DNA of 64,000 bases. Origin: Thermoanaerobaculia bacterium (lineage in GTDB: Bacteria > Acidobacteriota > Thermoanaerobaculia > Multivoradales > Multivoraceae). Below the pieces are notes generated by a model that saw only the letters and a program-made list of their open reading frames with translations, ran no database searches and had not been told where the DNA came from. Both the position numbers and the translations under genes were made by a program. Numbering within the stretch: position 1 is the first letter of the stretch; the number at the start of each line of letters is the position of its first letter. This document shows positions 1 to 64,000 of this stretch, one piece after another. The stretch is from positions 2,720,001-2,784,000 of the forward strand of contig OY761158.1 of NCBI GenBank assembly GCA_963664405.1, read 5' to 3'.

Positions 1-144
1 CACCCGGACCGCCGTTCCGGCGGGATGATGCCGCCCTTCCTGAAGAAGGCCTAGCTTTCCCGCGGTCGCGAAGCCCTCAGCTCACTCCATCCCGGAAACT
101 GCGCTCGCAGCCAACGGGATGCGCTTTCTCGCAGCCATCAACAC

Positions 145-613
145 CCTGATCTCCTTGCCCAGGTTGAGGTTCCAATCCGGCGTTTCACGGCAGACGGGGC
201 CTATGACCACAGGTCGATCTACGATCGGGTCACGGCGGCCGGTACAGAGGACCTCATGATCGTGATCCCGCCTCGTCGCTCGGCGGTGTGCGCGGGGCCC
301 ACGGACGGCCCGTGGGCGCAGCGAGAAGCGGCTCTTCAGAGGATTCGTGAGGTCGGACGACGACTGTGGCAGAAGGAGTCGGGTTACCGACGGCAGGCTC
401 GCGTTGAGAACGGGTTCTTCCGATACAAGTCACTGCTCGGAGGCGACCTGAAGGCAAGGAACAGCAAGGCGCAGACGAGAGAGGCCATGATCGGGTGTCA
501 CATCCTTAACCGGATGGCAGGGCTCGGCAGGCCAGAGTCCTACGCTGTGTCGTGACGGAATGGCTGGAAAAAGCGGCCCAGGCTCGCTCTGGGTCGAATC
601 GTGCAACAACGCC
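145..613 (+). mobile_element. IS5 family (IS903-like) remnant: 3' part of transposase plus terminal inverted repeat
   Basis: Frame from 145 reads PDLLAQVEVPIRRFTADGAYD...WQKESGYRRQARVENGFFRYK...LNRMAGLGRP (DDE 'ADGAYD' and 'Y.R..RVE' motifs), stop at 555. 596-613 (revcomp GGCGTTGTTGCACGATTC) resembles the IS903-type IR GGCTTTGTTG. N-terminus absent. Confidence 0.85.
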
Positions 614-734
614 CAATCACATAGCAATCGCCAGAACGCAAACCGCAACAAACTCCAGCAAACCGAAACAAGAGAAACTCCCTAGTTTTTGGTCAGAATC
701 AAACCACTAACAAACTCCAGGAAAGTTCCATACC

Positions 735-760
735 ATGAATGGCATTCAAGAGGTCGCCGG
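735..760 (+). other. tRNA-Ala(GGC) anticodon-arm fragment (att-like remnant)
   Basis: TGAATGGCATTCAAGAGGTC matches the anticodon stem-loop and variable region of bacterial tRNA-Ala(GGC). No D-arm or acceptor stem. Confidence 0.6.
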
Positions 761-974
761 GCGCTGCAGGCAACGATTCGAAGGACCTCATTCTGCGCCT
801 CCTCGTTGAAAGCGGGGGCTCCCATCGTACCAAGGAGCATGTCGAGCTTCTCTTGAACCGTGGGGTGCGCCAAGGACAGGGACGACGCGAACCTTGCGCA
901 ACGGCGCACACCCCAGGCGTATCCGCGCGTAAGTGCCCGTGCGGCGACCGGCCCGCCCGAGGTAGGCTCCACTC

Positions 975-2375
975 ATGACAAGCGCTCATCTCGAAGAGCA
1001 GCACTGCACGAGAGCCGGCGCCAATGCGCGTCGTGCTCCGGTACTCGTCCTCGGCCTTCACATCATCGTTGGCGCACTTTCGGCTATCGTAGCTCAGCAG
1101 CAGGGCGCGACGACGACGCCCGAGTTCTCCTGGGTTAACCCCGGATGCGAGGGGACCACCTTCCCCGAGGGTGTCCTCGAGGTCTTGGCCGTCGACGAGC
1201 CGGTCGAAGCCACTCTCCCCCCCGGTCTTCGTCACGCGACATTCGAGAGTCCGTCGATGAAACGGACAGTGGGCTACTGCATCTATCTGCCACCGGGCTA
1301 CGACGACCCCGCGAACAAAGAGCGACGCTATCCGGCTGTCTACCATCTGCACGGCGGTCGGCCAGGCAACGAGAGCAGGAGCGCCACACTCTCAGACCCT
1401 GTTGATGAAGCGATTCGGGCCGGCCAAGCCGCGCCGGCGATCTACGTCTTCCCGAACGGCGGCCACGTCAGCCACTACGACTCGAAGCAGCACGCCAGCA
1501 TGGGGGAGTCAGTCTTCCTGCGCGAGCTCATTCCTCACATCGAAGCGAGCTATCGAACCCTTCCAGGCCCAGGCGGACGCGCACTCCAAGGCTTCTCTCA
1601 AGGCGGCCGTGGCACCGCCCGCATCCTCTTTCGCCACCCAGAGCACTTTTGCTCCGCCGCACCCGGTGGCGCCGGCTACGCAACGGAGAAGCAGATCTCT
1701 GAGGCCGACGGTATCGAGGACACGCCCACCGCCAGGAACAACTACGGCGCACCACTCGAAATGGGTGCCGGCAACAACACCTACGACCTCGCTCGCGAGG
1801 CCGTCGCTCGGGGGGCAGCACTACCACCGATTCTCATCTGGGTTGGCACCCGCGGTTTCAACTATGAAAACAACCTCGCCTACATGCGCTTCCTCGAAGA
1901 GCTCGAGGTTCCCTTCGACCGGCTCGTGGTGCCGAACGCGGGTCATCATCCCGGCGTCATCTACAAGACGCATGCCCTTGACCTCATGACCTTTCACGAG
2001 CGGGCGTGCGGCTGGGAGGGCGGGCCCAACCGGCCTGAGCGCTTCGCCTCCGGTGCAACGGTCGAGCACAATCTCGTTCAGCACAAGGCTCTCGCCGCAC
2101 TCGGCGAGCGCATCTGGTGGCGCGCGACCGGCCGCGACATGGAGGCGTGTTCGGCGATGAGGCTACAACCACTCAAGAGAATCGAGCCGCATTCGCAATC
2201 CCAGAGCCCGCTCATGAAGACAATCTGGCCAGCCCCGACGCTCCTGCCCGCAGCGCTCGTCAGCCTACTCTCTGGCGAGGCTGCTACCGTACAAGAGCGC
2301 CTGCCTAGCCCCGCCGGCCTCCGGCCGGCAGGGATGCCACCCGAGGAGTTACATCCGGGCGCCACCAAGTCCTGA
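975..2375 (+). CDS. Alpha/beta-hydrolase, putative esterase (enterochelin/feruloyl esterase-like)
   Basis: 'YLPPGYD...RYPAVYHLHGG', nucleophile elbow GFSQGG, 'PNAGH' catalytic His. Sequence after ~2030 looks like read-through into unrelated debris. Confidence 0.8.
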   Translation: MTSAHLEEQHCTRAGANARRAPVLVLGLHIIVGALSAIVAQQQGATTTPEFSWVNPGCEGTTFPEGVLEVLAVDEPVEATLPPGLRHATFESPSMKRTVGYCIYLPPGYDDPANKERRYPAVYHLHGGRPGNESRSATLSDPVDEAIRAGQAAPAIYVFPNGGHVSHYDSKQHASMGESVFLRELIPHIEASYRTLPGPGGRALQGFSQGGRGTARILFRHPEHFCSAAPGGAGYATEKQISEADGIEDTPTARNNYGAPLEMGAGNNTYDLAREAVARGAALPPILIWVGTRGFNYENNLAYMRFLEELEVPFDRLVVPNAGHHPGVIYKTHALDLMTFHERACGWEGGPNRPERFASGATVEHNLVQHKALAALGERIWWRATGRDMEACSAMRLQPLKRIEPHSQSQSPLMKTIWPAPTLLPAALVSLLSGEAATVQERLPSPAGLRPAGMPPEELHPGATKS

Positions 2376-2458
2376 GACATTCGGTTGGCACCTAGCAGCA
2401 GCCGAAGGCTGCCGGGGGGGATCGTCCCGCCGGAAACAGCGGCGGCCCGGGAGCACCT

Positions 2459-2532
2459 AGGTGCAGGGCTATTCGGCAAACGCCAACCACTCAGTCGCCG
2501 TCGAGCTTCCGTTGCCGAATAGCCCTGCACCT
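2459..2532. repeat. 21-bp perfect inverted repeat (REP/MITE-like hairpin)
   Basis: AGGTGCAGGGCTATTCGGCAA (2459-2479) pairs with TTGCCGAATAGCCCTGCACCT (2512-2532). Confidence 0.9.
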
Positions 2533-2670
2533 CGCGACCTTAGCGGCGTTCGCTCGTCTGGAACCAGAAACGTCTTCTTCTCCGTCGCAGCCGGCTTCTG
2601 CAACGCTTCGCATGTTGGTCTGAACGCAGCCGTTTCCGCCGGTCAACCACGATCCCGCCATCGTGGAGTG

Positions 2671-2875
2671 TCCCAATGGCGACCTGCCCCCATCATGATG
2701 GCCTCCGATGCCGCGGATGAGACAGCCGGGGGCCGCACAGCTCTGTGGATCAGTGGGGACGAGGGGTTGACATGGGCCGATACGGGCGACACCATCGCCG
2801 GCATCCATGCTGGAGCAGTTCAGCTCGAGGATGGACGCCTGATGGCTCTTGGGCGCGGCGACAACGATGACGGCC
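2671..2875 (+). pseudogene. BNR/Asp-box (sialidase-like) gene fragment
   Basis: 'TALWISGDEGLTWAD' Asp-box and 'AVQLEDGRLMALGRG' in a short isolated fragment. Confidence 0.55.
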
Positions 2876-2969
2876 AGGGGAGACACCTGGTCGGTGGCGC
2901 CTGGACAGATCGTTTTCTGATGAGCTACAAGAGTGCCGTGGCTGAAGACTCCGCCAGCCGAGAAACGCC

Positions 2970-3824
2970 GTGAAGCTGCTTGCCGGTGAGATGGCCTCGA
3001 TCCTGGCTTCCCGTGGCCGGAAGCCGAGGCTGGGAGTACTGGTTCGCTTCCTCGTCGCCCTGGCGGTGATGGTCACGGCCTACGCCGTGATCTTCAAGCT
3101 GTTGATGGCTCGCGAGGGCCAGGATCAAACCTGGATCACCTCCTTCTATTGGGTCCTCACCGTCATGTCGACGCTCGGCTTCGGAGACCTCGTCTTCCAC
3201 ACGGACGCCGGGCGTTTGTTCTCGATCGCCGTGCTCCTTAGCGGCATGCTTTCTCTGCTCGTGCTCCTGCCCTTCATCTTTATCGAGTTCTTCTACCAGC
3301 CCTGGATGGAGGCGCAAACCGCTGCGAGCACTCCCCGTTCTCTCAAGCCGGGTACGCGCGGACACGTCATCATCACCCATCTCGACGCGGTTACTGCCGA
3401 CTTCATCCGCCGGCTGGAGCGCTACAAGCAGAGCTACGTTCTGATCGCTCCCGACTCGGAGGAAGGGCTGCGACTGCTCGACCATGGTTATCGAGTCGTG
3501 GTCGGCGCCCTCGACGATCCTGAGACCTATCGCGCGATCCGAGCGCCCGACGCCGCCCTGATCGCGGCCACCGGTTCCGATCCTACCAACACCCTGATCG
3601 CCTCGACCGTGCGCGAGGTCTCCGAGGAGGTTCGCCTCATCGCGACCGCCGACGACCATGCGTCGATCGACGTCCTCGCGCTCGCCGGTTGTCAGCAAGT
3701 GCTGCATCTCACGAGCATGATGGGCTCTGCCCTCGCCCGGCGGGTAACAGGTGGCGATCACCGTTCGCATGTGATCGACACCCTCGACCGGCTCCAGATT
3801 GCCGAGGCCGCGCCTGTGAGCTGA
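2970..3824 (+). pseudogene. Potassium channel family protein (2TM pore + RCK/TrkA-N), C-terminally truncated
   Basis: Selectivity filter 'TMSTLGFGD', two TM helices and an NAD-binding RCK domain. Stops abruptly at the start of the TrkA-C region. Confidence 0.8.
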
Positions 3825-3866
3825 CTCGCCGCCTCCGCCGGCCTGGCGGAGCCGAGTCCGAGCTCA

Positions 3867-3905
3867 CATTCAAGATGTCGAGGGTTCGATTCCCTTCCTC
3901 GGTGC
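3867..3905 (+). other. tRNA 3'-half-like fragment (T-arm), possible att remnant
   Basis: GAGGG-TTCGATT-CCCTT T-stem/loop preceded by CATTCAAGATGTCG (13/14 identical to 743-756). Confidence 0.5.
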
Positions 3906-4044
3906 TTCTGCGCCAACGCGGTTTCTCCCGAGTAGAGATGGCGACAGCGTCCGTCTGCTGGCTAAGCCGCCGGGAGGCCGCCAGGCTTGCGCATGGACAA
4001 GGATGGCAAGGAACAGGGGCTGAGAGTCGTGTAGGGTCTCTCCT

Positions 4045-4563
4045 ATGAAACAGCGAGAGTTCCTGCAGGCTGTACAGAGCCATATTGCGCGAAGCGCGGT
4101 AAGCGCGTCGACGATGCGCGGTCGTGGCCATGCCGGAGCAGCAGCTGCTGCACGAGAGTTTCTGCGCCATGCCAGGCTATCCTCCTTCGGCGGGAAACCG
4201 CCGAAATTCAGTCGCTCACTCGACCGAGAGACGGATGCGCTACTAGCCGCGCTACCACGGGGCGCTCGTCAGTGGGGTCTCGCTAGGAAGGTCCTCAATA
4301 TCTTCCTTCGGGACTGCATGTACACGACATACTTGGAGGCTGCCTATGGTTTAGGCGCGAGAGAAGAGGTGTTCGAGATTCCCCTCGATTCGGTTACTGG
4401 CGAACATCTGAACCGCCTAGCAGGGCGAGGTGAACTACCGCGTTGGCCCGGCGTCAAGAACCTGACTCCCCAGATCAGTGCTCAGTTTCAGGTCGTCGCA
4501 GCTGCAGAGGCCGCCAAAAGGGGTGTCGCACGTGTTCATTTAGATGCGCTGTGGTGGGCGTGA
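4045..4563 (+). CDS. Hypothetical protein, AGOG/HhH-GPD-like DNA glycosylase candidate
   Basis: ATG start. Motifs 'WGLARKVLNIFLR', 'EIPLDS' and C-terminal 'HLDALWW' parallel the AGOG catalytic Lys, Asp and HLD.LLW segments. Confidence 0.5.
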   Translation: MKQREFLQAVQSHIARSAVSASTMRGRGHAGAAAAAREFLRHARLSSFGGKPPKFSRSLDRETDALLAALPRGARQWGLARKVLNIFLRDCMYTTYLEAAYGLGAREEVFEIPLDSVTGEHLNRLAGRGELPRWPGVKNLTPQISAQFQVVAAAEAAKRGVARVHLDALWWA

Positions 4564-4867
4564 ACCTGAGGCGAGCGCTTCTTCGGGTGCCGTCAATTTG
4601 GAGAGCCAGCTTCAAGAGTCACGTTGAGCGGACGAACCTCACGCCTTCATGGGTTGAAGAGACGGGACGAGGATCGGCGGGAGGCGCTGAGACAGTCTGG
4701 CCCGGCAATGGTCTGGTGACCTAGCATATGCAGCGCCTCGGCTTCGTGCCGACCCTAGCCAGCACCGCCAGAGAGCCTGTTCGCGCCTCGACGGTCTGCT
4801 GCTCCTTCAGTACCAATTCGTGTTCAGCCGCCTCGACTGTGATCGTCGAGGGTCAGGACGACCTGCA

Positions 4868-5644
4868 ATGCGGCTGACGCCCCATAACCACGACAAAGCC
4901 AAGCGCTGGGCGGAACTCTATGCTCGGAAGTGTCTGGGCTACTACCTGCGCGCAGTCTGTGGTCGCGACTTCCGTATGAGGAGAGGTTCAGATCCTCCTG
5001 ATTGGGAGCTGACTCTAGGCGGATACTCCTATCCGGTCGAGGTCACCCGCATCGTGAGCCGGGCTCGTTTTGCTGGCAGAGAAGTCCCGTCGCTCATGGT
5101 CGAGAGTGAACTCTTCGCCCTAGCCGGCGAAGTGGGCCGCGGTGTTCTGAGGATCGGGCCGGATCTTGGCACCCACATCATGACCATCGACAACCTGAGC
5201 CTTGATGCCAAGCAACGGAAGTCAGTAGTCCAGGACGCGATCGAGTATGTACTACGAACCAAGCATACCGAGGACGCGGCTGAGAAGCGTCTAATCGGGA
5301 ACGCCGAGGGTGAGATTGCCATCAGGAAGGTCCGCTCTGGACAAACGTACGTTGGTCCTATGGTCTCACTCTGGCCCGGTGGGACGGGAGTCAGCGGGGA
5401 AGAACTCAGGACTGTACTTCGCAAAGAGCTGACGGCGAAGAGCGTGACGATGCACTCCTTACCTCGACCCCAGATCCTTCTCTTGGTCGACAATGTCGGG
5501 TGGGGCCACGACCAAAGATGGGCAGATTACGTCCCTGGTGATCAGCTTTCCAATTTCGATGCCATCATCCGGGCGCACGGAATGTACACCTGTGAGGTCA
5601 TTCACTCGAACAACCGACTGGAGTGGCTGCGCAACGGAAGGTGA
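4868..5644 (+). CDS. Hypothetical protein, PD-(D/E)xK-like nuclease fold
   Basis: 'DPPDWELTLGGYSYPVEVTR' (PD...VEVT variant) and 'K...K....ILLLVD' tail typical of REase-like orphans. ATG at 4868 chosen. Confidence 0.5.
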   Translation: MRLTPHNHDKAKRWAELYARKCLGYYLRAVCGRDFRMRRGSDPPDWELTLGGYSYPVEVTRIVSRARFAGREVPSLMVESELFALAGEVGRGVLRIGPDLGTHIMTIDNLSLDAKQRKSVVQDAIEYVLRTKHTEDAAEKRLIGNAEGEIAIRKVRSGQTYVGPMVSLWPGGTGVSGEELRTVLRKELTAKSVTMHSLPRPQILLLVDNVGWGHDQRWADYVPGDQLSNFDAIIRAHGMYTCEVIHSNNRLEWLRNGR

Positions 5645-6019
5645 GCTGCCAGATGGGCGAAGGTTCGGGTGATCGCGAAGCGTATCCCCGTCCTGTCGAA
5701 GGTGCATGTAATCGAAGCGCGTGAGGCTCGCGACTGCCCCAACGACAGGGAGATGCTGGCAGAGCTTCGCCGCCAGCAAGGAGAATAAGGTTGAAGTCAC
5801 CTTTCTTGCTCACCTCCTGCTCACCAACTCAGCCAAACTGCCCGGGATTCAAGAGGTCGAGGGTTGCCCCAACATAGAGCAGCGACCACCGGGCTCCCTG
5901 AGTGCGAAAGCGCCGCTCGAGTCCTACCTACCGCCTACCCTGGCCCGGAGTAGCGATCTAAGCCTCACCTATGGAGCAAGAGATAAGTCGAATGATAAGA
6001 ACGGTTTAGAGACTGGTAT

Positions 6020-6069
6020 CCCCAAGTACGCTTATTTTGAACACCCCAAGTATGCTTATTTTGAACACC
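6020..6069. repeat. 24-bp tandem direct repeat x2
   Basis: CCCCAAGTACGCTTATTTTGAACA (6020-6043) and CCCCAAGTATGCTTATTTTGAACA (6044-6067), one mismatch. Confidence 0.9.
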
Positions 6070-6612
6070 TGTGTGGGGTGGCTGACTCGGCTTGGCAAGT
6101 TGCGACGGCTGCTGCAGCTCACGTGAGCCTCTCCAGAAACCGAGGCGAAGATCGGGGATCTTCCGGGATCTTCTGGTCGGAGAGGCCTCCCGCCTAACTC
6201 GCGTCGGCTGCCTTTCTGCACCCCACGAGGCCTGCAACTCACACACGATACGCGAGTTAGCGTTCGGCCCATTTATTGCACCCTACGCGATCGAGAAGCA
6301 GAGCCTCACCCAAGCCATCCTGGCTGTCGAGCGCGGTCGCGATGGCGTCGTGAGCCGCCCTCTGCAGACGCTTGGTGTCTTTCGGCCGCACGGCGCTGAC
6401 GCCACCCTCCCCCAGACACAGCCCATCGTTCTCCGCGGCGATGGCTCTGGCGGTACGATTCGCCGCCAGCACCTCTCCAGTGCGCCCCAGTAAGACGACT
6501 CCGAGCTCGAGCCGATCCAAGGCCTCCACGACGACGCACCTCCTGTTGTCGGCAACGGCCACCAGCTCACGCAGCTTGAGAGCACGTCGCAGATGAGGGA
6601 TCAGGTCTCTTA

Positions 6613-8617
6613 GGGTCGGCGCGGAAATAACTTCACATTATCGCCGGAGCGTGTGAGGCCGAGGCGCCACAGGGCGGTCGCTGCATTGGAGGTGGTGGTG
6701 AGCTGAGCCCAGGCTGTGGGGCAAGCTCTTCCTGCTCGGTTCGCGGTCTCGGCGAGAGGGTGTAGTTCCACTTTCCTAGGAAGTCGCTCCTGGCCACCGC
6801 GAGCTGCAGCATTTCCTTGTCCGATACCCTGACTCCTTTCTGGTATTGGCGTTGATCACGGCACGGCTCGACGCGCAGTCCGGTGGATGTCGTCGTGTTG
6901 CGGACGAGGTTGACGAGGATCTCGAAACTCTCGAGAGGAACTCCGGCCCAGTTCTTGCTGATCTCGCTGAACATCCTGTGCTCGATGGGATTCCATTTAC
7001 TGGTGCCAGTTGGATAGTGGGCGACGGTGATGATGAGGCCGCACTTGTCTACGAGCTTCTCCTGGAGGTACTTCTTCCAGGCTCGAAGCCGTGCGCCGTT
7101 GCTTGCGCCGCTGTCGGCAAGAATGAGGAGACGCTGAGACGCCGGATAGTGAGATCGACCGTATTTGAGCCACCAGGTCGCGATGCTGTTGACAGCGAAC
7201 TCCGGCGTGTCCGACGACTGTCCGAGGACGAGAACGCCGAAGTTCCTCTGAAGATCGTAGATCCCATAGGGGGAGGCGATGGCGAGAGCTTCGGACCGGA
7301 AGTCGTGATCCTTGACCCGCTTGGCCTCGCGGCACCATGTCTGTCCCTGGTTCTTGAACCGACCGATCAGCTCCTTCTTCTTCGTATCGACGCTGATGAT
7401 CGGGTCGCCAGCGCTTGTGAAATCCTCGCGCAGTCGCTTGATGGCCTTGAACTGTGCATCACGATCTGGGGAGTTCCCCGAAGACAGACATTTCCTATTG
7501 CTCTTGAGGGAATAGTTCAGGTCTGCGAGCAATCGACGCACCACCGTAGCCGATACGATGATGTCAAGGCGTTCGGCAAGGCATTGGGCCACCTTTGCAG
7601 CGGTCTCGTGCGTCCATCTTTTTGATGACATGGGATCACCAGCTATATCGGCCTCGAGTATGGAATGGATTCCATCGACTATCTCGGGCGTTTTTTTTCC
7701 ACTCGTTGGTTGCCACCGCCTGCTCTTCGAACTCTTCCGCGCTCCACGGAGCCGCCGAAGAGCTCGCGACGTCCTTTTGCGACTGTATGAGGGTCCAGGT
7801 CCAGAAGATCGGCGATCTTCCGGTCGCCGCCATGCCCGAGCTTGGTCGCTTCCAGGCCAGCGAAGAGCCGCCGCTGGCGTTCGTCTAGCAGGCTGAAGAA
7901 TAAAACGATGGCAGCCCTGAGCTCCTCGGGGAGCACTTCTGGAACGAGGCTGGCAGCTACATCCTGGAGAGCCTGCCGTTCGTTGCGCATCAGCTTCTGC
8001 TGACGACGGCGCCCTGTTTCCGAGCACAAGTATACGAACCTCTTCCCAACTCTGGATCGTACGATTCTCTTGCGACGAACGAGGTGCAACATCGCGTGCT
8101 TGACCTCGACCTGCAGCAGGAGCTCGAGTTCAGAAGCCGTATAGCCGGCAGCGGACCGGTCCACGGCAGCCACCGCAGTTTCGAGGAGGCTGCCATGCCG
8201 ACTGAACCTCGCCGAACCGCACGACCACAAACCCAGATCGTCGAAATCGGGAATCTCGTTCAAGGTATAGAACCGCCCTCGATCCGAGTAGCTGGCCAAA
8301 TAGCCCAATCGAGACAGCGAACGGTAGACCGTCATGGTGGCTCGGGTTCCCATGGCGTCCTTGAGCTCATCCATGGTGGCCATCTGTTCGCTCATCAAGA
8401 GCTCGCGCACTGTTGCATCACGATCTTCGGCTCGTACCATTTGGTATAGTTCCCCTTCCAAAAGAGGTGACAGGGAAAACTATACCAAATGCGGGCAGGG
8501 CTATGCTAGCTCTAAACCTTGCAAACAAGGCGCGTACCGGAGGATTATGCGGTGGCTGAAGAAGGGGGCAGTGGTATGGTCACCCCAGATACTGGAAACT
8601 TATTTCCGCGCCGACCC
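6613..8617 (-). mobile_element. Complete ISAzo13-family insertion sequence (2005 bp)
   Basis: 18-bp perfect IRs GGGTCGGCGCGGAAATAA (6613-6630; 8600-8617) and 3-bp TTA target duplication (6610-6612; 8618-8620). Confidence 0.95.
6633..8461 (-). CDS. ISAzo13 (Rhodopirellula-type DDE) transposase, two ORFs joined by a probable -1 frameshift
   Basis: ORF 7679-8461 (LDERQRRLFAG..GHGG, GGG..RVEKK) overlaps ORF 6633-8027 (PIISVDTKKKELIG, ADSGASN, TSKWNPIEHRMF) across an A8 run at 7691-7698. Confidence 0.9.
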
Positions 8618-9223
8618 TTAGTAGCTGCTCTTCGTCGCGGCCAAGACTCTCTTGGCGATGAGCGCTGCAGTAGAAGGAGAACACGTAGAAAGCATCGGCG
8701 CTGTCGAGGACAACCGCACCCATCACATGATCGATCCCGAGGCGAGTGACGTACTCCTCGTAGAACTCGGTGCCGGCCCAGGGGATCTGTGGCATCCGCT
8801 CCGTGGATAGAACCGTGCCAGGGGGATGTTTCGCGGCTTCGTGGGCAAACGGATCCAAGCAGCCGAAGCGCGCCGAGTAGAGCTCGCCGCCGGAATCAGG
8901 GAAGGAGCTCGTCGAGTGGAGACTGCTCGCGCCTCGAGATTTGTCGACCTCGAGCAGGGCGGGATACACCCCGTCGAGCAACTCCTCGACCCGATCCAGA
9001 AAGCCCGTCCAGCTCCCTTCGAATGGACATTCGTAGAGCCGCCCGAGAAGACCGGCCTCCTGTTCCGACCACTGATCGCTCGCGCTCATTCGGCAATGCA
9101 CCTTTCGCTCCCGACAGCCTCAGGGGGCGTTTTGAGCATGTCCGGAACGACGCCTGGACCCTAGATCCATCCTGGGCCATTCGCATGGCCACTCCGACTC
9201 AATCGGAACCGGTCGAAGCGGAG

Positions 9224-9940
9224 CTAGGCGAGAGAGCGAACGAGTTCGATCAAGGCCGGCTGTGAGCTCACGTCGAGTTTGGAGAAGACGTTCTTGAGAT
9301 GGTTTCTAACCGTGCTCGGGCTGATGAAGAGCTTCTCTGCGATGGTCGGGACTCGGTGACCCGCCGCCAGATGCGCGACGACCTCCTTCTCACGTGGAGT
9401 GAGAGACTCGAGCCTCGGATGCCCGAAGGGCACCGGCTTCCCCGTCGGCATCTGGGCCGCCAGGCCGAGGGCTTCGAGCTCGAGGGCGATGCGCTGGAGA
9501 TGCGAGCCCAGATCGTACTCCCCGCCTCCCAAACGCTTGGCCGTTTGCACCGTACCGAGCTCGATCAACAGACCGAAGCCACCGATCACGTCCCCCTTGG
9601 AGTCGAAGATGCGATGCGGAAGCGATATCGCCGGAAAGGTCGTCCCGTCTTTACGCCGAAGGGCGAGTAAGCGCGCCCGAATGTCGCCGGCTTGAGCCGA
9701 TCGGCGCTCCTCTCTGAGAATCACTCGCAGCTCGGACGGCACGAGTTCTTCAGACAGCTGGCCGAGTACCTCTTCTTCCCGGTAGCCGAGCCAGTTCAGA
9801 AGCGTCTGATTGACAGCAATGACCAGGCCCTCAAGGGTGGTAGCGACCAGCCCACAGTTCAGATCATCCAACGAGCCGAGTAGGCGCAGGGCCGGAGCGA
9901 GAGAGCTTTCCGTCGACCCGATCTCGGTGCGCTTGGCCAT
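9224..9940 (-). CDS. PAS domain + LuxR-type HTH transcriptional regulator
   Basis: PAS region (WLGYREEEVLG, RRKDGTTFP) and LuxR HTH 'LTPREKEV...IAEKLFISPSTVRNHLKNVFSKLDV'. Confidence 0.92.
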   Translation of the reverse strand: MAKRTEIGSTESSLAPALRLLGSLDDLNCGLVATTLEGLVIAVNQTLLNWLGYREEEVLGQLSEELVPSELRVILREERRSAQAGDIRARLLALRRKDGTTFPAISLPHRIFDSKGDVIGGFGLLIELGTVQTAKRLGGGEYDLGSHLQRIALELEALGLAAQMPTGKPVPFGHPRLESLTPREKEVVAHLAAGHRVPTIAEKLFISPSTVRNHLKNVFSKLDVSSQPALIELVRSLA

Positions 9941-10031
9941 AGAGCGACCAGCAGTCTAGCGCGAGACGCCCCTCATCGTGGCGGGTCAATCGCTCACCCA
10001 ATCCGCGACCGCGTCCTCAAGGCCGCCTGGC

Positions 10032-10793
10032 GGCACTGTCAACTTGGCCTTGGCCGAGGCGAGATCTGGCGTTATCAAGGGCTGGTCGGCTCGGATTCAG
10101 CAGGCGCACGTCACCTGCCGCCAGACGCCGAAAAAACGATCTCTCAGCGTACGGTGGTCGCCTGCGCTCACGAGGTGCCGCCCGACGCGGAAAAGGTTCT
10201 GGATGACTCCGTGAGCGGAGAGGAATCGCTGCGCCTGGCCGGGCGACTTGAAGCGGCGCATCTGTCGCTCTCGCTGCCGGGTCGGCTGATGGGAGACCTC
10301 AGCCCGATTGTTCGCGTACTGGCTCGTATCGTGCCTGACGGAGGGCATGGTGGTCCGATGCGCTGCGCCATAACTCCTCAGCTTGTCGGTCACCAGGAGC
10401 ACCGGTTCTGCCCCTTGGCCCTTCAAGAGCTTGCGGAAGAAGCGTTCCGCTGCTTTTCGATCACGGCGTGGCTGCACGAGGATGTCGATCACATCTCCGT
10501 CCTGATCGATGGCACGCCAGAGATACTGCCGCTGGCCCTGGATATTCACGAAGACTTCGTCCAAGGGCGTACTCGGTGCCGAACTTCCGGCACCATTGAC
10601 GGATGGTCTCGTAGGAAACGACGATTCCTCGCTCCGCCAGAAGATCCTCGACGTCGCGAAGGCTCAGGCAGAAGCGATGATAGAGCCAGACGGCGTGGCT
10701 GATGATCTCGGGCGGGAACCGATAGTCGCGGTAGCTGGGTGTGATGCTCTTCATGGGCCGACTCTGCCACTCATCGCTCAACCTGACAGTACC
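10032..10793 (-). mobile_element. IS6-family element, copy 1, transposase broken by an internal deletion
   Basis: IRs GGCACTGTCAACTT (10032-10045) and CAACCTGACAGTACC (10779-10793). Transposase split into YRFPPEIISHAVWLY... and DEVFVNIQGQRQYLWRAIDQDG; the segment between TEYA and LDE that copy 2 has is missing. Confidence 0.92.
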
Positions 10794-10801
10794 GTTCCAA
10801 T

Positions 10802-11607
10802 GGCACTGTCAACTTGCTGACAATGCAGCGAGTCTTTTGGCGTGATCGAAGGCCGAGTTCGGCGTTCAGCAGACGCACGTCTCCTGCCGCCAGACGAGGA
10901 AGGAACGGTCTCGAAGTACTCGGTGGTGAGTAGACCGCAGCAGGTGACGGCCGACTCGAAACAGGTTGTGAATGGCTCCGTGAACGGACAGGAAACGCTG
11001 GGCCTGGCCTGGCGATTTGAACCTTCGCATCTGACGCTCCCGCTGCCGAGTCGGCTGGTGGGAGACCTCCGCTCGATTGTTGGCGTACTGCCTCGTGTCG
11101 TGCCTGACCGAAGGCATGACGGTCCGGTGCGGGGCGCCATAGCTCCTCAGCTTGTCGGTCACCAGCCGCAGTGGCTCGGTTCCTTGACCCTTCAATAACT
11201 TGCGGAAGAAGCGCTCTGCTGCACGACGATCGCGGCGCGGCTGGACCAGGATATCGATCACGTCACCATCCTGATCCACGGCACGCCAGAGATAATGCCT
11301 CTTGCCCTGGATCGTGACGAAGAGCTCGTCCAGGAACCAAGTGTCACCTAATCGCCCCTCTCTCCGCTTCAGCTTTTGGGCGTACTCGGTGCCGAACTTC
11401 CAGCACCACTGGCGGATCGTCTCGTAGGAGAAGGTGATCCCGCGCTCCGCCATGAGATCCTCGACATCTCGGAAGCTCAGACAGAATCGGTAGTAGAGCC
11501 AGACGGCATGGCTGATGATCTCGGCCGGGAACCGGTATCCGCAGTAGCTAGGTTTGTCGCTCTTCATCGGTCCAGTCTGACTGCGACCGCCTCAACTTGA
11601 CTATGCC
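10802..11607 (-). mobile_element. IS6-family element, copy 2 (806 bp)
   Basis: IRs GGCACTGTCAACTT (10802-10815) and CAACTTGACTATGCC (11593-11607). Confidence 0.93.
10866..11567 (-). CDS. IS6 family transposase (intact, 233 aa)
   Basis: YRFPAEII, WFLDE, YLWRAVD, VTDKLRSY, NNRAEVSHQ motifs. Confidence 0.95.
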   Translation of the reverse strand: MKSDKPSYCGYRFPAEIISHAVWLYYRFCLSFRDVEDLMAERGITFSYETIRQWCWKFGTEYAQKLKRREGRLGDTWFLDELFVTIQGKRHYLWRAVDQDGDVIDILVQPRRDRRAAERFFRKLLKGQGTEPLRLVTDKLRSYGAPHRTVMPSVRHDTRQYANNRAEVSHQPTRQRERQMRRFKSPGQAQRFLSVHGAIHNLFRVGRHLLRSTHHRVLRDRSFLVWRQETCVC

Positions 11608-11870
11608 CCGCCCTTCAGTGCTGCAGCGAGGCGATACTCCTCTTGGTGCGAGTAGCTCCCGTGCTTGAAGAACGGGAGCCAACGAGCCTCGCTAATATCG
11701 CGCTCCACCTTTCTGTTCGGAGCGTAATACTCCACGCGCTCGTGCAGTAGCCCTGACTCCGAGAATCGGGTTTGGCGTGAGATCGTGTCGTTGCACCGCT
11801 GAAGGAACTCATCGACGTCAAGGATCTCGACACATGCATCGGCGTTGAATTCGGCAAATAGAGCCGGTGC
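11608..11870 (-). pseudogene. Fragment of hypothetical (DUF2971-like 'K...Y..Q.EYR') protein cut by IS6
   Basis: 'VEILDVDEF...VEYY...FFKHGSYSHQEEYRL' ends at the IS6 IR. Confidence 0.45.
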
Positions 11871-11968
11871 CAGCTGTCTGGGCGCGTCCTCCCACACCGG
11901 GTTCTGCCGGTGAAATGGTCGCCACTTATCGACCTCTGTGTATACTTTCGTGGACGAGGGGAAAGGTC

Positions 11969-12646
11969 GTGACCAAGGTGGACATCTACAGCGGGAAGGA
12001 CCCCCGTGACTTGCCAGCATACACATACGCGCAGGCGAGCCGAATTCTGGACTTCCCCTCCGCAACAATACGTGCCTGGGTCGTAGGCACCACTTACAAG
12101 GGAGGGCGGTTCCGCCCCGTCATCTCGCGACCCGACGAGGAAGACTCGCGGCTATCCTTCCTCAACCTAGTCGAAGCGCATGTCTTGCGCGCCCTCCGCC
12201 TCCGGCATCGCGTCCCGATGGGCGAAGTGAGACAGGCCTTGGACTACGCAGAGCACAAGCTCGGCGTAGAGAGGCTCCTGATCCGAGAGAAGCTGCGAAC
12301 TGCGGATGGTCACCTGTTTCTTGAGAAGTTCGGCGAGCTAGTGCATCTCTCCCCGAGTAAGCAGGCCTACATCGAGACGGTCCTCCGGTCCCAACTCCAG
12401 AGAGTCGAGTACGACAGAGGGTCGTCGATCTGCCTGTTCCCCGTCATTCCGGGAGATGCCACCCGAAGGACGGTGCAAGTGAGCCCCAGTTTTGGATTCG
12501 GCGACCCGGTAACCTCACGTCGTCGCATCAGAACCTCCGTCATAGCTGACCGGTTCGACGCCGGCGAAACGATTGAAGACCTTGCGGAAGACTACGACCT
12601 AGAGATCCAAGAGGTCCGAGACGCCATCACGTTCGAAGCTGCCTGA
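11969..12646 (+). CDS. VapB45-like antitoxin (HTH + DUF433)
   Basis: 'YTYAQASRIL...TIRAW', 'LSFLNLVEAHV', DUF433 'P.FGFGDPV...I.DRFDAGETIEDLAEDYDL'. GTG start at 11969. Confidence 0.88.
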   Translation: MTKVDIYSGKDPRDLPAYTYAQASRILDFPSATIRAWVVGTTYKGGRFRPVISRPDEEDSRLSFLNLVEAHVLRALRLRHRVPMGEVRQALDYAEHKLGVERLLIREKLRTADGHLFLEKFGELVHLSPSKQAYIETVLRSQLQRVEYDRGSSICLFPVIPGDATRRTVQVSPSFGFGDPVTSRRRIRTSVIADRFDAGETIEDLAEDYDLEIQEVRDAITFEAA

Positions 12647-13076
12647 GCCGGTCTTCTTCTGCGACCGGAACCTTGCGAAGTTGTTCCCCAGGGCTTTGCG
12701 TGAAGGAGGCCTCAACATAGAGGTTCACGACGATCACTTCGATGAGTCCACAAAAGACGAGACCTGGATTCCAGTCGTATCTCAGAAGGGTTGGGTCGCG
12801 GTTACACAAGATCGGCGCATTCAATACCACAGCCGGCAAAGGGATCAAGTCATGCTCGCTGGTCTGCAGCTCCTAGTTGTCAGGGGGAAGGCGTCGAACG
12901 CCCTACTCGCCCAGAATTTCCTGCGAACGCAGCAGAAGATCTTCAAGTTCCTGAGGTCCCATCCCGGGCCATGGATCGCGAAGATTCTGGGACCTCCGGG
13001 GAACCCGCGAAAGTCCGGGAGCATCGAGATGTGGCTGTCCTATGAGGAGTGGGAGAAGCGATACCGCTTGCCGTAG
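12639..13076 (+). CDS. VapC45-like PIN domain toxin
   Basis: 'VFFCDRNL', 'DETWIP', 'GWVAVTQDRRI' PIN-like acidic motifs. Overlaps the antitoxin stop; start (CTG 12639) uncertain. Confidence 0.85.
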   Translation: MPEPVFFCDRNLAKLFPRALREGGLNIEVHDDHFDESTKDETWIPVVSQKGWVAVTQDRRIQYHSRQRDQVMLAGLQLLVVRGKASNALLAQNFLRTQQKIFKFLRSHPGPWIAKILGPPGNPRKSGSIEMWLSYEEWEKRYRLP

Positions 13077-13181
13077 GTGGGCATCGGTTGGGCGCCCTCC
13101 AGGAGCCTGAGAGCCCGCTTCTTTTCAGGGTCGTAGCTGCGGCGGTCGTAGACGGCTGTGTCTCGAGATCGATTTCTATGG

Positions 13182-13195
13182 AAGTTGACAGTACC
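13182..13195 (-). mobile_element. Solo IS6-type inverted repeat
   Basis: AAGTTGACAGTACC is the revcomp of GGTACTGTCAACTT, 13/14 identical to the IS6 IRs at 10032 and 10802. Confidence 0.6.
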
Positions 13196-13384
13196 GACAG
13201 ACGTCTCCTCACGGCGGCCTCAGTAATCGCTCTGCGGAGGAAGTAGCGGCCGGGGGGACCAAGCCCAGCCGATCCGGTCAAGAAGCGACCTTTGGTACTA
13301 TACGGCGCCCGCCGCGCTAGGCCGCGTGCGGCTTCCCATTGCCGGGCCCGAGCCGAATGCTTGTGTCCTTCACCGCGCACTAAA

Positions 13385-15100
13385 ATGAGTCCAGTGACCC
13401 GAACAGCTCCGCAAGGAACCGGTGGGCCTAGCGTCCTCGCCGCGATTGCCCAGCAGGCGCCTGTCGTGCTCGGCGCCTGGTCAGGGCGCGAGTCCGATCT
13501 CTGCACAGGGGAGGAAGCGCTTCGCGACGCTATCGCGGACATCCGCAGGCCTCTTTACGTGCTTGGCCGGAGTGCCGACGTCGGGGCCGGACCTCGAGTC
13601 GCCGCCTGCCGAGGGGAGGCTCGTTTCGGGGCCGAAGTGAATCTCCATCAGGGAGACCGCGCCATCGTCGGCCACGTCCTGCCCACGGGCTTGGGAAGCC
13701 TAGGCGACCAAGAGTTCCGAGCCGCCCACGGCCTCAAGCTCGCATGCCTTGCCGGAGCCATGGCCAACGGCATCTCGTCCGTCGAGCTGGTGGAAGCCAT
13801 GTCTCACGCAGGTATGCTCGGCACCTTCGGCGCCGCCGGCCTGCCATTGAGAACCATCGAGACCGCTATCGATCGACTGACCTCGTCGCTTGGCAGTGCA
13901 CCCTTTGCATTCAACCTCATCCACAGCCCCAACGAACCCGACCTCGAGCGCGACGTTGTCGACCTCTACCTGCGCCACGGCGTGCGCCTGGTGGATGCTT
14001 CGGCCTACATGCGCCTTACCCTCCCGCTCATTCGCTACCGCGTGAGCGGTATCTACCGCGACGCCGACGGCAGGGTGGTAACGCCGAACCGGGTCATCGC
14101 CAAGGCGTCGCGGGTCGAAGTGGCCACCCGCTTTTTCTCGCCGCCACCCGATGGCTTCCTACAGGATCTCGTCGCCAGCAGCGATATCACCGAGATGCAG
14201 GCACACCTGGCCCGCGAGGTCCCGGTAGCCCAGGACCTCACCGCGGAGGCGGACAGCGGAGGACATACCGACAATCGTCCAGCCCTAGGGTTAGTGCCGA
14301 CGATGATCGCGCTGCGGGATCGCATGCAGCGTGAATACGGCTATCAGGAACGCCTCCGCGTGGGTGCGGCCGGCGGCATCGCGACGCCCCATGCAGCGGC
14401 CGCGGCGTTCGCCATGGGCGCGGCCTACGTCATGGCCGGCTCGGTGAACCAGTCCTGCGTCGAGGCAGCCACCTCACCGGCAGTCCGGGAGATGCTCGCC
14501 GCTTGCGGGCAGGCGGACGTTGCCATGGCACCCGCCGCCGATATGTTCGAGATGGGCGTCAAGGTACAGGTGCTCAAGCGGGGCACGATGTTCGCGATGC
14601 GAGCCAGCCGGCTCTACGAGATCTACCGAGCTTGCGGCTCGATCGACGAGATCCCCCCCGACGAGCGCAAGAAACTCGAGGAAACGGTCTTTCAAGCGAC
14701 CTTCGATGAGGTTCTCACCGACGTGCGCGCCTACTTCCTCGAGCGCGACAGTGCTCAATGGGAGCGGGCCGAGATAGATCCGAAGCACCGCATGGCGCTC
14801 GCTTTCCGCTGGTACCTTGGCCACTCTTCCATCTGGGCGAATCGCGGTGAGCCAACGCGCCGCCTCGATTACCAGATCTGGTGCGGACCCGCGATGGGCG
14901 CTTTCAACGCCTGGGTGAAAGGAAGCTTCCTGGCCGAGGCGCGTAACCGTAGCGTCGTCACCATCAGCCTGAATCTCCTCTACGGCGCCACCGTACTGAA
15001 CCGAATACAAACGTTGCGTAGCCAGGGCGTGACTCTGAACCTCGAGCAGCAGCAGGTGCTGCCCCGCCGACTGGCACACTTGGAGCCGCACCTACCGTGA
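13385..15100 (+). CDS. pfaD: PUFA synthase enoyl reductase PfaD
   Basis: 'AGAMANGISS', 'FAFNLIHSP', 'EADSGGHTDNRP', 'APAADMFEMGVKVQVLKRGTMF', 'DYQIWCGPAMGAFN'. ATG at 13385. Confidence 0.95.
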   Translation: MSPVTRTAPQGTGGPSVLAAIAQQAPVVLGAWSGRESDLCTGEEALRDAIADIRRPLYVLGRSADVGAGPRVAACRGEARFGAEVNLHQGDRAIVGHVLPTGLGSLGDQEFRAAHGLKLACLAGAMANGISSVELVEAMSHAGMLGTFGAAGLPLRTIETAIDRLTSSLGSAPFAFNLIHSPNEPDLERDVVDLYLRHGVRLVDASAYMRLTLPLIRYRVSGIYRDADGRVVTPNRVIAKASRVEVATRFFSPPPDGFLQDLVASSDITEMQAHLAREVPVAQDLTAEADSGGHTDNRPALGLVPTMIALRDRMQREYGYQERLRVGAAGGIATPHAAAAAFAMGAAYVMAGSVNQSCVEAATSPAVREMLAACGQADVAMAPAADMFEMGVKVQVLKRGTMFAMRASRLYEIYRACGSIDEIPPDERKKLEETVFQATFDEVLTDVRAYFLERDSAQWERAEIDPKHRMALAFRWYLGHSSIWANRGEPTRRLDYQIWCGPAMGAFNAWVKGSFLAEARNRSVVTISLNLLYGATVLNRIQTLRSQGVTLNLEQQQVLPRRLAHLEPHLP

Positions 15101-18100
15101 AAAATCAATCCTCCCCTGGGCGCGGACACGACGTTGCGCTGGCCATCATCGGCATCTCCTGCATCTTCCCCGAGGCAGACAGCCTAGAAGGCTATTGGCG
15201 CAACATCCGCAACGGCGTCGACTCCATCACCGACGTTCCTGACACCCACTGGTCACCGCAGGATTTCTTCAACGCAGATCCCAAGGCGCCGGACATGACC
15301 TACGCGTCTCGTGGTGGCTTCCTGCCGGCGGTGGACTTCAATCCACTGGACTTCGGCATCGCGCCGAACGCATTGGAGGCGACCGATACCGCGCAGCTAC
15401 TTGGACTGTACACCGCACGTCGGGCGCTCATCGACGCGGGCTACGGCCCTGGGCGCGACTTCGACAGGAATCGGGTGAGCGTGGTTTTGGGCGTTACAGG
15501 CACCCTGGAGCTGACGATCTCTCTCGGCGCACGCCTAGGACATCCACTCTGGCGACGCGCACTGGCCGAGTCAGGCGTTCACGGTGAGGTAGCAGATGAC
15601 GTTGTTCGTCGCATCGCAGACTCCTATGTCGAATGGCAGGAGGCGTCCTTCCCTGGGCTGCTTGGCAACGTCGTCGCCGGCCGAATCGCCAACCGGCTGG
15701 ACCTTGGAGGCACCAACTGCGTTGTCGACGCGGCCTGCGCCAGCTCGTTGAGTGCGCTCCACCTGGCATCCCTAGAGCTCGCAGACGGGCGTTGCGATAT
15801 GGCCATCACCGGAGGTGTCGACACGCTCAACGACATCTTCATGTACATGTGCTTCTCGAAGACTCCCGCGCTGAGCCCAACAGGCAACGCAAGGCCGTTC
15901 GACCACGAGGGCGATGGGACGATCCTCGGTGAGGGCGTCGGCATGCTCGTACTCAAGCGCCTGGACGATGCGGTCCGCGACGGCGACCGTATCTACGCCG
16001 AGATCATCGGCCTCGGCACCTCGAGCGACGGCAAGGGCAACGCCATCTACGCGCCGAGCCAGTCGGGCCAGGCCAAGGCTCTTCGTCGCGCCTACGAGCG
16101 CGCAAACGCTGCGCCCGACACCGTCGAGCTGGTTGAGGCCCACGGCACCGGTACGGTCGTCGGTGACGCCGTTGAGTCCAAAGCACTCTCAGCCGTCTAT
16201 CGAGAGAGCCGTGCCGAGGGGACGTGGTGCGCGTTGGGCTCAGTCAAGTCCCAGATCGGCCACACCAAAGCCGCCGCTGGGGCGGCGTCATTGATCAAGG
16301 CGGCAATGGCACTGCACCACAAGGTGCTCCCGCCGACGCTGAAGGTGGAGAAACCGCTACCCCAAGTGGCACCAGGCGCCTCACCCTTCTACGTCAACAC
16401 CGACAAGCGCCCCTGGCTCACACCCTTCGGTCATCCGCGCCGCGCCGCCGTCAGCTCCTTCGGTTTCGGCGGCAGCAACTTTCACTGCCTGCTGCAGGAG
16501 CACGTGAGCGGAGAAGGAGCAGACCTCGACGAACCTGATTGGGACGGCGACGTGCAGATCCTCGCCTTCGGCGCGCCAACACAGCATCGCCTCAAAGAGT
16601 GGTTGCTCAAACTGGGCCAGACGGCGAGCTGGGAGGCCGTGCGCGAGCTCGCCAAGGCCTCCCGCGAGGCCTTCCGTCAGGACGACACCGAGCGCCTCCT
16701 CCTCGTCGTAGAGAGGGGGCAGGGGGCTCCGGCGGACCTGGCGACACGAGCCGAGAGCCTACTCGAGGCCCACACGGAGGCAACGTGGTCGACTCCTGAC
16801 GGTATCTACTACGGACGGGGCCGGCCCGCCGGCGACCTCGCATTCCTCTTTCCGGGGCAAGGCTCCCAATACGTTGGCATGCTGCGCGATCTGGCGTGCC
16901 AGTTCCCCTCGATCAGCTCGTCACTCGAGCTCGCCGACGCCGCTGAGCCGGATAACCGTCTGAGCGACCGCATCTATCCGCATCCTGCCTTCGACGACGA
17001 AGCGCTTCAGCTCCAGGAAAATCTTCTGCGCGACACCCGTTACGCTCAGCCGGCGATCGGAGCCGTGAGTCTGGGCGCCGACAGGCTGTTGCGCTCATTC
17101 GGCGTTGCGCCCGCTGCCACGGCCGGCCACAGTTTCGGCGAGCTCACCGCTCTGTGCACCGCGGGACGCCTGTCCACTGAGGACTTCACCGAGCTCTCGC
17201 GGCTGCGTGGTCGCCTCATGGGCGAGGAGGACGGCGGAAGAGGTGCCATGCTCGCCGTCCGCGCAGGCGTCATGGAGGTCGACAAGATCATCGCCGCAGA
17301 ATCACTCGAGCTCGTCGTGGCAAACCGCAACGCGCCAACCCAGATTGTCCTCTCCGGCGGTACCGCCGAGATCGAACGAGCCGCGGGGATTCTCCGTCTT
17401 CGCCAGATCGACGCCACGCGCCTTCCTGTCTCGGCCGCCTTTCACTCCCCCCTTGTCGCCGCCGCCGCGGGGCCGCTCGCCGCCGCCTTGGAGGAGATCC
17501 AACTGGGCGAGGGCACGGTGCCGGTCTACGCGAACAGCAGCGCCATGCCCTATCCTACCGACGAGCGAGAAGCCAAGGCGCTCCTCGCCGGCCAGCTAGC
17601 CAGCCCTGTTCTCTTCGACGAGCTGATCCGGCGGATGCACAGCGACGGAGTCAGGACTTTCGTTGAGACCGGCCCCCACGCACGCCTCAGCGGACTCGTC
17701 GCTTCCATTCTTGATGGCGAGCCGCATCACGCTTTTGCTCTGGACGCAAGCCATGGGTCGCGCTCGGGAATTCGAGAGCTCGCTCGCGTCCTGGCCCGGA
17801 TCGGCTCGCTCGGCCACGACGTAGCACTGCAACCCTGGGACGCTGCCTTCCGTCCAACTCCCGCGCTGGCTTCAGCCGGACGCGAGGAGCTTAGCTACCG
17901 GGTGGGGGGCGCAAACATCCGGACTCGCAAGAGGAAACCGATGCAAAACGACGAAATCAAGCCAGCACACCTGCCTCCTAGCCCGCGGCGCGCGCCTGCA
18001 GCGGCACCGGAGACGCGGAGCCTTCAAGCGCCACCCTCCCCGACAACCCCCGTTGCCGCTTCTGTGGCAGAAGCCCTACGAATCACCCAGGAGAACATGA

Positions 18101-21100
18101 TCGCTCTCCAACGCCTGCAACAGCAGACGGCCCTGCTGCACCAGCAGTTTCTCGAGGGGCAGAACGCCTCGCAGCAGCATTACAACACGCTGCTCCAGCA
18201 GCAACAGCGCTTTGTCGAGATGTCCCTTGGTCTGCCGATCGGACCGGCACTCCTCGCCGACCCCATGACGAAGCCGACGCGGCCCATACAGGCTCCCGAA
18301 CACCCCGCCGCTACCGTGGCGCCTGCCCCGCTCACCGACGCGATCAGCGAAGCTCCCGCCCAGGCCGAGACGCCGTCAACAACGGCGGTGACGCCGGAGC
18401 CGACGCCCGCCCCCGCGCCAGTGCCGGTCGCCACGGTCGACGTAGCGAAGATCCTGCTTGACATCGTCGCCGAAAAGACAGGCTACCCTGCCGAGGTGCT
18501 CGAGCTCAGCATGGAGCTCGACGCAGACCTTGGCATCGACTCGATCAAGCGGGTTGAGATCCTGTCCGCGCTTCAGGACGAGCTGCCAGACGCGCCCGAA
18601 GTCGCCCCGGACCAGCTCGGCACTCTTGACACCCTCCAGGCACTCCTCGATCTCGTCCCGCAAGACACGGACCTGCCGGCCCCGCGGATCGCCGCCGAAC
18701 CAACTCCGGCGGTTGCGGTGGCGGCTGAAGCGCCCCCGAAGGTGCAGACCCAACGGCCACTGCAGCGCTACGCATTACAATCGCGCGACTTAGGCGCCGC
18801 TCTCGGCGAGGACGCGCCGAGGCCAAAGTCGGCAGCGGCGATCTGGATCACTGACGGCGACGCGGAGCTGGCCTGCGAAATCTCCGCGCTGCTGAGCACC
18901 GAGGGCTACGAGCCACGGGTGGTCTCGGCGGAGTCGCTGAACGGGGCCGTAGAGGAGCCCGTTGCGGGTCTCGTCATCCTTCCTCCGCGCCAGGGCACTA
19001 GTGACGCCGACCTCCTGGGCGTGCTACAGGTCGTACAGGCGGCGGGAAGCGGCCTGCGCGCCACCGGCCGTGATGGCGGTGCATTCCTCGTCAGCGCATC
19101 TCGTCTCGATGGGGCCTTTGGTACCACCGGAGACGATATCGCGGACCCCGTTTCAGGCGGCTTCGCCGGTCTCACCAAGTCGGCTGCCCATGAGTGGCCC
19201 GAGGTGCGGTGCCTGGCACTCGACCTGGCACCTGACCTTAGCGATGCCGACGCTGCCAGCGCCATCGTGGCCGAAATCTTCCGCGTCGGCCCGCCAGAAG
19301 TGGGTTTGAGCGCTGCAGGCCGAACCGGCTTGGAGCTGGTTAGCCGAGAGCTTTCCTCCTCCAATGGCACTCTGCCCCTGCTCGAGGGCGAGGTCGCGGT
19401 GCTGAGCGGTGGCGCAAGGGGTGTAACCGCGGAGGTCGCGCTTGCCCTAGCAAGGTCGTGCCGGCCTACTCTGGTCCTCCTCGGTCGGAGCCCGGCGCCG
19501 GAAAGCGAGCCCGAGTGGCTCGCCGCCCTGGTCACCGAGGCCGAGATCAAGCAGGGCCTCCTCGCCGGCGGTGAGGCGTCCTCGCCCCGCCAGGCCGGCG
19601 AGATCTATGACCGCATCCGTGCAGCGAGAGAGATCCGCAGCAACCTCGAGCGCATGAGCGAGGCGGGGGCGACAGTACGCTATCTATCGGTTGACGTGCG
19701 CGACGCTGCTGGCTTGAGTGACACGCTCTCCTCGATCGCGGCAGAGTACGGCCCCGTCCGCGTGCTGGTGCACGGAGCCGGCGTACTCGAAGACAAGCTC
19801 ATCCTCGAGAAAACCAGCGAGAGCTTCCAGAAGGTCTACGCGCCAAAAGTTGCGGGCCTGCGCAACCTGCTGGAAGCCATCGATCGCGACGCCCTGCGCG
19901 CCCTCGTCCTCTTCAGCTCTTCAACGGCGCGCTACGGCCGCGCAGGCCAGGTGGACTACGCGATCGCCAACGAGGTGCTCAACAAGCTCGCCAAACACGA
20001 GGCCCTGCGGCTTCCTGGTTGCAAGGTCATGAGCCTCAACTGGGGTCCGTGGGAAGGCGGCATGGTCGATCCGTCGTTGAGGACAGTCTTCGCAAACGAA
20101 GGCGTGCCTCTCATCCCTCTCGCCCAGGGGGCCGACCACCTGCTTCGCGAGCTCGCCAGCGACGAGACCGCCGTTGAGCGCCTGGTCCTTGGCCCGGCGT
20201 TGGCAGGTGCCCCGAATCTCACCCATTCGCAAGAGCTCACGAAGTCCGCGGGGAAGGAGCCAGGCGTGTCGTCGACCCTGCCACTGGTAGCGGAAGAGCA
20301 GATCGACGTAGCGAGCTGCCCGTTCCTGCGCTCCCACGTGCTCGACGGTAAGGCGGTGGTCCCCATGGCAATGCTGCCCGAGTGGCTCGCTCACGGCGCA
20401 CTGCATGGCAACCCAGGTCTTGTCTTCCACGGCTGCGACAGCCTCAGCGTCCTCAAGGGTCTGGTCCTCGACACTGATGGCAGCCTACGGTTGAAGATCC
20501 ACGCCGGAGATGCCCGCAAGGACGACGATGGCTACAGGGTTCAGGTTGAGCTGCGCGCTGCACAGAACGACGGCAGGGAATTCCTGTTTGCTCGCGCCGA
20601 GGTTCTGCTCACAGAGAGCCTTCCATCGGAGCAGCCGCGGCTGGTAGCCCCGCAAGGGCCGGCATACGAGAAGAGCGCGGCGGAGACCTACCGCGATCAT
20701 CTCTTCCACGGCCCGGATCTCCAGGGCATAGAGCGAGTGCATGTCTGTTCCCCTGAAGGTGTCGTCGCCGACGCGTCTGCCGCGCCTCCACCTAAGGACT
20801 GGATGGAGCGGCCCTTCCGGCGGCGCTGGCTCACCGATCCATTGACGCTTGACGTCGGGATCCAGTTGCTCACGTTCTGGACGGGGGTGCACAGCGCCGG
20901 CCCCTCCCTGCCTTGCGCAACGGCGAGCTACCGCCAGTACCAGCCCTTTCCCGAGAGCGGCGCCCGCGTTGTGCTCCGCGTCACCAAGAGCGATAAGACC
21001 CGAGCGTTCGGCGATATCGAGTTTCTCGACGCCGATGGGCACCTAGTTGCGCGCTTCGAAGGCTGTGAGAACACCATCGACCCGCGCCTGGTGTCTGCGT

Positions 21101-21138
21101 TCCGTAGCAATCGACTTCCACTGGAAGTCAGCTCCTGA
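15097..21138 (+). CDS. pfaA: PUFA synthase PfaA-like (KS-MAT-ACP-KR-DH), single ACP
   Basis: KS DAACASSL/EAHGTGT/GHTK; MAT FPGQGSQ, GHSFG, AFHS; one ACP LGIDSIKRVE; KR SGGARGVT...YAIAN; C-terminal DH HVLDGKAVVP. Confidence 0.95.
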   Translation: MKNQSSPGRGHDVALAIIGISCIFPEADSLEGYWRNIRNGVDSITDVPDTHWSPQDFFNADPKAPDMTYASRGGFLPAVDFNPLDFGIAPNALEATDTAQLLGLYTARRALIDAGYGPGRDFDRNRVSVVLGVTGTLELTISLGARLGHPLWRRALAESGVHGEVADDVVRRIADSYVEWQEASFPGLLGNVVAGRIANRLDLGGTNCVVDAACASSLSALHLASLELADGRCDMAITGGVDTLNDIFMYMCFSKTPALSPTGNARPFDHEGDGTILGEGVGMLVLKRLDDAVRDGDRIYAEIIGLGTSSDGKGNAIYAPSQSGQAKALRRAYERANAAPDTVELVEAHGTGTVVGDAVESKALSAVYRESRAEGTWCALGSVKSQIGHTKAAAGAASLIKAAMALHHKVLPPTLKVEKPLPQVAPGASPFYVNTDKRPWLTPFGHPRRAAVSSFGFGGSNFHCLLQEHVSGEGADLDEPDWDGDVQILAFGAPTQHRLKEWLLKLGQTASWEAVRELAKASREAFRQDDTERLLLVVERGQGAPADLATRAESLLEAHTEATWSTPDGIYYGRGRPAGDLAFLFPGQGSQYVGMLRDLACQFPSISSSLELADAAEPDNRLSDRIYPHPAFDDEALQLQENLLRDTRYAQPAIGAVSLGADRLLRSFGVAPAATAGHSFGELTALCTAGRLSTEDFTELSRLRGRLMGEEDGGRGAMLAVRAGVMEVDKIIAAESLELVVANRNAPTQIVLSGGTAEIERAAGILRLRQIDATRLPVSAAFHSPLVAAAAGPLAAALEEIQLGEGTVPVYANSSAMPYPTDEREAKALLAGQLASPVLFDELIRRMHSDGVRTFVETGPHARLSGLVASILDGEPHHAFALDASHGSRSGIRELARVLARIGSLGHDVALQPWDAAFRPTPALASAGREELSYRVGGANIRTRKRKPMQNDEIKPAHLPPSPRRAPAAAPETRSLQAPPSPTTPVAASVAEALRITQENMIALQRLQQQTALLHQQFLEGQNASQQHYNTLLQQQQRFVEMSLGLPIGPALLADPMTKPTRPIQAPEHPAATVAPAPLTDAISEAPAQAETPSTTAVTPEPTPAPAPVPVATVDVAKILLDIVAEKTGYPAEVLELSMELDADLGIDSIKRVEILSALQDELPDAPEVAPDQLGTLDTLQALLDLVPQDTDLPAPRIAAEPTPAVAVAAEAPPKVQTQRPLQRYALQSRDLGAALGEDAPRPKSAAAIWITDGDAELACEISALLSTEGYEPRVVSAESLNGAVEEPVAGLVILPPRQGTSDADLLGVLQVVQAAGSGLRATGRDGGAFLVSASRLDGAFGTTGDDIADPVSGGFAGLTKSAAHEWPEVRCLALDLAPDLSDADAASAIVAEIFRVGPPEVGLSAAGRTGLELVSRELSSSNGTLPLLEGEVAVLSGGARGVTAEVALALARSCRPTLVLLGRSPAPESEPEWLAALVTEAEIKQGLLAGGEASSPRQAGEIYDRIRAAREIRSNLERMSEAGATVRYLSVDVRDAAGLSDTLSSIAAEYGPVRVLVHGAGVLEDKLILEKTSESFQKVYAPKVAGLRNLLEAIDRDALRALVLFSSSTARYGRAGQVDYAIANEVLNKLAKHEALRLPGCKVMSLNWGPWEGGMVDPSLRTVFANEGVPLIPLAQGADHLLRELASDETAVERLVLGPALAGAPNLTHSQELTKSAGKEPGVSSTLPLVAEEQIDVASCPFLRSHVLDGKAVVPMAMLPEWLAHGALHGNPGLVFHGCDSLSVLKGLVLDTDGSLRLKIHAGDARKDDDGYRVQVELRAAQNDGREFLFARAEVLLTESLPSEQPRLVAPQGPAYEKSAAETYRDHLFHGPDLQGIERVHVCSPEGVVADASAAPPPKDWMERPFRRRWLTDPLTLDVGIQLLTFWTGVHSAGPSLPCATASYRQYQPFPESGARVVLRVTKSDKTRAFGDIEFLDADGHLVARFEGCENTIDPRLVSAFRSNRLPLEVSS

Positions 21139-21151
21139 TCGGGAGCCGTGC

Positions 21152-24100
21152 GTGAGTGAACGCCTCGCCATAGCCATCGTCGGCTTCGGGGGGGTCTTCC
21201 CCGGCGCCCGGAGCCTGAGGGAGCTCTGGGGAGCCATCGAACGTGGAGAAGATGCCGCCGCCGAGGTTCCAGTCGGGCGTTGGCACCTCGACCCTGACCA
21301 GGCGTATTCGCCTGAGATCGCTGCCGCGGACAGGGTCTACACCCGGCGAGCATGTCTGCTTGAAGACTTCGAGCTCGAGACTGAGAACCTCGCCATCGAC
21401 GCCCACTTCCTTGACCGGCTGGATCCCATGTTCCGGGTCGCGTTGCGCGCTGCGCAGATGGCCGTTGAGGACGCCGGCCCCGAGGCCATCGGGGCTGACC
21501 GCACCGGCGTTATCTTCGGCAATATCGTACTGCCTACGGACGCCGCCTCGGCCATGGCGCTGGCGACCCTTGGAAGGAGCTTCGCGGAGCGCCTTGGAGA
21601 GATTGGCCCGGAGCCGGAAGCCACGGAGCCGTTCAACCGATACGTCGCAGGGTACCCAGCTGGTCTGGTCGCCCACGCCCTGAACCTGCGCGGCGGCAGC
21701 TACACACTGGACGCGGCTTGTGCCTCTTCTCTCTACGCCCTGAAGCTCGCGTGTACCGAGCTGGTGTCGGGCCGGGCGGACGCCATGCTGGCCGGTGGCT
21801 TGTCGCGGCCATCGGCCCTCTACACCCAGATGGGCTTCAGCCAATTGCGGGCTCTTTCTCCGAGCGGCAGGTGTGCTCCCTTCGACCGACGTGCTGACGG
21901 CCTCGTCGTCGGCGAAGGCGCCGGGCTCTTCCTGCTCAAGCGCCTGGCTGACGCGGAGCGCGACGGGCACCGGATCCACGCCGTCATCCGTGGCATCGGC
22001 TTGAGCAACGACGTTGGCGGCAGCCTTCTCGCACCGGACCGCGAGGGCCAGCTCCGCTCCATGCGCGCCGCCTACGAGCAGGCCGGCTGGGCACCCAACG
22101 ATGTCGACCTCATCGAGTGCCACGGCACAGGCACTCCCGCCGGCGACAAGGTGGAGCTCGAGAGCATGCACCAGCTCTGGGGCGACGCGTCTCCCCGAAA
22201 GCGCCATTGCATCATAGGGTCGGTTAAATCAAACGTCGGCCATCTCCTGACCGGAGCTGGCGCGGCTGGGCTGGCGAAGGTCCTACTCGCCCTCGAGGCC
22301 GAGGCCCTGCCACCGACCGCCAACTTCGAGGCACCGCTCGACCCGCGCCTGCGCTCCGGCCCATTCCGCGTCCTTTCCAAGGCTGAGCCATGGACCCGAC
22401 GCTCCGACGGCGCTCCGCGACGTGCCGCCATCAGCGCCTTCGGCTTCGGCGGGATTAACGCCCACTTGCTCCTCGAGGAGTGGCGCTCTAGGTCGCGAGT
22501 GGCCGCCAGCGCGCCACCGCCTCGTCGCGGTGAGGACATCGCCATCGTTGGCATGGACGCGCACTTCGGCCCCTGGGAGGGCCTGCGCGCATTCCAGGAG
22601 CGGGTCCTTGGCGGCGAACCGGAGCTGCAGCCGGAGGCGCCGACGCGATGGTGGGGTGCTACTGAGTGTGACTGGTTCGAAGGCCTCGGGCTTCACGCGA
22701 ACGACTTTCCCGGTCACTACATCAAGGAACTGGAGGTTCCCCAGGGTCGCTTCCGCATCCCTCCAAAGGAGTTGGAGGAGATGCTCCCACAGCAGCTCCT
22801 GATGCTCAACGTGATGGCCAACGCGCTGGAGGACGCGCGTTTCGAGGACGATGAGCGCCTGCGCTCTGGTGTCTTCATCGGGATAGCACTCGACCTCAAC
22901 GCCACCAACTTCCACTTTCGTTGGTCGGTAAGAGAAGGCGTCCGCGCCAACACTGTGCCGCCACTCACCGCCAACCGCACTATGGGCGCACTAGGCGGCA
23001 TCGTCGCCAGCCGCATCGCGCGTGAGTTCCGCATCGGCGGGCCAAGCCACACCATCTCCAGCGAGGAAACCTCAGGCATGCGGGCGCTCGAGGTCGGTAT
23101 CCGGGCGCTGCAAGAGGGTGAGCTTGACAGCTGCCTCGTGGGAGCCGTCGACCTCGCCGGCGACGTGCGCGCCGTACTCGCCACCCACGCGGTCCGCCGC
23201 TACTCCGCAAGCGGGCGGGCTAGGCCCTTCGATGCCGGCGCCGACGGCACCGTAGTTGGCGAGGGAGCCGCAGCCCTCGTTCTCAAGCGTCTCGCGGACG
23301 CAGAGCGTGACGGCGACAGGGTCTACGCCGTGATCCGCGGCTTTGGCGGTGCCTCCGGCAGGGCCGCCCAGCGACCGATGCCAACCGCAGACGGGTATAG
23401 ACGTGCTCTTACGCGTGCTTATGAGGAGGCGGATCTCGATCCGTCGCTGGTCGGATACGTCGAGACCCACGGCAGCGGAGACCCCGTCGAGGACCGCATC
23501 GAGACCGAGGCGCTGTGCTCGTTTTTCGCACCGCGCCACCGTGCCCCCGTACGCCACCTCGGCGGCGTGAAGGCAGACGTTGGCCACGCAGGTGCCGCGG
23601 CGGCCCTGGCCTCTGTTGTCAAGACAGCCCTCTGCCTCTACCAAGAGGTGCTGCCCAGCGTACGCGGGCTGCGCACGGTACGTGCTGACCTCTCACCGAG
23701 AGACTTTCTGCTTGCAAGAGAGCCCCAGTACTGGCTACGAAATCGAGCAGACGGCCCGCGCCGCGCCGGCGTCAGTGCTCTCGGCGTTGATGGCGGCTGC
23801 TGCCACGTGGTGCTCGAGGAGCACGAGGAGAGCAAGGGCGCTGCCACCCTCGCACACCGGCGCCAACCCCTTGGCGCGCGCAGTGAAGCTCTCTTCGCCG
23901 TTGAAGGGGACGACGTCGGGCAGCTGGAAGCCCGTCTGGTCGCACTCGCCACTCACGCGCACGAGGCCGAGCCCATCGAGCTCCTGGCTCACGACTGGTT
24001 CCGCAAGATAGGTCAGCGACCCGACGCCAAGCTCGGCCTGGCTCTGGTAGCGCGATCTCGGGAAGAACTGCTCCGACTCGTGGAATCGGCCGGCGCAATG

Positions 24101-27100
24101 CTCCGTGGAGAGGCTGACGACAGCGCGCTGCCTGAATCGAAACGGATCCTCTGGAACTCCCATCCCCTCGGCCGACGCGGCAGGCTCACCTTCGTCTTCC
24201 CTGGCTCGGGCAATCACTACACCGGGATGGGCCGAGAGCTCGCGGTCGAGTGGCCGGAGATCGCCCGCAGGCAAGACGCAGAGAATCTCTACCTACCCCA
24301 GCAACTCCTGCCCGACCGCTTCTGGAACGCGTCCTCGACCAAGAGTCCGCTGGACGACGACCGCGCATTCATCATCGCGCAGGTGGCGCTGAGTACGCTG
24401 GTCTGCGACCTGGTTCGCTCTTTCGGTGTCGAGCCCGGCAGCGTGCTTGGCTACAGCCTCGGGGAGTCTGCAGCCCTTTTCTCCCTGCGCGCCTGGCGGG
24501 ACCGCGAGCGGATGCTCGCCCGCCTGATGGAGAGCTCGCTGTTCACCGACGACCTCGCGGGGCCACGCGACAGTACTCGCAAGAGCTGGGGCCTGACCGA
24601 GCTCGAGGGGGTGGACTGGGTAACCGGCGTTGTTGACCGCACGGCGGCAGCGGTGCGCGGAGTACTCGACGCCGAAGAGCGTGTCTACCTGTTGATCATC
24701 AACACTCCGGCGGAGTGTGTCATCGGCGGCGACCGCAAACGGGTGGCCGCGGTGGTGGATGCGCTGCACTGCAACTTCCACGCGCTGGAAGGCGTGCCGA
24801 CCGTCCACTGTGCGGTGGCAGAGTCTGTGGCCAAGCAGTACCACGACTTTCACCTCTTCCCGACGACGCCGCCAGCCGGCGTTCGCTTTTACAGCGCCGC
24901 CGCGGGAGACGTCTATGAGGTGACCAGGGAGAGCGCCGCCGACAGTATTCTCGAACAAGCGGTGAGGGGCTTCGACTTCCCGCGCCTGATCGAGCGAGCG
25001 TACGAGAACGGGGTGCGCATCTTCCTCGAGATGGGCCCGGGTTCCTCGTGCACACGCATGATCTCACGCATCCTCGAGGGCCGCCCCCACGTCGCTCAGT
25101 CCGCGCTCAGCGCCCAGAACGGTGATGTCTCTTCTCTGCTGCGCCTCCTCGGTCGGCTGATCGCCGAGCGCGTCCCCGTCGATCTGCAGGCTCTCTACGG
25201 CGTCGAGACTCGAGCTGTCGGCCACCGTAGCGCCGTGCGCGAGGGGTCCTCGGCGCAGCGGATACCTGTTGGAGGCGACCCCTTCCACCTTCGCCGAAGG
25301 GACCCGCAAATGGAGCCGCCGGAGCCCCGCACTGCACCGGCGCCGGCGGCCGTTGGCGAGGCGCCGGCAGCTTTGCTGGCACCAGAGGTCCTGGCTCCCC
25401 CGAGACTCCCCGACGGCGCCTTGACCACCCCAGCTGAGAACACGCTGCTTGAAGGACTGAGCGCCTCGAGCGAGGCTCGTGCCAAGGCGCATGCGGCTTA
25501 CCTTCACACCGCCTACGAGCTCGACCGAGCGCTGCAAGAGACGGCTGCCTACCAATTCCGCCTAACAGAGGAGCTGATGCACGTCGCGACCGCGGGGAGA
25601 ACGGCTACGAGCGAGGCCGGACCCGCTACGGCCCTGGCGCCACCGATGACGGCGCCGATGGCACCGGCGCCGTCTCCCTCCCAAGCGGTCCTGTTCGATC
25701 GCGAAGCGTGCTTGGAGTTCGCCGTCGGCTCGATCGCCAAGGTCCTGGGAGAGTCCTACGCCTCCATCGACGAGCACCCGACCCGAGTTCGTCTGCCCGA
25801 CGAGCCCCTCATGCTCGTTGACCGCATCCTCGCCGTTGAGGGCGAGCCGCACTCGATGACAGGTGGACGGGTTCTCACCGAGCACGATGTCGGGGTGCGC
25901 CCCTGGTACCTCGACTGTGGCGCCATCCCCACCAGCATCGCAGTGGAATCCGGTCAGGCCGACCTCTTCCTTTCCGGCTGGCTCGGCATCGACACCCACA
26001 CGGGCGGCCTGGCCAGGTATCGCCTCTTGGACGCGGTGGTCACGTTCCACGACCATCTCCCGAAGCCGGGCGAGGTCATTCGCTACGACATTCGCATCGA
26101 GCGCTTCTTCCGCCAGGGGGAGACGTGGCTCTTCTACTTCTCGTTCGAGGCGACGGTGGACACCAGGCCGCTTCTCTCCATGCGCGAAGGCTGCGCAGGC
26201 TTCTTTACCGTCGGGGAGCTCGAGGCGGGCCAGGGCATCGTACGAACAACCATCGACGGGCGAGTGCGGCCTGGCGTCCTGCCGAAAGACTGGAAGGCCC
26301 TTGCGCCGATGTCGGCCTGCGAGTCTTACGACGGAGAGCAGATCGCGGCCCTTCGTCGTGGCGACCTCGCGACGTGCTTCGGGCCCGCTTTCGCCGACCT
26401 GCCGATCAACGTGCCCGAGACTCTGCCTTGCGGTCTACTGGAACTAGTGCATCGGGTCAGCCGGCTGGAGCCCGACGGAGGCCGCTTCGGCCTCGGGATG
26501 GTGCGAGGGGAAGCGGACATCCGGCCCAACGACTGGTTCCTCACCTGCCACTTCAGTGACGACATGGTCATGCCAGGAACGCTCATGTACGAGTGCTGCC
26601 TGCACACCCTCCGGGTCTACCTTCTCCGCCTGGGATGGGTAGGAGAAGCCGGCAAGGTCCGCTATGAGCCCGTTCCCGGAGTCCAGAGCCGCCTCAAGTG
26701 CAGGGGCCAGGTCACAGAGAGTACAACGCGCGTCACTTACGAGATCGAGATCAAGGAGCTAGGGTACGGGCCTGAGCCTTTCGCTATCGGCGACGCCCTC
26801 ATGTACGCCGATGGCAAGCCCGTCGTCGAGATCGCAGATATGTCCGTGCGCCTGACCGGCCTCGGCCGCGACGACGTTGAGGTGCTATGGCAAACGCGCG
26901 AAGAGAGTGTGCTCTTCGACCGGGCTTCGATCCTTGCCTTCGCAACCGGAAAGCCGTCGGAGGCCTTCGGTGACCGCTATCGCCCCTTCGACGATGGGCG
27001 GGCCATTGCCCGCCTGCCAGGGCCGCCCTTCGCGTTCATCGACCGAGTGATCGCGACAGCAGGGTCGGCCTTCGAGTTGCAGGCCGGCGCCGCGGCCACG

Positions 27101-27994
27101 GCGAAGTACGACGTCGCCACGGAGGGCTGGACCTTCGAGTCCAACCGCCAGGCAGACATGGCCTTCGCGGTCCTGCTCGAGATCGCGCTCCAGCCGTGCG
27201 GCTGGCTGGCCGCCTACTGCGGCTCGGCATTGACCAGCGAAACGGATCTCCGCTTCAGAAACCTCGGTGGCCGTGCGCTGCAGCGACGCCGGGTCTGGCC
27301 AGATTCCGGGACCCTTAGCACCGAGGTGAAGCTGACGGATGTCTCTCACTCAGGCGGCATGCTCATTCAGCGCTTCGACATGAGGATGACCGACGAAGAG
27401 GGCGTCGTTTTCGAGGGCGACACCTACTTCGGTTTCTTCAGCGCCGACGCCCTTGCCAACCAGATCGGCATCCGTGAGGCCAAGAGGTACGAACCAACCG
27501 CGGCCGAGATGGCTGGGGCCATCACCTTCCAATACCCAACGGACGCGCCCCATCCTGACCAGCGACTGCGAATGGTTGCAGACATTGACCTGCTCCTACG
27601 CGAGGGCGGGCCCAACCGCCTCGGCTTCGTCCGTGGCAGCATCGCGGTGGACCCCGGCGCCTGGTTCTTCAAGGCCCACTTCCACCAAGACCCTGTCTGG
27701 CCAGGCTCTCTCGGGTGCGAGTCGTTCCTCCAGCTCCTCAAGGTTTTCGCCGCGGACCGTTGGGGAGTCGACCGCAACACCGCGTGGCAGACGAACGCTC
27801 TCGGCAAGGAGCATCGTTGGACCTACCGCGGTCAGGTGCTGCCTACCGACGAGAAAGTCGAAGTAGAAGCTGTCATCACCGAGCTGGACGACGAGGCCCG
27901 CCGCGTCGTGGCCAGCGGATACCTCACCGTTGACAGCCGCACGATCTATCAGTTCGAAGACTTCAGCCTCGAGATCATAGGGGAGCGCGAGTGA
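21152..27994 (+). CDS. pfaBC: PUFA synthase PfaB/C fusion (KS-CLF-AT-FabA-like DH domains)
   Basis: Active KS (DAACASSL, ECHGTGT, GHLL); second KS lacking the Cys (SSEETSG = chain length factor); AT GYSLG; FabA motifs WFLTCHFSDDMVMPGTLMYE and WFFKAHFHQDPVWPGSLGCE. GTG at 21152. Confidence 0.93.
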   Translation: MSERLAIAIVGFGGVFPGARSLRELWGAIERGEDAAAEVPVGRWHLDPDQAYSPEIAAADRVYTRRACLLEDFELETENLAIDAHFLDRLDPMFRVALRAAQMAVEDAGPEAIGADRTGVIFGNIVLPTDAASAMALATLGRSFAERLGEIGPEPEATEPFNRYVAGYPAGLVAHALNLRGGSYTLDAACASSLYALKLACTELVSGRADAMLAGGLSRPSALYTQMGFSQLRALSPSGRCAPFDRRADGLVVGEGAGLFLLKRLADAERDGHRIHAVIRGIGLSNDVGGSLLAPDREGQLRSMRAAYEQAGWAPNDVDLIECHGTGTPAGDKVELESMHQLWGDASPRKRHCIIGSVKSNVGHLLTGAGAAGLAKVLLALEAEALPPTANFEAPLDPRLRSGPFRVLSKAEPWTRRSDGAPRRAAISAFGFGGINAHLLLEEWRSRSRVAASAPPPRRGEDIAIVGMDAHFGPWEGLRAFQERVLGGEPELQPEAPTRWWGATECDWFEGLGLHANDFPGHYIKELEVPQGRFRIPPKELEEMLPQQLLMLNVMANALEDARFEDDERLRSGVFIGIALDLNATNFHFRWSVREGVRANTVPPLTANRTMGALGGIVASRIAREFRIGGPSHTISSEETSGMRALEVGIRALQEGELDSCLVGAVDLAGDVRAVLATHAVRRYSASGRARPFDAGADGTVVGEGAAALVLKRLADAERDGDRVYAVIRGFGGASGRAAQRPMPTADGYRRALTRAYEEADLDPSLVGYVETHGSGDPVEDRIETEALCSFFAPRHRAPVRHLGGVKADVGHAGAAAALASVVKTALCLYQEVLPSVRGLRTVRADLSPRDFLLAREPQYWLRNRADGPRRAGVSALGVDGGCCHVVLEEHEESKGAATLAHRRQPLGARSEALFAVEGDDVGQLEARLVALATHAHEAEPIELLAHDWFRKIGQRPDAKLGLALVARSREELLRLVESAGAMLRGEADDSALPESKRILWNSHPLGRRGRLTFVFPGSGNHYTGMGRELAVEWPEIARRQDAENLYLPQQLLPDRFWNASSTKSPLDDDRAFIIAQVALSTLVCDLVRSFGVEPGSVLGYSLGESAALFSLRAWRDRERMLARLMESSLFTDDLAGPRDSTRKSWGLTELEGVDWVTGVVDRTAAAVRGVLDAEERVYLLIINTPAECVIGGDRKRVAAVVDALHCNFHALEGVPTVHCAVAESVAKQYHDFHLFPTTPPAGVRFYSAAAGDVYEVTRESAADSILEQAVRGFDFPRLIERAYENGVRIFLEMGPGSSCTRMISRILEGRPHVAQSALSAQNGDVSSLLRLLGRLIAERVPVDLQALYGVETRAVGHRSAVREGSSAQRIPVGGDPFHLRRRDPQMEPPEPRTAPAPAAVGEAPAALLAPEVLAPPRLPDGALTTPAENTLLEGLSASSEARAKAHAAYLHTAYELDRALQETAAYQFRLTEELMHVATAGRTATSEAGPATALAPPMTAPMAPAPSPSQAVLFDREACLEFAVGSIAKVLGESYASIDEHPTRVRLPDEPLMLVDRILAVEGEPHSMTGGRVLTEHDVGVRPWYLDCGAIPTSIAVESGQADLFLSGWLGIDTHTGGLARYRLLDAVVTFHDHLPKPGEVIRYDIRIERFFRQGETWLFYFSFEATVDTRPLLSMREGCAGFFTVGELEAGQGIVRTTIDGRVRPGVLPKDWKALAPMSACESYDGEQIAALRRGDLATCFGPAFADLPINVPETLPCGLLELVHRVSRLEPDGGRFGLGMVRGEADIRPNDWFLTCHFSDDMVMPGTLMYECCLHTLRVYLLRLGWVGEAGKVRYEPVPGVQSRLKCRGQVTESTTRVTYEIEIKELGYGPEPFAIGDALMYADGKPVVEIADMSVRLTGLGRDDVEVLWQTREESVLFDRASILAFATGKPSEAFGDRYRPFDDGRAIARLPGPPFAFIDRVIATAGSAFELQAGAAATAKYDVATEGWTFESNRQADMAFAVLLEIALQPCGWLAAYCGSALTSETDLRFRNLGGRALQRRRVWPDSGTLSTEVKLTDVSHSGGMLIQRFDMRMTDEEGVVFEGDTYFGFFSADALANQIGIREAKRYEPTAAEMAGAITFQYPTDAPHPDQRLRMVADIDLLLREGGPNRLGFVRGSIAVDPGAWFFKAHFHQDPVWPGSLGCESFLQLLKVFAADRWGVDRNTAWQTNALGKEHRWTYRGQVLPTDEKVEVEAVITELDDEARRVVASGYLTVDSRTIYQFEDFSLEIIGERE

Positions 27995-29046
27995 AGTACA
28001 CATCGGTGTATCTCGAGGCAATAGGCTACGAGCTGGCACCCGTTGTGGTCACCTCAGACGAGCTCGAGGAGCGCCTCGAGCCCTTGTACAGAGACCTTCA
28101 TCTGGCCAAGGGCTCGCTCGAGGCGCTCACCGGCATCGCCGAGCGCCGCTGGTGGGAGCCCAGCCACTCTCTCTCTCGGAGCGCAGCGGCGGCGGCGAAG
28201 AAGGCCCTCACCAGGGCCAGAATTCCCACTGACGCGTTGGGAAGCATCGTCTACGCCGGCGTCTGTAGGGAAAGCTTCGAGCCGGCCACCGCCTGCGCCG
28301 TTGCGGCCGAGCTCGGCGTCGAGGGTGCCGCGGCGGTCTACGACATCAGCAACGCCTGCCTTGGCATTCTGAACGGCATCCAAGAAATCGCCAATCGCAT
28401 CGAGCTCGGCCAGATCCGCGCCGGCATCGTGATCTCGGCGGAGACGGCGCGCGAAATCGTCGATGTGACCCTCGAGCACATGTTGGGCGTTGGCACGATG
28501 GCAGCCTACACCGCGGGTCTTGCGACCCTGACCGGCGGCTCGGGTGCGGTTGCTGTACTGCTCACCGACGGCTCTTTCGACAACGCAGAGAGCCACCGCG
28601 TGCTCGGAGGCGCTCAGCGCGCGGCTCCCGAACACTACGGACTGTGCCGGTGGGGCCTCGCCGACGCGCCAACGCTACATCGAAGCGAGCCGTTGGCGCA
28701 GTCGATGGTCACCGATGCCGCCGCCGTGCTGCAGCACGGACTGGCCCTCGGCATCGAGACATGGGGTGACTTCCTCAGCGAGATGGACTGGCAAGTCCAT
28801 GACGTCGACCGCGTCATCTGCCACCAGGTAGGTACGCCCCACAGGGACGCGATCCTCGCGTCAATCGGGATCGGGCTCGAGAAGGACTTCTCCACCTTCC
28901 CCAACCTGGGCAACGTCGGCACTGTTTCTCTGCCAATCACCGCTGCGCTGGCGGAGGAGCGCGGCGCGCTACGGCCTGGTGATCGAGTGGCCTTCCTTGG
29001 CATCGGAAGCGGCTTGAACTGCATCATGCTCGGCGTAGAGTGGTAG
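27991..29046 (+). CDS. oleA: OleA thiolase-like condensing enzyme
   Basis: 'FEPATA' (catalytic Glu), 'SNACLG', 'LTGGSGA', 'CHQVG', 'GIGSGLN'. First of a canonical oleABCD run. Confidence 0.92.
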   Translation: MKYTSVYLEAIGYELAPVVVTSDELEERLEPLYRDLHLAKGSLEALTGIAERRWWEPSHSLSRSAAAAAKKALTRARIPTDALGSIVYAGVCRESFEPATACAVAAELGVEGAAAVYDISNACLGILNGIQEIANRIELGQIRAGIVISAETAREIVDVTLEHMLGVGTMAAYTAGLATLTGGSGAVAVLLTDGSFDNAESHRVLGGAQRAAPEHYGLCRWGLADAPTLHRSEPLAQSMVTDAAAVLQHGLALGIETWGDFLSEMDWQVHDVDRVICHQVGTPHRDAILASIGIGLEKDFSTFPNLGNVGTVSLPITAALAEERGALRPGDRVAFLGIGSGLNCIMLGVEW

Positions 29047-29945
29047 CCGTGGAGCCCCGCTTCGAGGACTACCCTTTCGAGAGTCGATTCCTGGATCTCG
29101 ACGGGGTGCGCATGCACCATCTCGACGAGGGCGAAGGTCCTGCCGTCGTCATGGTGCACGGCAACCCAACCTGGTCGTACTACTACCGCCACTTGGTGTC
29201 GGCACTGCGAGGCAGCCACCGGATCGTCGTACCGGACCACGTGGGCTGTGGACTCTCGGACAAGCCGGCCGAGTCCGCGTACCCTTACCGCCTCGAGCGC
29301 CGAGTGCAGGATCTCGAGCGACTGATCGAGCACACGGACCTGGACGGTAGAGTCACTCTGGTTGTGCATGACTGGGGGGGCATGATCGGCATGGCCTGGG
29401 CGGTGCGCCATCCCGAGCGGGTCGCGCGCCTGGTCATCTTGAACACCTGTGGTTTCCACTTGCCGGCGGGCGATCGGGTGCCACTCTCGTTGCGTCTCTC
29501 ACGGTCCCCGGTGGGTGCGCTCCTGGTGCGAGGCCTCAATCTGTTCTGCCGCGGCGCCCTCCGCTATTGCGCAGTGCAGCGACGGCTCACCGCCGGAGAG
29601 CGCCGTGCCTACCTAGCGCCCTACGACTCGTGGAACCATCGCCTGGCCGTGCATCGCTTCATCCAAGACATCCCGCTGCAACCAAGCGACCCCGGCTACG
29701 ACATCGTCAGCGAGGTCGAGGTCGGGCTCGAGCACTTTCTCGATACGCCGACTCTTCTGCTATGGGGCATGCGCGACTTCGTCTTCGGCCCGAGCTACCT
29801 GGCGGAGTGGGAGCGGAGAATGCCCCATGGCCGCGTCCACCGCTATGAGAACGCCGGCCACTACGTGCTCGAGGACGCACGAGATGAGCTGCGCTCTCTA
29901 ATCGTCTCGTTCGTGTCGGGGGCGTCCATGGCAACAGCGTCGTGA
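29040..29945 (+). CDS. oleB: OleB beta-lactone decarboxylase (haloalkane dehalogenase-like hydrolase)
   Basis: HGNPTWS, PDHVGCGLSDKP, VHDWGG, AGHYVLED. Confidence 0.92.
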   Translation: MVAVEPRFEDYPFESRFLDLDGVRMHHLDEGEGPAVVMVHGNPTWSYYYRHLVSALRGSHRIVVPDHVGCGLSDKPAESAYPYRLERRVQDLERLIEHTDLDGRVTLVVHDWGGMIGMAWAVRHPERVARLVILNTCGFHLPAGDRVPLSLRLSRSPVGALLVRGLNLFCRGALRYCAVQRRLTAGERRAYLAPYDSWNHRLAVHRFIQDIPLQPSDPGYDIVSEVEVGLEHFLDTPTLLLWGMRDFVFGPSYLAEWERRMPHGRVHRYENAGHYVLEDARDELRSLIVSFVSGASMATAS

Positions 29946-31579
29946 CCCGAACGTCGACCAACATCGCTGCCGCCCTACCGGCGATGGCAGCGCTCCAGCC
30001 GGAGACCATGGCGATCGCCTGGCCCGACGGGCGAGGCGGCTTCTCCGAGTGCACCTTCCGCGAGCTCGATGAGGACAGCAGCCGCCTCGCCGCGGCACTG
30101 AGGGCCTACGGCATCGGCCGAGGCACCCGCACCGTGGTGATGATCCCGCCTAGTCTCGACCTCTTCGCCCTCACCTTCGGGCTCTTCAAGGCCGGCATCG
30201 TGCCAGTCATGGTGGACCCTGGCATGGGCCTCGCGAATCTGAAGACGTGCCTAGCGGAAGCAGAGCCGCAGGCCTTCATCGGGGTCGCCAAGGCCCACGC
30301 CGCCCGTGTGATCCTGGGCTGGGCCAAGGGCAGCATCCGGCTGCGGGTTACCGCCGGACGCAGGCTCTTCTGGGGCGGCACGACCCTAAGCAAGCTGCGC
30401 GCCTCTGCACCCAAGCCCATGGAAGCTGTGGACACCGAGGAGGACGAGGTCGCTGCCATCCTCTTCACCAGCGGCTCCACCGGCGTACCCAAAGGCGCCA
30501 TCTACACCCACGGAAACTTCCTCGCGCAGCTGCAGCGTCTGAAGGAGCACTACGGCATCGAGCCGGGGGAGATCGACCTGCCGACATTCCCCCTCTTCGC
30601 GCTTTTCGATCCAGGCCTCGGGATGAGCGCCGTCATCCCGGAAATGGACCCGACCCGGCCGGCGAGCGTCGACCCTGAAAAGATCCTCACCGCCATCACC
30701 AAGTACAGCGTTACCAACACCTTCGGTTCCCCAGCTCTGCTTCACAAGGTGGGAAGCTGGGGCGCTGCTCGCGGCATCAAACTACCGACTCTGCGCCGGG
30801 TCATATCTGCGGGGGCGCCGGTCCAAGCGACAGTGCTCGAGCGCTTCGCACAAATGCTCCCTGAGGGTGCCGAGATCCATACACCCTATGGCGCCACCGA
30901 AGCGTTGCCAGTCAGCTCGATCGGCAGCCGCGAGATCCTCGCCGAGACGGCGGCCGCAACCAACCGAGGTCGAGGCGTGTGCGTCGGGCTTCCGGTCCAG
31001 CCCATGGAAGTGAGGGTCATCAGCATCGACGATGGCCCCATCGCCACTTGGTCGAAGGACCTCGAGGTGCCGGCCGGCGAGATCGGCGAGATCACCGTCA
31101 AAGGACCTGTCGTCACCCGCGCCTACTACGGGCGCAACAACGCTACGGCCCTGGCGAAGATCGCGGATCCCGAGGGCGGCTTCTGGCACCGCATGGGCGA
31201 CGTCGGCTACCTGGACGAGCACGGTAGGCTCTGGTTCTGCGGGCGCAAGGCCCACCGGGTCGAGCTCACCGACAACACCCTGTATCCGGTGCAGTGCGAG
31301 GCCATCTTCAACCTCCACCCAGACGTGTACCGGACCGCGCTGGTTGGCGTACAGCGCAATCGAGAGACCCTGCCGGTGCTCTGCGTTGAGCTGCACAAAG
31401 ATCGCCCTGCAGACCACGACAGGGTCGAGGTAGAGCTGCGCACAACTGCCGCTGAGAGCGAGTTGACGAAACCCATCGACACCTTTCTCTTTCACGACGA
31501 CTTCCCAGTAGATGCCCGCCACAACGCGAAGATCTTCCGCGAGAAGCTGGCGGTCTGGGCCACCGGCAGGATCTCGTGA
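29942..31579 (+). CDS. oleC: OleC beta-lactone synthetase (AMP-forming)
   Basis: FTSGSTGVPKG, DLPTFPLFALF, YGATEALP, WHRMGD, FPVDARHNAKI. Confidence 0.93.
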   Translation: MTRTSTNIAAALPAMAALQPETMAIAWPDGRGGFSECTFRELDEDSSRLAAALRAYGIGRGTRTVVMIPPSLDLFALTFGLFKAGIVPVMVDPGMGLANLKTCLAEAEPQAFIGVAKAHAARVILGWAKGSIRLRVTAGRRLFWGGTTLSKLRASAPKPMEAVDTEEDEVAAILFTSGSTGVPKGAIYTHGNFLAQLQRLKEHYGIEPGEIDLPTFPLFALFDPGLGMSAVIPEMDPTRPASVDPEKILTAITKYSVTNTFGSPALLHKVGSWGAARGIKLPTLRRVISAGAPVQATVLERFAQMLPEGAEIHTPYGATEALPVSSIGSREILAETAAATNRGRGVCVGLPVQPMEVRVISIDDGPIATWSKDLEVPAGEIGEITVKGPVVTRAYYGRNNATALAKIADPEGGFWHRMGDVGYLDEHGRLWFCGRKAHRVELTDNTLYPVQCEAIFNLHPDVYRTALVGVQRNRETLPVLCVELHKDRPADHDRVEVELRTTAAESELTKPIDTFLFHDDFPVDARHNAKIFREKLAVWATGRIS

Positions 31580-32562
31580 AAGCGCTCGTTACCGGCGGCG
31601 GAGGCTTCCTCGGTCTTGCGGTCGTGCGCAAGCTGAGGGAGCGCGGCGACGAAGTGCGCTCTTTTTCCCGCAGCGCATATCCTGCCCTCGACGATCTCGG
31701 GGCTGAAAGCGTGCGGGGAGATCTCGCTGAGGAGACGGACATCATCGACGCTGCGAGCGGGTGCGACATCGTCTTCCATTTGGCAGCCAAAGCCGGGGTC
31801 TGGGGCCCCGCGTCCTCTTACGAGCGCACCAACGTGGTCGGTACCGACAACGTACTCAAGGCATGCGGCGCAGCGGCAATCAAGCGTCTCGTCTACACCA
31901 GCACTCCAAGCGTGACCTTCGCCGGCACCGATCAGATCGGCGTTGACGAGAGCGCACCGTACCCGGAGCGCTACCTGAACGACTACTCCCGAACCAAATC
32001 CATCGCCGAGCGCCGAGTGCTCGAGAGCAATGGCGAGAATCTCGCGACAGTGTCGCTGCGTCCCCACCTGATCTGGGGTCCAGGTGATCCGCACCTTGTC
32101 CCTCGTCTCCTTGACAGAGCCCGCTCCGGCCGCCTACGCCTGCTGGGTGATCGCCCCAACCAGGTGGACTCGGTCTATGTCGATAACGCCGCCGACGCGC
32201 ACATCCTGGCGGCCGATCGGCTGGCACCAGGCTCGGCCATCGCAGGCAAGGCGTACTTCATCACCCAGGGCGAGCCCCTCGCACTGGCGGACCTGATCAA
32301 CCGCATCCTGGCGGCCGGGGGCTTGGCGCCGGTAGAGCGCAGAATCTCGCCGCGCCTCGCGTACTTCCTTGGCGCGGCGTTGGAGGGCGCTTACGGGCTG
32401 CTCGGCATCGACCGCGAGCCCCCGATGACCCGCTTCGTAGCGCGGCAACTCTCGACCGCGCATTGGTTCGACATCTCCGCAGCGCGGCGCGACCTCGGTT
32501 ACGCTCCCGCAATCAGCCTCGATGAAGGAATGAAACGGCTCGCTTCCTCGCTCGCCGGGTAG
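31576..32562 (+). CDS. oleD: OleD 2-alkyl-3-oxoalkanoate reductase (3-beta-HSD-like SDR)
   Basis: TGGGGFLG, HLAAKAGVWG, YTSTPSV, YSRTK, LRPHLIWGPGD. Confidence 0.93.
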   Translation: MKALVTGGGGFLGLAVVRKLRERGDEVRSFSRSAYPALDDLGAESVRGDLAEETDIIDAASGCDIVFHLAAKAGVWGPASSYERTNVVGTDNVLKACGAAAIKRLVYTSTPSVTFAGTDQIGVDESAPYPERYLNDYSRTKSIAERRVLESNGENLATVSLRPHLIWGPGDPHLVPRLLDRARSGRLRLLGDRPNQVDSVYVDNAADAHILAADRLAPGSAIAGKAYFITQGEPLALADLINRILAAGGLAPVERRISPRLAYFLGAALEGAYGLLGIDREPPMTRFVARQLSTAHWFDISAARRDLGYAPAISLDEGMKRLASSLAG

Positions 32563-32563
32563 A

Positions 32564-33259
32564 ATGGAGCCGAGACGCCTAGCGGACCCCGGTGGTGTCC
32601 AGCTCTGGCTAGTGGAAGACACCGGCACGGCGCTCGCGGACGCCGGGCTCCAGGAGCTTCTCAGCGACGACGAGCGAAAGCGCGCTTCCCGGTTCAAGGT
32701 CACATCCGCACACCGCTCCTTCGTCGTTTCGAGAGGTTTCCTTCGCAGGATCCTCGGCGGCGCCCTCGGTTGTCGTCCCGACTCGCTCCGATTCGGCGAG
32801 GGAGAGCACGGCAAGCCCTTCCTCACGGGTCCCCACGTGGCAAGCGGGCTGGAGTTCAATGTCACCCACTCCGGCAGCATCTTCCTCTATGCCATGACCA
32901 AGGCCAGGAGCGTCGGGGTGGATGTCGAGTTGAAGAAGGAGGGCCTCGAAGTGGAGAAAATGGCTCGGAGGTACTTCGCGCCGGGTGAGGCGCGTCGCCT
33001 CTGCGAGCTGGAGCTTTCCAAAGATCGATTGGACTGCTTCTACCGCTGCTGGACCCGAAAAGAGGCCTACCTGAAGGCGCGAGGCACGGGCCTGACCGCG
33101 AAGCTCGAGGCCTTCGAGGTCACCTTTCTGCCCGGCGTCCCGCCGGCCCTTGTCAACACCGAAGTCGCTGGCGAGGACCCCGCCGCCTGGAGGGTCTTCG
33201 ACGTCCCGGTACCCGACGGCTACGTCGCCGCTCTGGTGGTACGAGGCGTTGGTGCATGA
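32564..33259 (+). CDS. Sfp-type 4'-phosphopantetheinyl transferase (PfaE role)
   Basis: GKP, FNVTHSG, VGVDVE, WTRKEAYLKA. Starts 1 nt after the oleD stop. Confidence 0.93.
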   Translation: MEPRRLADPGGVQLWLVEDTGTALADAGLQELLSDDERKRASRFKVTSAHRSFVVSRGFLRRILGGALGCRPDSLRFGEGEHGKPFLTGPHVASGLEFNVTHSGSIFLYAMTKARSVGVDVELKKEGLEVEKMARRYFAPGEARRLCELELSKDRLDCFYRCWTRKEAYLKARGTGLTAKLEAFEVTFLPGVPPALVNTEVAGEDPAAWRVFDVPVPDGYVAALVVRGVGA

Positions 33260-33497
33260 ATCGACTTCGGCCCCGACGGTTGTCGTTCCTCAAAACTCGT
33301 CCGGCGGCAGAAAGGTGGTTTCGTAGGCACGGAGTTCGGCCGGCAGCCCGGTCTGAGCTCCCCAAAGGACGACGGCAACGGTCGAGATGAAGGACGACTC
33401 GTGGGCAGTGCGCTGCTGGCGGTATCAGTGCCCAGCGAAGCCCCCTTGCCTCCAGAAGGCAGCCTGCGGAGGAGAAGCCGAGACCGAGATCGCGTGT

Positions 33498-33693
33498 TCA
33501 GGCGGCTTCGCGCCATTCGTATCGGTGATGGAGCCCTCCGACACGAGGCATCGAGACGACCTTCGCGGTCGGCGCCGGGGGCGGTGTCACGGGCCGGCTA
33601 GACGGAGTGTCCTTGCGGAATGGCTCGCGCAGCTGCTGGACCACCCAGTCGGCCGCTCGGGTTGAAGGTGGCGTTGAAGTGAAGGATTCGCGC
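33498..33693 (-). mobile_element. Internally deleted integrase-core (rve) transposase remnant
   Basis: Minus strand gives 'RILHFNATFNP..WVVQQLR' and terminal 'VVSMPRVGGLHHRYEWREAA*'. Confidence 0.7.
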
Positions 33694-33770
33694 TCACCCC
33701 TTCGGGTTGATTGTTCGGCTGCGAATCCGTCTCGGCGGCTGCAAGGAGAGCAGAAGAAACAGCAAGTGAT

Positions 33771-33986
33771 CTAAGAGGCGACGACGACGTACTCCGCGAT
33801 CGTCGAGGATTCAGGGACGGGAAGTCCGTCCTCTATCAGGCCGTCGATGTGCATCTTGAGGGCTTCATACATGCTGGCTTCAGCGTCTTCCTGGGAGTCA
33901 CCCGTGGCGACGCAGCCTGGTACATCCGGCGAGTAGGCCGAATAGTTGGTCCCGGCCTTTTCGACGACGATCAGAAAACGATGCAT
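33771..33986 (-). CDS. hicB: HicB-like antitoxin
   Basis: 'YSAYSPDVPGCVATGDSQEDA...EALKMHI..L.EDGLPVP'. Confidence 0.93.
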   Translation of the reverse strand: MHRFLIVVEKAGTNYSAYSPDVPGCVATGDSQEDAEASMYEALKMHIDGLIEDGLPVPESSTIAEYVVVAS

Positions 33987-33997
33987 TCTTTGTTCAC

Positions 33998-34181
33998 CTA
34001 CTTGAGTCGTGCTTGTTTCAAGATGCTGTTCAGTGTGCCGGGGGCCAGATCGTGGCTTGCCCTACCGGCGATCGTGACGCGCCCCGGCTTTTCGGGGTGC
34101 TTGTATTGGCGATGGGCCTTTGGTTGTTACGAGGTACCAGCCGTTCTTCTCTATCATCCGGATAGCATCGCGAACCTTCAC
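33998..34181 (-). pseudogene. hicA: HicA toxin, frameshifted (2-nt deletion in the GSH motif)
   Basis: VKVRDAIRMIEKNGWYLVTTKG / HRQYKHPEKPGRVTIAG..HDLAPGTLNSILKQARLK*. 184 nt; the Ser codon before the catalytic His is reduced to one base. Confidence 0.9.
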
Positions 34182-34668
34182 TACTCCGATTCTAGCCTGG
34201 CGACCGCTCGTTGTATCGGATCTGAAGTCCTATCGGCTTCTTGAGGGCAGCGAACGGAGGGTAAGAAACGGGCTCTTGCCGAGAATCCTCCCGAAAGATT
34301 CCGCAAGATCTCCACGTGGCTGCTTGCTGCTCAAAGGCCCAGTGCGCGAGATCAGTCCGGCGTTCATTGAAGCACGTTTCGAAGTCGCTCGAGCTGCCTG
34401 AGCCATTGGAGCAAATAGTTCCAACTGGCGTAACGTGGGGATACCAGCGTTGCATTGGGTGTCTGAATCGCAGGCAAGTCGCTGAAGCGAGGCGGCGCAC
34501 CCTGATGCCATGCCCACGCGCATGAAGAACCTGCACGACCTCGCAGAAGCGTACGAGGAGATGGTGGAAGAGATGAGGCTCGCCCTCGAGCAAGAGAGAT
34601 TCGAAGCCGAATCAGATGAGCGGCTACACGAGAGTGAGTCGAACCCAACCGACTCAAGGGCATCTATC

Positions 34669-34696
34669 TTGACAGGGTAGGGGAGAGGGGTAAGGT
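34669..34696 (+). promoter_or_regulatory. Sigma70-like promoter of addiction-module antitoxin
   Basis: TTGACA-16 nt-TAAGGT, 7 nt before the ATG at 34704. Confidence 0.5.
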
Positions 34697-34703
34697 GGAG
34701 AGC

Positions 34704-34925
34704 ATGACGAAAACCGAGGTACAAAAGGAGTTGGAGCGTCTTCCTCTTGACGAACAGATCGAGCTCGCGGGCGAGGTGATGGAGCGAGCTGCCCCAGAAG
34801 AAGGCTTCACGTTGAGCGATGAGCTCAAGCAAGAGCTCGTGGCGCGACGCGACGAAGCGATCGCACATCCGGAGAGAGGCATTCCCTATGAGGAGGTGCG
34901 CGAAAGACTCTTCAAGGGTCTATGA
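34704..34925 (+). CDS. Putative addiction module antitoxin (TIGR02574-like); cognate toxin missing
   Basis: 'L.RLPLDEQIELA..VM...ELVARR...HPERGIPYEEVRERL'. The overlapping ATGA start that follows gives only MKVPFGARSRT*. Confidence 0.85.
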   Translation: MTKTEVQKELERLPLDEQIELAGEVMERAAPEEGFTLSDELKQELVARRDEAIAHPERGIPYEEVRERLFKGL

Positions 34926-35040
34926 AGGTTCCCTTTGGTGCTCGGAGTCGTACATGACGCGCGTCATCCACGAAGTTGGCGGGACCGTCGCTAGATAGAT
35001 ACGCGCGTATCCGAGTGTCTCGGTGAAGGGCGGGAAGCGT

Positions 35041-35655
35041 TCACTTGGTGGTTTCCGTCCGACATTCCCGGAGATAGTTGGTGACGGTCTGACGATTGAC
35101 ACCGAGCTCCCGAGCGATCGCGCGTTTCGACTTGCCGGATGCAGCGAGATCGCGGATCTGTTTCTGTTTGGCTTCCGGGATCCGAGGTCGGGAGATCTGT
35201 TTGCCTTGCGCACGAGCTCGGGCCATACCGGCACGCACGTTCTCTGAGATCTGCTCGCGCTCGAGCTCCGCAAAGCCAGCGATCACCGTGAAGAAGAATC
35301 TTCCCTGGGGTGTCGTGGTGTCGATGTTCTCGGAGTAGGAGATGAAGTCGACATCGAGGGCGCGAAACTCCTCGAGTGAGTTGATGAGCTCCCGAGTCGA
35401 GCGAGCGAAGCGGTTGTAGCGATAGACGAGAACAACGTCGACCTGGCGCTTGCGCACGCGGTCGAGAAGTTCCTGGTACTTCTCGCGATCCGTCGTTCCA
35501 CCACTGGCATGGTCAACAAACTCGTCGGCGACACTCCAGCCGTCGTGGTGACGTACGAGATCTCGAAGCACCCGAAGCTGTGTCTCTGGGTCTTGGTTCT
35601 TGTCGATGGTCGAGACCCTGGCGTAGATCGCGACACGTTTGGTGGATGAGGGCAT
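35041..35655 (-). CDS. Serine recombinase (resolvase/invertase) with C-terminal HTH
   Basis: 'IYARVST...Q', 'D.ASG...R', 'RFARS', 'IDTTTPQGR...FAELER.I.E.V.AG', HTH 'SKRAIARELGVNRQTV'. Confidence 0.95.
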   Translation of the reverse strand: MPSSTKRVAIYARVSTIDKNQDPETQLRVLRDLVRHHDGWSVADEFVDHASGGTTDREKYQELLDRVRKRQVDVVLVYRYNRFARSTRELINSLEEFRALDVDFISYSENIDTTTPQGRFFFTVIAGFAELEREQISENVRAGMARARAQGKQISRPRIPEAKQKQIRDLAASGKSKRAIARELGVNRQTVTNYLRECRTETTK

Positions 35656-35665
35656 AGATGGGGTG

Positions 35666-35763
35666 GCTAAAAAGGGTAGTCAGATTAGAGCCTCGAAAAC
35701 CCCTATTCCATAAGGGTCAAGAGGGGAGCTCAAGGCAGTGCTAAAAAGGACTTCCTATTTAGC
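35666..35763. promoter_or_regulatory. Putative res site (multiple recombinase-binding subsites)
   Basis: GCTAAAAAGG at 35666, ACCCCTAT..ATAAGGGT dyad at 35699-35717, and palindrome GCTAAAAAGG-ACTT-CCTATTTAGC at 35740-35763, directly upstream of the resolvase. Confidence 0.6.
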
Positions 35764-35926
35764 CACCATAGCAACGCCTCGCAAGAATGCAAGCGGGGAA
35801 GCCGGTGGCGTCTTCTGCCTTGGAAGGTGCAACTCTGGCACCTTCCGTCTGTGGACAACTCCCCGTGGTTGCTGGTTTTCGCCTCGATGGGGGAGGGAGT
35901 GTTGGCACACTTCGTGGCGGAAGGTG
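35739..35926 (+). repeat. Cassette-leader repeat, copy 1
   Basis: Palindrome 35740-35763 plus 122-bp core 35805-35926, which differs at 4 positions from 38913-39035. Confidence 0.95.
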
Positions 35927-36021
35927 CCAGGACAGGGGAGACTTGCTTTTTGTTGCGCTCTCGGAAGCGGGGGTTGCGCCACCCGCTTGGCGCGCCTTGG
36001 CGGTAGACTCTCCTCCACATC

Positions 36022-38697
36022 ATGGCGCTAGAAGCTGGCACTCGCCTCGGCCACTACGAAGTGGTCTCCTCGCTAGGTGCGGGAGGCATGGGAGAAGTGT
36101 ATCGAGCCAAGGACACGAAGCTCGGTCGCGAGGTAGCGGTCAAACTCCTGCTCGACGAGGTCTCCACAGATCCTGAGCGTCTAGCTCGCTTCGAGCGCGA
36201 GGCGCGGGTTCTGGCCTCGCTCAACCACAAGAACATCGCCAGCCTCCACGCCTTCGAGCGGGAGGGTGACACGGGCTTCCTGGTCATGGAACTGGTCGAG
36301 GGCGAGACTCTGGCCGATCGGATTGCTCACGGCCCAATCCCCGTCGAGGAGGCGATCCCGCTCTTTCTCCAAATCGCCGAGGGCCTGGAGGCAGCGCACG
36401 AGAAGGGAGTGATCCACCGGGATCTCAAACCCGCGAACATCAAGGTCACCGACGACGGGAACGTCAAGATTCTTGACTTCGGTCTGGCCAAGGCAATGGC
36501 TCCGGCAACGGGCCCGGAGAGCGACCCTTCGGAGTCGCCCACGCTGACCCAGGCGGCCACGCTCCGGGGCCAGATTCTCGGCACGGCGGCCTACATGTCG
36601 CCCGAGCAAGCCAAGGGGAAAGAGGTCGATAGAAGGGCCGACGTCTGGGCCTTCGGCGTGTGTCTCTACGAGTCGCTGACGGGATCGAGGGCGTTCCGCG
36701 GCGACGATGCCGCCGACACGCTGGCAGCGGTACTCAGAGCGGAGATCGACTGGGGCAAGCTCCCCCCGGCGACGCCGAGAGCGATCAGGAGACTGCTCCG
36801 ACGGTGTTTGACGAAGGACCCGCGGGAGCGCCTTCACGACATCGCCGACGTCCGGATCGAGATCCGAGGAGTGCTCGAGCAGCCGGACATCGACGCGCCA
36901 GCCGGTGGCGAGACGGCGCCTGCCAAGCGTCAGGTATCGGCGGTCTTTGCCGGAGCACTCGCCCTCCTAACTCTGGCGGCCGGTCTCGTCCTCGGCTTCG
37001 TCCTGCCCCGGAGCGGAGGCGATGCGGCGAGCGACGCTGCCTCCGACGACACCTGGACGGTCACGGCTCTCGACCTCGTCGAGGCAGCTCCGGGTCAGCG
37101 CTTCCGGCTCTCTCCGGACGGTCGGATGGTGGTTTTCCGTCGTCGCGAGGGAGCCAACAGCAGCCTCTACCGGCGCTCTCTCGACTCCCTGGTCGCCGAG
37201 CGCATCTCCGGCAGTGACGGTGCCCGCAGGCCGATCTTCTCGCCCGACGGCAAACAGCTTGCCTTCGTGGACGCCGGGGGCAGTCTGAAGACGCTTCGCG
37301 TGGAGGGTGGAGGCGCCAGCGCTCTGGTGGAAGGGATCCGCAGGGCCGGTGTCTGGGGGCGCGATGGCTTCCTCTACTACACGCTTGGCCAAGGCAGGAC
37401 CACGTCTCTCGAGCTATGGCGGATTCCGGCGGGTGGGGGTGTCTCCGAGCAGGTGGGACATGGCTACGGGGGAGCGCTTCTGCCGGGTGAGCGGGTCGCC
37501 CTGGCCCACTTGAGATCCGAGCGTCCGGACGGCTTCTGGAGCGATGTTCGGGCGGTGGACCTCGAGACCGGCCAGGAACGGGTTCTCCTCCCTGGGGCGC
37601 AGCCGTTCTATCTCGATCCGGGTTTTTTGGTCTTCTATCGCGAAGGCGGACTGTGGGCGGCGCCAATCGATCCCGAGACCGGCGACCTCCTCGGTCCGGC
37701 GCGTCAGGTCGAGAACGGGGTGGCTCCGTTCCCCGGCATTGGCATCGATGTCGGCCGCTTCGCGCTCGCAGATTCGGGCGACCTGCTCTACGTTCCCGGG
37801 AGTCGGAGCGTGTCCCGGCTGGTTTGGGTGAGTCGGGACGGCCGGGACATCGAGGAGGTGGCGCCGGAGCGCAAGCCTTTCGGGGCGCCGCGACACTCCC
37901 TGGACTGGCTCCGGATCTCGGTCAGCGCCCGCGACGCCAAGGGGAACTCCGAGCAGTGGATGCTCGACCTCGAGACCGGCTCCTGGACCCGCCCGACCCA
38001 GGAGGGGAATCGCAACGCTGAGGCGATGTGGGTGCCCCCCGACGGCCAGGAGATCGCCTTCTTCTCGGATCGCTTCGAGGGGCGCTGGCAGATCTACATC
38101 CAGCCCGCCGATCGCGGGGCCCCGGCGGAGCGTCTCTTACCGTCGGAGCACAACCAGGGCGTGCTCGGCTTCTCCCCGAACGGGCGCTACATGCTCTACA
38201 CGAACTTCGATTTCCCCGGACTCTGGGCCTTCGACCGGGAGAGCGGAGAGTCCGAGACCCTCCTCGAGGGGAACGTGGTCGGCGCTGCTCGCTTCCACCC
38301 CGCCGGACGTTGGATCGCCTACTCGATGGTCGTTCAGGGACAGGGGGACGTCTGGATTCGGCCCTTCCCCGGTCCCGGCGAGCCGCGCCAGCTCACCTTC
38401 GACGGCGGCCAGGAGCCCGATTTCTCCCCCGAAGGCAGCGAGATCCTCTACCGCAGCCCGACCCACATGATGACGCTCCCGATCGAGATCTCCGGCGAGC
38501 GCTTCGTCACCCGGCGTCCCGAGCCACTCTTCGTGGATGATTACCTGCGCACACCCACGAGGCGCCAGACCTACGCCATCCACCCCGACGGTCGCTTCCT
38601 CATGATCCAGGCGACAGAGGCCGAGGAGGAGCGTCTAGTCTTGGTCCAGAACTGGCGGGCCAAGGTGCTCGAGATGTTCTCCGAGGGGGGCTCGTGA
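36022..38697 (+). CDS. Ser/Thr protein kinase with TM segment and TolB/PD40 beta-propeller
   Basis: GAGGMGEVY, VAVK, HRDLKPAN, DFG, YMSPEQ; TM helix; repeated FSPDG/WSP blades. Confidence 0.95.
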   Translation: MALEAGTRLGHYEVVSSLGAGGMGEVYRAKDTKLGREVAVKLLLDEVSTDPERLARFEREARVLASLNHKNIASLHAFEREGDTGFLVMELVEGETLADRIAHGPIPVEEAIPLFLQIAEGLEAAHEKGVIHRDLKPANIKVTDDGNVKILDFGLAKAMAPATGPESDPSESPTLTQAATLRGQILGTAAYMSPEQAKGKEVDRRADVWAFGVCLYESLTGSRAFRGDDAADTLAAVLRAEIDWGKLPPATPRAIRRLLRRCLTKDPRERLHDIADVRIEIRGVLEQPDIDAPAGGETAPAKRQVSAVFAGALALLTLAAGLVLGFVLPRSGGDAASDAASDDTWTVTALDLVEAAPGQRFRLSPDGRMVVFRRREGANSSLYRRSLDSLVAERISGSDGARRPIFSPDGKQLAFVDAGGSLKTLRVEGGGASALVEGIRRAGVWGRDGFLYYTLGQGRTTSLELWRIPAGGGVSEQVGHGYGGALLPGERVALAHLRSERPDGFWSDVRAVDLETGQERVLLPGAQPFYLDPGFLVFYREGGLWAAPIDPETGDLLGPARQVENGVAPFPGIGIDVGRFALADSGDLLYVPGSRSVSRLVWVSRDGRDIEEVAPERKPFGAPRHSLDWLRISVSARDAKGNSEQWMLDLETGSWTRPTQEGNRNAEAMWVPPDGQEIAFFSDRFEGRWQIYIQPADRGAPAERLLPSEHNQGVLGFSPNGRYMLYTNFDFPGLWAFDRESGESETLLEGNVVGAARFHPAGRWIAYSMVVQGQGDVWIRPFPGPGEPRQLTFDGGQEPDFSPEGSEILYRSPTHMMTLPIEISGERFVTRRPEPLFVDDYLRTPTRRQTYAIHPDGRFLMIQATEAEEERLVLVQNWRAKVLEMFSEGGS

Positions 38698-38769
38698 GCG
38701 AGAGCCTGTCGCCCCTAGAAGCGCTCTACGATATATATAGCGAAAGCGAATAAGCACCGGTACCGCTGA

Positions 38770-38798
38770 GCTGCACCTTTTCTAGTGGAAGGTGCAGC
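38770..38798. repeat. Hairpin carrying the GGAAGGTGC motif of the leader repeats
   Basis: GCTGCACCTT-TTCTAGTGG-AAGGTGCAGC. Confidence 0.7.
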
Positions 38799-38865
38799 GG
38801 GCAAGATCGACCAGTGTCGCGAGCCCGAGCGCGACCGTCTCCTAGTCGCGCACCTAGATGGCACA

Positions 38866-39035
38866 TGCTAAAAATGATCTCCTATTTAGCACCCACATAG
38901 CGACGTCTCGCTGTGGCGTCTTCTACCTTGGAAGGTGCAACTCTGGCACCTTCCGTCTGTGGACAACTCCCCGTGGTTGCTGGTTTTCGCCTCGAATAGG
39001 GGAGGGAGTGTTGGCACGCTTCGTGGCGGAAGGTG
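38866..39035 (+). repeat. Cassette-leader repeat, copy 2
   Basis: GCTAAAAATG-ATCT-CCTATTTAGC at 38867-38890 plus 123-bp core 38913-39035. Confidence 0.95.
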
Positions 39036-39146
39036 ATACGGCCTCGGCGCAACTCTGCAGCGTCTAGCCCCTACCGAGACTCTCGAAAGTACCTCCCGGT
39101 CCAGGACTACGTTATCCTGCTTGGTTTTAGACAAAGGAGACTAGGA

Positions 39147-41489
39147 ATGTCGAGAGTTCAACGATTCAGTTCGCTCTGCCTCGTCGTCGGCGTGGCCCTC
39201 ATCGCCATCGCCTGCCAGCCGGCAACCGACTCTCCATCGGGAGAAGTCCCTGACCCGCGCATGGCCGGCTTCGAAGGAAAGATCGCCCGCTCGTACGAGG
39301 AGTCCGTCGAGGACTGGCCCGACGAGTCGACCTTCACGGGTGAAGAGCCCAACGTCCTGCTCATCCTGCTTGACGATGTGGGCTACGCTCAGATCGGAGC
39401 CTTCGGCGGCCTGACCGAGACGCCGAACATCGATGCCCTGGCGAACAACGGCCTGCGGTACAACAATTTCCATACGACTGCGCTCTGCTCGCCCTCGCGA
39501 GCCGCCATTCTGGCCGGCCGCAACCACCACTCGATCGGCCTCGGCTCTCACGCGCTGACTGCGATGGGGTTCCCCGGCTACGTCGGCAGAGTTCCGTACG
39601 AGGCACAGGAAGTGACGCGCGTCGCTCGGGAGCAGGGTTGGACGACCTATGCTATTGGCAAGTGGGACCACACTCCCACTTTCCAGGTCCATCAGGTCGG
39701 TCCCTTCGATTACTGGCCGACGAGCGACGGCTTCGATCACACCTACAACTTCATGGCGGCCGACGCCAACAACTTCACGCCTGTGATGTACGCGGGCCAC
39801 GAGCCGGTGGAGCCGGCGCGCGGCAATCCCGACTACCACCTCTCGACCGACATGGCTGACAAGGCGATTCACTATCTGACCGGCCACGTCTCCATCGCGC
39901 CCAAGAAGCCGTTCTTCATGTTCTGGGCTCCCGGCGCCATGCACGCCCCCCACCACGCGCCGCAGGAATACATCGACAAGTACAGGGGCCGGTTCGACAT
40001 GGGGTGGGATGCGGCTCGCCAAATGGTTTTCGAGAAGCAACAGGAGATGGGCCTATTGCCCGAGGGCACGGTTCTGACCGAGCGGCTCGACGCCATTCCG
40101 TCCTGGGACAGCCTGGACGACCGGGAGAAGCAGATGTACGCCCGCCAGATGGAGGCCTTCGCCGGTCAGCTCGATCACGTCGATCACGAGATCGGCCGCA
40201 TCATCGACACGCTTGAGCGAATCGGCAAGCTCGACAACACGCTCATCTTCGTCACGTCGGACAACGGTGCGAGCGGCGAGGGCGGTCTTTCGGGCAGCCA
40301 TAACGAGGTGCTGCTCCTCAACGGGATCCCGAGAACCGACTTCGAAGAGAACTGGGAGCGCTACGAGACGTGGGGGTCCGAAGAGACCAACAACCACTAC
40401 CACGTTGGCTGGACCTGGGCCGGCAACACGCCGTTCAAGTACTTCAAGCAGCACGTGCACCGCGGTGGCACACAGGACCCGCTAATCGTGCACTGGCCGG
40501 CCGGGATCGAAGCAAAAGGCGAGATCCGCGGTCAGTACGCCCACATCATCGACCTCGCGCCGACCATCGAAGAGGCGCTGGATCTCGACTTTCTGGAGGA
40601 GATCGACGGCATCGAGCAGATGCCCTACGACGGCACCAGCTTCGCTTACTCCTTCAACGATGCTGACGCGCCCGATCAACACACGCGGCAATACTACGAA
40701 CAGTTAGGCAACCGAGCGATGTATCTCGACGGGTGGAAGGCCGTCACCATCCACGCCGACCGGATGCCGTGGGATCTCGCCGCAAGGCGTCCGTTCGAAG
40801 ACGACGTTTGGGAGCTCTACCACCTGGACGAGGACTTCTCGGAGGCCAACGACCTCGCCGACGAGCAACCCGACAAGCTCGAGGAGCTGAAGGCGGCGTG
40901 GGACGAGGAAGCCATCGAGTACAACGTCTACCCGCTCCACGACGACGTCCTAGCCCGGCTTACCAACGTGGTGAAGCAGTTCGCCCCGATTCGGAACGAG
41001 TATGTGTACTACGCGCCCGGCGCCATCCGGATCTCGGAGCCCTACTCGCCCCCGGTGAAGAATCGCAACCACAGCATTACCGCGTATGCTGATCTTTCGG
41101 AAGGCGCAAGCGGCGTGCTCGTCGCGGCCGGCGGCATCTACGGCGGGTACGCGCTCTTCGTCAAAGACGACCTGCTTTTCTACGAGTACAACGCCTACAA
41201 CGAAGATCGCTACCAGATCCGCTCGCACTCGAGGCTCCCGGCAGGGGAGGTCGAGCTACGAGCCGTCTATGAAGCCGGTGAGAACCTTACTGCGACGGTA
41301 ACGCTCTTCGTCAACGACGAGCAGGTCGGGCAAGGCGAGATCGGCCGCTCCATCCCGGGGACCTTCTCGTTGTCCGAAACGTTCGACGTGGGAGAAGACA
41401 CCGGTACGCCCGTTTCGAGGGACTACGACCGCGAGGAAAGCGTCTTTAGCGGAAACCTCGACAGGGTCGTAATCCGGCTGGAGGGCTGA
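39147..41489 (+). CDS. Arylsulfatase (FGly-dependent), predicted lipoprotein
   Basis: RBS AGGAG; lipobox LIAIAC; PNVLLILLDD, LCSPSRAAILAG, GKWDH, SDNG; C-terminal LamG-like domain. Confidence 0.93.
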   Translation: MSRVQRFSSLCLVVGVALIAIACQPATDSPSGEVPDPRMAGFEGKIARSYEESVEDWPDESTFTGEEPNVLLILLDDVGYAQIGAFGGLTETPNIDALANNGLRYNNFHTTALCSPSRAAILAGRNHHSIGLGSHALTAMGFPGYVGRVPYEAQEVTRVAREQGWTTYAIGKWDHTPTFQVHQVGPFDYWPTSDGFDHTYNFMAADANNFTPVMYAGHEPVEPARGNPDYHLSTDMADKAIHYLTGHVSIAPKKPFFMFWAPGAMHAPHHAPQEYIDKYRGRFDMGWDAARQMVFEKQQEMGLLPEGTVLTERLDAIPSWDSLDDREKQMYARQMEAFAGQLDHVDHEIGRIIDTLERIGKLDNTLIFVTSDNGASGEGGLSGSHNEVLLLNGIPRTDFEENWERYETWGSEETNNHYHVGWTWAGNTPFKYFKQHVHRGGTQDPLIVHWPAGIEAKGEIRGQYAHIIDLAPTIEEALDLDFLEEIDGIEQMPYDGTSFAYSFNDADAPDQHTRQYYEQLGNRAMYLDGWKAVTIHADRMPWDLAARRPFEDDVWELYHLDEDFSEANDLADEQPDKLEELKAAWDEEAIEYNVYPLHDDVLARLTNVVKQFAPIRNEYVYYAPGAIRISEPYSPPVKNRNHSITAYADLSEGASGVLVAAGGIYGGYALFVKDDLLFYEYNAYNEDRYQIRSHSRLPAGEVELRAVYEAGENLTATVTLFVNDEQVGQGEIGRSIPGTFSLSETFDVGEDTGTPVSRDYDREESVFSGNLDRVVIRLEG

Positions 41490-41577
41490 ATCGAGATCTG
41501 GTGGCAAGAGGTGGACGGTCCTCGGCCTCTGCATGTGTCGCCCTTCATAGCGAAAGTCGACACGGATAGCCCAAATC

Positions 41578-41955
41578 GGACCAGCGGGGGCATTTGAACG
41601 AAAACTTACGGTTCTGCGTTCTTCGCCTATCGTGTTCGTTATCTGGCTTCAAGAAGAGCGTGTTGGGCTAGTGTAGTCCGACCTTGAAACCGCACCCGAG
41701 CCCTCTGGCTCCTGAGTATCAGGCGCTACGTGTCCCGGTCACCGCTAGGACTGCTCTGAACACTCCAGGGGGTGATCGGCATGAGTGAAAACCCTCCTCC
41801 TCCGGAACGCTTTCTCTCGGGCCGCCAGCGACGCCACTCGGTTGCACTACCCGAGCGCCTTTCCGATGACGAGCTTGTCCGAGATTGGTCGTTGACTGGG
41901 AACGAACTCGAGCGACCGGAACCGTAAGTTTTCGTTCAAATGCCCCCGCTGGTCC
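41578..41955 (+). mobile_element. Tn3-derived miniature inverted-repeat element (378 bp) carrying the 5' end of tnpA
   Basis: 37-bp perfect IR GGACCAGCGGGGGCATTTGAACGAAAACTTACGGTTC; GAACGAAAACT.ACG sits at the same offset as in the Tn3 IR. Internal 'LPERLSDDELVRDWSLT' resembles the Tn3 transposase N-terminus. No matching 5-bp TSD. Confidence 0.88.
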
Positions 41956-42019
41956 TAATAGTGGTCGTGGTCTTTCCAACGCCTCCTTTTTGATTGACGA
42001 TGGCGATGGTGGTGGTCAT
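41956..42019 (-). pseudogene. parA: ParA family ATPase, N-terminal stub cut by the Tn3 MITE
   Basis: MTTTIAIVNQKGGVGKTTTTI (deviant Walker A) ends exactly at the IR. Confidence 0.85.
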
Positions 42020-42256
42020 GGGGGTTTTTTGTAGGTGCGCGTTGTGCGACGAGAGACTCTGAAGACGACGACCGTCGTCTGATCGTAGTCGACGCCGAAG
42101 AGGATGCGCCACGACCCGACTCGCCGGCGAAATTCGAGGCGCGGTGATCGCCCCTTGAGTCGAACGACGTCTCCACTGAAAGGATCGGTGGCCTCTGGTA
42201 GGGAGGCGTCGGATGTCTCTGACGGCGGCCTTATTTGTGACTACCTGCCATCTCAT
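42016..42256 (-). pseudogene. RelE/ParE family toxin with internal deletion/frameshift
   Basis: MRWQVVTNKAAVRDIRRLP / TDPFSGDVVRLKG...FRRRVGSWRILF...VFRVSRRTTRTY in two frames. Confidence 0.85.
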
Positions 42257-42500
42257 TGTGAAGCTCTTCGAGTGTCACGTACTCGCCGGTCTTGTAAGCC
42301 TTCCAGCCATCCTTGAGCATGCGCGCCTCTTGGCTGGTGGGTTCGACCACGGGAATGCGACGGGAGCGCTCTATGTAGGAGCGCAGCGCTTCTCGGACGA
42401 GCTCCGAGCGTGTACGGTGCTCGGCCTTCCGCACAGCCTCGGCCTGCTCATAAAGGTCAGGGGGTAGCGAGATGGAGAGTTTCTTGTGAGCCATTTCCAT
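42231..42500 (-). CDS. Ribbon-helix-helix (CopG-like) antitoxin
   Basis: 'KLSISLPPDL...TRSELVREALRSY' and 'GEYVTLEEL' tail; overlaps the toxin start. Confidence 0.88.
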   Translation of the reverse strand: MEMAHKKLSISLPPDLYEQAEAVRKAEHRTRSELVREALRSYIERSRRIPVVEPTSQEARMLKDGWKAYKTGEYVTLEELHNEMAGSHK

Positions 42501-42520
42501 AGAGCCTATTGTGTTAGCTG

Positions 42521-42558
42521 GTATGACTCCATACTACCGGGTTGTGGGGGCTCGTCAA
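42521..42558 (-). promoter_or_regulatory. Sigma70 promoter with overlapping palindromic operator
   Basis: Minus strand TTGACG-16 nt-TAGTAT; dyad GTATG-GAGT-CATAC overlaps the -10. Confidence 0.6.
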
Positions 42559-42743
42559 GTGGGGATAATCGGTCGCACGCCTACCATTCAGCTGTGGCAC
42601 TTACGAGCCCCCTCCCAAGCGTAGCCGCTTCGTAAATCGAGGCGGTAAGGCCTCGACGAGGACCAATCTAATGATTGGCCAAATAATTCAAGGCGAGCTC
42701 CACGAGCCTTGCACCGTAGTAGAGAATGGCCAGCCAAGCTGCA

Positions 42744-42848
42744 AGCGAGCGCGTCGATATTGGGCGTGGAGACGAGTTCCTCGCCATAACAGCCGTACCG
42801 AGGGTCTTGGTCCTCGATGAAGATCCAGAGAATATTGGGTCTGTTCAT
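42744..42848 (-). pseudogene. Sulfatase N-terminal fragment
   Basis: MNRPNILWIFIEDQ...GCYG...TPNIDALA, then similarity is lost before the CxPxR motif. Confidence 0.75.
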
Positions 42849-42937
42849 AGCAACTCCTGAAAGTGCTGAACGATTCTGTTAGCTCCGGTCGCTCGAAACA
42901 CTGCTAGGGTGATTCGGGCACGCTCACCGGGTGAACC

Positions 42938-44551
42938 GTGAAGATCCGCGTCTCTTCCCTTTCGCTTCCGCTCGAACACTCCGACGCGGATCTGCGCGCT
43001 TCAGTCGCCGAGAGGCTCGGACTCGAGCCTGACGAGATTCGCTGCATCGAGGTCTTTCGCCGCAGCGCAGACGCGCGTCAGCGCAGATCGGTCAAGCTGG
43101 TGTACACGGTCGATGTCTCTGTGGAGGGTGCGGAGAAGGTGCTCGAGCGTCTGGAGTCGGGCTCTGGCGTGCGCAGAGCTCCGGACTTGGCCTACCGCTT
43201 TGTCGCCAAGGCCACCAGAGCCCCTGAGCCACGACCGGTCGTCGTCGGCTTGGGGCCTTGCGGGCTCTTCGCGGGCTTGGTCTTGGCACAGATGGGGTTG
43301 CGGCCGCTGATTCTCGAGCGCGGCAAGAAAGTGCGAGAGCGCGCCAAGGACACCTTCGGTTTTTGGCGCGAAGGACGGCTCGACTCGGAGTCGAACGTGC
43401 AGTTCGGCGAGGGCGGAGCCGGCACCTTCTCGGACGGCAAGCTCTACAGCCAGGTGCGCGACAAGCAGAACTACGGGCGCAAGGTCCTGACCGAGTTTGT
43501 AGAGGCCGGGGCGCCCGCCGAGATTCTGTACGAAGGCAGGCCCCACATCGGCACTTTCAGGCTGGTGCCGATGCTGGAGAAGATGCGAGCCAAGATCGAG
43601 GGGCTGGGTGGCGAGATCCGCTTTCAGACGAGGGTTGACGACTTCATTCTGGAAGGCGGCGCATTGCGTGGCCTAGTCGCGAGCGGTGAAGTGTTGCGAG
43701 CCGATCATGTGGTCCTGGCGTTGGGGCACAGTGCCAGAGACACTTTCCGAGTCCTGCACGAGCGCGGAGTCGAAACGGTGGCCAAGCCCTTCTCGATCGG
43801 CTTTCGGGTCGAGCATCCGCAGAGCATGGTCGACCACTGCCGCTATGGCCGCTTCGCCGGGCACCCCTTGTTGGGTGCGGCCGATTATCGTTTGGCCCAT
43901 CACTGCACCGGCAGCGGTCTCGAGGGGCGCACCGTCTACAGTTTCTGCATGTGCCCGGGCGGCCTGGTGGTGGCGTCGGCTTCGGAGGAGGGCGGTGTGG
44001 TGACCAACGGTATGAGCCAGTACGACCGCGGCGAGCGCAACGCCAACGCCGGCCTGGTGGTCGATCTCTCGCCAGAGGATTTGGCGAGTGGGGTGTTCGC
44101 CGGGATGGAGCTGCAGCGGGACCTCGAGCAGCGCGCTTTCGCCGCTGCCGGCGGTAACTACGAGGCTCCCGGTCAGTTGATCGGAGACTTCCTCGCTCAG
44201 CGCCCCTCCACCAGTCTTGGCGGTGTTCTGCCGTCCTACCAGCCGGGTGTGCACCTGACCGAGCTCGACAGCTGCCTACCGGACTTTGCACTTGCGGCGA
44301 TTCGTGAGGCCATCCCGGCGTTCGACCGCAAGATCCCAGGCTTTGCACGGGAAGACGCCGTACTCACCGGGGTCGAGACCCGCACCTCCTCACCGATCCG
44401 CCTGCCGCGCGCCTCTGATCTCCAGAGCGTCAACGTGCGCGGCCTCTTTCCGGCCGGCGAGGGCGCCGGGTACGCCGGAGGAATCCTGTCGGCGGGAATC
44501 GACGGCATCCGCGTTGCGGAGGCAGTGGCAAGGGTTATCGGCTCGACCTGA
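42938..44551 (+). CDS. NAD(P)/FAD-dependent oxidoreductase (COG2509-like)
   Basis: VVGLGPCGLFAG, QFGEGGAGTFSDGKL, FCMCPGG, ETRTSSP, GEGAGYAGGI. Confidence 0.92.
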   Translation: MKIRVSSLSLPLEHSDADLRASVAERLGLEPDEIRCIEVFRRSADARQRRSVKLVYTVDVSVEGAEKVLERLESGSGVRRAPDLAYRFVAKATRAPEPRPVVVGLGPCGLFAGLVLAQMGLRPLILERGKKVRERAKDTFGFWREGRLDSESNVQFGEGGAGTFSDGKLYSQVRDKQNYGRKVLTEFVEAGAPAEILYEGRPHIGTFRLVPMLEKMRAKIEGLGGEIRFQTRVDDFILEGGALRGLVASGEVLRADHVVLALGHSARDTFRVLHERGVETVAKPFSIGFRVEHPQSMVDHCRYGRFAGHPLLGAADYRLAHHCTGSGLEGRTVYSFCMCPGGLVVASASEEGGVVTNGMSQYDRGERNANAGLVVDLSPEDLASGVFAGMELQRDLEQRAFAAAGGNYEAPGQLIGDFLAQRPSTSLGGVLPSYQPGVHLTELDSCLPDFALAAIREAIPAFDRKIPGFAREDAVLTGVETRTSSPIRLPRASDLQSVNVRGLFPAGEGAGYAGGILSAGIDGIRVAEAVARVIGST

Positions 44552-44599
44552 TCCGATCGCAGGACACCCTCGCGCGGAGCGGAACGCGGGCTACGCGCT

Positions 44600-45136
44600 C
44601 TAGGATTGCGCAGAGCTCTTCAGCTCGGACATCGTAAAGAGTGGCCGCAAGAGCAAGCCTTCCTTAGCGAGATTCTCGGCACCGCCGGATTCCCGGTCGA
44701 TCACGCAGACGACGGACTCGACTCGCGCGCCGCGGCCCCGCAGTGCTCGGCAGGACTCGATGATCTGGCCACCGGAAGTCACAACATCTTCGACAACGAG
44801 GAGTCGCTTCTCCGCCACATCGCCGCCTTCCGCCAGTTTGCAGGTTCCGTACTCCTTAGCCTTCTTGCGTACGAACAGCACAGGCAGGCCCGTCACCTGA
44901 GAGAGGATCGTGGCGACGGGGATGCCTCCCATTTCTAGACCCGCCAGCAGCTCGCAGTCCGGCGGCACCATTTCCGCCATGGTTTCCGCGATCCTCCGCA
45001 GCAACACGGGGTCCGCTTCGAAGAGATACTTGTCGAAATACTCGCTACTGGTCACGCCGGAGCGAAGCACGAACTGTCCCTCGATATGGGAGGCCGTATA
45101 GAGCTGCTGGGCCAGTTCGCGGCGATTTGACTGCAT
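44600..45136 (-). CDS. pyrE: Orotate phosphoribosyltransferase
   Basis: FVLRSG..S.YFDK, RKKAKEYGT, PRPP loop VVEDVVTSGG. Confidence 0.93.
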   Translation of the reverse strand: MQSNRRELAQQLYTASHIEGQFVLRSGVTSSEYFDKYLFEADPVLLRRIAETMAEMVPPDCELLAGLEMGGIPVATILSQVTGLPVLFVRKKAKEYGTCKLAEGGDVAEKRLLVVEDVVTSGGQIIESCRALRGRGARVESVVCVIDRESGGAENLAKEGLLLRPLFTMSELKSSAQS

Positions 45137-45464
45137 TCGTCCATCATCCTTCGAGTGGCGAGCCAGCCGCCTCCGCTGCCAAACCAGTCTGGCAGAGAGA
45201 GGTCCGATCGGTCACAGTAGAAGACGCCATAATCGAGTATTGCCTGGTCCGAGGGTACCCGCTCAGGTGGTTCCACACAGTCTGAAACAGGTACCCGCTA
45301 GGTAAGCGTAGTACGCCGGCAGCCCTACCGAGTCTGTGCGCCCTCACACTATCGCCTACTTAGCGAAGCGCACCGTGCTACCGGTTTCGCATCGGCTTTA
45401 AGAATGTCCTTTTTCCTTCCTTCGAGATGTAGCCAGGAGCGCCGACCGAGAGTAGGCTTCAGGC

Positions 45465-46685
45465 ATGAGCTCTGACATGGCCGATGTGATTGTGGTGGGC
45501 AACTATTCGGAGGATCCTTTCGCGATCGACGTCGCATTCGCGATGGGTCAGCGGGAGGACGTCGCTGATCTCATCAGTATGAAGACCTTCGCCAATACAG
45601 AGTTCTGCCCGCGCTTCATCTCCGACGAGCAGGATCTCTCTCGCATCGGCTCGGGGCTTGCCGGCAAGACGGTGATCATCGTAAGCACCTCGAATCGTCT
45701 GATTACCCGCCAGAATCTGGCGATGCGCAACCTATTGATTGCCCGATCGGCGAAGGAGAACGGCGCCGGCAGTGTGGTCTTGGTCGAGCCTGACCTCTAC
45801 TACAGCGCCCAGGATCGAGGCCCCCGGTCCGAGTCCTGCGACACCAACCCCAATCGTGAGCCTGGCGACCTGAAGAAGTTCGACGGTCAGCCTTTCACCG
45901 CCAAGCTTTATGCCCAGATGCTGCGACTCGCGGGCGTCGACACCGTGCTCACGGTACACAACCACTCGCAGGCGGTGCAGAAGATTTTCGGTGAGATCTT
46001 CGAGGGGCGGTTTCACAATCTAATCCCCTACGAGCTCTACACGGACTATCTGCGCAACTCCAACATCGTCAGCTATGGGCCCGAGGGCGAGGGTCTGGCT
46101 CTTTGCGCACCGGATCAGGGGGCTCGCGACTTCGTCAAGGAGATGTTCAGGAAGCTGGAGTTGCCCAAGGCGCGCTTCATTCTGCTCGACAAGGAGCGCA
46201 GCGGCGAGCGCGAGGTGAGTATCCGGCTCCATGAGAAGAGCGAATCCACCTTCGAGGAGATCGGCGGGCACGATGTCGTGCTCTTCGACGACATGGTCCG
46301 AACGGGCTCGACGGTGGTGAAGACATGTCAATTCTTGAAGCAGATCCGACCCGGGCGATTGGTCTTCGCCGTGACCCACTTTTACGCCAGTGGCGAGGGA
46401 CGCCGCAAGATGGCCGACACCGCCATTGACGAGATCCTGACTCTCAACTCGATGCCCACCGTGCTCAATCGCGACGAGCAGGGCCGACTGCGCCGTAAGA
46501 TGGTCGTTCTGAAGATCGAACGGTGGTTGGCTCGGAATCTGTGCGACATCCTCGACATTGAGGCGCCACCGGGTGACAGCCTCTACCAGATCGACATGTC
46601 TTCGAAGAACCCCAGATTCACCCGCAAGATCTGGTCGAACGATCAGCTCGCAGACCTGAAGGCGGAGCGGACCACGGCGGCATGA
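45465..46685 (+). CDS. prs: Ribose-phosphate pyrophosphokinase family protein (divergent)
   Basis: FANTE, YSAQDR, HNHS, APDQG, KER, VLFDDMVRTGST; insertion and C-terminal extension. Confidence 0.8.
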   Translation: MSSDMADVIVVGNYSEDPFAIDVAFAMGQREDVADLISMKTFANTEFCPRFISDEQDLSRIGSGLAGKTVIIVSTSNRLITRQNLAMRNLLIARSAKENGAGSVVLVEPDLYYSAQDRGPRSESCDTNPNREPGDLKKFDGQPFTAKLYAQMLRLAGVDTVLTVHNHSQAVQKIFGEIFEGRFHNLIPYELYTDYLRNSNIVSYGPEGEGLALCAPDQGARDFVKEMFRKLELPKARFILLDKERSGEREVSIRLHEKSESTFEEIGGHDVVLFDDMVRTGSTVVKTCQFLKQIRPGRLVFAVTHFYASGEGRRKMADTAIDEILTLNSMPTVLNRDEQGRLRRKMVVLKIERWLARNLCDILDIEAPPGDSLYQIDMSSKNPRFTRKIWSNDQLADLKAERTTAA

Positions 46686-46705
46686 GCTCGATCCGCTGGA
46701 GATCC

Positions 46706-47488
46706 ATGACTAAGCAATACGCACTTGCTCTTGCCCTTGCGGCGCCGGTGTGTGGGCAACCTTTATCGGACGTGCGGCCCGCCTCGATCGCCGATGGCAT
46801 CTCCGAGGAAGAAGCCGCCAAGGGTCGTGCCCTGCTCGAGGAGGCCCAGATGGCCTATGGGCTCGACGCCTGGAAAAACTACCGCGGGGCCGAGTTCGAC
46901 ATGGTGGCGAAGTGGTACACGGAGAGCTCCGGATGGCTCGACGACCCGCAGATGTTTCACTTCACCGCTCTGCAACTCGGCGCCGACGATGCCGACCTGA
47001 TCTTCCTCAACGGTCCGACCAAGGGTGAGGGCTGGGCCATCGCCGATGGAAGGCACTTCGACATCAAGAACGGCGAGCACATTGCGAAAGGCGGCCCCGA
47101 CCCTCATATGAAGGTGCCGGTCAAGAATTGGTGGTTCCAATTCCCGTTCAGGATTAGCGAAGCAGAGTTCATCGGCCACGCTGGCACTGCCGATATCGGG
47201 GGCAAGACCTACGAGCTCGTCTACGCGACATGGGGCTCAGCCGAGCCCAACGACACTCATGACCAGTACGTCATCTACATCGACCCCACCTCGAAGCGGA
47301 TGGAGTGGCTGCACTTCACCCACCGCAAGGCGAACCCGGCGGCGGCGATCTCGATGAATCACGCCGACTTCCACACCGTCGACGGGGTCCTGGTCCCGCA
47401 CCACTACATGGTCTACACGGGGCCTCCCGGCGCCAGCGACCGGAAGGTCCACGAGAATAGCTACGCGAACCTGAAGTTCATTCGCTAA
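46706..47488 (+). CDS. Secreted hypothetical protein (DUF6503-like)
   Basis: Signal peptide; 'AYGLDAW', 'WWFQFPFRI', 'DQYVIYID'. Confidence 0.55.
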   Translation: MTKQYALALALAAPVCGQPLSDVRPASIADGISEEEAAKGRALLEEAQMAYGLDAWKNYRGAEFDMVAKWYTESSGWLDDPQMFHFTALQLGADDADLIFLNGPTKGEGWAIADGRHFDIKNGEHIAKGGPDPHMKVPVKNWWFQFPFRISEAEFIGHAGTADIGGKTYELVYATWGSAEPNDTHDQYVIYIDPTSKRMEWLHFTHRKANPAAAISMNHADFHTVDGVLVPHHYMVYTGPPGASDRKVHENSYANLKFIR

Positions 47489-47552
47489 CGGACGCAGCAG
47501 GTCTCTAGTAGAAGTCTAAGGAAACGCCTCCCGTCCCGAACATTTCTGGAGG

Positions 47553-47942
47553 CTAGTTCGTGATGTCGCTGGTGACACTGCCACCGCGCACCGGCATGTA
47601 GAGCTTGTACCAGTTCCTTTGCGCCTGACTGCCGGCGTAGTCGGCCAGGGCCTTCTCGCTCTCGAACTCCATGACGAAGGCTGCGTCTCTGGTCTGTGAC
47701 TTGATGCTTCTCAGCCAGACGCGAGAAATACCATCGTATTCGGCGGCTAGGGTTTCGACGCCTTCGAGCGCTTTGGCGATCGCGTCTTCGGAGGCGCCCT
47801 CGGCCCAATTGAGAGTGACGACGTGGATCACCGATTTCGGCTTCTCGACACCGGCGGCGCCGAGCACAACACCCGCGGCGAAAAATGCAGCGGCGGCGGG
47901 TACCAAGAAGAGAGATTGTCTCGAGCGTTTCCTAGCAATCAT
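47553..47942 (-). CDS. Dabb (stress-responsive A/B barrel) family exported protein
   Basis: Signal peptide; 'VIHVVTLNW', 'AFVMEFESEKALADY'. Confidence 0.75.
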   Translation of the reverse strand: MIARKRSRQSLFLVPAAAAFFAAGVVLGAAGVEKPKSVIHVVTLNWAEGASEDAIAKALEGVETLAAEYDGISRVWLRSIKSQTRDAAFVMEFESEKALADYAGSQAQRNWYKLYMPVRGGSVTSDITN

Positions 47943-48002
47943 GTTCGACCCCCTTTGTTTGCCAGCCGACGGCTGGAGTGCGTCCCATAGGTGGCTCTCC
48001 CC

Positions 48003-48248
48003 TCCGAGTATTGGTTGATCCGTCTCCCGGAGCGAATAGGAAGCAGCACCGAGTGCGCCGTCCTCGGCGCCAAAATGCAACTAGCCGTATGAAATGATAG
48101 CAATCATTTCTGGAGGCTAGGAGCGTGTCCGAGTATTCGGCCAGAGCCGTTTCCCGGAGCGAATAGGAAGCAACGCCTGAGTGCGCCGTCCTCGGCGCCT
48201 AAGGGCAGCTAGCCGGAGGAAATGATAGCGATCATTTCAGGAGGCTAG
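48003..48248. repeat. Two tandem ~120-128-bp CTAG-ended repeat units (MITE/REP-like); partial copy at 47541-47556
   Basis: Shared CCCGGAGCGAATAGGAAGCA, GAGTGCGCCGTCCTCGGCGCC, and terminal dyad CTAGCC..GAAATGAT.ATCATTTC..GGCTAG. Confidence 0.9.
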
Positions 48249-49633
48249 TCCACTAATCGGGTCTCAGGATAGGCGGCAAACCAACCGAACCAGAAGGCGC
48301 GCTGCGCCGGTAGCCGGTGGCACACGCGACCGTCCTCAGCGAGGAGCCGGTCCTCGTCGAGCGTCCATGCATCTCCGGCGGCGTCAACCACTCTCCGATC
48401 CTGGTCCCACTCCGAGAAGCGCACACCGCCTGTGCTGTAGACGCGGTTTGCGCCCGAGGCGTCGGTGAGAACGACGATCTCCAGATCGCCGATCCGATCG
48501 TGGTGGACAGGCTCTTTCGCCAAGAGCTCGGCGGCGATCGCGAGTGGCTCAGCCTCATCGCCACCGAGTACGAGAGTAAGAACTTCGTCTTTGTTCTTGA
48601 GACGGCGATCGAGCTTGGGGACGTTGAACATCAGCCTGTCAGTCGAGAAGTACTCTCGGTAGGCCGCGCCCTCTGAGTAGTCTCGGTTGTGGCCGGTGTC
48701 TTTAGAAAGCACCAGCGTCTGAGGGTGACGGCGACGCCATTCAGCCCAGGTTGTGGTGACGATGGCGCGCCCTCTGAGCTGGATTCCCTTGCCGACCAGT
48801 GGGCCGATCACCGGCCGCCCCCAGAGAGTGCTCCACAGCGATTGAGTGGCCCGGTCGTACATGAGTTTGTTGGACCGATAGAGAAAGCCGCTGGTACCGA
48901 CCTCGTGCTCAACACCCTCGTAGGTCGTTTCGTAAAGGATGGCGGTGCCGCAGAGCGTGCAATAGACACCGGCGAGCGGGATGCCGCCGACTACGTCGGT
49001 GAACATTTCGTGCCATGCCAGAATGCGCTTGGGATAGGCGCGGATGTCGTCGTTGATCGCAATGCCGAAGACGACGTTGTCGTCGCCGAGATAGTCTGCC
49101 TCGGCGGCCGAAATCATCTTGGGCCTGCGCAGTGGTGGAATTCCGTCTTGAAGCACTCCGCCCCAGCGCACTTCGTCGAGGCGGATCGTAGCTGCGCGAT
49201 CGTTGGCGAAGTAGGCGGCAAAGCGTGGGTCGAGGTTGCGATAGAGCCGATGCATGAATTCGGCGTAGTCGGGATGGGGGCGATACGGCTGCGCCCACAG
49301 CCACTCGTACCAGGCGTCCATGTCGTTGCCGAAAGACCGCCGTGTTCCCTCCTCCAGGGCCGAGATCGTGAAACCTGCCACCTCCGGTTCTCTTGCGAAG
49401 TGAAAAACATCGATCAGCATCGGGGCGTATCCCGGTTGCCAGGTCTTGCGGATCTTCCTCATCACAGGAGCCCAATGGCCCGGCTCGTTGACGAGGAGTG
49501 AGAAGAACTCATCCGGTGTCGCAAGCTCAAGCTCGGCGGCGCCGGCGGTAAGCGCGGGGCAAGGGAAGAGCGAAGAGACAGCCGAGGCGGCGACGAGAAG
49601 GAGCGTAAACCGTGGACGGATAGGTGAGCTCAC
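48245..49633 (-). CDS. DUF3179 domain-containing protein (CxxC form), exported
   Basis: 'WGGVLQDGIPPL', 'RAYPKRILAWHE', 'YCTLCGT', 'SGFLYRSNKLMYDRATQSLW', 'FWFGWFAAYPET'. GTG at 49633. Confidence 0.9.
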   Translation of the reverse strand: MSSPIRPRFTLLLVAASAVSSLFPCPALTAGAAELELATPDEFFSLLVNEPGHWAPVMRKIRKTWQPGYAPMLIDVFHFAREPEVAGFTISALEEGTRRSFGNDMDAWYEWLWAQPYRPHPDYAEFMHRLYRNLDPRFAAYFANDRAATIRLDEVRWGGVLQDGIPPLRRPKMISAAEADYLGDDNVVFGIAINDDIRAYPKRILAWHEMFTDVVGGIPLAGVYCTLCGTAILYETTYEGVEHEVGTSGFLYRSNKLMYDRATQSLWSTLWGRPVIGPLVGKGIQLRGRAIVTTTWAEWRRRHPQTLVLSKDTGHNRDYSEGAAYREYFSTDRLMFNVPKLDRRLKNKDEVLTLVLGGDEAEPLAIAAELLAKEPVHHDRIGDLEIVVLTDASGANRVYSTGGVRFSEWDQDRRVVDAAGDAWTLDEDRLLAEDGRVCHRLPAQRAFWFGWFAAYPETRLVD

Positions 49634-49655
49634 GGAGTCGGATCGGCGCCCGCAA

Positions 49656-51008
49656 CTAGCCGGAACGCGCCGAAAGTACGGGTGGAAGGTGGCAGGCGGC
49701 CTCGCTCCAGCTCGAGCCGGCGTCGGCGGAGGCGAAGAGCTGCCCCGAAGTCGCGCCGAAGTAAAGGCCGAGGGGCTTGCCCCCATCGTGACAGAAGGCC
49801 TGGCGAAGGATGGTCAAGAAAGCGGGGGGAGAAGGCAAGCCGCTCGTGTGCGGCTGCCAGGTGTTGCCTCGGTCGCGGGTCTCGTAGACGCGCATCTTCG
49901 CCTCGGCGGTGATCCGATCTTCATCCGAGTTGAGTGGGATCACCCACGCGCGATCGGGGTCGCGCGGGTCGGCTACGAGCGGAAAGCCGAAGTCGGCCGG
50001 CAGCCCGCCTTCGCTGCCGATGTCGATCCAGGTCTCGCCGGCATCGTCGGAGCGATAGACGCCGCCGTGAAATTGCATATAGAAGGTGCTGGGCTGAGCC
50101 GGAGATCGATGGAGGTTGTGCACACACTGATCGGGGGCGTCGTCTCGAGCCCCTTCGGGGAGGTAGCGCGAGATCAAGCCCTTGCCGGCTCGATGCCAGC
50201 TTCTCCCGCCGTCCTCCGTATGCCAGACGCCGGCGGCGGAGATGCCCACCGACAGCCGAGAGGCGTCGCCGGGCCAGGTGCAGATCGAGTGCAGGGCGAG
50301 ACCACCCATCCCGCCTTCCCAGGATGGACGACTTGGGACGTTCCAGAGTGCCTCGTTGAGGGCCCAACTGTGACCGCCGTCGCGGCTCTCGAAGAGCGCG
50401 GCCGGCGCGACTCCTGCCAGCACCTGCCCTTCGGTCTCTCCAGGGACTACGGACCATATTCGCTCGAGCGCCTGTCCCGAATCCTCTGGAAATGCCGGGC
50501 CGTCACACTCCTGCCATTCGCCGTCAGGTGATGCGGCCCAGAACAGGTGGGGGCCGAACTGGCCGTGCACGACGCTGGCGAAGATGCGACCCGTGCGCAG
50601 ATCCCGCATCGCATAGGGCACTTCCTGGCCGCCGAAGGCGCGGTGGGTGATCTCGAGCTCGCCGCCGCGGGAGCCACGAAGAACGAAGAGACCCTTCTTG
50701 GTACCGACGAGAAGCTCGATGTCGGCACCCGCTGCGTGGTCGGGCTCGGATCCTCCTGAGATCGCGGGGATCACCCAGACCTCGTCCCCGTCTTCCACGG
50801 CGGTGTCTAGCTCCGCGCGATCCTGGTTGACGAACACATTGACGTGCCGGCGGATGCGCTCTTGTTCGTCGAGGATCCAGCCTTTCAATCGGGGGTGACG
50901 ACTCAACAGGTCTTGGAGTACCGCCGCGACCGAGGCTCCGTCGACCTCGACTCGGTCGTCTCCGTCGACGAGCTCGCGCAACGCCGCGGTCAAAACGACT
51001 TTCGCCAT
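49656..51008 (-). CDS. MoaD/ThiS ubiquitin-like domain fused to a BNR/Asp-box beta-propeller
   Basis: RBS GGAGG, ATG 51008. 'RRHVNVFVN...VWVIPAISGG' continues in frame into 'LLVGTKKGLF', with repeated S.DGG.SW Asp-boxes. Confidence 0.9.
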   Translation of the reverse strand: MAKVVLTAALRELVDGDDRVEVDGASVAAVLQDLLSRHPRLKGWILDEQERIRRHVNVFVNQDRAELDTAVEDGDEVWVIPAISGGSEPDHAAGADIELLVGTKKGLFVLRGSRGGELEITHRAFGGQEVPYAMRDLRTGRIFASVVHGQFGPHLFWAASPDGEWQECDGPAFPEDSGQALERIWSVVPGETEGQVLAGVAPAALFESRDGGHSWALNEALWNVPSRPSWEGGMGGLALHSICTWPGDASRLSVGISAAGVWHTEDGGRSWHRAGKGLISRYLPEGARDDAPDQCVHNLHRSPAQPSTFYMQFHGGVYRSDDAGETWIDIGSEGGLPADFGFPLVADPRDPDRAWVIPLNSDEDRITAEAKMRVYETRDRGNTWQPHTSGLPSPPAFLTILRQAFCHDGGKPLGLYFGATSGQLFASADAGSSWSEAACHLPPVLSARSG

Positions 51009-51033
51009 GCAGCCAACCTCCCTCAGGAAGAAA

Positions 51034-51582
51034 TCATGGTAGCAGGACGGCTTCGAGCTGGATTCCGAGACCATCGGCGATGCGGTTGGCGTAGGCGTAA
51101 TAGGCGACGACCTCGGCGATGTGGAGGACGTCTTGGTCGCTGAAGCCGTCGTGGAGCAAGGCCTCCACATCCTTGCGCTCCATCGCGCCGGGAGTACGGG
51201 TGAGCTTTTCGGCGTAGACGAGCACTTCGCGTTTCTTGGAGGAAAGGCGCGCACTGCGAAAGTCCGCCTCGATCTGCTGCAGCAGAAGGTCATCCCGGAG
51301 CAACCGGCGCAGACCGCGCCGATGGTGCGCGATTCAATAGTGGCAGGCGTTGGCGCGGCTGACTACCAGCGCGATCATCTCGCGGTCTACCTTGCGCAGC
51401 GAGCGAGTGCCGGTCATCACCGCCCGATAGAGCTCGTAGTGGGCGCTCAGGCCCGCGGGGTGCAGCGAGTGCACGCTCATAATCTGATCGAGCGCTCCCG
51501 TCGAGGGATCGGCGACGGCGTGGTAGAGCTCGAGAAGAGTGCCTTCGGCGTTGCTCGGGTCGATGGTCCGAATCCAGGGCAC
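51034..51582 (-). CDS. AhpD/CMD-like peroxidase-related selenoprotein (CxxU), 182 aa with Sec83
   Basis: ORFs 51334-51582 and 51034-51303 are one frame separated by a single TGA: REMIALVVSRANACHY-U-IAHH (AhpD CxxC position). SECIS-like hairpin follows. Confidence 0.88.
51305..51321 (-). promoter_or_regulatory. Putative bacterial SECIS element
   Basis: CGGCGC-GGTCT-GCGCCG at +13..+29 after the TGA; apical GGUCUGC resembles the E. coli fdhF SECIS tip. Confidence 0.75.
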
Positions 51583-51585
51583 GAT

Positions 51586-52515
51586 CTATTCGGCCCTGAC
51601 GTTGCCACGGGCTCGATCGCGCTCACGCTGCGCCCGCCGCCGCTCTCCCTTCGCTCGTAGCGCCTCGCGGTTGGAGTCGTCGACGCGCGAGTAGGAGTCG
51701 CGCCAGTCCGGATCTCCTGGCCAGACGAAGAGCGACTGCACGGTGGTGCGAGGTTGCCGCGCGGACTCGAGCAGCTCCAGCCCGAGCTCGACGATGGTGC
51801 GCTGCATCTCGGGCTGCCAGGGCAGGCCGGCGGAGTTACCCAACGGGAAGTCATTGAAGACGAACCGGGGCACGCCGCAGTGCTCGACGATGTCGCGGGC
51901 AGAGCCCAGGATCACGGTTGGCAGGCCGTTGGCCTCGAGGTGCCGAGCCGTCAAACTGACGGTCTGATGACAGACCGGTCAGAGTGGGACCAGGATTACC
52001 ACATCGGCACCGTCTTCGCGGCAGCGGTGCAAGATCTCGGGCGCGTCGTTCTCGACAGTCCGGCGGTGGCTGTACTCCGTTGGGACGCCGTGACAGCGAT
52101 CGGCGAGGCGGCCGATGCGGCCTTCCTCGGCGAGCTCTGTCAAGCGGTGCACCGGCAGAAAGGAGTCCAGGTCGTCGGTGTTTGTCACCTCCTTGTGCCA
52201 GCTCAGGTCGTCGGTGTAGAGCGAAGGGGGCTCGCCGGAAGAAAAGGAGTGAACTCGGCGTAGGGGTCTGGGATCACCCACCTTCCAACCCGGTGGAGAC
52301 GGCTCGTTGGCGGTCGTGATCAGAGACACCACCGACTCTGAAAGAGGTTTGTTGAGAGGGGTGAGGGGTACGTTCTGGTGATAGGCCCAGCGATAGGGAC
52401 GCTCGAAGCCCTGAGCTTCGTAATGTTCTCGGGTTCTGTCGATGTAGCGGACGAAAGTTGTGCGCGTCGTCGCCGGGGTCAGCTCGCGTGGCTTTTCCGA
52501 GAGTGCTTGGCTCAT
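51586..52515 (-). CDS. GrdB/PrdB-like selenoprotein B family protein (UxxC), 309 aa with Sec179
   Basis: ORFs 51979-52515 and 51586-51954 join through one in-frame TGA: ADVVILVPL-U-PVCHQTVSLTARHLEANGLPTV...VPRFVFNDFPLG. Confidence 0.9.
51948..51978 (-). promoter_or_regulatory. Putative bacterial SECIS element
   Basis: CCGTCA-GTT-TGACGG with loop G at +23. An alternative stem CGGTCTG-TCAT-CAGACCG lies immediately after the UGA. Confidence 0.7.
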
Positions 52516-52642
52516 GCTGCTTTCCTGCGTTCGGTCGCTCCGGCCATGTTAAACCGGCTCGGCCACTGTTGCCCAGCGGACGCGACCCTGGTTGGCGAGA
52601 GCCTGTGCTAGCGTCGCACTCTTGCCCTCAAGGAGAAGTGTG

Positions 52643-54280
52643 ATGTGGAAGACGATTCGCCTCTTGGCGCTGCTCTGTGTTTGCCTGGCTTGTAGCCCTT
52701 CAGAGGAGGCCGCTTTGGACCCTCAACCTGCCTCCCTTGGTCCGGTCCTCGAGACCGCCAATGGACAATTGGAGGGAGACTGGGTCGACGAGACGCAGGA
52801 CGTTTTGGTCTTCCTCGGCGTGCCCTTCGCGAAGCCCCCGGTCGGCGACCTTCGCTTTCGGCCCCCGCAGCCGCCGCAATCCTGGGAAGGCACTCGCTCG
52901 GCGAATCGCTTCAGTCTGCCGTGCTGGCAGCGAGTCTCACCCGAGACCTCGATCTATAGCCGTGGAGAGTTCGAGCGCAGCGAAGACTGTCTCTACCTGA
53001 ATCTGTGGACGCCTGCACGGAGCCGAGAGGAACGACTGCCGGTGATGGTGTGGTTCCACGGCGGCGGCCACCGGAGCGGTCACGCCAACTCACCGACGTT
53101 CGACGGCACCGCGCTGGCGCGAAAGGGCGTCGTGCTGGTTGCGGTCAATTATCGTCTGGGCGCCTTGGGCTTCATGGCCCATCCGGCCCTCACCGCGGAA
53201 TCGGCAAACCGCTCCTCGGGCAACTACGGCATCCTCGACAAGATCGCATCGCTCGAGTGGGTAAGGAACAATGCCAGCGCCTTCGGCGGCGACCTCGACA
53301 ACGTCACCATCTTCGGTCAGTCCGCCAGCTCGGCGAGTGTGTGTACGCTGATGGCGTCGCCGCTCGCACACGGGCTTTTCCACCGGGCGATCGGCCATTC
53401 AGGGAGCTGTATAGGGCCTCGGATGGAGCTTGCCGGCGAGGGCGGAGCCCACAGTCTCGGGCTCAACTTGGCGGCTGCGCTCGGAGTCGAGGGAGAGGGC
53501 GCCGAGGCGACTGCCGCGTTGCGGGAGCTCGAGCCTGAAGCGATTCTCGACGCTTCGCAGGGTGGCACTACTCGCAGCCCCGGCATCCAGATCGACGGCT
53601 GGGTGGTGCCCCGGCAGATGCGAGAGATCTTCGCTGCCGGCGAGCACAACCGAGTGCCAATGATCGCTGGCTGGATGGCGGATGAAGGCAAGGGGCTCTA
53701 TTCGACTCTGCAGGGACGGCCCCGGCCGCAGCTCGAAACCTGGATCGAGACTCGCTACGGTGCTCATGGCAACGCTCTCTTGGCCGAATACGGCCCCGAG
53801 ATCGAGGCGTCTACAAGAGCTGCAGAACAGGCGATCCTAGGCGATCAGATCTTCGGTTGGGGAACCCGCGCCTGGGTCCGCGAGGTCGAAGGGGCGGGCG
53901 ATCCCGCTTTCCTCTACTTCTTCAGCCAAGCGCCTCCGGTCTTCCTGCTCTACCTTCCCGATCGTCCGGCGCTCGAACTTGCCGAGGGCCCGCGCAGCTA
54001 CGGCGCCTATCACTCCGGCGACCTGCCCTACGCTTTCGCCAATCAGCACCTGGTCGGCTACGGCTGGAACGAGACGGATCGCGAGATCTCTCGCGTCATG
54101 TCGCAGTACTGGGTGAATTTCGCCCGCAGCGGCGACCCCAACGGTGAAGGGCTTCCGGCTTGGCCTCGCTACGACACAGAAGGCGACCAGGCGATCGAGC
54201 TCGGTGCCGAGATTGGTGCCGTCTCCGGTGCGATCAAGGAGAAGCTCGATATCTTCGACGCCATAGCCGGCTCAGGGTAG
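52643..54280 (+). CDS. Type-B carboxylesterase (para-nitrobenzyl esterase-like), lipoprotein
   Basis: Lipobox CLAC; GVPFA.PPVGDLRF, SEDCLYLN, HGGG, GQSAS, 'YHSGDLPYAF'. Confidence 0.92.
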   Translation: MWKTIRLLALLCVCLACSPSEEAALDPQPASLGPVLETANGQLEGDWVDETQDVLVFLGVPFAKPPVGDLRFRPPQPPQSWEGTRSANRFSLPCWQRVSPETSIYSRGEFERSEDCLYLNLWTPARSREERLPVMVWFHGGGHRSGHANSPTFDGTALARKGVVLVAVNYRLGALGFMAHPALTAESANRSSGNYGILDKIASLEWVRNNASAFGGDLDNVTIFGQSASSASVCTLMASPLAHGLFHRAIGHSGSCIGPRMELAGEGGAHSLGLNLAAALGVEGEGAEATAALRELEPEAILDASQGGTTRSPGIQIDGWVVPRQMREIFAAGEHNRVPMIAGWMADEGKGLYSTLQGRPRPQLETWIETRYGAHGNALLAEYGPEIEASTRAAEQAILGDQIFGWGTRAWVREVEGAGDPAFLYFFSQAPPVFLLYLPDRPALELAEGPRSYGAYHSGDLPYAFANQHLVGYGWNETDREISRVMSQYWVNFARSGDPNGEGLPAWPRYDTEGDQAIELGAEIGAVSGAIKEKLDIFDAIAGSG

Positions 54281-56227
54281 CGCCAACGCCACCAGCTCCG
54301 AGGGAAAAGAAGCGCCGCCGACCGAGACCGCGATGTACTGCTTGCCCTCGAACATATAGGTCATAGGCGCTGCGATGCCGTTGGCCGGAAGATCGATCTC
54401 CGCCACCAGCTCACCTGTCGCTTTGTCAAAGGCGCGTAGGCGTGGCTCGACCATCCAGGTGTCGATCTCGAGCGCGTGCTGATCTTCGCTGAAGCGAAGG
54501 TTGCCCCAAGGCCCCTCCTGTGAGACGAAGAGCAGCGATCGCGTCACCAGGGGAGCACCGCGGTTCGACCAACCTAGCGGCGGCAGATCCAGGTCTCTGA
54601 GTCTTGGGTGGTCACGAGGGCCGCTGCCGAGGGGCGACATCCAGACATGCTCGCCGGTGTTGAGATCGATCGCAGTGACCCGGCCATAGGGGGGCTTGAA
54701 GAGGGGCAGGCCATCCGGCCCCTCGACCATGGTGGGGCTTGCCGAATAACGGAAGTGCGAGCGGGCGGTGTCGTTGGGGAGCAGGCTGAAGGCGACGGGA
54801 CCGGTGTGGGAGGGTACGTAGAGGATGCCCGTTTCCGGGTCTACGCCTGCCCCGGTCCAACTCGCGCCGCCGGCCCAGCCGGGCAGGTAGATCGTGGGCC
54901 GCTCGGTGTCGAAGGGACTGAAGATCGGCCCGTAGTTGAAGTCGGCGAGAATCTTCTCAGCCTCGGCGCGGAGCTCGGGAGTGAAATCGATCAAGTCCTC
55001 TGGGCGAACCCCTTGGCGCTCGAAGGGCGGCGGCTTGGTGGGAAAGGGCTGGGTCGGCGACAGCTTCTCGCCGGGCACGGTCGAGGCGGGGACCTTGCGC
55101 TCCTCGATCGGCCAAACCGGCTCGCCGGTTGCGCGATCGAAAACATAGGTGAACCCCTGCTTACTGACCTGCGCGACCGCCTTGATCTTCTTGCCTCTGA
55201 CCGTGATGTCGACCAGGTTGGGGGCGCTGGGGAAGTCATAGTCCCAGATGCCGTGATGCACGCCCTGGAAGTGCCAGACTCTCTTGCCGGTGGTGACGTC
55301 GACTGCGACCAGACTCTCGGCAAAGAGGTTGTCGCCCGGCCGTTCTCCTCCGTAGTAGTCACTGGTGGGGGTTCCGAAGGGGAGATAGACGTAGCCGAGC
55401 TCCTCGTCGCAGCTCATCAGGCTCCACACATTGGTGTTGCCGGTGTGCTCCCAGGAGCCGTCTTCCCAAGTCTCGTTGCCGAATTCGCCCTGTTGAGGAA
55501 TCGAGTGGAAGGTCCACAGCTGCTTACCGGTGCGCACATCGAAGCCGCGCACATCGCCCGGCGGCGCGTTGCGTCGGATGGCGAGGTCGGCGATCGAAGC
55601 GCCGACCACCGCGACGTCACCGCAGATCGTCGGTGGTGAAGTGACAGAGTAGTAACGGCGTCGGATGGGACGGCGCAGACCTTCCGTGAGGTCGATCCGT
55701 CCGTCGTCTCCGAAAGAGGTGATCGGCGTCCCGGTCTTCATATCGAGGGCGATCAGGTGCGCATCGCCGGTGCCGAGGAGCAGGCGAGACTCTTGGCCGT
55801 CGGACCAATGGGACAGACCGCGATGGACGAAGCCGGTGTTATTGGGTCGGCCGGATTCGTGGCTCTTGGAGTCGTAATGCCACAGTGTCTTGCCGGTCCC
55901 CGGGTCGATTGCGACAGCGTGACTGTGAGAGGTGGTGGTGTACAGGACCCCGTCGATCACCAGTGGGGTCGCTTCGTACCAACCAGGTCGGTACTTTGGC
56001 TCCTTCTCCGCCATCGCGTTTTCGGGCGAGCTCCAGCGCCAGGCGATGCGAAGCTTGTTGACGTTCGATTTGTCGATCTGATCGAGCGGGGCGTACTTGG
56101 TGCTCCATGAGTCGCCGCTGTAGCTCGCCCACTCCGAAGACTCAGCGCTCTTTTCGGCGGCAAAGAGGGTCGCTTGCAGCAAGACAAATGTCCCGCAGAA
56201 GACCATGATGGCTCCGAGTCGACTCAT
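54272..56227 (-). CDS. PQQ-dependent dehydrogenase (quinoprotein glucose dehydrogenase-like)
   Basis: 'PLDQIDKSNVNKLRIAW', YEATPL, HHGIWDYD, KPPYG, PMTY..GKQYI. Confidence 0.92.
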   Translation of the reverse strand: MSRLGAIMVFCGTFVLLQATLFAAEKSAESSEWASYSGDSWSTKYAPLDQIDKSNVNKLRIAWRWSSPENAMAEKEPKYRPGWYEATPLVIDGVLYTTTSHSHAVAIDPGTGKTLWHYDSKSHESGRPNNTGFVHRGLSHWSDGQESRLLLGTGDAHLIALDMKTGTPITSFGDDGRIDLTEGLRRPIRRRYYSVTSPPTICGDVAVVGASIADLAIRRNAPPGDVRGFDVRTGKQLWTFHSIPQQGEFGNETWEDGSWEHTGNTNVWSLMSCDEELGYVYLPFGTPTSDYYGGERPGDNLFAESLVAVDVTTGKRVWHFQGVHHGIWDYDFPSAPNLVDITVRGKKIKAVAQVSKQGFTYVFDRATGEPVWPIEERKVPASTVPGEKLSPTQPFPTKPPPFERQGVRPEDLIDFTPELRAEAEKILADFNYGPIFSPFDTERPTIYLPGWAGGASWTGAGVDPETGILYVPSHTGPVAFSLLPNDTARSHFRYSASPTMVEGPDGLPLFKPPYGRVTAIDLNTGEHVWMSPLGSGPRDHPRLRDLDLPPLGWSNRGAPLVTRSLLFVSQEGPWGNLRFSEDQHALEIDTWMVEPRLRAFDKATGELVAEIDLPANGIAAPMTYMFEGKQYIAVSVGGASFPSELVALALP

Positions 56228-56277
56228 GAATCACCTCCCCTGTCTGTTGCGTGGCGGGGATGGTATCAGGGCCTCGA

Positions 56278-57138
56278 TCACCTTGGAGAAGGGCCCGGTT
56301 CCCGACTGCTCGGCGATCGGAGGGCTATCCCCACGCCTCCGAGGATGAGTACAGAGGAGATGAACAGGCGTAGGGTGATGTCCTCTGCCATGAAGATCAC
56401 TCCTCCAGCGGCTGCGATCATTGGGACCGACAACTGGACAGTGGAGGCTACCGTTACGCTGAGGCCTGCGAGGGCCGCATACCAGATGGAATAGCCGACG
56501 CCGGAGGCGAGAGCACCGGAGGCGATCGCAAGCAAGCCGCCGGTCGGGGTGATGTGGAAATCGGACAGGCTCGCCAGGCTGACGATCGCCACCATGGGGA
56601 CACTGCGAAGAAAATTGCCCGCGGTGTCGGCCAACGGGTGGTCCGAGTCGCGACCGCGCAGCGAGTAGAAACCCCACGCCACGCCCGCTACCGCCATCAA
56701 CACCGAGCCGATCGGCTCTGGCGCTCCGAGACCTGGCAGCACGAGATAGATCAGGCCCGCTGTCGCTCCGAGCAACCCTAGCCACTGCAGGGGATGGGGA
56801 CGCTCGCCCGCTCCCAATGCGGCGATGAGCATGGTCGCCTGCACCGCCCCGAAAAGGATCAATGCGCCGGTCCCCGTTGCAAGGGCCTTGTAGGCAAAGG
56901 AGAAGGGAACCGCGTAAAGCAGCAGGAATGCTGCCGAGGCCCAGCTGCCGCCGCGCGCTGGGTCCGTCGACTTCCTCAAGAGCTTGTGCAGAATCCAGAG
57001 GATGAGCGCGCCAGATACCAGTCGCAGGGTAGAGAAGCTTGCCGCGTCGATCCTCGACCCGGCGAGCGCCCCCCGGCACAAGATCGAATTGGCCGCGAAG
57101 GCCACCAGGGCAAGCGTCGTAAGGATTGAGGTACGCAA
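56278..57138 (-). CDS. DMT/EamA family transporter
   Basis: About 10 hydrophobic helices; 'AFAANSILCR', 'SGVGYSIWY'. Confidence 0.88.
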   Translation of the reverse strand: MRTSILTTLALVAFAANSILCRGALAGSRIDAASFSTLRLVSGALILWILHKLLRKSTDPARGGSWASAAFLLLYAVPFSFAYKALATGTGALILFGAVQATMLIAALGAGERPHPLQWLGLLGATAGLIYLVLPGLGAPEPIGSVLMAVAGVAWGFYSLRGRDSDHPLADTAGNFLRSVPMVAIVSLASLSDFHITPTGGLLAIASGALASGVGYSIWYAALAGLSVTVASTVQLSVPMIAAAGGVIFMAEDITLRLFISSVLILGGVGIALRSPSSREPGPSPR

Positions 57139-57141
57139 ACG

Positions 57142-57588
57142 CTACCGGCGCCGAATGGGCATGGTGTAGCAGACCGCGTCGCCATCGAGGACCAAAGTTC
57201 CGTCGCCGCGGGTCACACTCGTACGCAGCTTGGTAATCGGCTTGTCGTCGCGCACTTCTACAACTTCGACCCGTCCACAGATGGTGTCACCGGGTCGCAC
57301 CGGAGCCTTGAAGCTCCAGCCGACCTGTAGAAATACCGTGCCGGGCCCCGGCAGATCTTCGGCGACGACGGCGTTTAGAATCGCGCTGGTCACCCCCCCC
57401 TGAACGACGATCTCGCCGAAACGGGTGCTCTTGGCGACCTCTTCGTCGTAGTGCAAGGGATTTCGGTCGCCGCTGATCTCGGTAAAGAGTTGGATGTCGA
57501 TCGGCCCGATGATACGGGATCGCTCGGCGACTTGGGCCACCTGAGGCTTTCCCCCTGGCCACACCTCGTTTCTCTCGACTTTCTTCAT
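57142..57588 (-). CDS. MaoC/PhaJ family dehydratase
   Basis: 'SGDRNPLHYD', 'LPGPGTVF...FKAPVRPGD'. Confidence 0.9.
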   Translation of the reverse strand: MKKVERNEVWPGGKPQVAQVAERSRIIGPIDIQLFTEISGDRNPLHYDEEVAKSTRFGEIVVQGGVTSAILNAVVAEDLPGPGTVFLQVGWSFKAPVRPGDTICGRVEVVEVRDDKPITKLRTSVTRGDGTLVLDGDAVCYTMPIRRR

Positions 57589-57638
57589 GCGCTCTCTTCC
57601 GCCGTCTCTCAGGGCAGTCGGGCGTCTCAGTGTGGCCT

Positions 57639-58874
57639 TCAGGCAGCGCTGGCCGCCTGCATCACCTCGAGGCTGAGCAGGTTGTCCACCTCTTCATTCA
57701 TGGCGCGACTGAGCTCCAGGAGATGGCCTCTGACCTCCTCCAAGCTCCAATCAAAGGCGGCGACCTGATCGCTGAGACCGATGAAGTCGGTCGACAGCCG
57801 ATCTCGTATCCGTCCATAGGCTGCCAGGGCGTCCTCCTCTCGAGACCAACCGCTCAGGGTACTTGTGATCGCCTGGGCGAGGAACTCCGAGTCGCGTAGA
57901 GCGTCGGTCATGCCGTGGGCGCTCAGGGGATCTTTGAAGTGGCTGGCATCGCCGACCAGTGCCCACCCCGGTCCGAAAGGCTGGCGCCAGAAGCCTGGCG
58001 CACCTGGGAAGCCACGAAACTTCGACTCGCGCGATGTTGTGCCTTGCATTCGTGCATGGGCCTCGGGAGCGGCTTCCTCGAGCACTCGATAGAACGAGCC
58101 CTCGAGGTCGGAGCGCATTTCGCTCATGAAGCGCCGTTCAGGAACACCAGCCCACACACAGGTCTCGCCGTTGTTGGTCGGAATGAGCCCGGCGGTAGCG
58201 TTCTCTTGGTAGAACCACTCATAGCCGTCGGCAGGCAATCCGGAGAAGTAGGCGTAGACCACACCGGTGCTGTGCTCGCCGGTCCAGAGTTTCTCGGCCC
58301 CGACTGCCGTCGCAACAGTCGAGCGGATGCCGTCGGCACCGACGGTGATTCTGGCTCTGGCCTCGAAGCGATCGCCGTCGCCGTCTCGCGCGACGATGCC
58401 GTGAACCCGTCCGCTGCTGTCTCGGATGACATCGTCGACCGAGACGCCAAAGCGAGCCTCGACCCCTGACGCCTCGGCGGCATCGACCAGAATCGAATCG
58501 AGAACGGTCCTGCGCGGTGCGTAGAGGGCGTCGACGCCGAACTTGGGCTTCATCGGGATGGTGTCGAAGTGATCGCCGTAGTGGATGACCGTCTGTCTCA
58601 CCGCCGGTGTGCCGGCCTCGATCACCTTGTCGAGCACGCCCCAGCGGTGCAGCTGCAGAACGCCGGCCCGCATCAACGCGTGGGTGGAGAGGGTGTCGGT
58701 GCCGGGTCGACGCCGGTCGACCATGAGTACGCGATGGCCCTTGCGGGCGAGCTGCATCGCCGTTGCCGCTCCCGCGACTCTGGCGCCGACGACGATCACA
58801 TCGTGGGTACCGTCCAATTTCGGTTTTTGTTCAGTCATGGGTGCTCCTGCTGGGGGGTCCGCCACTGTTTTCAT
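57639..58874 (-). CDS. FAD-dependent oxidoreductase (geranylgeranyl reductase/monooxygenase-like)
   Basis: VVGARVAG, VGADGIRS, GWALVGDA..FKDPLSAHG. Confidence 0.88.
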   Translation of the reverse strand: MKTVADPPAGAPMTEQKPKLDGTHDVIVVGARVAGAATAMQLARKGHRVLMVDRRRPGTDTLSTHALMRAGVLQLHRWGVLDKVIEAGTPAVRQTVIHYGDHFDTIPMKPKFGVDALYAPRRTVLDSILVDAAEASGVEARFGVSVDDVIRDSSGRVHGIVARDGDGDRFEARARITVGADGIRSTVATAVGAEKLWTGEHSTGVVYAYFSGLPADGYEWFYQENATAGLIPTNNGETCVWAGVPERRFMSEMRSDLEGSFYRVLEEAAPEAHARMQGTTSRESKFRGFPGAPGFWRQPFGPGWALVGDASHFKDPLSAHGMTDALRDSEFLAQAITSTLSGWSREEDALAAYGRIRDRLSTDFIGLSDQVAAFDWSLEEVRGHLLELSRAMNEEVDNLLSLEVMQAASAA

Positions 58875-58928
58875 CGTGCCTACTTCTTACTCAGGGGAAG
58901 AGGTGGCAAGGTTACATGTCGCATTCGC

Positions 58929-59651
58929 TTAGGCGGCCCGCTGGTAGGCGCTCCTCTCGCGGCGGGCGCGCAGCGACGCCTCATCGCAGATCTGGACGAA
59001 GAGCACATTCTGGCCGTTGCTTCCGCCCAGAGATGAGACTCCGTCAACGGCTCTCCTCAGCAACTGAGCCGCGACTTGATAGTCACCGCTCGCGAAAGAG
59101 CGCAGTGCCCATGCCACGGGCAGCAGAGCCCGGCACCGCTCGTCGGCGACAGAGGAGATGTAACCATCCAGCCACTCATCCAAGATCGCCAGATCCCGGG
59201 CGCCGGCCAGGGCCAACACGTTGTGGAGCTCGACGTAGGGATCGCCTTCCGGGCTGTGTCGCGCCATCGCGGCACCGCGGACGGCACTCCAGTCGATGTC
59301 GATCGCTCCGGTACCCGAGAGGAGGAAGCGCCACAACAACGAAGGGCCATCGGTCAGTGCTTCGTTCGAAGAGACAGCCGGGAGGATGGAGTGCTCGAAA
59401 CGGTCGAAGGCGTCACCCAGGCGGCCGGTCGAGAGCTCAAAAACGGCCATGTGCCACTGTAGATGGACCCAGTCGCTGCCGCTACCGGTGTGCTGCTGCA
59501 GCCAGTCGCCGAGGAAGCGGTAGCCCTCTTCGAAACGCCCTGAGTCGAGGAGCTCGTGGCTCGCAACGTGAGTAGCTCCCGCGTCTCCGGTGTTAAAGGC
59601 GGCGAAGCCGCTGATGTCCCGATAGGTTTCGTGAGTGGTTGTGCTCTGCAT
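58929..59651 (-). CDS. Helical-repeat hypothetical protein (TTC38-like C-terminal half)
   Basis: 'H..SH', 'HLQWHMAVFEL', 'D.PSLLWR', 'GGSNGQ' motifs resemble TTC38-like TPR proteins. Confidence 0.6.
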   Translation of the reverse strand: MQSTTTHETYRDISGFAAFNTGDAGATHVASHELLDSGRFEEGYRFLGDWLQQHTGSGSDWVHLQWHMAVFELSTGRLGDAFDRFEHSILPAVSSNEALTDGPSLLWRFLLSGTGAIDIDWSAVRGAAMARHSPEGDPYVELHNVLALAGARDLAILDEWLDGYISSVADERCRALLPVAWALRSFASGDYQVAAQLLRRAVDGVSSLGGSNGQNVLFVQICDEASLRARRERSAYQRAA

Positions 59652-59765
59652 CTCGTTCCTCCGTTCTTGGCCTCGTCAAGAGGTTCTTAGGGGAATCGAG
59701 GACGAGGTTACTCATCTTGGACCTCTGACGAGGAACGCCAATGCCGACCCCGCTTCAACTCGCCG

Positions 59766-61970
59766 CTAGGGAGTTGAGCCGGCCGTGGCTTCGGAGAGCC
59801 AGTTCTCGGCAAGGGAGAGCCGCGCCGGCTCCGTTTCTGAAAGAAGCAGGACCCGTTGACCGTCAGGCGCGAAGGACCAATCGCGCCCGGTCGTGCGGGT
59901 GTATCGATCCGGCGCGACTTCGATCGGACTACCGACCCGAAGCTCCGGGGTGAGCTCGACGTCGACCCTGAAGATTGTGCCTTCGCCTCGATAGAGGATC
60001 ACATCTCCTCTCGGCGACCAGAGAAGATCGACAACAACCCCCTGGGAGATCGGCACTCGACCCGCTGAGCCGTCGACCTTCGATAGGTAGGCCTGGAAGG
60101 CGCCTGACTCGTTGGACATGAAGACGTAAGAGCTGCCGTCGGGCGAGAAATCCGCATTGCCCGCCAAGAACGGGGTTTGGTGCAGCGGGCGGGCCTCGCC
60201 GCCGTCGGTCGGCACCAGCCAGACTCCTCCTGCATGGTTGGTGATGACGTAGGCGCCGTCGGCCGTCGCCGCGACCGGGCGACCATGGTCGAGGTCACCC
60301 ACCATTTCGGCGTCGCCGGCGCCGTCGGCCCTTCTTCGATAGAGAGTTCTGGTGCCTTGCCTCTCGGACCAGAAGACGAGGCTGCGGTCCTTCTCTATCC
60401 ATACTGGTGACTCGTTGACTCCGGTAAAGGTCAAGCGAGTCTTTCGCTGGTCGTGGAGGTCGAAGATCCAGATGTCGGCCCACTCGCCCGGCGAGGTCAT
60501 CGAGACCGCGAGGCGGTCACCCGCGGATGAGAGTGCGGGTGCGCTGTAGTGGCCGGCGGGGATTCCGACCTCGGTTTCCCCGCCCTCGAGGTCAAGCCAC
60601 ACCGGGCGATTCTGTGCCGGCGTAGCCTGTACCAGTAGACCGTCATCCGCGATCGCGATTTGACGTAGACCCCAGGGTCCGGTCGCCTCGATCTCAGCCG
60701 GCGGCCGAGGAGGTCCGAGGATGTGTCCTCTCTCAGCATCGAAGGGAGCGAGGAGAGGCCGACTCCCTTGGAAGAAGAGAATGTGGCCGCTCGGCAGGTA
60801 GCGAGCGTACGTGCCGTCGGCGAGTACGCGGACCGATCCGTCATCGCGGGACAGGAGGCCGACACGAGCCAGCTCGTCGCTCCCTCCCCAGATCGTGAAG
60901 ATGACCCACCGCGAACCGGGAAGCACTTGCGGCCAGCGATGACTCTCTTCCTCCTCGCCGGATCCGGCATCGTGAGAACCTCGGGGTCACCGCCCGTAGC
61001 CTCGATCTGCGATAGGCCGTTTCCTCCTGTCTGGCTGTGGAAGACGATGAAGCCATCGTCTCCCCAGGAACCTCCCCAGTTGCGGACTAGATCCTCGGCA
61101 AGGACGGTCACTGGACCGCCGCCGATCGAGGCAACCTTCAAGTCATTGTCGCTCCGGGCGAAGAAGCCGACGCGAGACCCATCGGGAGAGAAGAAGGGAA
61201 ACTCACCCCGCTCGGTGCCGGGGATGGGCTCTGATGTGTCGCGATCGAGGCGCCTCAGTTGCAGAGCGCGCAGAGCGTCGATTGGGGCGACGGCGACCAT
61301 GCGCCCGTCGCGTGAAAGAGCGAACGAGTGCACCCCACCCGCCGCCTCGGGCAGCGGAAGCACGAAACGCCGCACCGTAGCTCGACTCGACTCGACCACC
61401 TCGGCTCCTCGGGGCCAGAGGCCGGCTGTCAGCAATCCTGAGATCAGCCCCGCGGCGACCCATGCCACGCGAGAGGCTGCGATGCGGGCTCGGGCAGGCC
61501 GTCGAGGCAGAGGAGGAGCGGTCCCGGCTTCATCGACATTCCCAGCCAGCATTTCCTCGATCTCGAAGGCGGCATCGCCGATATCGCGCATGCGACGATG
61601 GACGTCTTTCTCGAGGCAGCGGCGAAGCAGACGAACGACTGGCGGTGGAACATCGCTCGGAACGAGTTGCCACTCGGGCTCCTCCTTGAGGAGGTTGGCG
61701 AGCGTTTCAGAGATCGAGTCCCCTCCGAATGGAGGTCGGCCGACGAGGGCCTCGAAGAGGCAACAGCCGAATGCCCAAATGTCGCTTCGTTTGTCTACCC
61801 TGCGGCCCGTGGCCTGCTCCGGGCTCATATAGCCCGCGGTACCGAGGATCATGCCGGGCCGGGTCAGCTCATGCGCCAGGGTCGGTGATTGAGTGAGTGG
61901 CGAGCTGCTCGAATTACTCTTTTCCGCCAAACCTCTGGAGAGGCCGAAATCGAGGAGCTTCGCGGTCCGC
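59766..61970 (-). pseudogene. Second Ser/Thr kinase + TolB-like propeller; N-lobe deleted and frameshifted near 60950
   Basis: Starts abruptly at 'AKLLDFG'; frame switch PDPAR / EESHRWPQVLPG. Confidence 0.88.
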
Positions 61971-61972
61971 CC

Positions 61973-62507
61973 GATGTTCGAGATCTCGACTCCGGGCATT
62001 ATCGCCGGCAGGTGGGAATGGTGCTGCAGGATCCTTACCTCTTTCATGGTGCTGTGGCCGACAATATTCGCTACGGAAACGCCGAGCGATGTCGTTGAAG
62101 CGGCCAAGGCCGCGAACGCCCACGACTTCATCTGCGAGCTGGAGCACGGTTACGACACCGTTGTCGGAGAGCGGGGTCACACCCTCTCGGGCGGCGAGCG
62201 GCAGCGTGTCTCGATCGCTCGAGCGATTCTCAGCGATCCTCGAATTCTCATTCTCGACGAAGCGACCTCCAGCGTCGACACGGAGACTGAGCGCAATATT
62301 CAGGAGGCGCTGGAGCGACTGACCGTGGGGCGTACCGTGATCGCTATCGCTCATCGTCTTTCGACCCTGCGGAGGGCGGATCGCCTCTTCGTTCTGGAGG
62401 ACGGTAAGGCCTCGGAGATGGGCACTCACGAGGAGCTGTTGGCAAATCCGGTAAGTACCTATCGACGGCTCTATGAAATGCAGCTGGAGCTGTCCCACGC
62501 CGTCTAG
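61973..62507 (+). pseudogene. ABC transporter ATP-binding C-terminal fragment (frameshift near 62080)
   Basis: '[15 protein letters not shown]' / 'LSGGERQR', '[10 protein letters not shown]', 'IAHRLST'. Walker A and TMD missing. Confidence 0.88.
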
Positions 62508-62544
62508 GCGTTGACTGGATGCGGTGAATCAAGGGGGAGAAGTT

Positions 62545-63087
62545 ATGACCATACCTACAAAGACAGAGAGCACGCGAGTCGAAGACAGGCCTGTGCAGAC
62601 GGAGCCTGTCGAGGACCGTGCCTCCCAGCGCCTACGATTCGAGCAGCGGCAGGACGGCCAGCTGTGGGCCCTGCGCGGGGACGAGGCGAAGGCGGTTGTG
62701 GTAATGCGCTGCTTTCCGTGGTCGGAGCCGACCCGCTTTATCTCGCTTCGAGACGAGGACGAGAAAGAGCTCGCGCTTGTCGAGGATCCGAGCGAGCTCG
62801 ACCCGGGGTCTCGCGAGGCCCTGGAGCAGAGCTTGGCGACAGCCGGCTTCGTGCTCGAGATCGAGCACATCTTCAAATGTGAAGACGAGGTCGAGATTCG
62901 CAACTGGGAAGTGCTCACCTGTAACGGTCGTCGTCGCTTCCAGACGCGACTTGATGACTGGCCCCGCGAGCTTCCCGGAGGGGGTCTGTTGATCCGGGAC
63001 GTTGCCGGCGACCTGTTCCAGGTTCGGGAGCCGGAGCGGCTCGACAAGAAAAGCCGGGCCGTGCTGTGGGCGTTCTTGGACGACTAG
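62545..63087 (+). CDS. DUF1854 domain-containing protein
   Basis: 'RCFPWSEP..FISL', 'WEV.T..G', 'LLIRD..G' and position after an ABC transporter. Confidence 0.75.
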   Translation: MTIPTKTESTRVEDRPVQTEPVEDRASQRLRFEQRQDGQLWALRGDEAKAVVVMRCFPWSEPTRFISLRDEDEKELALVEDPSELDPGSREALEQSLATAGFVLEIEHIFKCEDEVEIRNWEVLTCNGRRRFQTRLDDWPRELPGGGLLIRDVAGDLFQVREPERLDKKSRAVLWAFLDD

Positions 63088-63143
63088 ACCAGCGTTTCCA
63101 AAGTTCGAGATATGTGCGCGAACTTTGGAAACGCTGGTCTAGT
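63083..63143. repeat. 25-bp perfect inverted repeat flanked by CTAG (MITE/REP-like; may act as a bidirectional terminator)
   Basis: ACTAGACCAGCGTTTCCAAAGTTCG (63083-63107) / CGAACTTTGGAAACGCTGGTCTAGT (63119-63143), between convergent genes. Confidence 0.9.
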
Positions 63144-63177
63144 ATTACGGTCCACTAAACGATAACCCTGTGTCAGT

Positions 63178-64000
63178 TTAGGGGCAGGTGGCGAACGCGT
63201 CGGTGTCCTGAATCGGGACGAAAGCTCTTCCTAACGGGTTGGTGTAGGTCAGGATCATGCCTTCCTGGGTATCGGTGACCTCGATCTCGACCTCTACGTT
63301 GGTCAGACCGGCGGCAAAGACCCAGAAGTGGTTGAAGGTGGTATTGCAGGCGTCGAGCACCTTGACCACGATCTCGACGTTCTCGGCCTGGAAGAAGGAG
63401 TAGAAGCCGGTGTCGTCGGTCAGGGCTTGGGCGGCGCCGGTGCCGCTGTCCTGACTCGTTACGAAGCTCGACCTCACTCGAAACCGGTCTCCGTTGAGAC
63501 AGAGGGTACTGGCGTCTTCGACACAGACGCTGGGAGCTTCGAAGCTTACGGCTGGGTCGTTGGGGTCCGGCGGCGGCTCGGGCTCGGGCTCTGGCTCGGG
63601 CTCTGGGTCCGGGTCCGGGTCCGGTTCGGGGTCCGGCTCGGGCTCCCCCAGGACCTCCTTGATGAGCTCTCCATCTTCCTGGCTGACCATGACGGAGGGT
63701 ATGGTGATCGAAGGGTCCGTCCCGGCCATGGGGACCGGCGCGCCCGATTGATTGTTGACGACGAGGACTCCGACAGCGCCCGCGTTCTGGGCGTTCTTGA
63801 CCTTGACGGTGAAGTCGCAGGCGCCTCGATCCACTACTGCGATGGCACCGTTCAATTCACCGGAGTTGGTGAGCACGTTGCAGCCCTCACCGGGTGCCGC
63901 GCTTGCGTCGCTGACCGCAGTTAGATTTGCTTCGACGCCGCCCAGGGTCAAGCTCGGACCAAACTGCGCGGTCGTTACTTCGTACTTGCCGGCGATACTC
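63178..64000 (-). CDS. Secreted protein (partial): PA domain, Pro-Glu/Asp linker, Thermoanaerobaculia-type C-terminal domain
   Basis: PA motif 'IAVVDRGAC.F.VKVKNAQNAGA'; (PE/PD)n linker; tail 'LCLNGDRF...VKVLDAC..FWVFAAGLTNVEV...DTDAFATCP'. The ORF runs off the window end. Confidence 0.85.
   Translation of the reverse strand, partial: SIAGKYEVTTAQFGPSLTLGGVEANLTAVSDASAAPGEGCNVLTNSGELNGAIAVVDRGACDFTVKVKNAQNAGAVGVLVVNNQSGAPVPMAGTDPSITIPSVMVSQEDGELIKEVLGEPEPDPEPDPDPDPEPEPEPEPEPPPDPNDPAVSFEAPSVCVEDASTLCLNGDRFRVRSSFVTSQDSGTGAAQALTDDTGFYSFFQAENVEIVVKVLDACNTTFNHFWVFAAGLTNVEVEIEVTDTQEGMILTYTNPLGRAFVPIQDTDAFATCP

Follow-up and report, generated by a model that had tools for sequence, protein, structure and literature searches.

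The window, the whole 64,000-nucleotide stretch that was analyzed, contains an intact resolvase gene, a res-like region upstream of it, and two further genes encoding a protein kinase and a sulfatase, each preceded by a copy of one repeat and followed by a short hairpin unit. The features are given below by window position, with strand where one is assigned. An earlier, first-pass annotation interpreted the locus as an integron-like array of single-gene units with common ends stacked by a serine recombinase; all of the features on which it drew were found where it had placed them.

34695-34925 (+): antitoxin-like gene, 76 aa, beside the resolvase 3' end (PF09720 Unstab_antitox, E 7.5e-7)
35041-35655 (-): intact small serine recombinase (resolvase), 204 aa (PF00239, E 2.3e-43, with C-terminal HTH)
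35656-35738: accessory part of the res-like region (four-way alignment of A, L4, L2, and L027)
35739-35764: 26-bp dyad TGCTAAAAAGG-ACTT-CCTATTTAGCC, class 1, centre ACTT (repeat search and alignment)
35765-35804: conserved right flank of putative site I, termed R (alignment of copies)
35805-35926 (+): core copy A, apparently a composite of REP-like hairpin units (repeat search and alignments)
35927-36021 (+): mosaic leader of the kinase copy, the first ~48 nt of which continue the repeat as at 4.41 Mb and 5.455 Mb
36022-38697 (+): Ser/Thr protein kinase with PD40 beta-propeller repeats, 891 aa (Pfam)
38700-38762 (+): REP-like unit, 3 nt past the kinase stop (nhmmer E 0.0019; homologous 3' flanks in paralogues)
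38768-38865 (+): hairpin module, shared with an orphan site at genome 6018748-6018848
38866-38891: orphan site-I-like dyad TGCTAAAAATG-ATCT-CCTATTTAGCA, class 2, lacking both accessory sites and a resolvase stub
38892-38912: remnant of R in copy B, 51 nt shorter than in L2 and L3
38913-39035 (+): core copy B, 97% identical to copy A
39147-41489 (+): sulfatase, 780 aa from the ATG at 39147 (PF00884, E 2.7e-56)
41532-41577 (+): REP-like unit (GTGTCGCCCTTCATAGCGAAAGTCGACAC GGATAGCC), 43 nt past the sulfatase stop and truncated by the element that follows (nhmmer E 2.8e-8)
41578-41955: Tn3-derived miniature element, 378 bp, with 37-bp perfect inverted ends (repeat search)

The recombinase matches PF00239 over residues 8-152, with the YARVST serine motif visible in the translation, and HTH_7/HTH_38 over residues 161-196 (Pfam), and thus has the N-terminal catalytic domain with serine nucleophile and the C-terminal helix-turn-helix of a small serine recombinase. 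A paralogue at genome 6509472-6510080 (locus L2) is 92.6% identical. Between the two intact copies dN/dS is 0.2 and dS 0.25, and both are, as far as sequence comparison tells, under purifying selection. The nearest plasmid homologue (54% identity) is encoded directly 3' of a Tn3 family transposase. At the locus studied here, neither a Tn3-type transposase nor matching inverted ends bracket the resolvase, as judged from the PF01526 matches of the genome (three, all elsewhere: two adjoining at 906626-907791 and one at 1282786-1283154) and from the repeats of the window. The locus was accordingly rejected as a Tn3-family transposon, which would have PF01526 and ~38-bp terminal inverted repeats around the module.

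Next to the antitoxin-like gene is a short stop-to-stop frame (RFPLVLGVVHDARHPRSWRDRR, 34926-34994) that may be a toxin remnant, with a possible likeness to the C-termini of ParE/RelE. The region is bounded on the right by the 378-bp element, which truncates a parA-like gene and carries the only Tn3-type ends in the window. Further copies of this element are present in the genome, and at 906519-908667 the same ends enclose PF01526 in a 2.1-kb parent; the transposase gene found elsewhere in the genome between 37-bp-type ends is of a decayed Tn3 type. The element itself shows a weak DUF4158 match (E 0.038, below the cut-off) and no res-like sequence; it adjoins the repeat system and is outside it.

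The resolvase is transcribed away from a multi-subsite res-like region, as previously noted, and three conserved blocks were identified upstream of the gene by aligning window copy A, the stub L4, the paralogue locus L2, and the metagenome contig L027, with subsite limits drawn by eye. The block adjoining the gene (GGGGTGGCTAAAAAGGGTA) and the block in the middle (AAAACCC..GGGT.GAGAG) are candidates for sites III and II, respectively, and the 26-bp dyad at 35739 is, from its distal position and its conservation, a candidate for the crossover site I. This dyad is identical in L2 and differs by one base in L4 and in L027; within it are GCTAAAAAGG at 35740, a word that also occurs at 35666 within res, and CCTATTTAGC at 35754. 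All three blocks, including the distal dyad, are conserved in L027, whose resolvase is 86% identical. Position and conservation likewise suggest that the resolvase binds the dyad and that sites II and III are correctly identified. Beyond the dyad, ~35 nt of R are common to all six copies, and 30 nt present in L2 and L3 are absent from A. From res to R (35676-35802), A and L2 are 95% identical, although the resolvase dS is 0.25.

The resolvase would most likely act on its own three-part res, with the dyad at 35739 as site I, breaking down multimers or cointegrates through res x res recombination; perhaps it would also repress itself. Compared with the TnpR-res modules of Tn3-family transposons and plasmids described in the available text of PMC7157771, the module is alike in that the catalytic domain comes first and the HTH last, in that the upstream res-like region of ~110 nt has three conserved blocks of which the distal one is a dyad, and in that a possible toxin-antitoxin remnant lies nearby. 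It is unlike them in lacking a bracketing transposase or inverted ends, in placing the antitoxin at the resolvase 3' end rather than beside site I, in having a dyad centre that is not an A/T dinucleotide, and in the existence of orphan site-I copies without sites II and III.

The two genes downstream are unrelated (kinase and sulfatase by Pfam), and one follows each repeat copy, in agreement with the first-pass annotation. The kinase, which would be a recent paralogue copy, is one of five full-length paralogues of ~91-92% identity, whose homology extends from the ATG to 38711-38755, 14-58 nt past the stop; the sulfatase has only weak matches and no close paralogue in the genome. The hairpin units after both genes belong to a family with 66 nhmmer matches in the genome at E<0.01, clustered and co-oriented in arrays, and the sulfatase 3' unit is also recovered as a pattern match at genome 2761536. 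An ORF of at least 80 aa ending no more than 250 nt upstream precedes 58 of the 66 units (kinase-like for 25, other for 33, and none for the remaining 8), and the gap from a kinase-like ORF to the unit is mostly -7 to +23 nt.

We term these units REP-like from their form, copy number, and position: they are short imperfect palindromes in many copies, extragenic, and mostly downstream of genes. In the available text of Di Nocera et al. 2013 (PMC3733652), REPs are likewise mostly downstream of coding regions, and the units here resemble REP/BIME repeats as short extragenic hairpins in tens of copies, mostly just past stop codons, that join into larger mosaics such as the core. They differ in their modest copy number (66), in the absence by eye of a GTAG or CGTC tag, and in being strictly co-oriented with genes in the arrays. 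REP/BIME repeats carry such a tag and have an associated RAYT transposase; Y1_Tnp matches in this genome number 13, all but one of them above the cut-off. Two short motifs shared by the 3' flanks had been proposed as cassette ends. Both are present, TGTCGCCC at 38707 and 41536 and ATAGCGAAAG at 38737 and 41547, but the first is at chance frequency (195 and 220 genome copies vs 223 expected per strand), and the copies of the second are not homologous in position: the kinase unit has it in the tail, the sulfatase unit in the hairpin loop. Rather than cassette ends, the motifs are parts of the 66-copy unit, which stands 3' of many genes, past their stop codons and mainly in kinase-paralogue arrays, and which has presumably spread.

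Homology between the two repeat copies begins at the left edge of the palindrome, with no alignment upstream of it, and runs into a core of 122 nt in A and 123 nt in B that differs by three substitutions and one indel (within-genome BLAST E 4e-52), as the earlier count of four differences had it. In copy A, hairpin 1 is GGAAGGTGC-N6-GGCACCTTCC and hairpin 2 is GGCACACTTC-N6-GAAGGTGCC. The genome contains four full core copies, and the next genes, encoding the kinase, the sulfatase, an alpha/beta-hydrolase, and a PLD-like protein, are all co-oriented. The latter two copies, which are diverged, have no palindrome, which speaks against the core as the 5' end of a cassette; at 4.41 Mb and 5.455 Mb the repeat extends beyond the equivalent of 35926. 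A mosaic repeat of ~120-170 nt before four unrelated genes is of interest in its own right. The core would be a separate composite of REP-like hairpin units. Since A and B are 97% identical over the 122 nt vs 80-83% over the adjoining dyad segment, the identity profile of the two sequences suggests a tract of recent gene conversion within older homology of about 80% or less, between direct repeats 3.1 kb apart.

The core could instead be a selected cis-regulatory leader, either a promoter/operator or a 5'-UTR RNA, through which four unrelated genes would share a common control, with the A/B identity reflecting function. We consider this doubtful. Its placement is suggestive, as 4/4 cores lie 70-275 nt upstream of the co-oriented next gene, and so is its structure: both hairpins keep their sequence among copies that are otherwise 73-79% identical, and the RNA fold has a z of -2.9, with 0/200 shuffles folding as well. 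However, the core has no Rfam match, no sigma-70-like promoter was found in 34600-42100 (0 vs 1.1 expected from shuffles), double changes affect just 5 of the 32 predicted pairs in the alignment of four sequences, and words from the stems and loops of the hairpins recur in the 66-copy 3' unit. The distant core copies, moreover, differ by 21-27%, and constraint therefore cannot explain the 97% identity of A and B.

The pattern GCTAA-N14-TTAGC occurs five times in the 6.78-Mb genome, always at related sites, whereas GCTAA/TTAGC pairs at spacings of 10-13 and 15-18 number 0; no further dyad copies were detected by profile search of the genome at E<0.01. These counts, together with the E value of the core pair, exclude chance for the main repeats. 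Three dyads are linked to res (A, L2, and L4) and have the centre ACTT; the other two are orphans without accessory sites (B, and L3 at 6.018 Mb) and have the centre ATCT, the difference in central bases between A and B being one already recognized. In dyad B CCTATTTAGC is at 38881, which places it 3127 nt, start to start, from its counterpart in A, the recurrence distance reported in the first pass. The orphans differ from A at 4/26 and 5/26 positions, approximately the divergence expected at a dS of 0.25 (synonymous sites of both resolvase copies), and their retained GCTAA...TTAGC ends and shared altered centre could reflect function rather than common descent.

At the dyad the left flank switches between res with resolvase (A, L2, and L4) and the hairpin module (B and L3), a pattern consistent with an exchange in the past at site I or next to it; the breakpoint at the dyad edge in both orphans is explained more naturally by a site-specific event than by random decay. 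Such switches resemble the module exchanges between transposons at res site I that are documented in the available text of Lima-Mendez et al. 2020 (PMC7157771). The module is made up of hairpin H1 (38770-38798; GCTGCACCTT-N9-AAGGTGCAGC), another hairpin at 38814-38835, and a spacer, and shows 74.6% identity over 142 nt to genome 6018756-6018891, with an RNA fold z of -2.1. The dyad at 38866 would then be a decaying orphan copy of site I that, with part of its right flank, sits in a REP-like hairpin module of ~215 nt. The only other genome copy of this module is at 6.018 Mb. The orphan dyad would probably go back to an old exchange, or to an illegitimate event, at site I or next to it.

That the ~215-nt module (H1, hairpin 2, spacer, dyad, R, and REP tail) is a miniature mobile element that captured a site I appears improbable. 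It does occur in two different contexts, in opposite orientation to the neighbouring genes, its ends are inverted copies of one word (GCACCTT left, AAGGTGC right), and it would resemble the res-carrying Tn3-derived miniature elements, including IS101 and TIME244, that are described in the available text of PMC13367494. Against this, there are two copies only, 75% identical, no target duplication is visible by eye, and no transposase element with matching ends was found, the sole candidate sharing 12 nt.

We consider it reasonably probable that the locus is a decayed mobile-DNA junction, comprising an ordinary resolvase with its res, one decayed extra copy of the crossover site, and REP-like repeats, and that it houses no cassette-capture machine. 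The integron-like reading of the first-pass annotation holds insofar as the dyad occupies the position of site I and the flank switches there, but not as regards the stacking of common-ended single-gene cassettes. As a full model, in which circular units of one gene each enter and leave at site I by the action of the resolvase, with dyad-R-core as their 5' end and the hairpin unit as their 3' end, we judge it very unlikely. It would account for two co-oriented genes, each with dyad, R, and core before it and a similar hairpin unit after it, for a left flank that switches exactly at the dyad, and for purifying selection on both resolvase copies. Also in its favour, a resolvase copy is found next to a further array, where each of six consecutive genes has a 3' unit, and on the single 2.5-kb metagenome contig L027, which carries resolvase, res, and kinase without the core, the resolvase again faces the kinase.

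Several observations weigh against stacking at site I. Pattern and profile searches found no third palindrome 3' of the sulfatase among the five dyads, and the orphans are without accessory sites. The middle dinucleotides of A and B are CT and TC; in serine recombinases, such a central mismatch blocks productive exchange. Many other genes have a core or a 3' unit but no dyad. The module at 6.018 Mb is in inverted orientation with respect to the adjacent genes, and the gene adjoining R at the paralogue locus converges on R. The palindrome was found in 0/400 other genomes of the phylum and a DNA match in 0/60 relatives; contigs from four runs contained no excision junction, and neither cargo variation nor an empty site was seen in these contigs or in other genomes, which are weak data on this point. 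Least probable of all is that isolated site-I dyads in REP-like modules are targets in trans for the resolvase, which would thereby shuttle single genes into and out of arrays, as a serine-recombinase counterpart of integrons in which the class-2 dyads (38866 and 6.018 Mb) are compatible partners and the two resolvase copies the engine.

Authentic integrons were also considered. The locus shares with integrons a set of co-oriented single genes, each with an imperfect palindromic unit behind it, close to the gene for a site-specific recombinase; unlike in integrons, the repeats are genome-wide, far from any recombinase gene, and two genes adjoin the resolvase. The adjoining recombinase is of the serine type and not an IntI-type tyrosine recombinase beside attI, and an integron cassette array was rejected on the basis of two genes only, 3' units throughout the genome, no attC-like core by eye, and no variation. 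The tyrosine recombinases examined near arrays are a 179-aa Phage_integrase protein and the product of a multi-copy 286-aa gene that looks IS-associated.

If the decayed-junction reading is right, its meaning is mainly one of caution, in that REP-like units and relics of resolution sites can mimic a cassette array in repeat-rich genomes. Of far greater importance would be an active cassette system run by a serine recombinase, but the present evidence does not favour one. Of interest is the survival of the crossover dyad of a resolution site as orphan copies inside hairpin repeats. A separate observation concerns the kinase-paralogue arrays, where unrelated genes bear the identical type of 3' unit.

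In the window, which spans positions 2720001–2784000 of one 6.78-Mb contig, the resolvase gene, both palindromes and the two downstream genes all lie where the first-pass annotation had put them, and a miniature element bounds the region on its right:

35041–35655, minus strand: resolvase, 204 aa, with PF00239 (E 2.3e-43) plus HTH
35739: dyad A, a 26-bp palindrome, TGCTAAAAAGG-ACTT-CCTATTTAGCC
36022–38697: kinase with PD40 repeats, downstream gene of A
38866: dyad B, TGCTAAAAATG-ATCT-CCTATTTAGCA
39147–41489: sulfatase, downstream gene of B
41578–41955: Tn3-derived miniature element, 378 bp, its 37-bp inverted ends free of mismatches; right boundary

We consider this region to be, probably, an ordinary resolvase-res module together with relics of its crossover site, in a genome where gene-flanking REP-like repeats abound. 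A second intact resolvase copy is present at genome 6509472–6510080 (locus L2), with a protein identity of 92.6%; the dS of 0.25 and dN/dS of 0.2 between the two genomic copies indicate that both are maintained. The res of L2 is split by an insertion encoding an IstB_IS21 protein (E 1.3e-77), and locus L4 (genome 3336647–3336822) comprises just res and the first 19 codons of the resolvase gene, with a PIN-domain gene adjoining. On a 2555-bp metagenome contig, L027, a resolvase 86% identical to that of the window is followed by res and then by a kinase paralogue. When the res regions of four loci were aligned, three conserved blocks emerged, the distal of which is the dyad, with one base changed at most; from res through 37 nt past the dyad, the two genomic loci are 95% identical, well above what a dS of 0.25 predicts. 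This conservation fits a three-part res in working order with the candidate crossover site I distal to the gene, the layout of Tn3-type modules as given in PMC7157771. From the sequence we infer that the resolvase would bind this putative res. Neither a transposase nor matching ends were found bracketing the module. The nearest plasmid homologues of the resolvase have 48–54% identity, the best of them having a Tn3 family transposase gene immediately before it, and a protein search of genome contigs returned 6 loci at 40–48% identity, too distant for comparison of sites.

The repeats are far beyond chance: GCTAA-N14-TTAGC occurs five times in the whole genome and not once at any other spacing tried, and the core, the repeat that lies upstream of both the kinase and the sulfatase, pairs between A and B with a BLAST E of 4e-52 within the genome. 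The dyads fall into two classes by their centres. Those with ACTT (A, L2, L4 and also L027) have a full res to the left, and those with ATCT (B at 38866 and L3 at genome 6018848) have instead a hairpin module consisting of a first hairpin, H1 (GCACCTT-N9-AAGGTGC), a second hairpin and a spacer, which B and L3 share at 75% identity. Compared with A, these orphan dyads carry 4 and 5 changes in their 26 positions, approximately the synonymous divergence between the resolvase copies. To the right of the dyad, ~35 nt are common to all copies, and a longer segment, R, which finishes in a REP-like tail (...CCTTGGAAGGTGC), is shared by A, B, L2 and L3, with deletions of 30 nt in A and 51 nt in B. A profile of the dyad plus R found no additional copies at E<0.01. 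At L3 the genes on either side of the module are both on the opposite strand, so that it is inverted relative to its neighbours compared with B, and at L2 the gene adjoining R (DUF3604) converges on R; the module therefore keeps no constant orientation with respect to genes. At genome 5002465–5002488, a 16-nt match to the centre and right half of the ATCT-class dyad (GATCTCCTATTTAGCC) has another H1 hairpin module ~60 nt away. Its profile E of 4 is marginal, and it may be a relic or a chance match, as it coincides in part with what is likely the ribosome-binding site of a divergent lipoprotein gene.

The core is present as the first-pass annotation had it; it measures 122 nt in A and 123 nt in B, with 3 substitutions plus 1 indel between the two. 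A profile search yielded four full copies (A, B, genome 5455902–5456032 and genome 6516471–6516598), each lying 70–275 nt before the gene that follows and pointing the same way, and these following genes are unrelated (kinase, sulfatase, alpha/beta-hydrolase and PLD-like protein). A dyad is absent from the two distant copies. Two hairpins make up the core, built from stem and loop words that recur in the genome's other hairpin units, and homology reaches ~48 nt past the end of the A/B near-identity in the copies at 4.41 and 5.455 Mb. Between A and B, identity is 97% over 122 nt, 80–83% over the adjoining dyad segment, and weak downstream. We read the A/B core as a putative gene-conversion tract, because its high identity is set within older, diverged homology and the two are direct repeats 3.1 kb apart.

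A regulatory role for the core is a less likely possibility. No Rfam family reached its gathering score in the whole window, and two matches from a permissive search of 35600–39200 fell inside the kinase gene at chance level. A scan of 34600–42100 gave 0 sigma-70-like promoter sites and 5 terminator-like sites versus 4.7 in shuffles, and no sigma-54 or ECF-type promoter words with proper spacing were seen by eye in the hairpins. A diversity-generating retroelement was dismissed, as the repeats are non-coding (frames differ between copies); no reverse transcriptase was found among the neighbouring genes scanned with Pfam. A 179-aa Phage_integrase-family gene (genome 5456062–5456601) terminates just upstream of one core copy, and a 35-codon fragment of it occurs at genome 783022–783126; a tyrosine recombinase link to the core was rejected, since relatives of this integrase elsewhere are not beside the repeats.

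The sequences downstream of the kinase and sulfatase belong to one family of REP-like units (TGTCGC, a loop with TGGCGG, GCGACA, then ATAGCC), located 3 nt past the kinase stop and 43 nt past the sulfatase stop. Both short motifs reported earlier are present after the two genes; TGTCGCCC forms the unit's 5' stem, and the exact match of ATAGCGAAAG is incidental, as its two copies lie in different parts of the unit. The family has 66 copies genome-wide at E<0.01, clustered in kinase paralogue arrays and, within each array, all oriented like the genes. Under a simple ORF rule, 25 of these units come after kinase-like ORFs and 33 after other ORFs, which leaves 8 with no ORF before them. REPs are mostly found downstream of genes, according to PMC3733652. 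At genome 6510236–6520384, six consecutive minus-strand genes (an amidohydrolase, kinases, a PLD-like gene and a 259-aa unknown) each have a REP-like 3' unit at or just past the stop, and this cassette-like array begins ~150 nt past the second resolvase copy, on its 3' side. No sequence similarity links a REP-like family at 6.04 Mb to the core or to the hairpin units. A miniature-transposon origin of the hairpin word was rejected: of its 17 left/right pairs spaced within 4 kb, a single one proved to be a real element (genome 6324605–6326405), which shares just 12 nt with H1.

The first-pass annotation had proposed that the resolvase stacks single-gene units at site I in the manner of an integron, a model that predicts more dyads, compatible centres, cargo varying between relatives, and excision products. 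We regard it as very improbable and partly supported at best. In its favour, A and B cannot be aligned upstream of the dyads, so that the left-flank breakpoint falls at the dyad edge, and the second resolvase copy also stands beside an array, of six consecutive genes with the 3' unit. Against it, the genome has five dyads in total with none downstream of the sulfatase, and the centres of A and B are probably incompatible: as the annotation itself had cautioned, the central bases differ, the middle two being CT in A and TC in B, and with a serine recombinase such a difference would leave mismatched overhangs.

In searches of other genomes, res plus core had DNA matches in 0 of 60 relatives, and of 400 further genomes from the phylum 0 contained the dyad, negatives that are weak where data are sparse, as the lineage is without a close sequenced relative. 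Metagenome contigs gave 25 loci with the dyad pattern, of which one, L027, is related and lacks the core; at three others (L026, L030 and L046) the resolvases are 38–40% identical and the pattern lies past the 3' end of the gene, and the remainder were set aside as low-GC chance matches. For a circle or empty site, contigs of runs X1, X2, X4 and X5 (two studies) were compared with the window stretch. Just one joint skips 3106 nt (35804 to 38911); its 27–39 extra letters agree with segment R as found in the 6.506- and 6.018-Mb copies, and its shorter side measures no more than 28 nt, so that it reflects cross-mapping of paralogous copies and not excision. Contigs drop rare variants and are thus silent on rare circles.

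The kinase of the window has four full-length paralogues at 91–92% nucleotide identity, with homology running from the ATG to 14–58 nt beyond the stop; at the window copy the usual paralogue leader is replaced. Kinase-PD40 paralogues form a very large family (>40 places by BLAST with the window copy) in co-oriented tandem arrays, e.g. at 17–41 kb, 751–783 kb, 3.95 Mb, 4.98–5.00 Mb and 5.45–5.47 Mb of the genome, with unrelated genes between kinases.

GC content is 0.57–0.59 around the resolvase and around the miniature element versus 0.65–0.69 in the kinase. Synteny did not place the island borders: both flanking genes were found in 3 of 20 genomes searched, there on different contigs. The miniature element cuts the 3' unit of the sulfatase and a parA-like gene (41956–42564, minus strand, start 42019, Walker A KGGVGKTT), the latter after ~21 codons, and the missing direct target repeat around it suggests an accompanying rearrangement. 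Other copies are at genome 868759–869164 and 894119–894524, with a decayed 2.1-kb parent carrying a split Tn3-type transposase at genome 906519–908667; window 41965–42564 is 88.5% identical to DNA beside this decayed element (genome 905534–906165). On the left, 37 nt at 33737–33773 are identical to a subterminal part of the 1.8-kb element at genome 6324605–6326405 (~44-nt inverted ends), which points to probable insertion-sequence debris left of the antitoxin gene. Two adjoining stretches at 33498–33691 are 82–87% identical to genome 2608271–2608730 and 4459673–4459745, which means that a further repeat family adjoins the region. At genome 34950–37055 and four other places, a gene for a 286-aa tyrosine recombinase followed by one for a 408-aa protein adjoins kinase arrays, a pair that looks like an insertion sequence.

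Follow-up and report, generated by a model that had tools for sequence, protein, structure and literature searches.

Two probable selenoprotein genes of catalogued families in a four-gene locus of a Thermoanaerobaculia bacterium

Four closely packed genes on the minus strand of a 64,000-nucleotide stretch of contig OY761158.1 (here called the window), from a Thermoanaerobaculia bacterium, raise two questions: whether in-frame TGA codons hide selenoproteins among them, and whether the four belong together as one system. A preliminary description had favored both. We consider, at a probability of roughly 85%, that two of the four genes are genuine selenoprotein genes from catalogued families, and that the four-gene arrangement is a recent, lineage-specific juxtaposition and not a conserved system. 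The finding would mainly be an annotation correction, in that two genes split by gene callers at UGA are whole selenoprotein genes. It reveals no new system, and its wider value is a lead on PrdB-like genes located beside small redox selenoproteins, the stand-alone PrdB-like family being one of the most abundant among environmental selenoproteins.

Two reading frames with an internal UGA

Translation with table 11 yielded four short ORFs on the minus strand (51979-52515, 51586-51954, 51334-51582, and 51034-51303). TGA read-through merges these into a 309-aa frame at 51586-52515 and a 182-aa frame at 51034-51582, both on the minus strand and each with one in-frame TGA, just as the preliminary description had proposed. 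The longer frame was identified from the read-through, profile matches, and homologues as a PrdB-like (GRDB-superfamily) gene of 309 codons with the redox motif U179-P-V-C182 (VILVPL-U-PVCHQ around the Sec). Its UGA at 51979-51981 (minus strand), the predicted codon for Sec179, aligns with a Cys of homologues. The shorter frame was identified from read-through and profiles as an AhpD-like (TIGR01926/CMD) gene of 182 codons with a GTG start, a TGA stop, and the motif C80-H-Y-U83 (ANACHY-U-IAHH). Its UGA at 51334-51336 (minus strand) was assigned to Sec83 from the Cys/TGA alignment of relatives.

In homologues of both proteins, Cys or TGA was found at the predicted Sec site, which bears out the claim that each TGA falls on a redox Cys position. 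The sequence LCPVCHQ was invariant in all 17 full-length PrdB-like homologues, and the Sec codon is replaced by TGC or TGT in two orthologues from related genomes. Exactly one in-frame TGA was present in 68 of the 73 PrdB-like matches listed across 61 related genomes, and among 80 PrdB-like loci drawn from many phyla, 75 had TGA as the Sec codon. The Sec83 site was TGA in 13 and Cys in 5 of 18 aligned AhpD-like rows, with the Cys-form paralogues reading CFYC, CYYC, CSYC, or CDYC. One in-frame TGA, at the CxY-U site, was common to the 12 AhpD-like loci retained, which include that of the window and span 49-99% identity. Full-length database homologues of the AhpD-like protein have C at this position, apart from six with W or L.

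The PrdB-like protein shares a homologous C-terminal region and the Sec in U-x-x-C with PrdB and GrdB of Clostridia (TIGR04483, TIGR01917, PF07355). It differs from them in being stand-alone, in having no conserved partner, and in scoring only 87.4 bits against the PrdB model TIGR04483, below the equivalog threshold of 300. Matches to the GrdB models TIGR01918 (E 1e-6) and TIGR01917 (E 1.3e-6) were likewise below cut-off; homology to the GRDB superfamily is detectable, with U-x-x-C at the conserved site. No Pfam match was obtained for the window copy at E <= 0.01, and four PrdB-like paralogues in the genome exceed the PF07355 cut-off. The profiles PF09338 (PrdA/GrdE) and PF04723 (GrdA) matched nothing in the genome, which is 97% complete, nor in 14 control genomes, so their silence does not amount to absence of these proteins. 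A PDB sequence search with the PrdB-like profile gave no match at E <= 1, and a Foldseek search of PDB with an AlphaFold2 model (pLDDT 78, pTM 0.80) gave none at E <= 0.001. VIA-align wide matched the model to generic Rossmann-like or periplasmic-binding/LacI-type alpha/beta folds only (best Z 10.4, rmsd 3.2 Å, 140 residues). As far as a predicted model can tell, these matches carry nothing specific on function.

An environmental UxxC selenoprotein family named 'proline reductase PrdB' was catalogued by Zhang, Fomenko & Gladyshev (2005, PMC1088965) and Zhang & Gladyshev (2008, PMC2398784, Table 2). According to the available text of these papers, environmental bacteria have the family in abundance, in both Sec and Cys forms. 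We found no essential difference between this family and the window gene, which shares the Sec-first UxxC, the distant PrdB/GRDB similarity, the Sec/Cys forms, and the splitting at UGA by gene callers; the identity is by motif, domain match, and description, not by alignment with the published sequences.

The AhpD-like protein scored 128.4 bits against TIGR01926 'peroxidase-related enzyme' (cut-off 81.8), also matched Pfam CMD, and scored 38.9 bits against the ahpD_dom model TIGR00778 (cut-off 27.8). With its CMD core, it resembles the CxxU AhpD-like selenoprotein (COG2128/TIGR01926) of marine selenoproteomes. The CxxU aligns with the CxxC of paralogues, which is also the motif of Mycobacterium AhpD. 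The window protein lies far under the cut-off of the true AhpD model TIGR00777 (16.6 bits against 191.95), and an assignment as AhpD orthologue was rejected on this score.

Under the bSECIS criteria of Zhang & Gladyshev from 2005, a stem-loop is said to follow the UGA shortly, with a G in its apical loop. Hairpins of this type were found after both TGAs, with loops (GUG/CGUGA in the PrdB-like gene and GGUCU in the AhpD-like gene) starting 17-18 nt after the UGA. The AhpD-like hairpin (51303-51323, minus strand), CGGCGC-GGUCU-GCGCCG with two outer pairs, was identified from fold energy and covariation; it has a predicted energy of -13.7 kcal/mol with the two extra pairs, and its loop begins 18 nt after the UGA. 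Across 12 sequences, 73% of cells pair, and pair 18-30 varies at synonymous sites (GC in three, CG in two, and AU, UA, and GU in one each). The covariation score was reached by none of 500 shuffles. Two registers were found in the PrdB-like gene (51948-51967, minus strand). One is a window-specific hairpin, CCGUCA/UGACGG, with a GUU loop (20-34 after the U of UGA; -7.6 kcal/mol), and the other is a family-wide register, CAGAC...GUCUG (15-31), whose loop contains GUG and starts 17-18 nt beyond the UGA. This family-wide register pairs in 83% of cells over 11 sequences (pair 15-31 being UA in six and CG in four) and in 84.7% over 70 distinct sequences, against 15-45% with a shifted partner. Pair 18-28 is GC in 62 and AU in 7, and 58 of 59 Ser codons read AGU. 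Both Cys-form PrdB-like orthologues lack the hairpin. The preliminary description was correct that G-looped hairpins stand at SECIS distance after both TGAs, and they are conserved and covarying, but the GUU-loop register in the PrdB-like gene is not the one conserved in the family. Single-sequence fold z-scores of the two hairpins were unremarkable (-1.4 and -0.1); on the sequences compared, the support for them comes from cross-genome comparison and not from single-sequence folding.

The Sec machinery, whose presence had been left to be confirmed, is encoded in the genome. We identified selA (423 bits), selB (340 bits), and selD (362 bits, with one TGA), all above curated cut-offs, together with a tRNA-Sec (72 bits) that ARAGORN reported as tRNA-SeC with anticodon tca. 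Because of the Cys/Sec pairing, the TGA conservation, the covarying hairpins, and the complete Sec machinery, both TGAs are read here from sequence as selenocysteine codons at redox Cys positions. That they are instead true stops, in genes that are split or decaying and give four short proteins or none, is extremely improbable: table 11 does produce four ORFs, database entries hold the halves as separate proteins, and the single-sequence z-scores are not significant, but dozens of genomes from different phyla share the TGA at this codon and conserve the half downstream of it in frame, Cys substitutes for it in homologues, the hairpin covaries, and no component of the Sec machinery is missing. 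As selenoprotein genes, both would have their internal UGA decoded as selenocysteine by SelB and tRNA-Sec, steered by the hairpin about 17-18 nt downstream. Judging by their motifs and by existing knowledge of GrdB/PrdB and AhpD, both proteins are most likely thiol/selenol oxidoreductases that cycle via a Se-S bond between the Sec and a Cys two residues off.

The MoaD-propeller and DUF3179 genes

The third gene (49656-51008, minus strand) was identified by Pfam, NCBIfam, and PDB profile searches as a fusion of a MoaD/ThiS (CysO/SAMP1-like) domain with a 7-bladed Asp-box propeller that belongs to the 3b7f family. The ThiS domain (residues 4-86; PF02597 at 45.3 bits, cut-off 22.5) is a beta-grasp that ends in AISGG and is followed by a BNR/Sortilin propeller. 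The PDB profile search returned 3b7f (E 1.7e-76), and for the N-terminal domain 4n6e_B, 3dwg_C, and SAMP1. In 15 fused homologues, the I and both G of ISGG are invariant and the S is present in 14. The Gly-Gly (residues 85-86) is internal and leads into a linker and the propeller, unlike the free C-terminus that sulfur carriers of this family offer to an E1-like enzyme for adenylation and thiocarboxylation; split forms elsewhere end in GG-TGA. The window copy has the same two domains and internal ISGG as the known MoaD/ThiS-Asp-box propeller module (PDB 3b7f 'YP_299179.1 family'; CysO/SAMP1-type carriers) and is distinct in its neighbours only. A literature search for a link between MoaD and BNR propellers found no paper describing one.

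The fourth gene (48245-49633, minus strand) encodes a DUF3179 protein (PF11376, E 3e-71, 240.6 bits, cut-off 27) in the Cys form, with C-T-L-C at 48950-48961 and a probable N-terminal signal peptide as judged by eye. Its orthologues have no TGA, and a shorter paralogue family has one. The genome also has a Sec-type DUF3179 paralogue of its own, in which the TGA falls opposite the first Cys of CTLC. The available text of PMC9312934 and PMC13188914 describes a DUF3179 selenoprotein family (UxxC/T), with which the window protein shares the Pfam domain and the position of the first Cys, matching Sec. In contrast to the TGA-containing paralogues, the window copy and its orthologues are Cys-form and longer (about 460 aa). 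The domain matches and the C-T-L-C agree with the preliminary description of a MoaD-propeller fusion and a CxxC DUF3179 gene. What it had presented as known about PrdB-like UxxC, AhpD-like CxxU, and DUF3179 selenoproteins is likewise in line with PMC1088965, PMC2398784, PMC9312934, and PMC13188914, as far as their available text goes; the PrdB-like and AhpD-like families have been known since 2005, and DUF3179 is also a published selenoprotein family.

The four same-strand genes are separated by gaps of 3, 25, and 22 nt, as had been reported, provided that the DUF3179 gene starts at GTG 49633; an alternative in-frame ATG at 49786 would overlap the preceding gene. The sequence GAGGGAGG is located upstream of the MoaD-propeller ATG. 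Co-transcription of the two selenoprotein genes with the MoaD-propeller and Cys-form DUF3179 genes is probable, and translational coupling of the PrdB-like and AhpD-like genes across the 3-nt gap is possible. An Rfam scan of 47500-53500 at E <= 10 gave chance-level matches only and no SECIS model match. A promoter consensus scan found no promoter-like site, terminator-like sites were at chance level, and the sequencing runs listed for the locus include no RNA run. The tight same-strand packing fits a functional operon in the host lineage, and non-conservation elsewhere is no proof of non-function.

Distribution of the four genes in other genomes

The preliminary description had suggested that the four genes constitute an undescribed, dedicated Se/S redox relay, in which reducing equivalents or S/Se from two Sec enzymes would reach an exported thiol protein, DUF3179, by way of a MoaD-type carrier. 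Consistent with this, the genes are packed on one strand, all four products carry redox or carrier motifs (UxxC, CxxU, GG, and CxxC), DUF3179 has Sec-containing relatives, and near-identical strains and one metagenome contig (L183) preserve the gene order. We searched for the cluster at 89 PrdB-like loci and 91 other MoaD-propeller loci. Neither the 9 orthologous PrdB-like loci of related genomes nor the 80 sampled across many phyla included any of the other three genes. The same was true of the 79 MoaD-propeller loci from metagenomes, and none of the 12 MoaD-propeller loci in relatives had a PrdB-like or DUF3179 gene; many comparison contigs were short, and some neighbours may have been missed in these counts. 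The cluster was seen only in L183, which is 94-95% identical, and in near-identical strains. Its recurrence in other genomes, on which the relay proposal had been staked beforehand, was not observed outside the immediate lineage, and neither was recurrence in several unrelated lineages, the mark of a conserved multi-gene system.

Further evidence also argues against the relay. The PrdB-like, AhpD-like, and DUF3179 orthologues are scattered in related genomes; in one of these (G009), distances of more than 0.4 Mb separate the three on a single contig. Contigs of two near-identical strains, from two sequencing runs belonging to two studies, lack 1064 nt of the MoaD-propeller gene and retain its three neighbours. 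The MoaD-propeller family is large and self-contained (more than 6,900 matches, about 60% identity) with varied neighbours, and clustering of neighbours, with ORFs in high-GC DNA chosen by GC3, revealed no conserved partner, the commonest occurring at no more than 11 of 80 PrdB-like loci and no more than 14 of 92 MoaD-propeller loci. No E1, JAMM, or molybdopterin genes are located nearby. By eye, the DUF3179 protein seems exported, and no signal peptide was noticed in the other three products. We consider the relay very unlikely; on the sequences compared, the four genes are distributed independently of one another.

Possible pairing of the PrdB-like and AhpD-like genes

A narrower proposal limits the functional pairing to the first two genes, with the C-x-x-U AhpD-like protein as dedicated selenol partner of the U-x-x-C enzyme, its reductant or group acceptor, by analogy with GrdB and GrdA or thioredoxin. 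According to the available text of PMC13188914, GrdA, with its CxxU, is presumed to interact with GrdB. The two genes are 3 nt apart, and a second PrdB-like/AhpD-like pair was found in the same genome at 5.776 Mb, although its genes are convergent and hence not an operon. The two families lie 4.4 kb apart in another genome (G040), and a CMD-family CxxU gene with a TGA is directly upstream on the same strand at 4 of 80 PrdB-like loci (Rhodospirillales/Reyranella). All six own-family genomes with an AhpD-like orthologue (at least 59% identity) also have a PrdB-like orthologue, but these genomes are kin and not independent. Against the pair, it was seen at none of the 9 related-genome orthologue loci and is missing at 74 of the 80 loci, and CMD-profile matches occurred at 6 of 89 PrdB-like and 3 of 92 control loci, with no clear enrichment. 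The repeated adjacency, twice in this genome and at four Rhodospirillales/Reyranella loci, hints at some link between the families; a functional pair is nevertheless improbable.

The same doubt applies to a broader suggestion, for which the odds are similarly low, that orphan PrdB-like U-x-x-C proteins are halves of two-protein selenium redox couples, with a small AhpD/CMD-fold C-x-x-U protein replacing GrdA or thioredoxin. If this were true, the window pair, the second genomic pair, and the Rhodospirillales/Reyranella CMD(CxxU)-PrdB-like pairs would be independent traces of the partnership, and they would offer a first entry point to what the PrdB-like family, known since 2005, does. Published selenoprotein operons include grdA-grdB, prdB-prdC, Prx/SelW, and Prx-like/AhpD-like pairs (PMC13188914, PMC2398784). 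The window pair resembles them in having two adjacent redox selenoprotein genes on one strand, and differs in that it is not among the pairs named in the available text of these papers and is unconserved beyond close relatives.

Also in favor of a pairing, four of the five PrdB-like paralogues in the genome adjoin another redox selenoprotein gene. Two of these neighbours, a DsbA-like protein and an AhpC-TSA fused to DsbD_N, have signal-peptide-like N-termini (by eye), and are therefore unlikely partners of a cytoplasmic enzyme. The genome carries at least 21 selenoprotein genes, counting recognisable families only, and some of the clustering may reflect co-regulation or shared history.

A rough screen of the whole genome for in-frame TGA codons close to a Cys returned 75 candidates, clear false positives included. 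Two of the latter lie in the window: the candidate at 10099 is the stop of an IS6-like transposase, and that at 17304 is antisense to a polyketide-synthase-like gene.

A compact minus-strand locus

With translation table 11, the minus strand between 51034 and 52515 reads as four short ORFs, and TGA read-through merges them into two single frames. The upstream frame is a PrdB-like gene (51586-52515, 309 codons) with a TGA at 51979-51981 (...DVVILVPL-U-PVCHQTVSL...). The second is an AhpD-like gene (51034-51582, 182 codons, GTG start) with a TGA at 51334-51336 (...SRANACHY-U-IAHHRRGL...). On the same strand lie the MoaD-propeller gene (49656-51008, 450 codons), in which a ThiS/MoaD domain at residues 4-86 ends in AISGG and is followed by a BNR/Sortilin-type propeller, and a DUF3179 gene (48245-49633) that carries C-T-L-C and has an in-frame ATG at 49786 as an alternative start. 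The gaps between the four genes are 3, 25 and 22 nt, and GAGGGAGG sits ahead of the ATG of the third gene. The preliminary description had reported two TGA-broken genes packed closely with a MoaD-propeller fusion and a DUF3179 gene; since frames, domains and gaps all match, that observation is correct at the coordinates given. The genes elsewhere in the window around the cluster have no relation to it: carboxylesterase, PQQ dehydrogenase, EamA, MaoC, PRPP-synthetase-like and Dabb.

Directly downstream of the DUF3179 stop codon, at 48040-48250, we found two tandem copies of an intergenic repeat of ~130 nt, each holding a palindrome with 8-bp arms, GAAATGAT-N4-ATCATTTC. The repeat unit gives 223 blastn matches, and 103 exact copies of the palindrome are present in the 6.78-Mb genome, frequently arranged in tandem. 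The repeat is also very deep in the compared metagenome contigs. The repeats look like a family of REP/MITE-like elements, and the transcription unit may have its 3' end here.

Selenocysteine codons and known selenoprotein families

The genome of the window (one contig, 6.78 Mb, 97% complete) encodes the full selenocysteine (Sec) machinery, with selA (423 bits), selB (340 bits), selC (tRNA-Sec, 72 bits, anticodon tca) and selD (362 bits, with one in-frame TGA of its own) all found. Searches together with a rough in-frame-TGA screen recognised at least 21 selenoprotein genes. These comprised 5 PrdB-like, at least 5 AhpD/CMD-type, at least 5 thioredoxin-fold W-U-P-x-C, 2 UGSC-containing, and one each of DsbA-like, SelD and DUF3179 genes. 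A C-F-Y-U AhpD-related protein was also among the candidates. The crude genome-wide screen returned 75 candidates, false positives included; two false positives lie in the window, namely two tandem IS6-like transposase frames (9651-11567, minus strand) and a very large polyketide/PUFA-synthase-like gene (15097-22227, plus strand), both family names being assigned by eye.

On comparative grounds, both TGAs of the locus are selenocysteine codons. In the PrdB-like gene the TGA stands at a Cys position, as the preliminary description had proposed: the motif LCPVCHQ is invariant in 17/17 full-length database homologues, and the window reads LUPVCHQ there. A PrdB-like match was present in 41 of the 61 related genomes, and among the 73 matches listed from them, 68 contain a single in-frame TGA, one contains two and another four lack it. 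We also compared 80 PrdB-like loci from many phyla, including Dehalococcoidia, Myxococcota, Binatia, Reyranella and Acidimicrobiia. The codon at the Sec site was TGA in 75, TGT in one and TGC in one, and the remaining three fell outside the search pattern.

The PrdB-like family has a hairpin after the TGA, (U/C)CAGAC-CGUGA-GUCUG(A/G). Across 11 sequences, 83% of cells pair and the closing pair varies (UA:6, CG:4). Among 70 different sequences taken from those 80 loci, 84.7% of cells pair, compared with 15-45% once the 3' partner is displaced. At pair 18-28 both sides have changed (GC:62, AU:7), and AGU serves as the Ser codon within the stem in 58 of 59 cases. The two Cys-form orthologues (L041 and L042) do not form this hairpin. 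In the window copy, two synonymous changes bring this family-wide register down to -4.0 kcal/mol, and the same two changes create a GUU-looped CCGUCA/UGACGG hairpin of -7.6 kcal/mol. The hairpin seen earlier in the single sequence thus exists, but the register conserved in the family is a different one.

The AhpD-like gene gave a similar picture. One in-frame TGA, at C-x-Y-U, was present in 12/12 retained AhpD-like loci, a set that spans 49-99% identity and includes the locus of the window, and in 18 aligned relatives the site was TGA in 13 and Cys in 5 (CFYC, CYYC, CSYC, CDYC), in agreement with the proposed Cys/TGA pairing. Database matches were mostly C-terminal halves of 100 aa, that is, genes cut at the UGA. 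Among 13 full-length homologues the site was C in 8, W in 4 and L in 1, and W at this position could reflect translation of a TGA with a different genetic code. The hairpin is CGNCGC-GGUCU-GCGNCG, its loop beginning 18 nt past the UGA. In 12 sequences 73% of cells pair, one stem pair between two synonymous third positions occurs in GC, CG, AU, UA and GU forms, and the covariation score was reached by 0/500 shuffles. The hairpin claimed for this gene is thereby borne out, the window copy folding at -13.7 kcal/mol. Single-sequence folding of the two TGA regions gave z = -1.4 and -0.1, which is not significant; the cross-sequence comparisons were significant. The Rfam scan gave no model matching the hairpins.

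No TGA was found in the DUF3179 gene of the window or its orthologues. Many relatives and the genome of the window also have a shorter DUF3179 paralogue family with a single TGA, which falls opposite the first Cys of C-T-L-C in the alignment.

Both genes belong to known selenoprotein families, and the window's selenoprotein genes are further members of these. 'Proline reductase PrdB' (UxxC) and 'AhpD-like' (CxxU; COG2128/TIGR01926) entered the lists of environmental selenoprotein families in 2005 and 2008, with 42 and 27 genes, respectively, in Tables 1-3 of PMC1088965, and 235 and 299 genes, with Cys homologues, in Table 2 of PMC2398784. DUF3179 (UxxC/T) is among the selenoprotein families in PMC9312934 and PMC13188914. 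The family background given in the preliminary description agrees with the relevant parts of these four papers. The 'Selenoprotein operon' section of PMC13188914 gives grdA-grdB, prdB-prdC, frhA-frhD-hdrA, Prx/SelW and Prx-like/AhpD-like pairs; the PrdB-like/AhpD-like pair is not named in its passages on operons.

By profile comparison, the PrdB-like protein is a distant GRDB-superfamily member and not a PrdB. Its TIGR04483 score was 87 bits, below the cut-off of 300, and the window copy had no Pfam match at E <= 0.01. PF09338 (PrdA/GrdE) and PF04723 (GrdA) had no match in this genome, nor in any of the 14 control genomes, so the lack of a match does not demonstrate absence. No solved structure was detectable by sequence, and an AlphaFold2 model (pLDDT 78) resembles generic Rossmann-like alpha/beta folds only. 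The AhpD-like protein exceeds the TIGR01926 cut-off (128 bits vs 81.8) but fails the true AhpD model.

Recurrence of the cluster and neighbours of the PrdB-like gene

We surveyed recurrence by taking each gene in turn as an anchor and inspecting its neighbours. Around PrdB-like orthologues in related genomes, the retrieved flanking DNA contained none of the AhpD-like, MoaD-propeller and DUF3179 genes (0/9 loci, two of the contigs measuring only 5-6 kb). In other phyla, 0/80 PrdB-like loci had any other cluster gene within ±6 kb, and no neighbour family appeared in more than 11 of the 80. MoaD-propeller loci in relatives had a PrdB-like or DUF3179 gene in 0/12 cases and an AhpD-like gene in one, 2 kb off and divergent. 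Among 80 MoaD-propeller loci from metagenomes, one had an AhpD-like gene; this 1,584-nt contig (L183) encodes proteins 94-95% identical to those of the window and comes from essentially the same lineage. None of the other three genes was found at the remaining 79. The neighbours of the MoaD-propeller gene were unrelated, none of them present at more than 14 of 92 loci (hydrolase, WS/DGAT, sigma factor, EamA, LpxC, formamidase and others). In related genomes, the four genes have orthologues that are either widely separated or on separate contigs; on one contig of the related genome G009, the PrdB-like, AhpD-like and DUF3179 genes are at 1.38, 3.30 and 2.84 Mb.

Gene order is kept in near-identical contigs of the public runs X8 and X12. 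The public runs X9 and X10 belong to two studies, and there one contig connects 49856 directly with 50921, so that 1064 nt (49857-50920) of the MoaD-propeller gene is gone while the other three genes remain. Because of the anchor surveys, the dispersed orthologues and this deletion, we conclude that the cluster does not recur outside the immediate lineage, and the four-part Se/S relay system put forward in the preliminary description is not supported. In the X9 and X10 contigs, identity with the window is about 99% on the DUF3179 side but about 93% on the AhpD/PrdB side, which suggests a mosaic history.

A smaller unit would be a redox couple of the PrdB-like U-x-x-C enzyme and a C-x-x-U protein of the AhpD/CMD fold. 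Four of the five PrdB-like paralogues in the genome immediately adjoin another redox selenoprotein gene: the AhpD-like gene (51034-51582) for the window copy; a convergent AhpD-like selenoprotein gene, downstream of ThiC, at 5.776 Mb (L046); a DsbA-like Q-U-P-Y-C selenoprotein gene at 5.575 Mb (L044); and an AhpC-TSA + DsbD_N, W-U-P-Y-C selenoprotein gene at 6.329 Mb (L047). The fifth, at 6.356 Mb (L045), precedes a sodium:solute symporter gene, which does not encode a selenoprotein. Among the 80 loci from other phyla, four, from Rhodospirillales/Reyranella, have a CMD-family gene that carries a TGA in C-x-x-U immediately upstream of the PrdB-like gene on the same strand (L141:3323-3907, L146:4868-5977, L148:1936-2748 and L152:5430-5993). 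However, CMD-family profiles match 6/89 PrdB-like loci vs 3/92 control loci, and two of the neighbouring selenoproteins look exported. We therefore consider such a couple quite improbable.

The MoaD-propeller fusion

The propeller part matches PDB 3b7f (E 1.7e-76), a 7-bladed Asp-box propeller of the 'YP_299179.1 family' in the description given by PMC2716378, and the N-terminal domain matches CysO, SAMP1 and 4n6e_B. The fusion belongs to a very large family, with 6,925 matches at E <= 0.001, the best 120 of which mostly share about 60% identity along their entire length. In 15 aligned members, the I, G and G of the ISGG motif are invariant and S is present in 14. Carrier and propeller are adjacent genes in other relatives. 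At loci in two related genomes (L074 in G004, L078 in G043), the carrier terminates in ...SGG and a TGA, after which the propeller goes on in the same frame, representing either two in-frame genes or stop-codon read-through. These loci show that the change between fused and split forms takes place precisely at the Gly-Gly.
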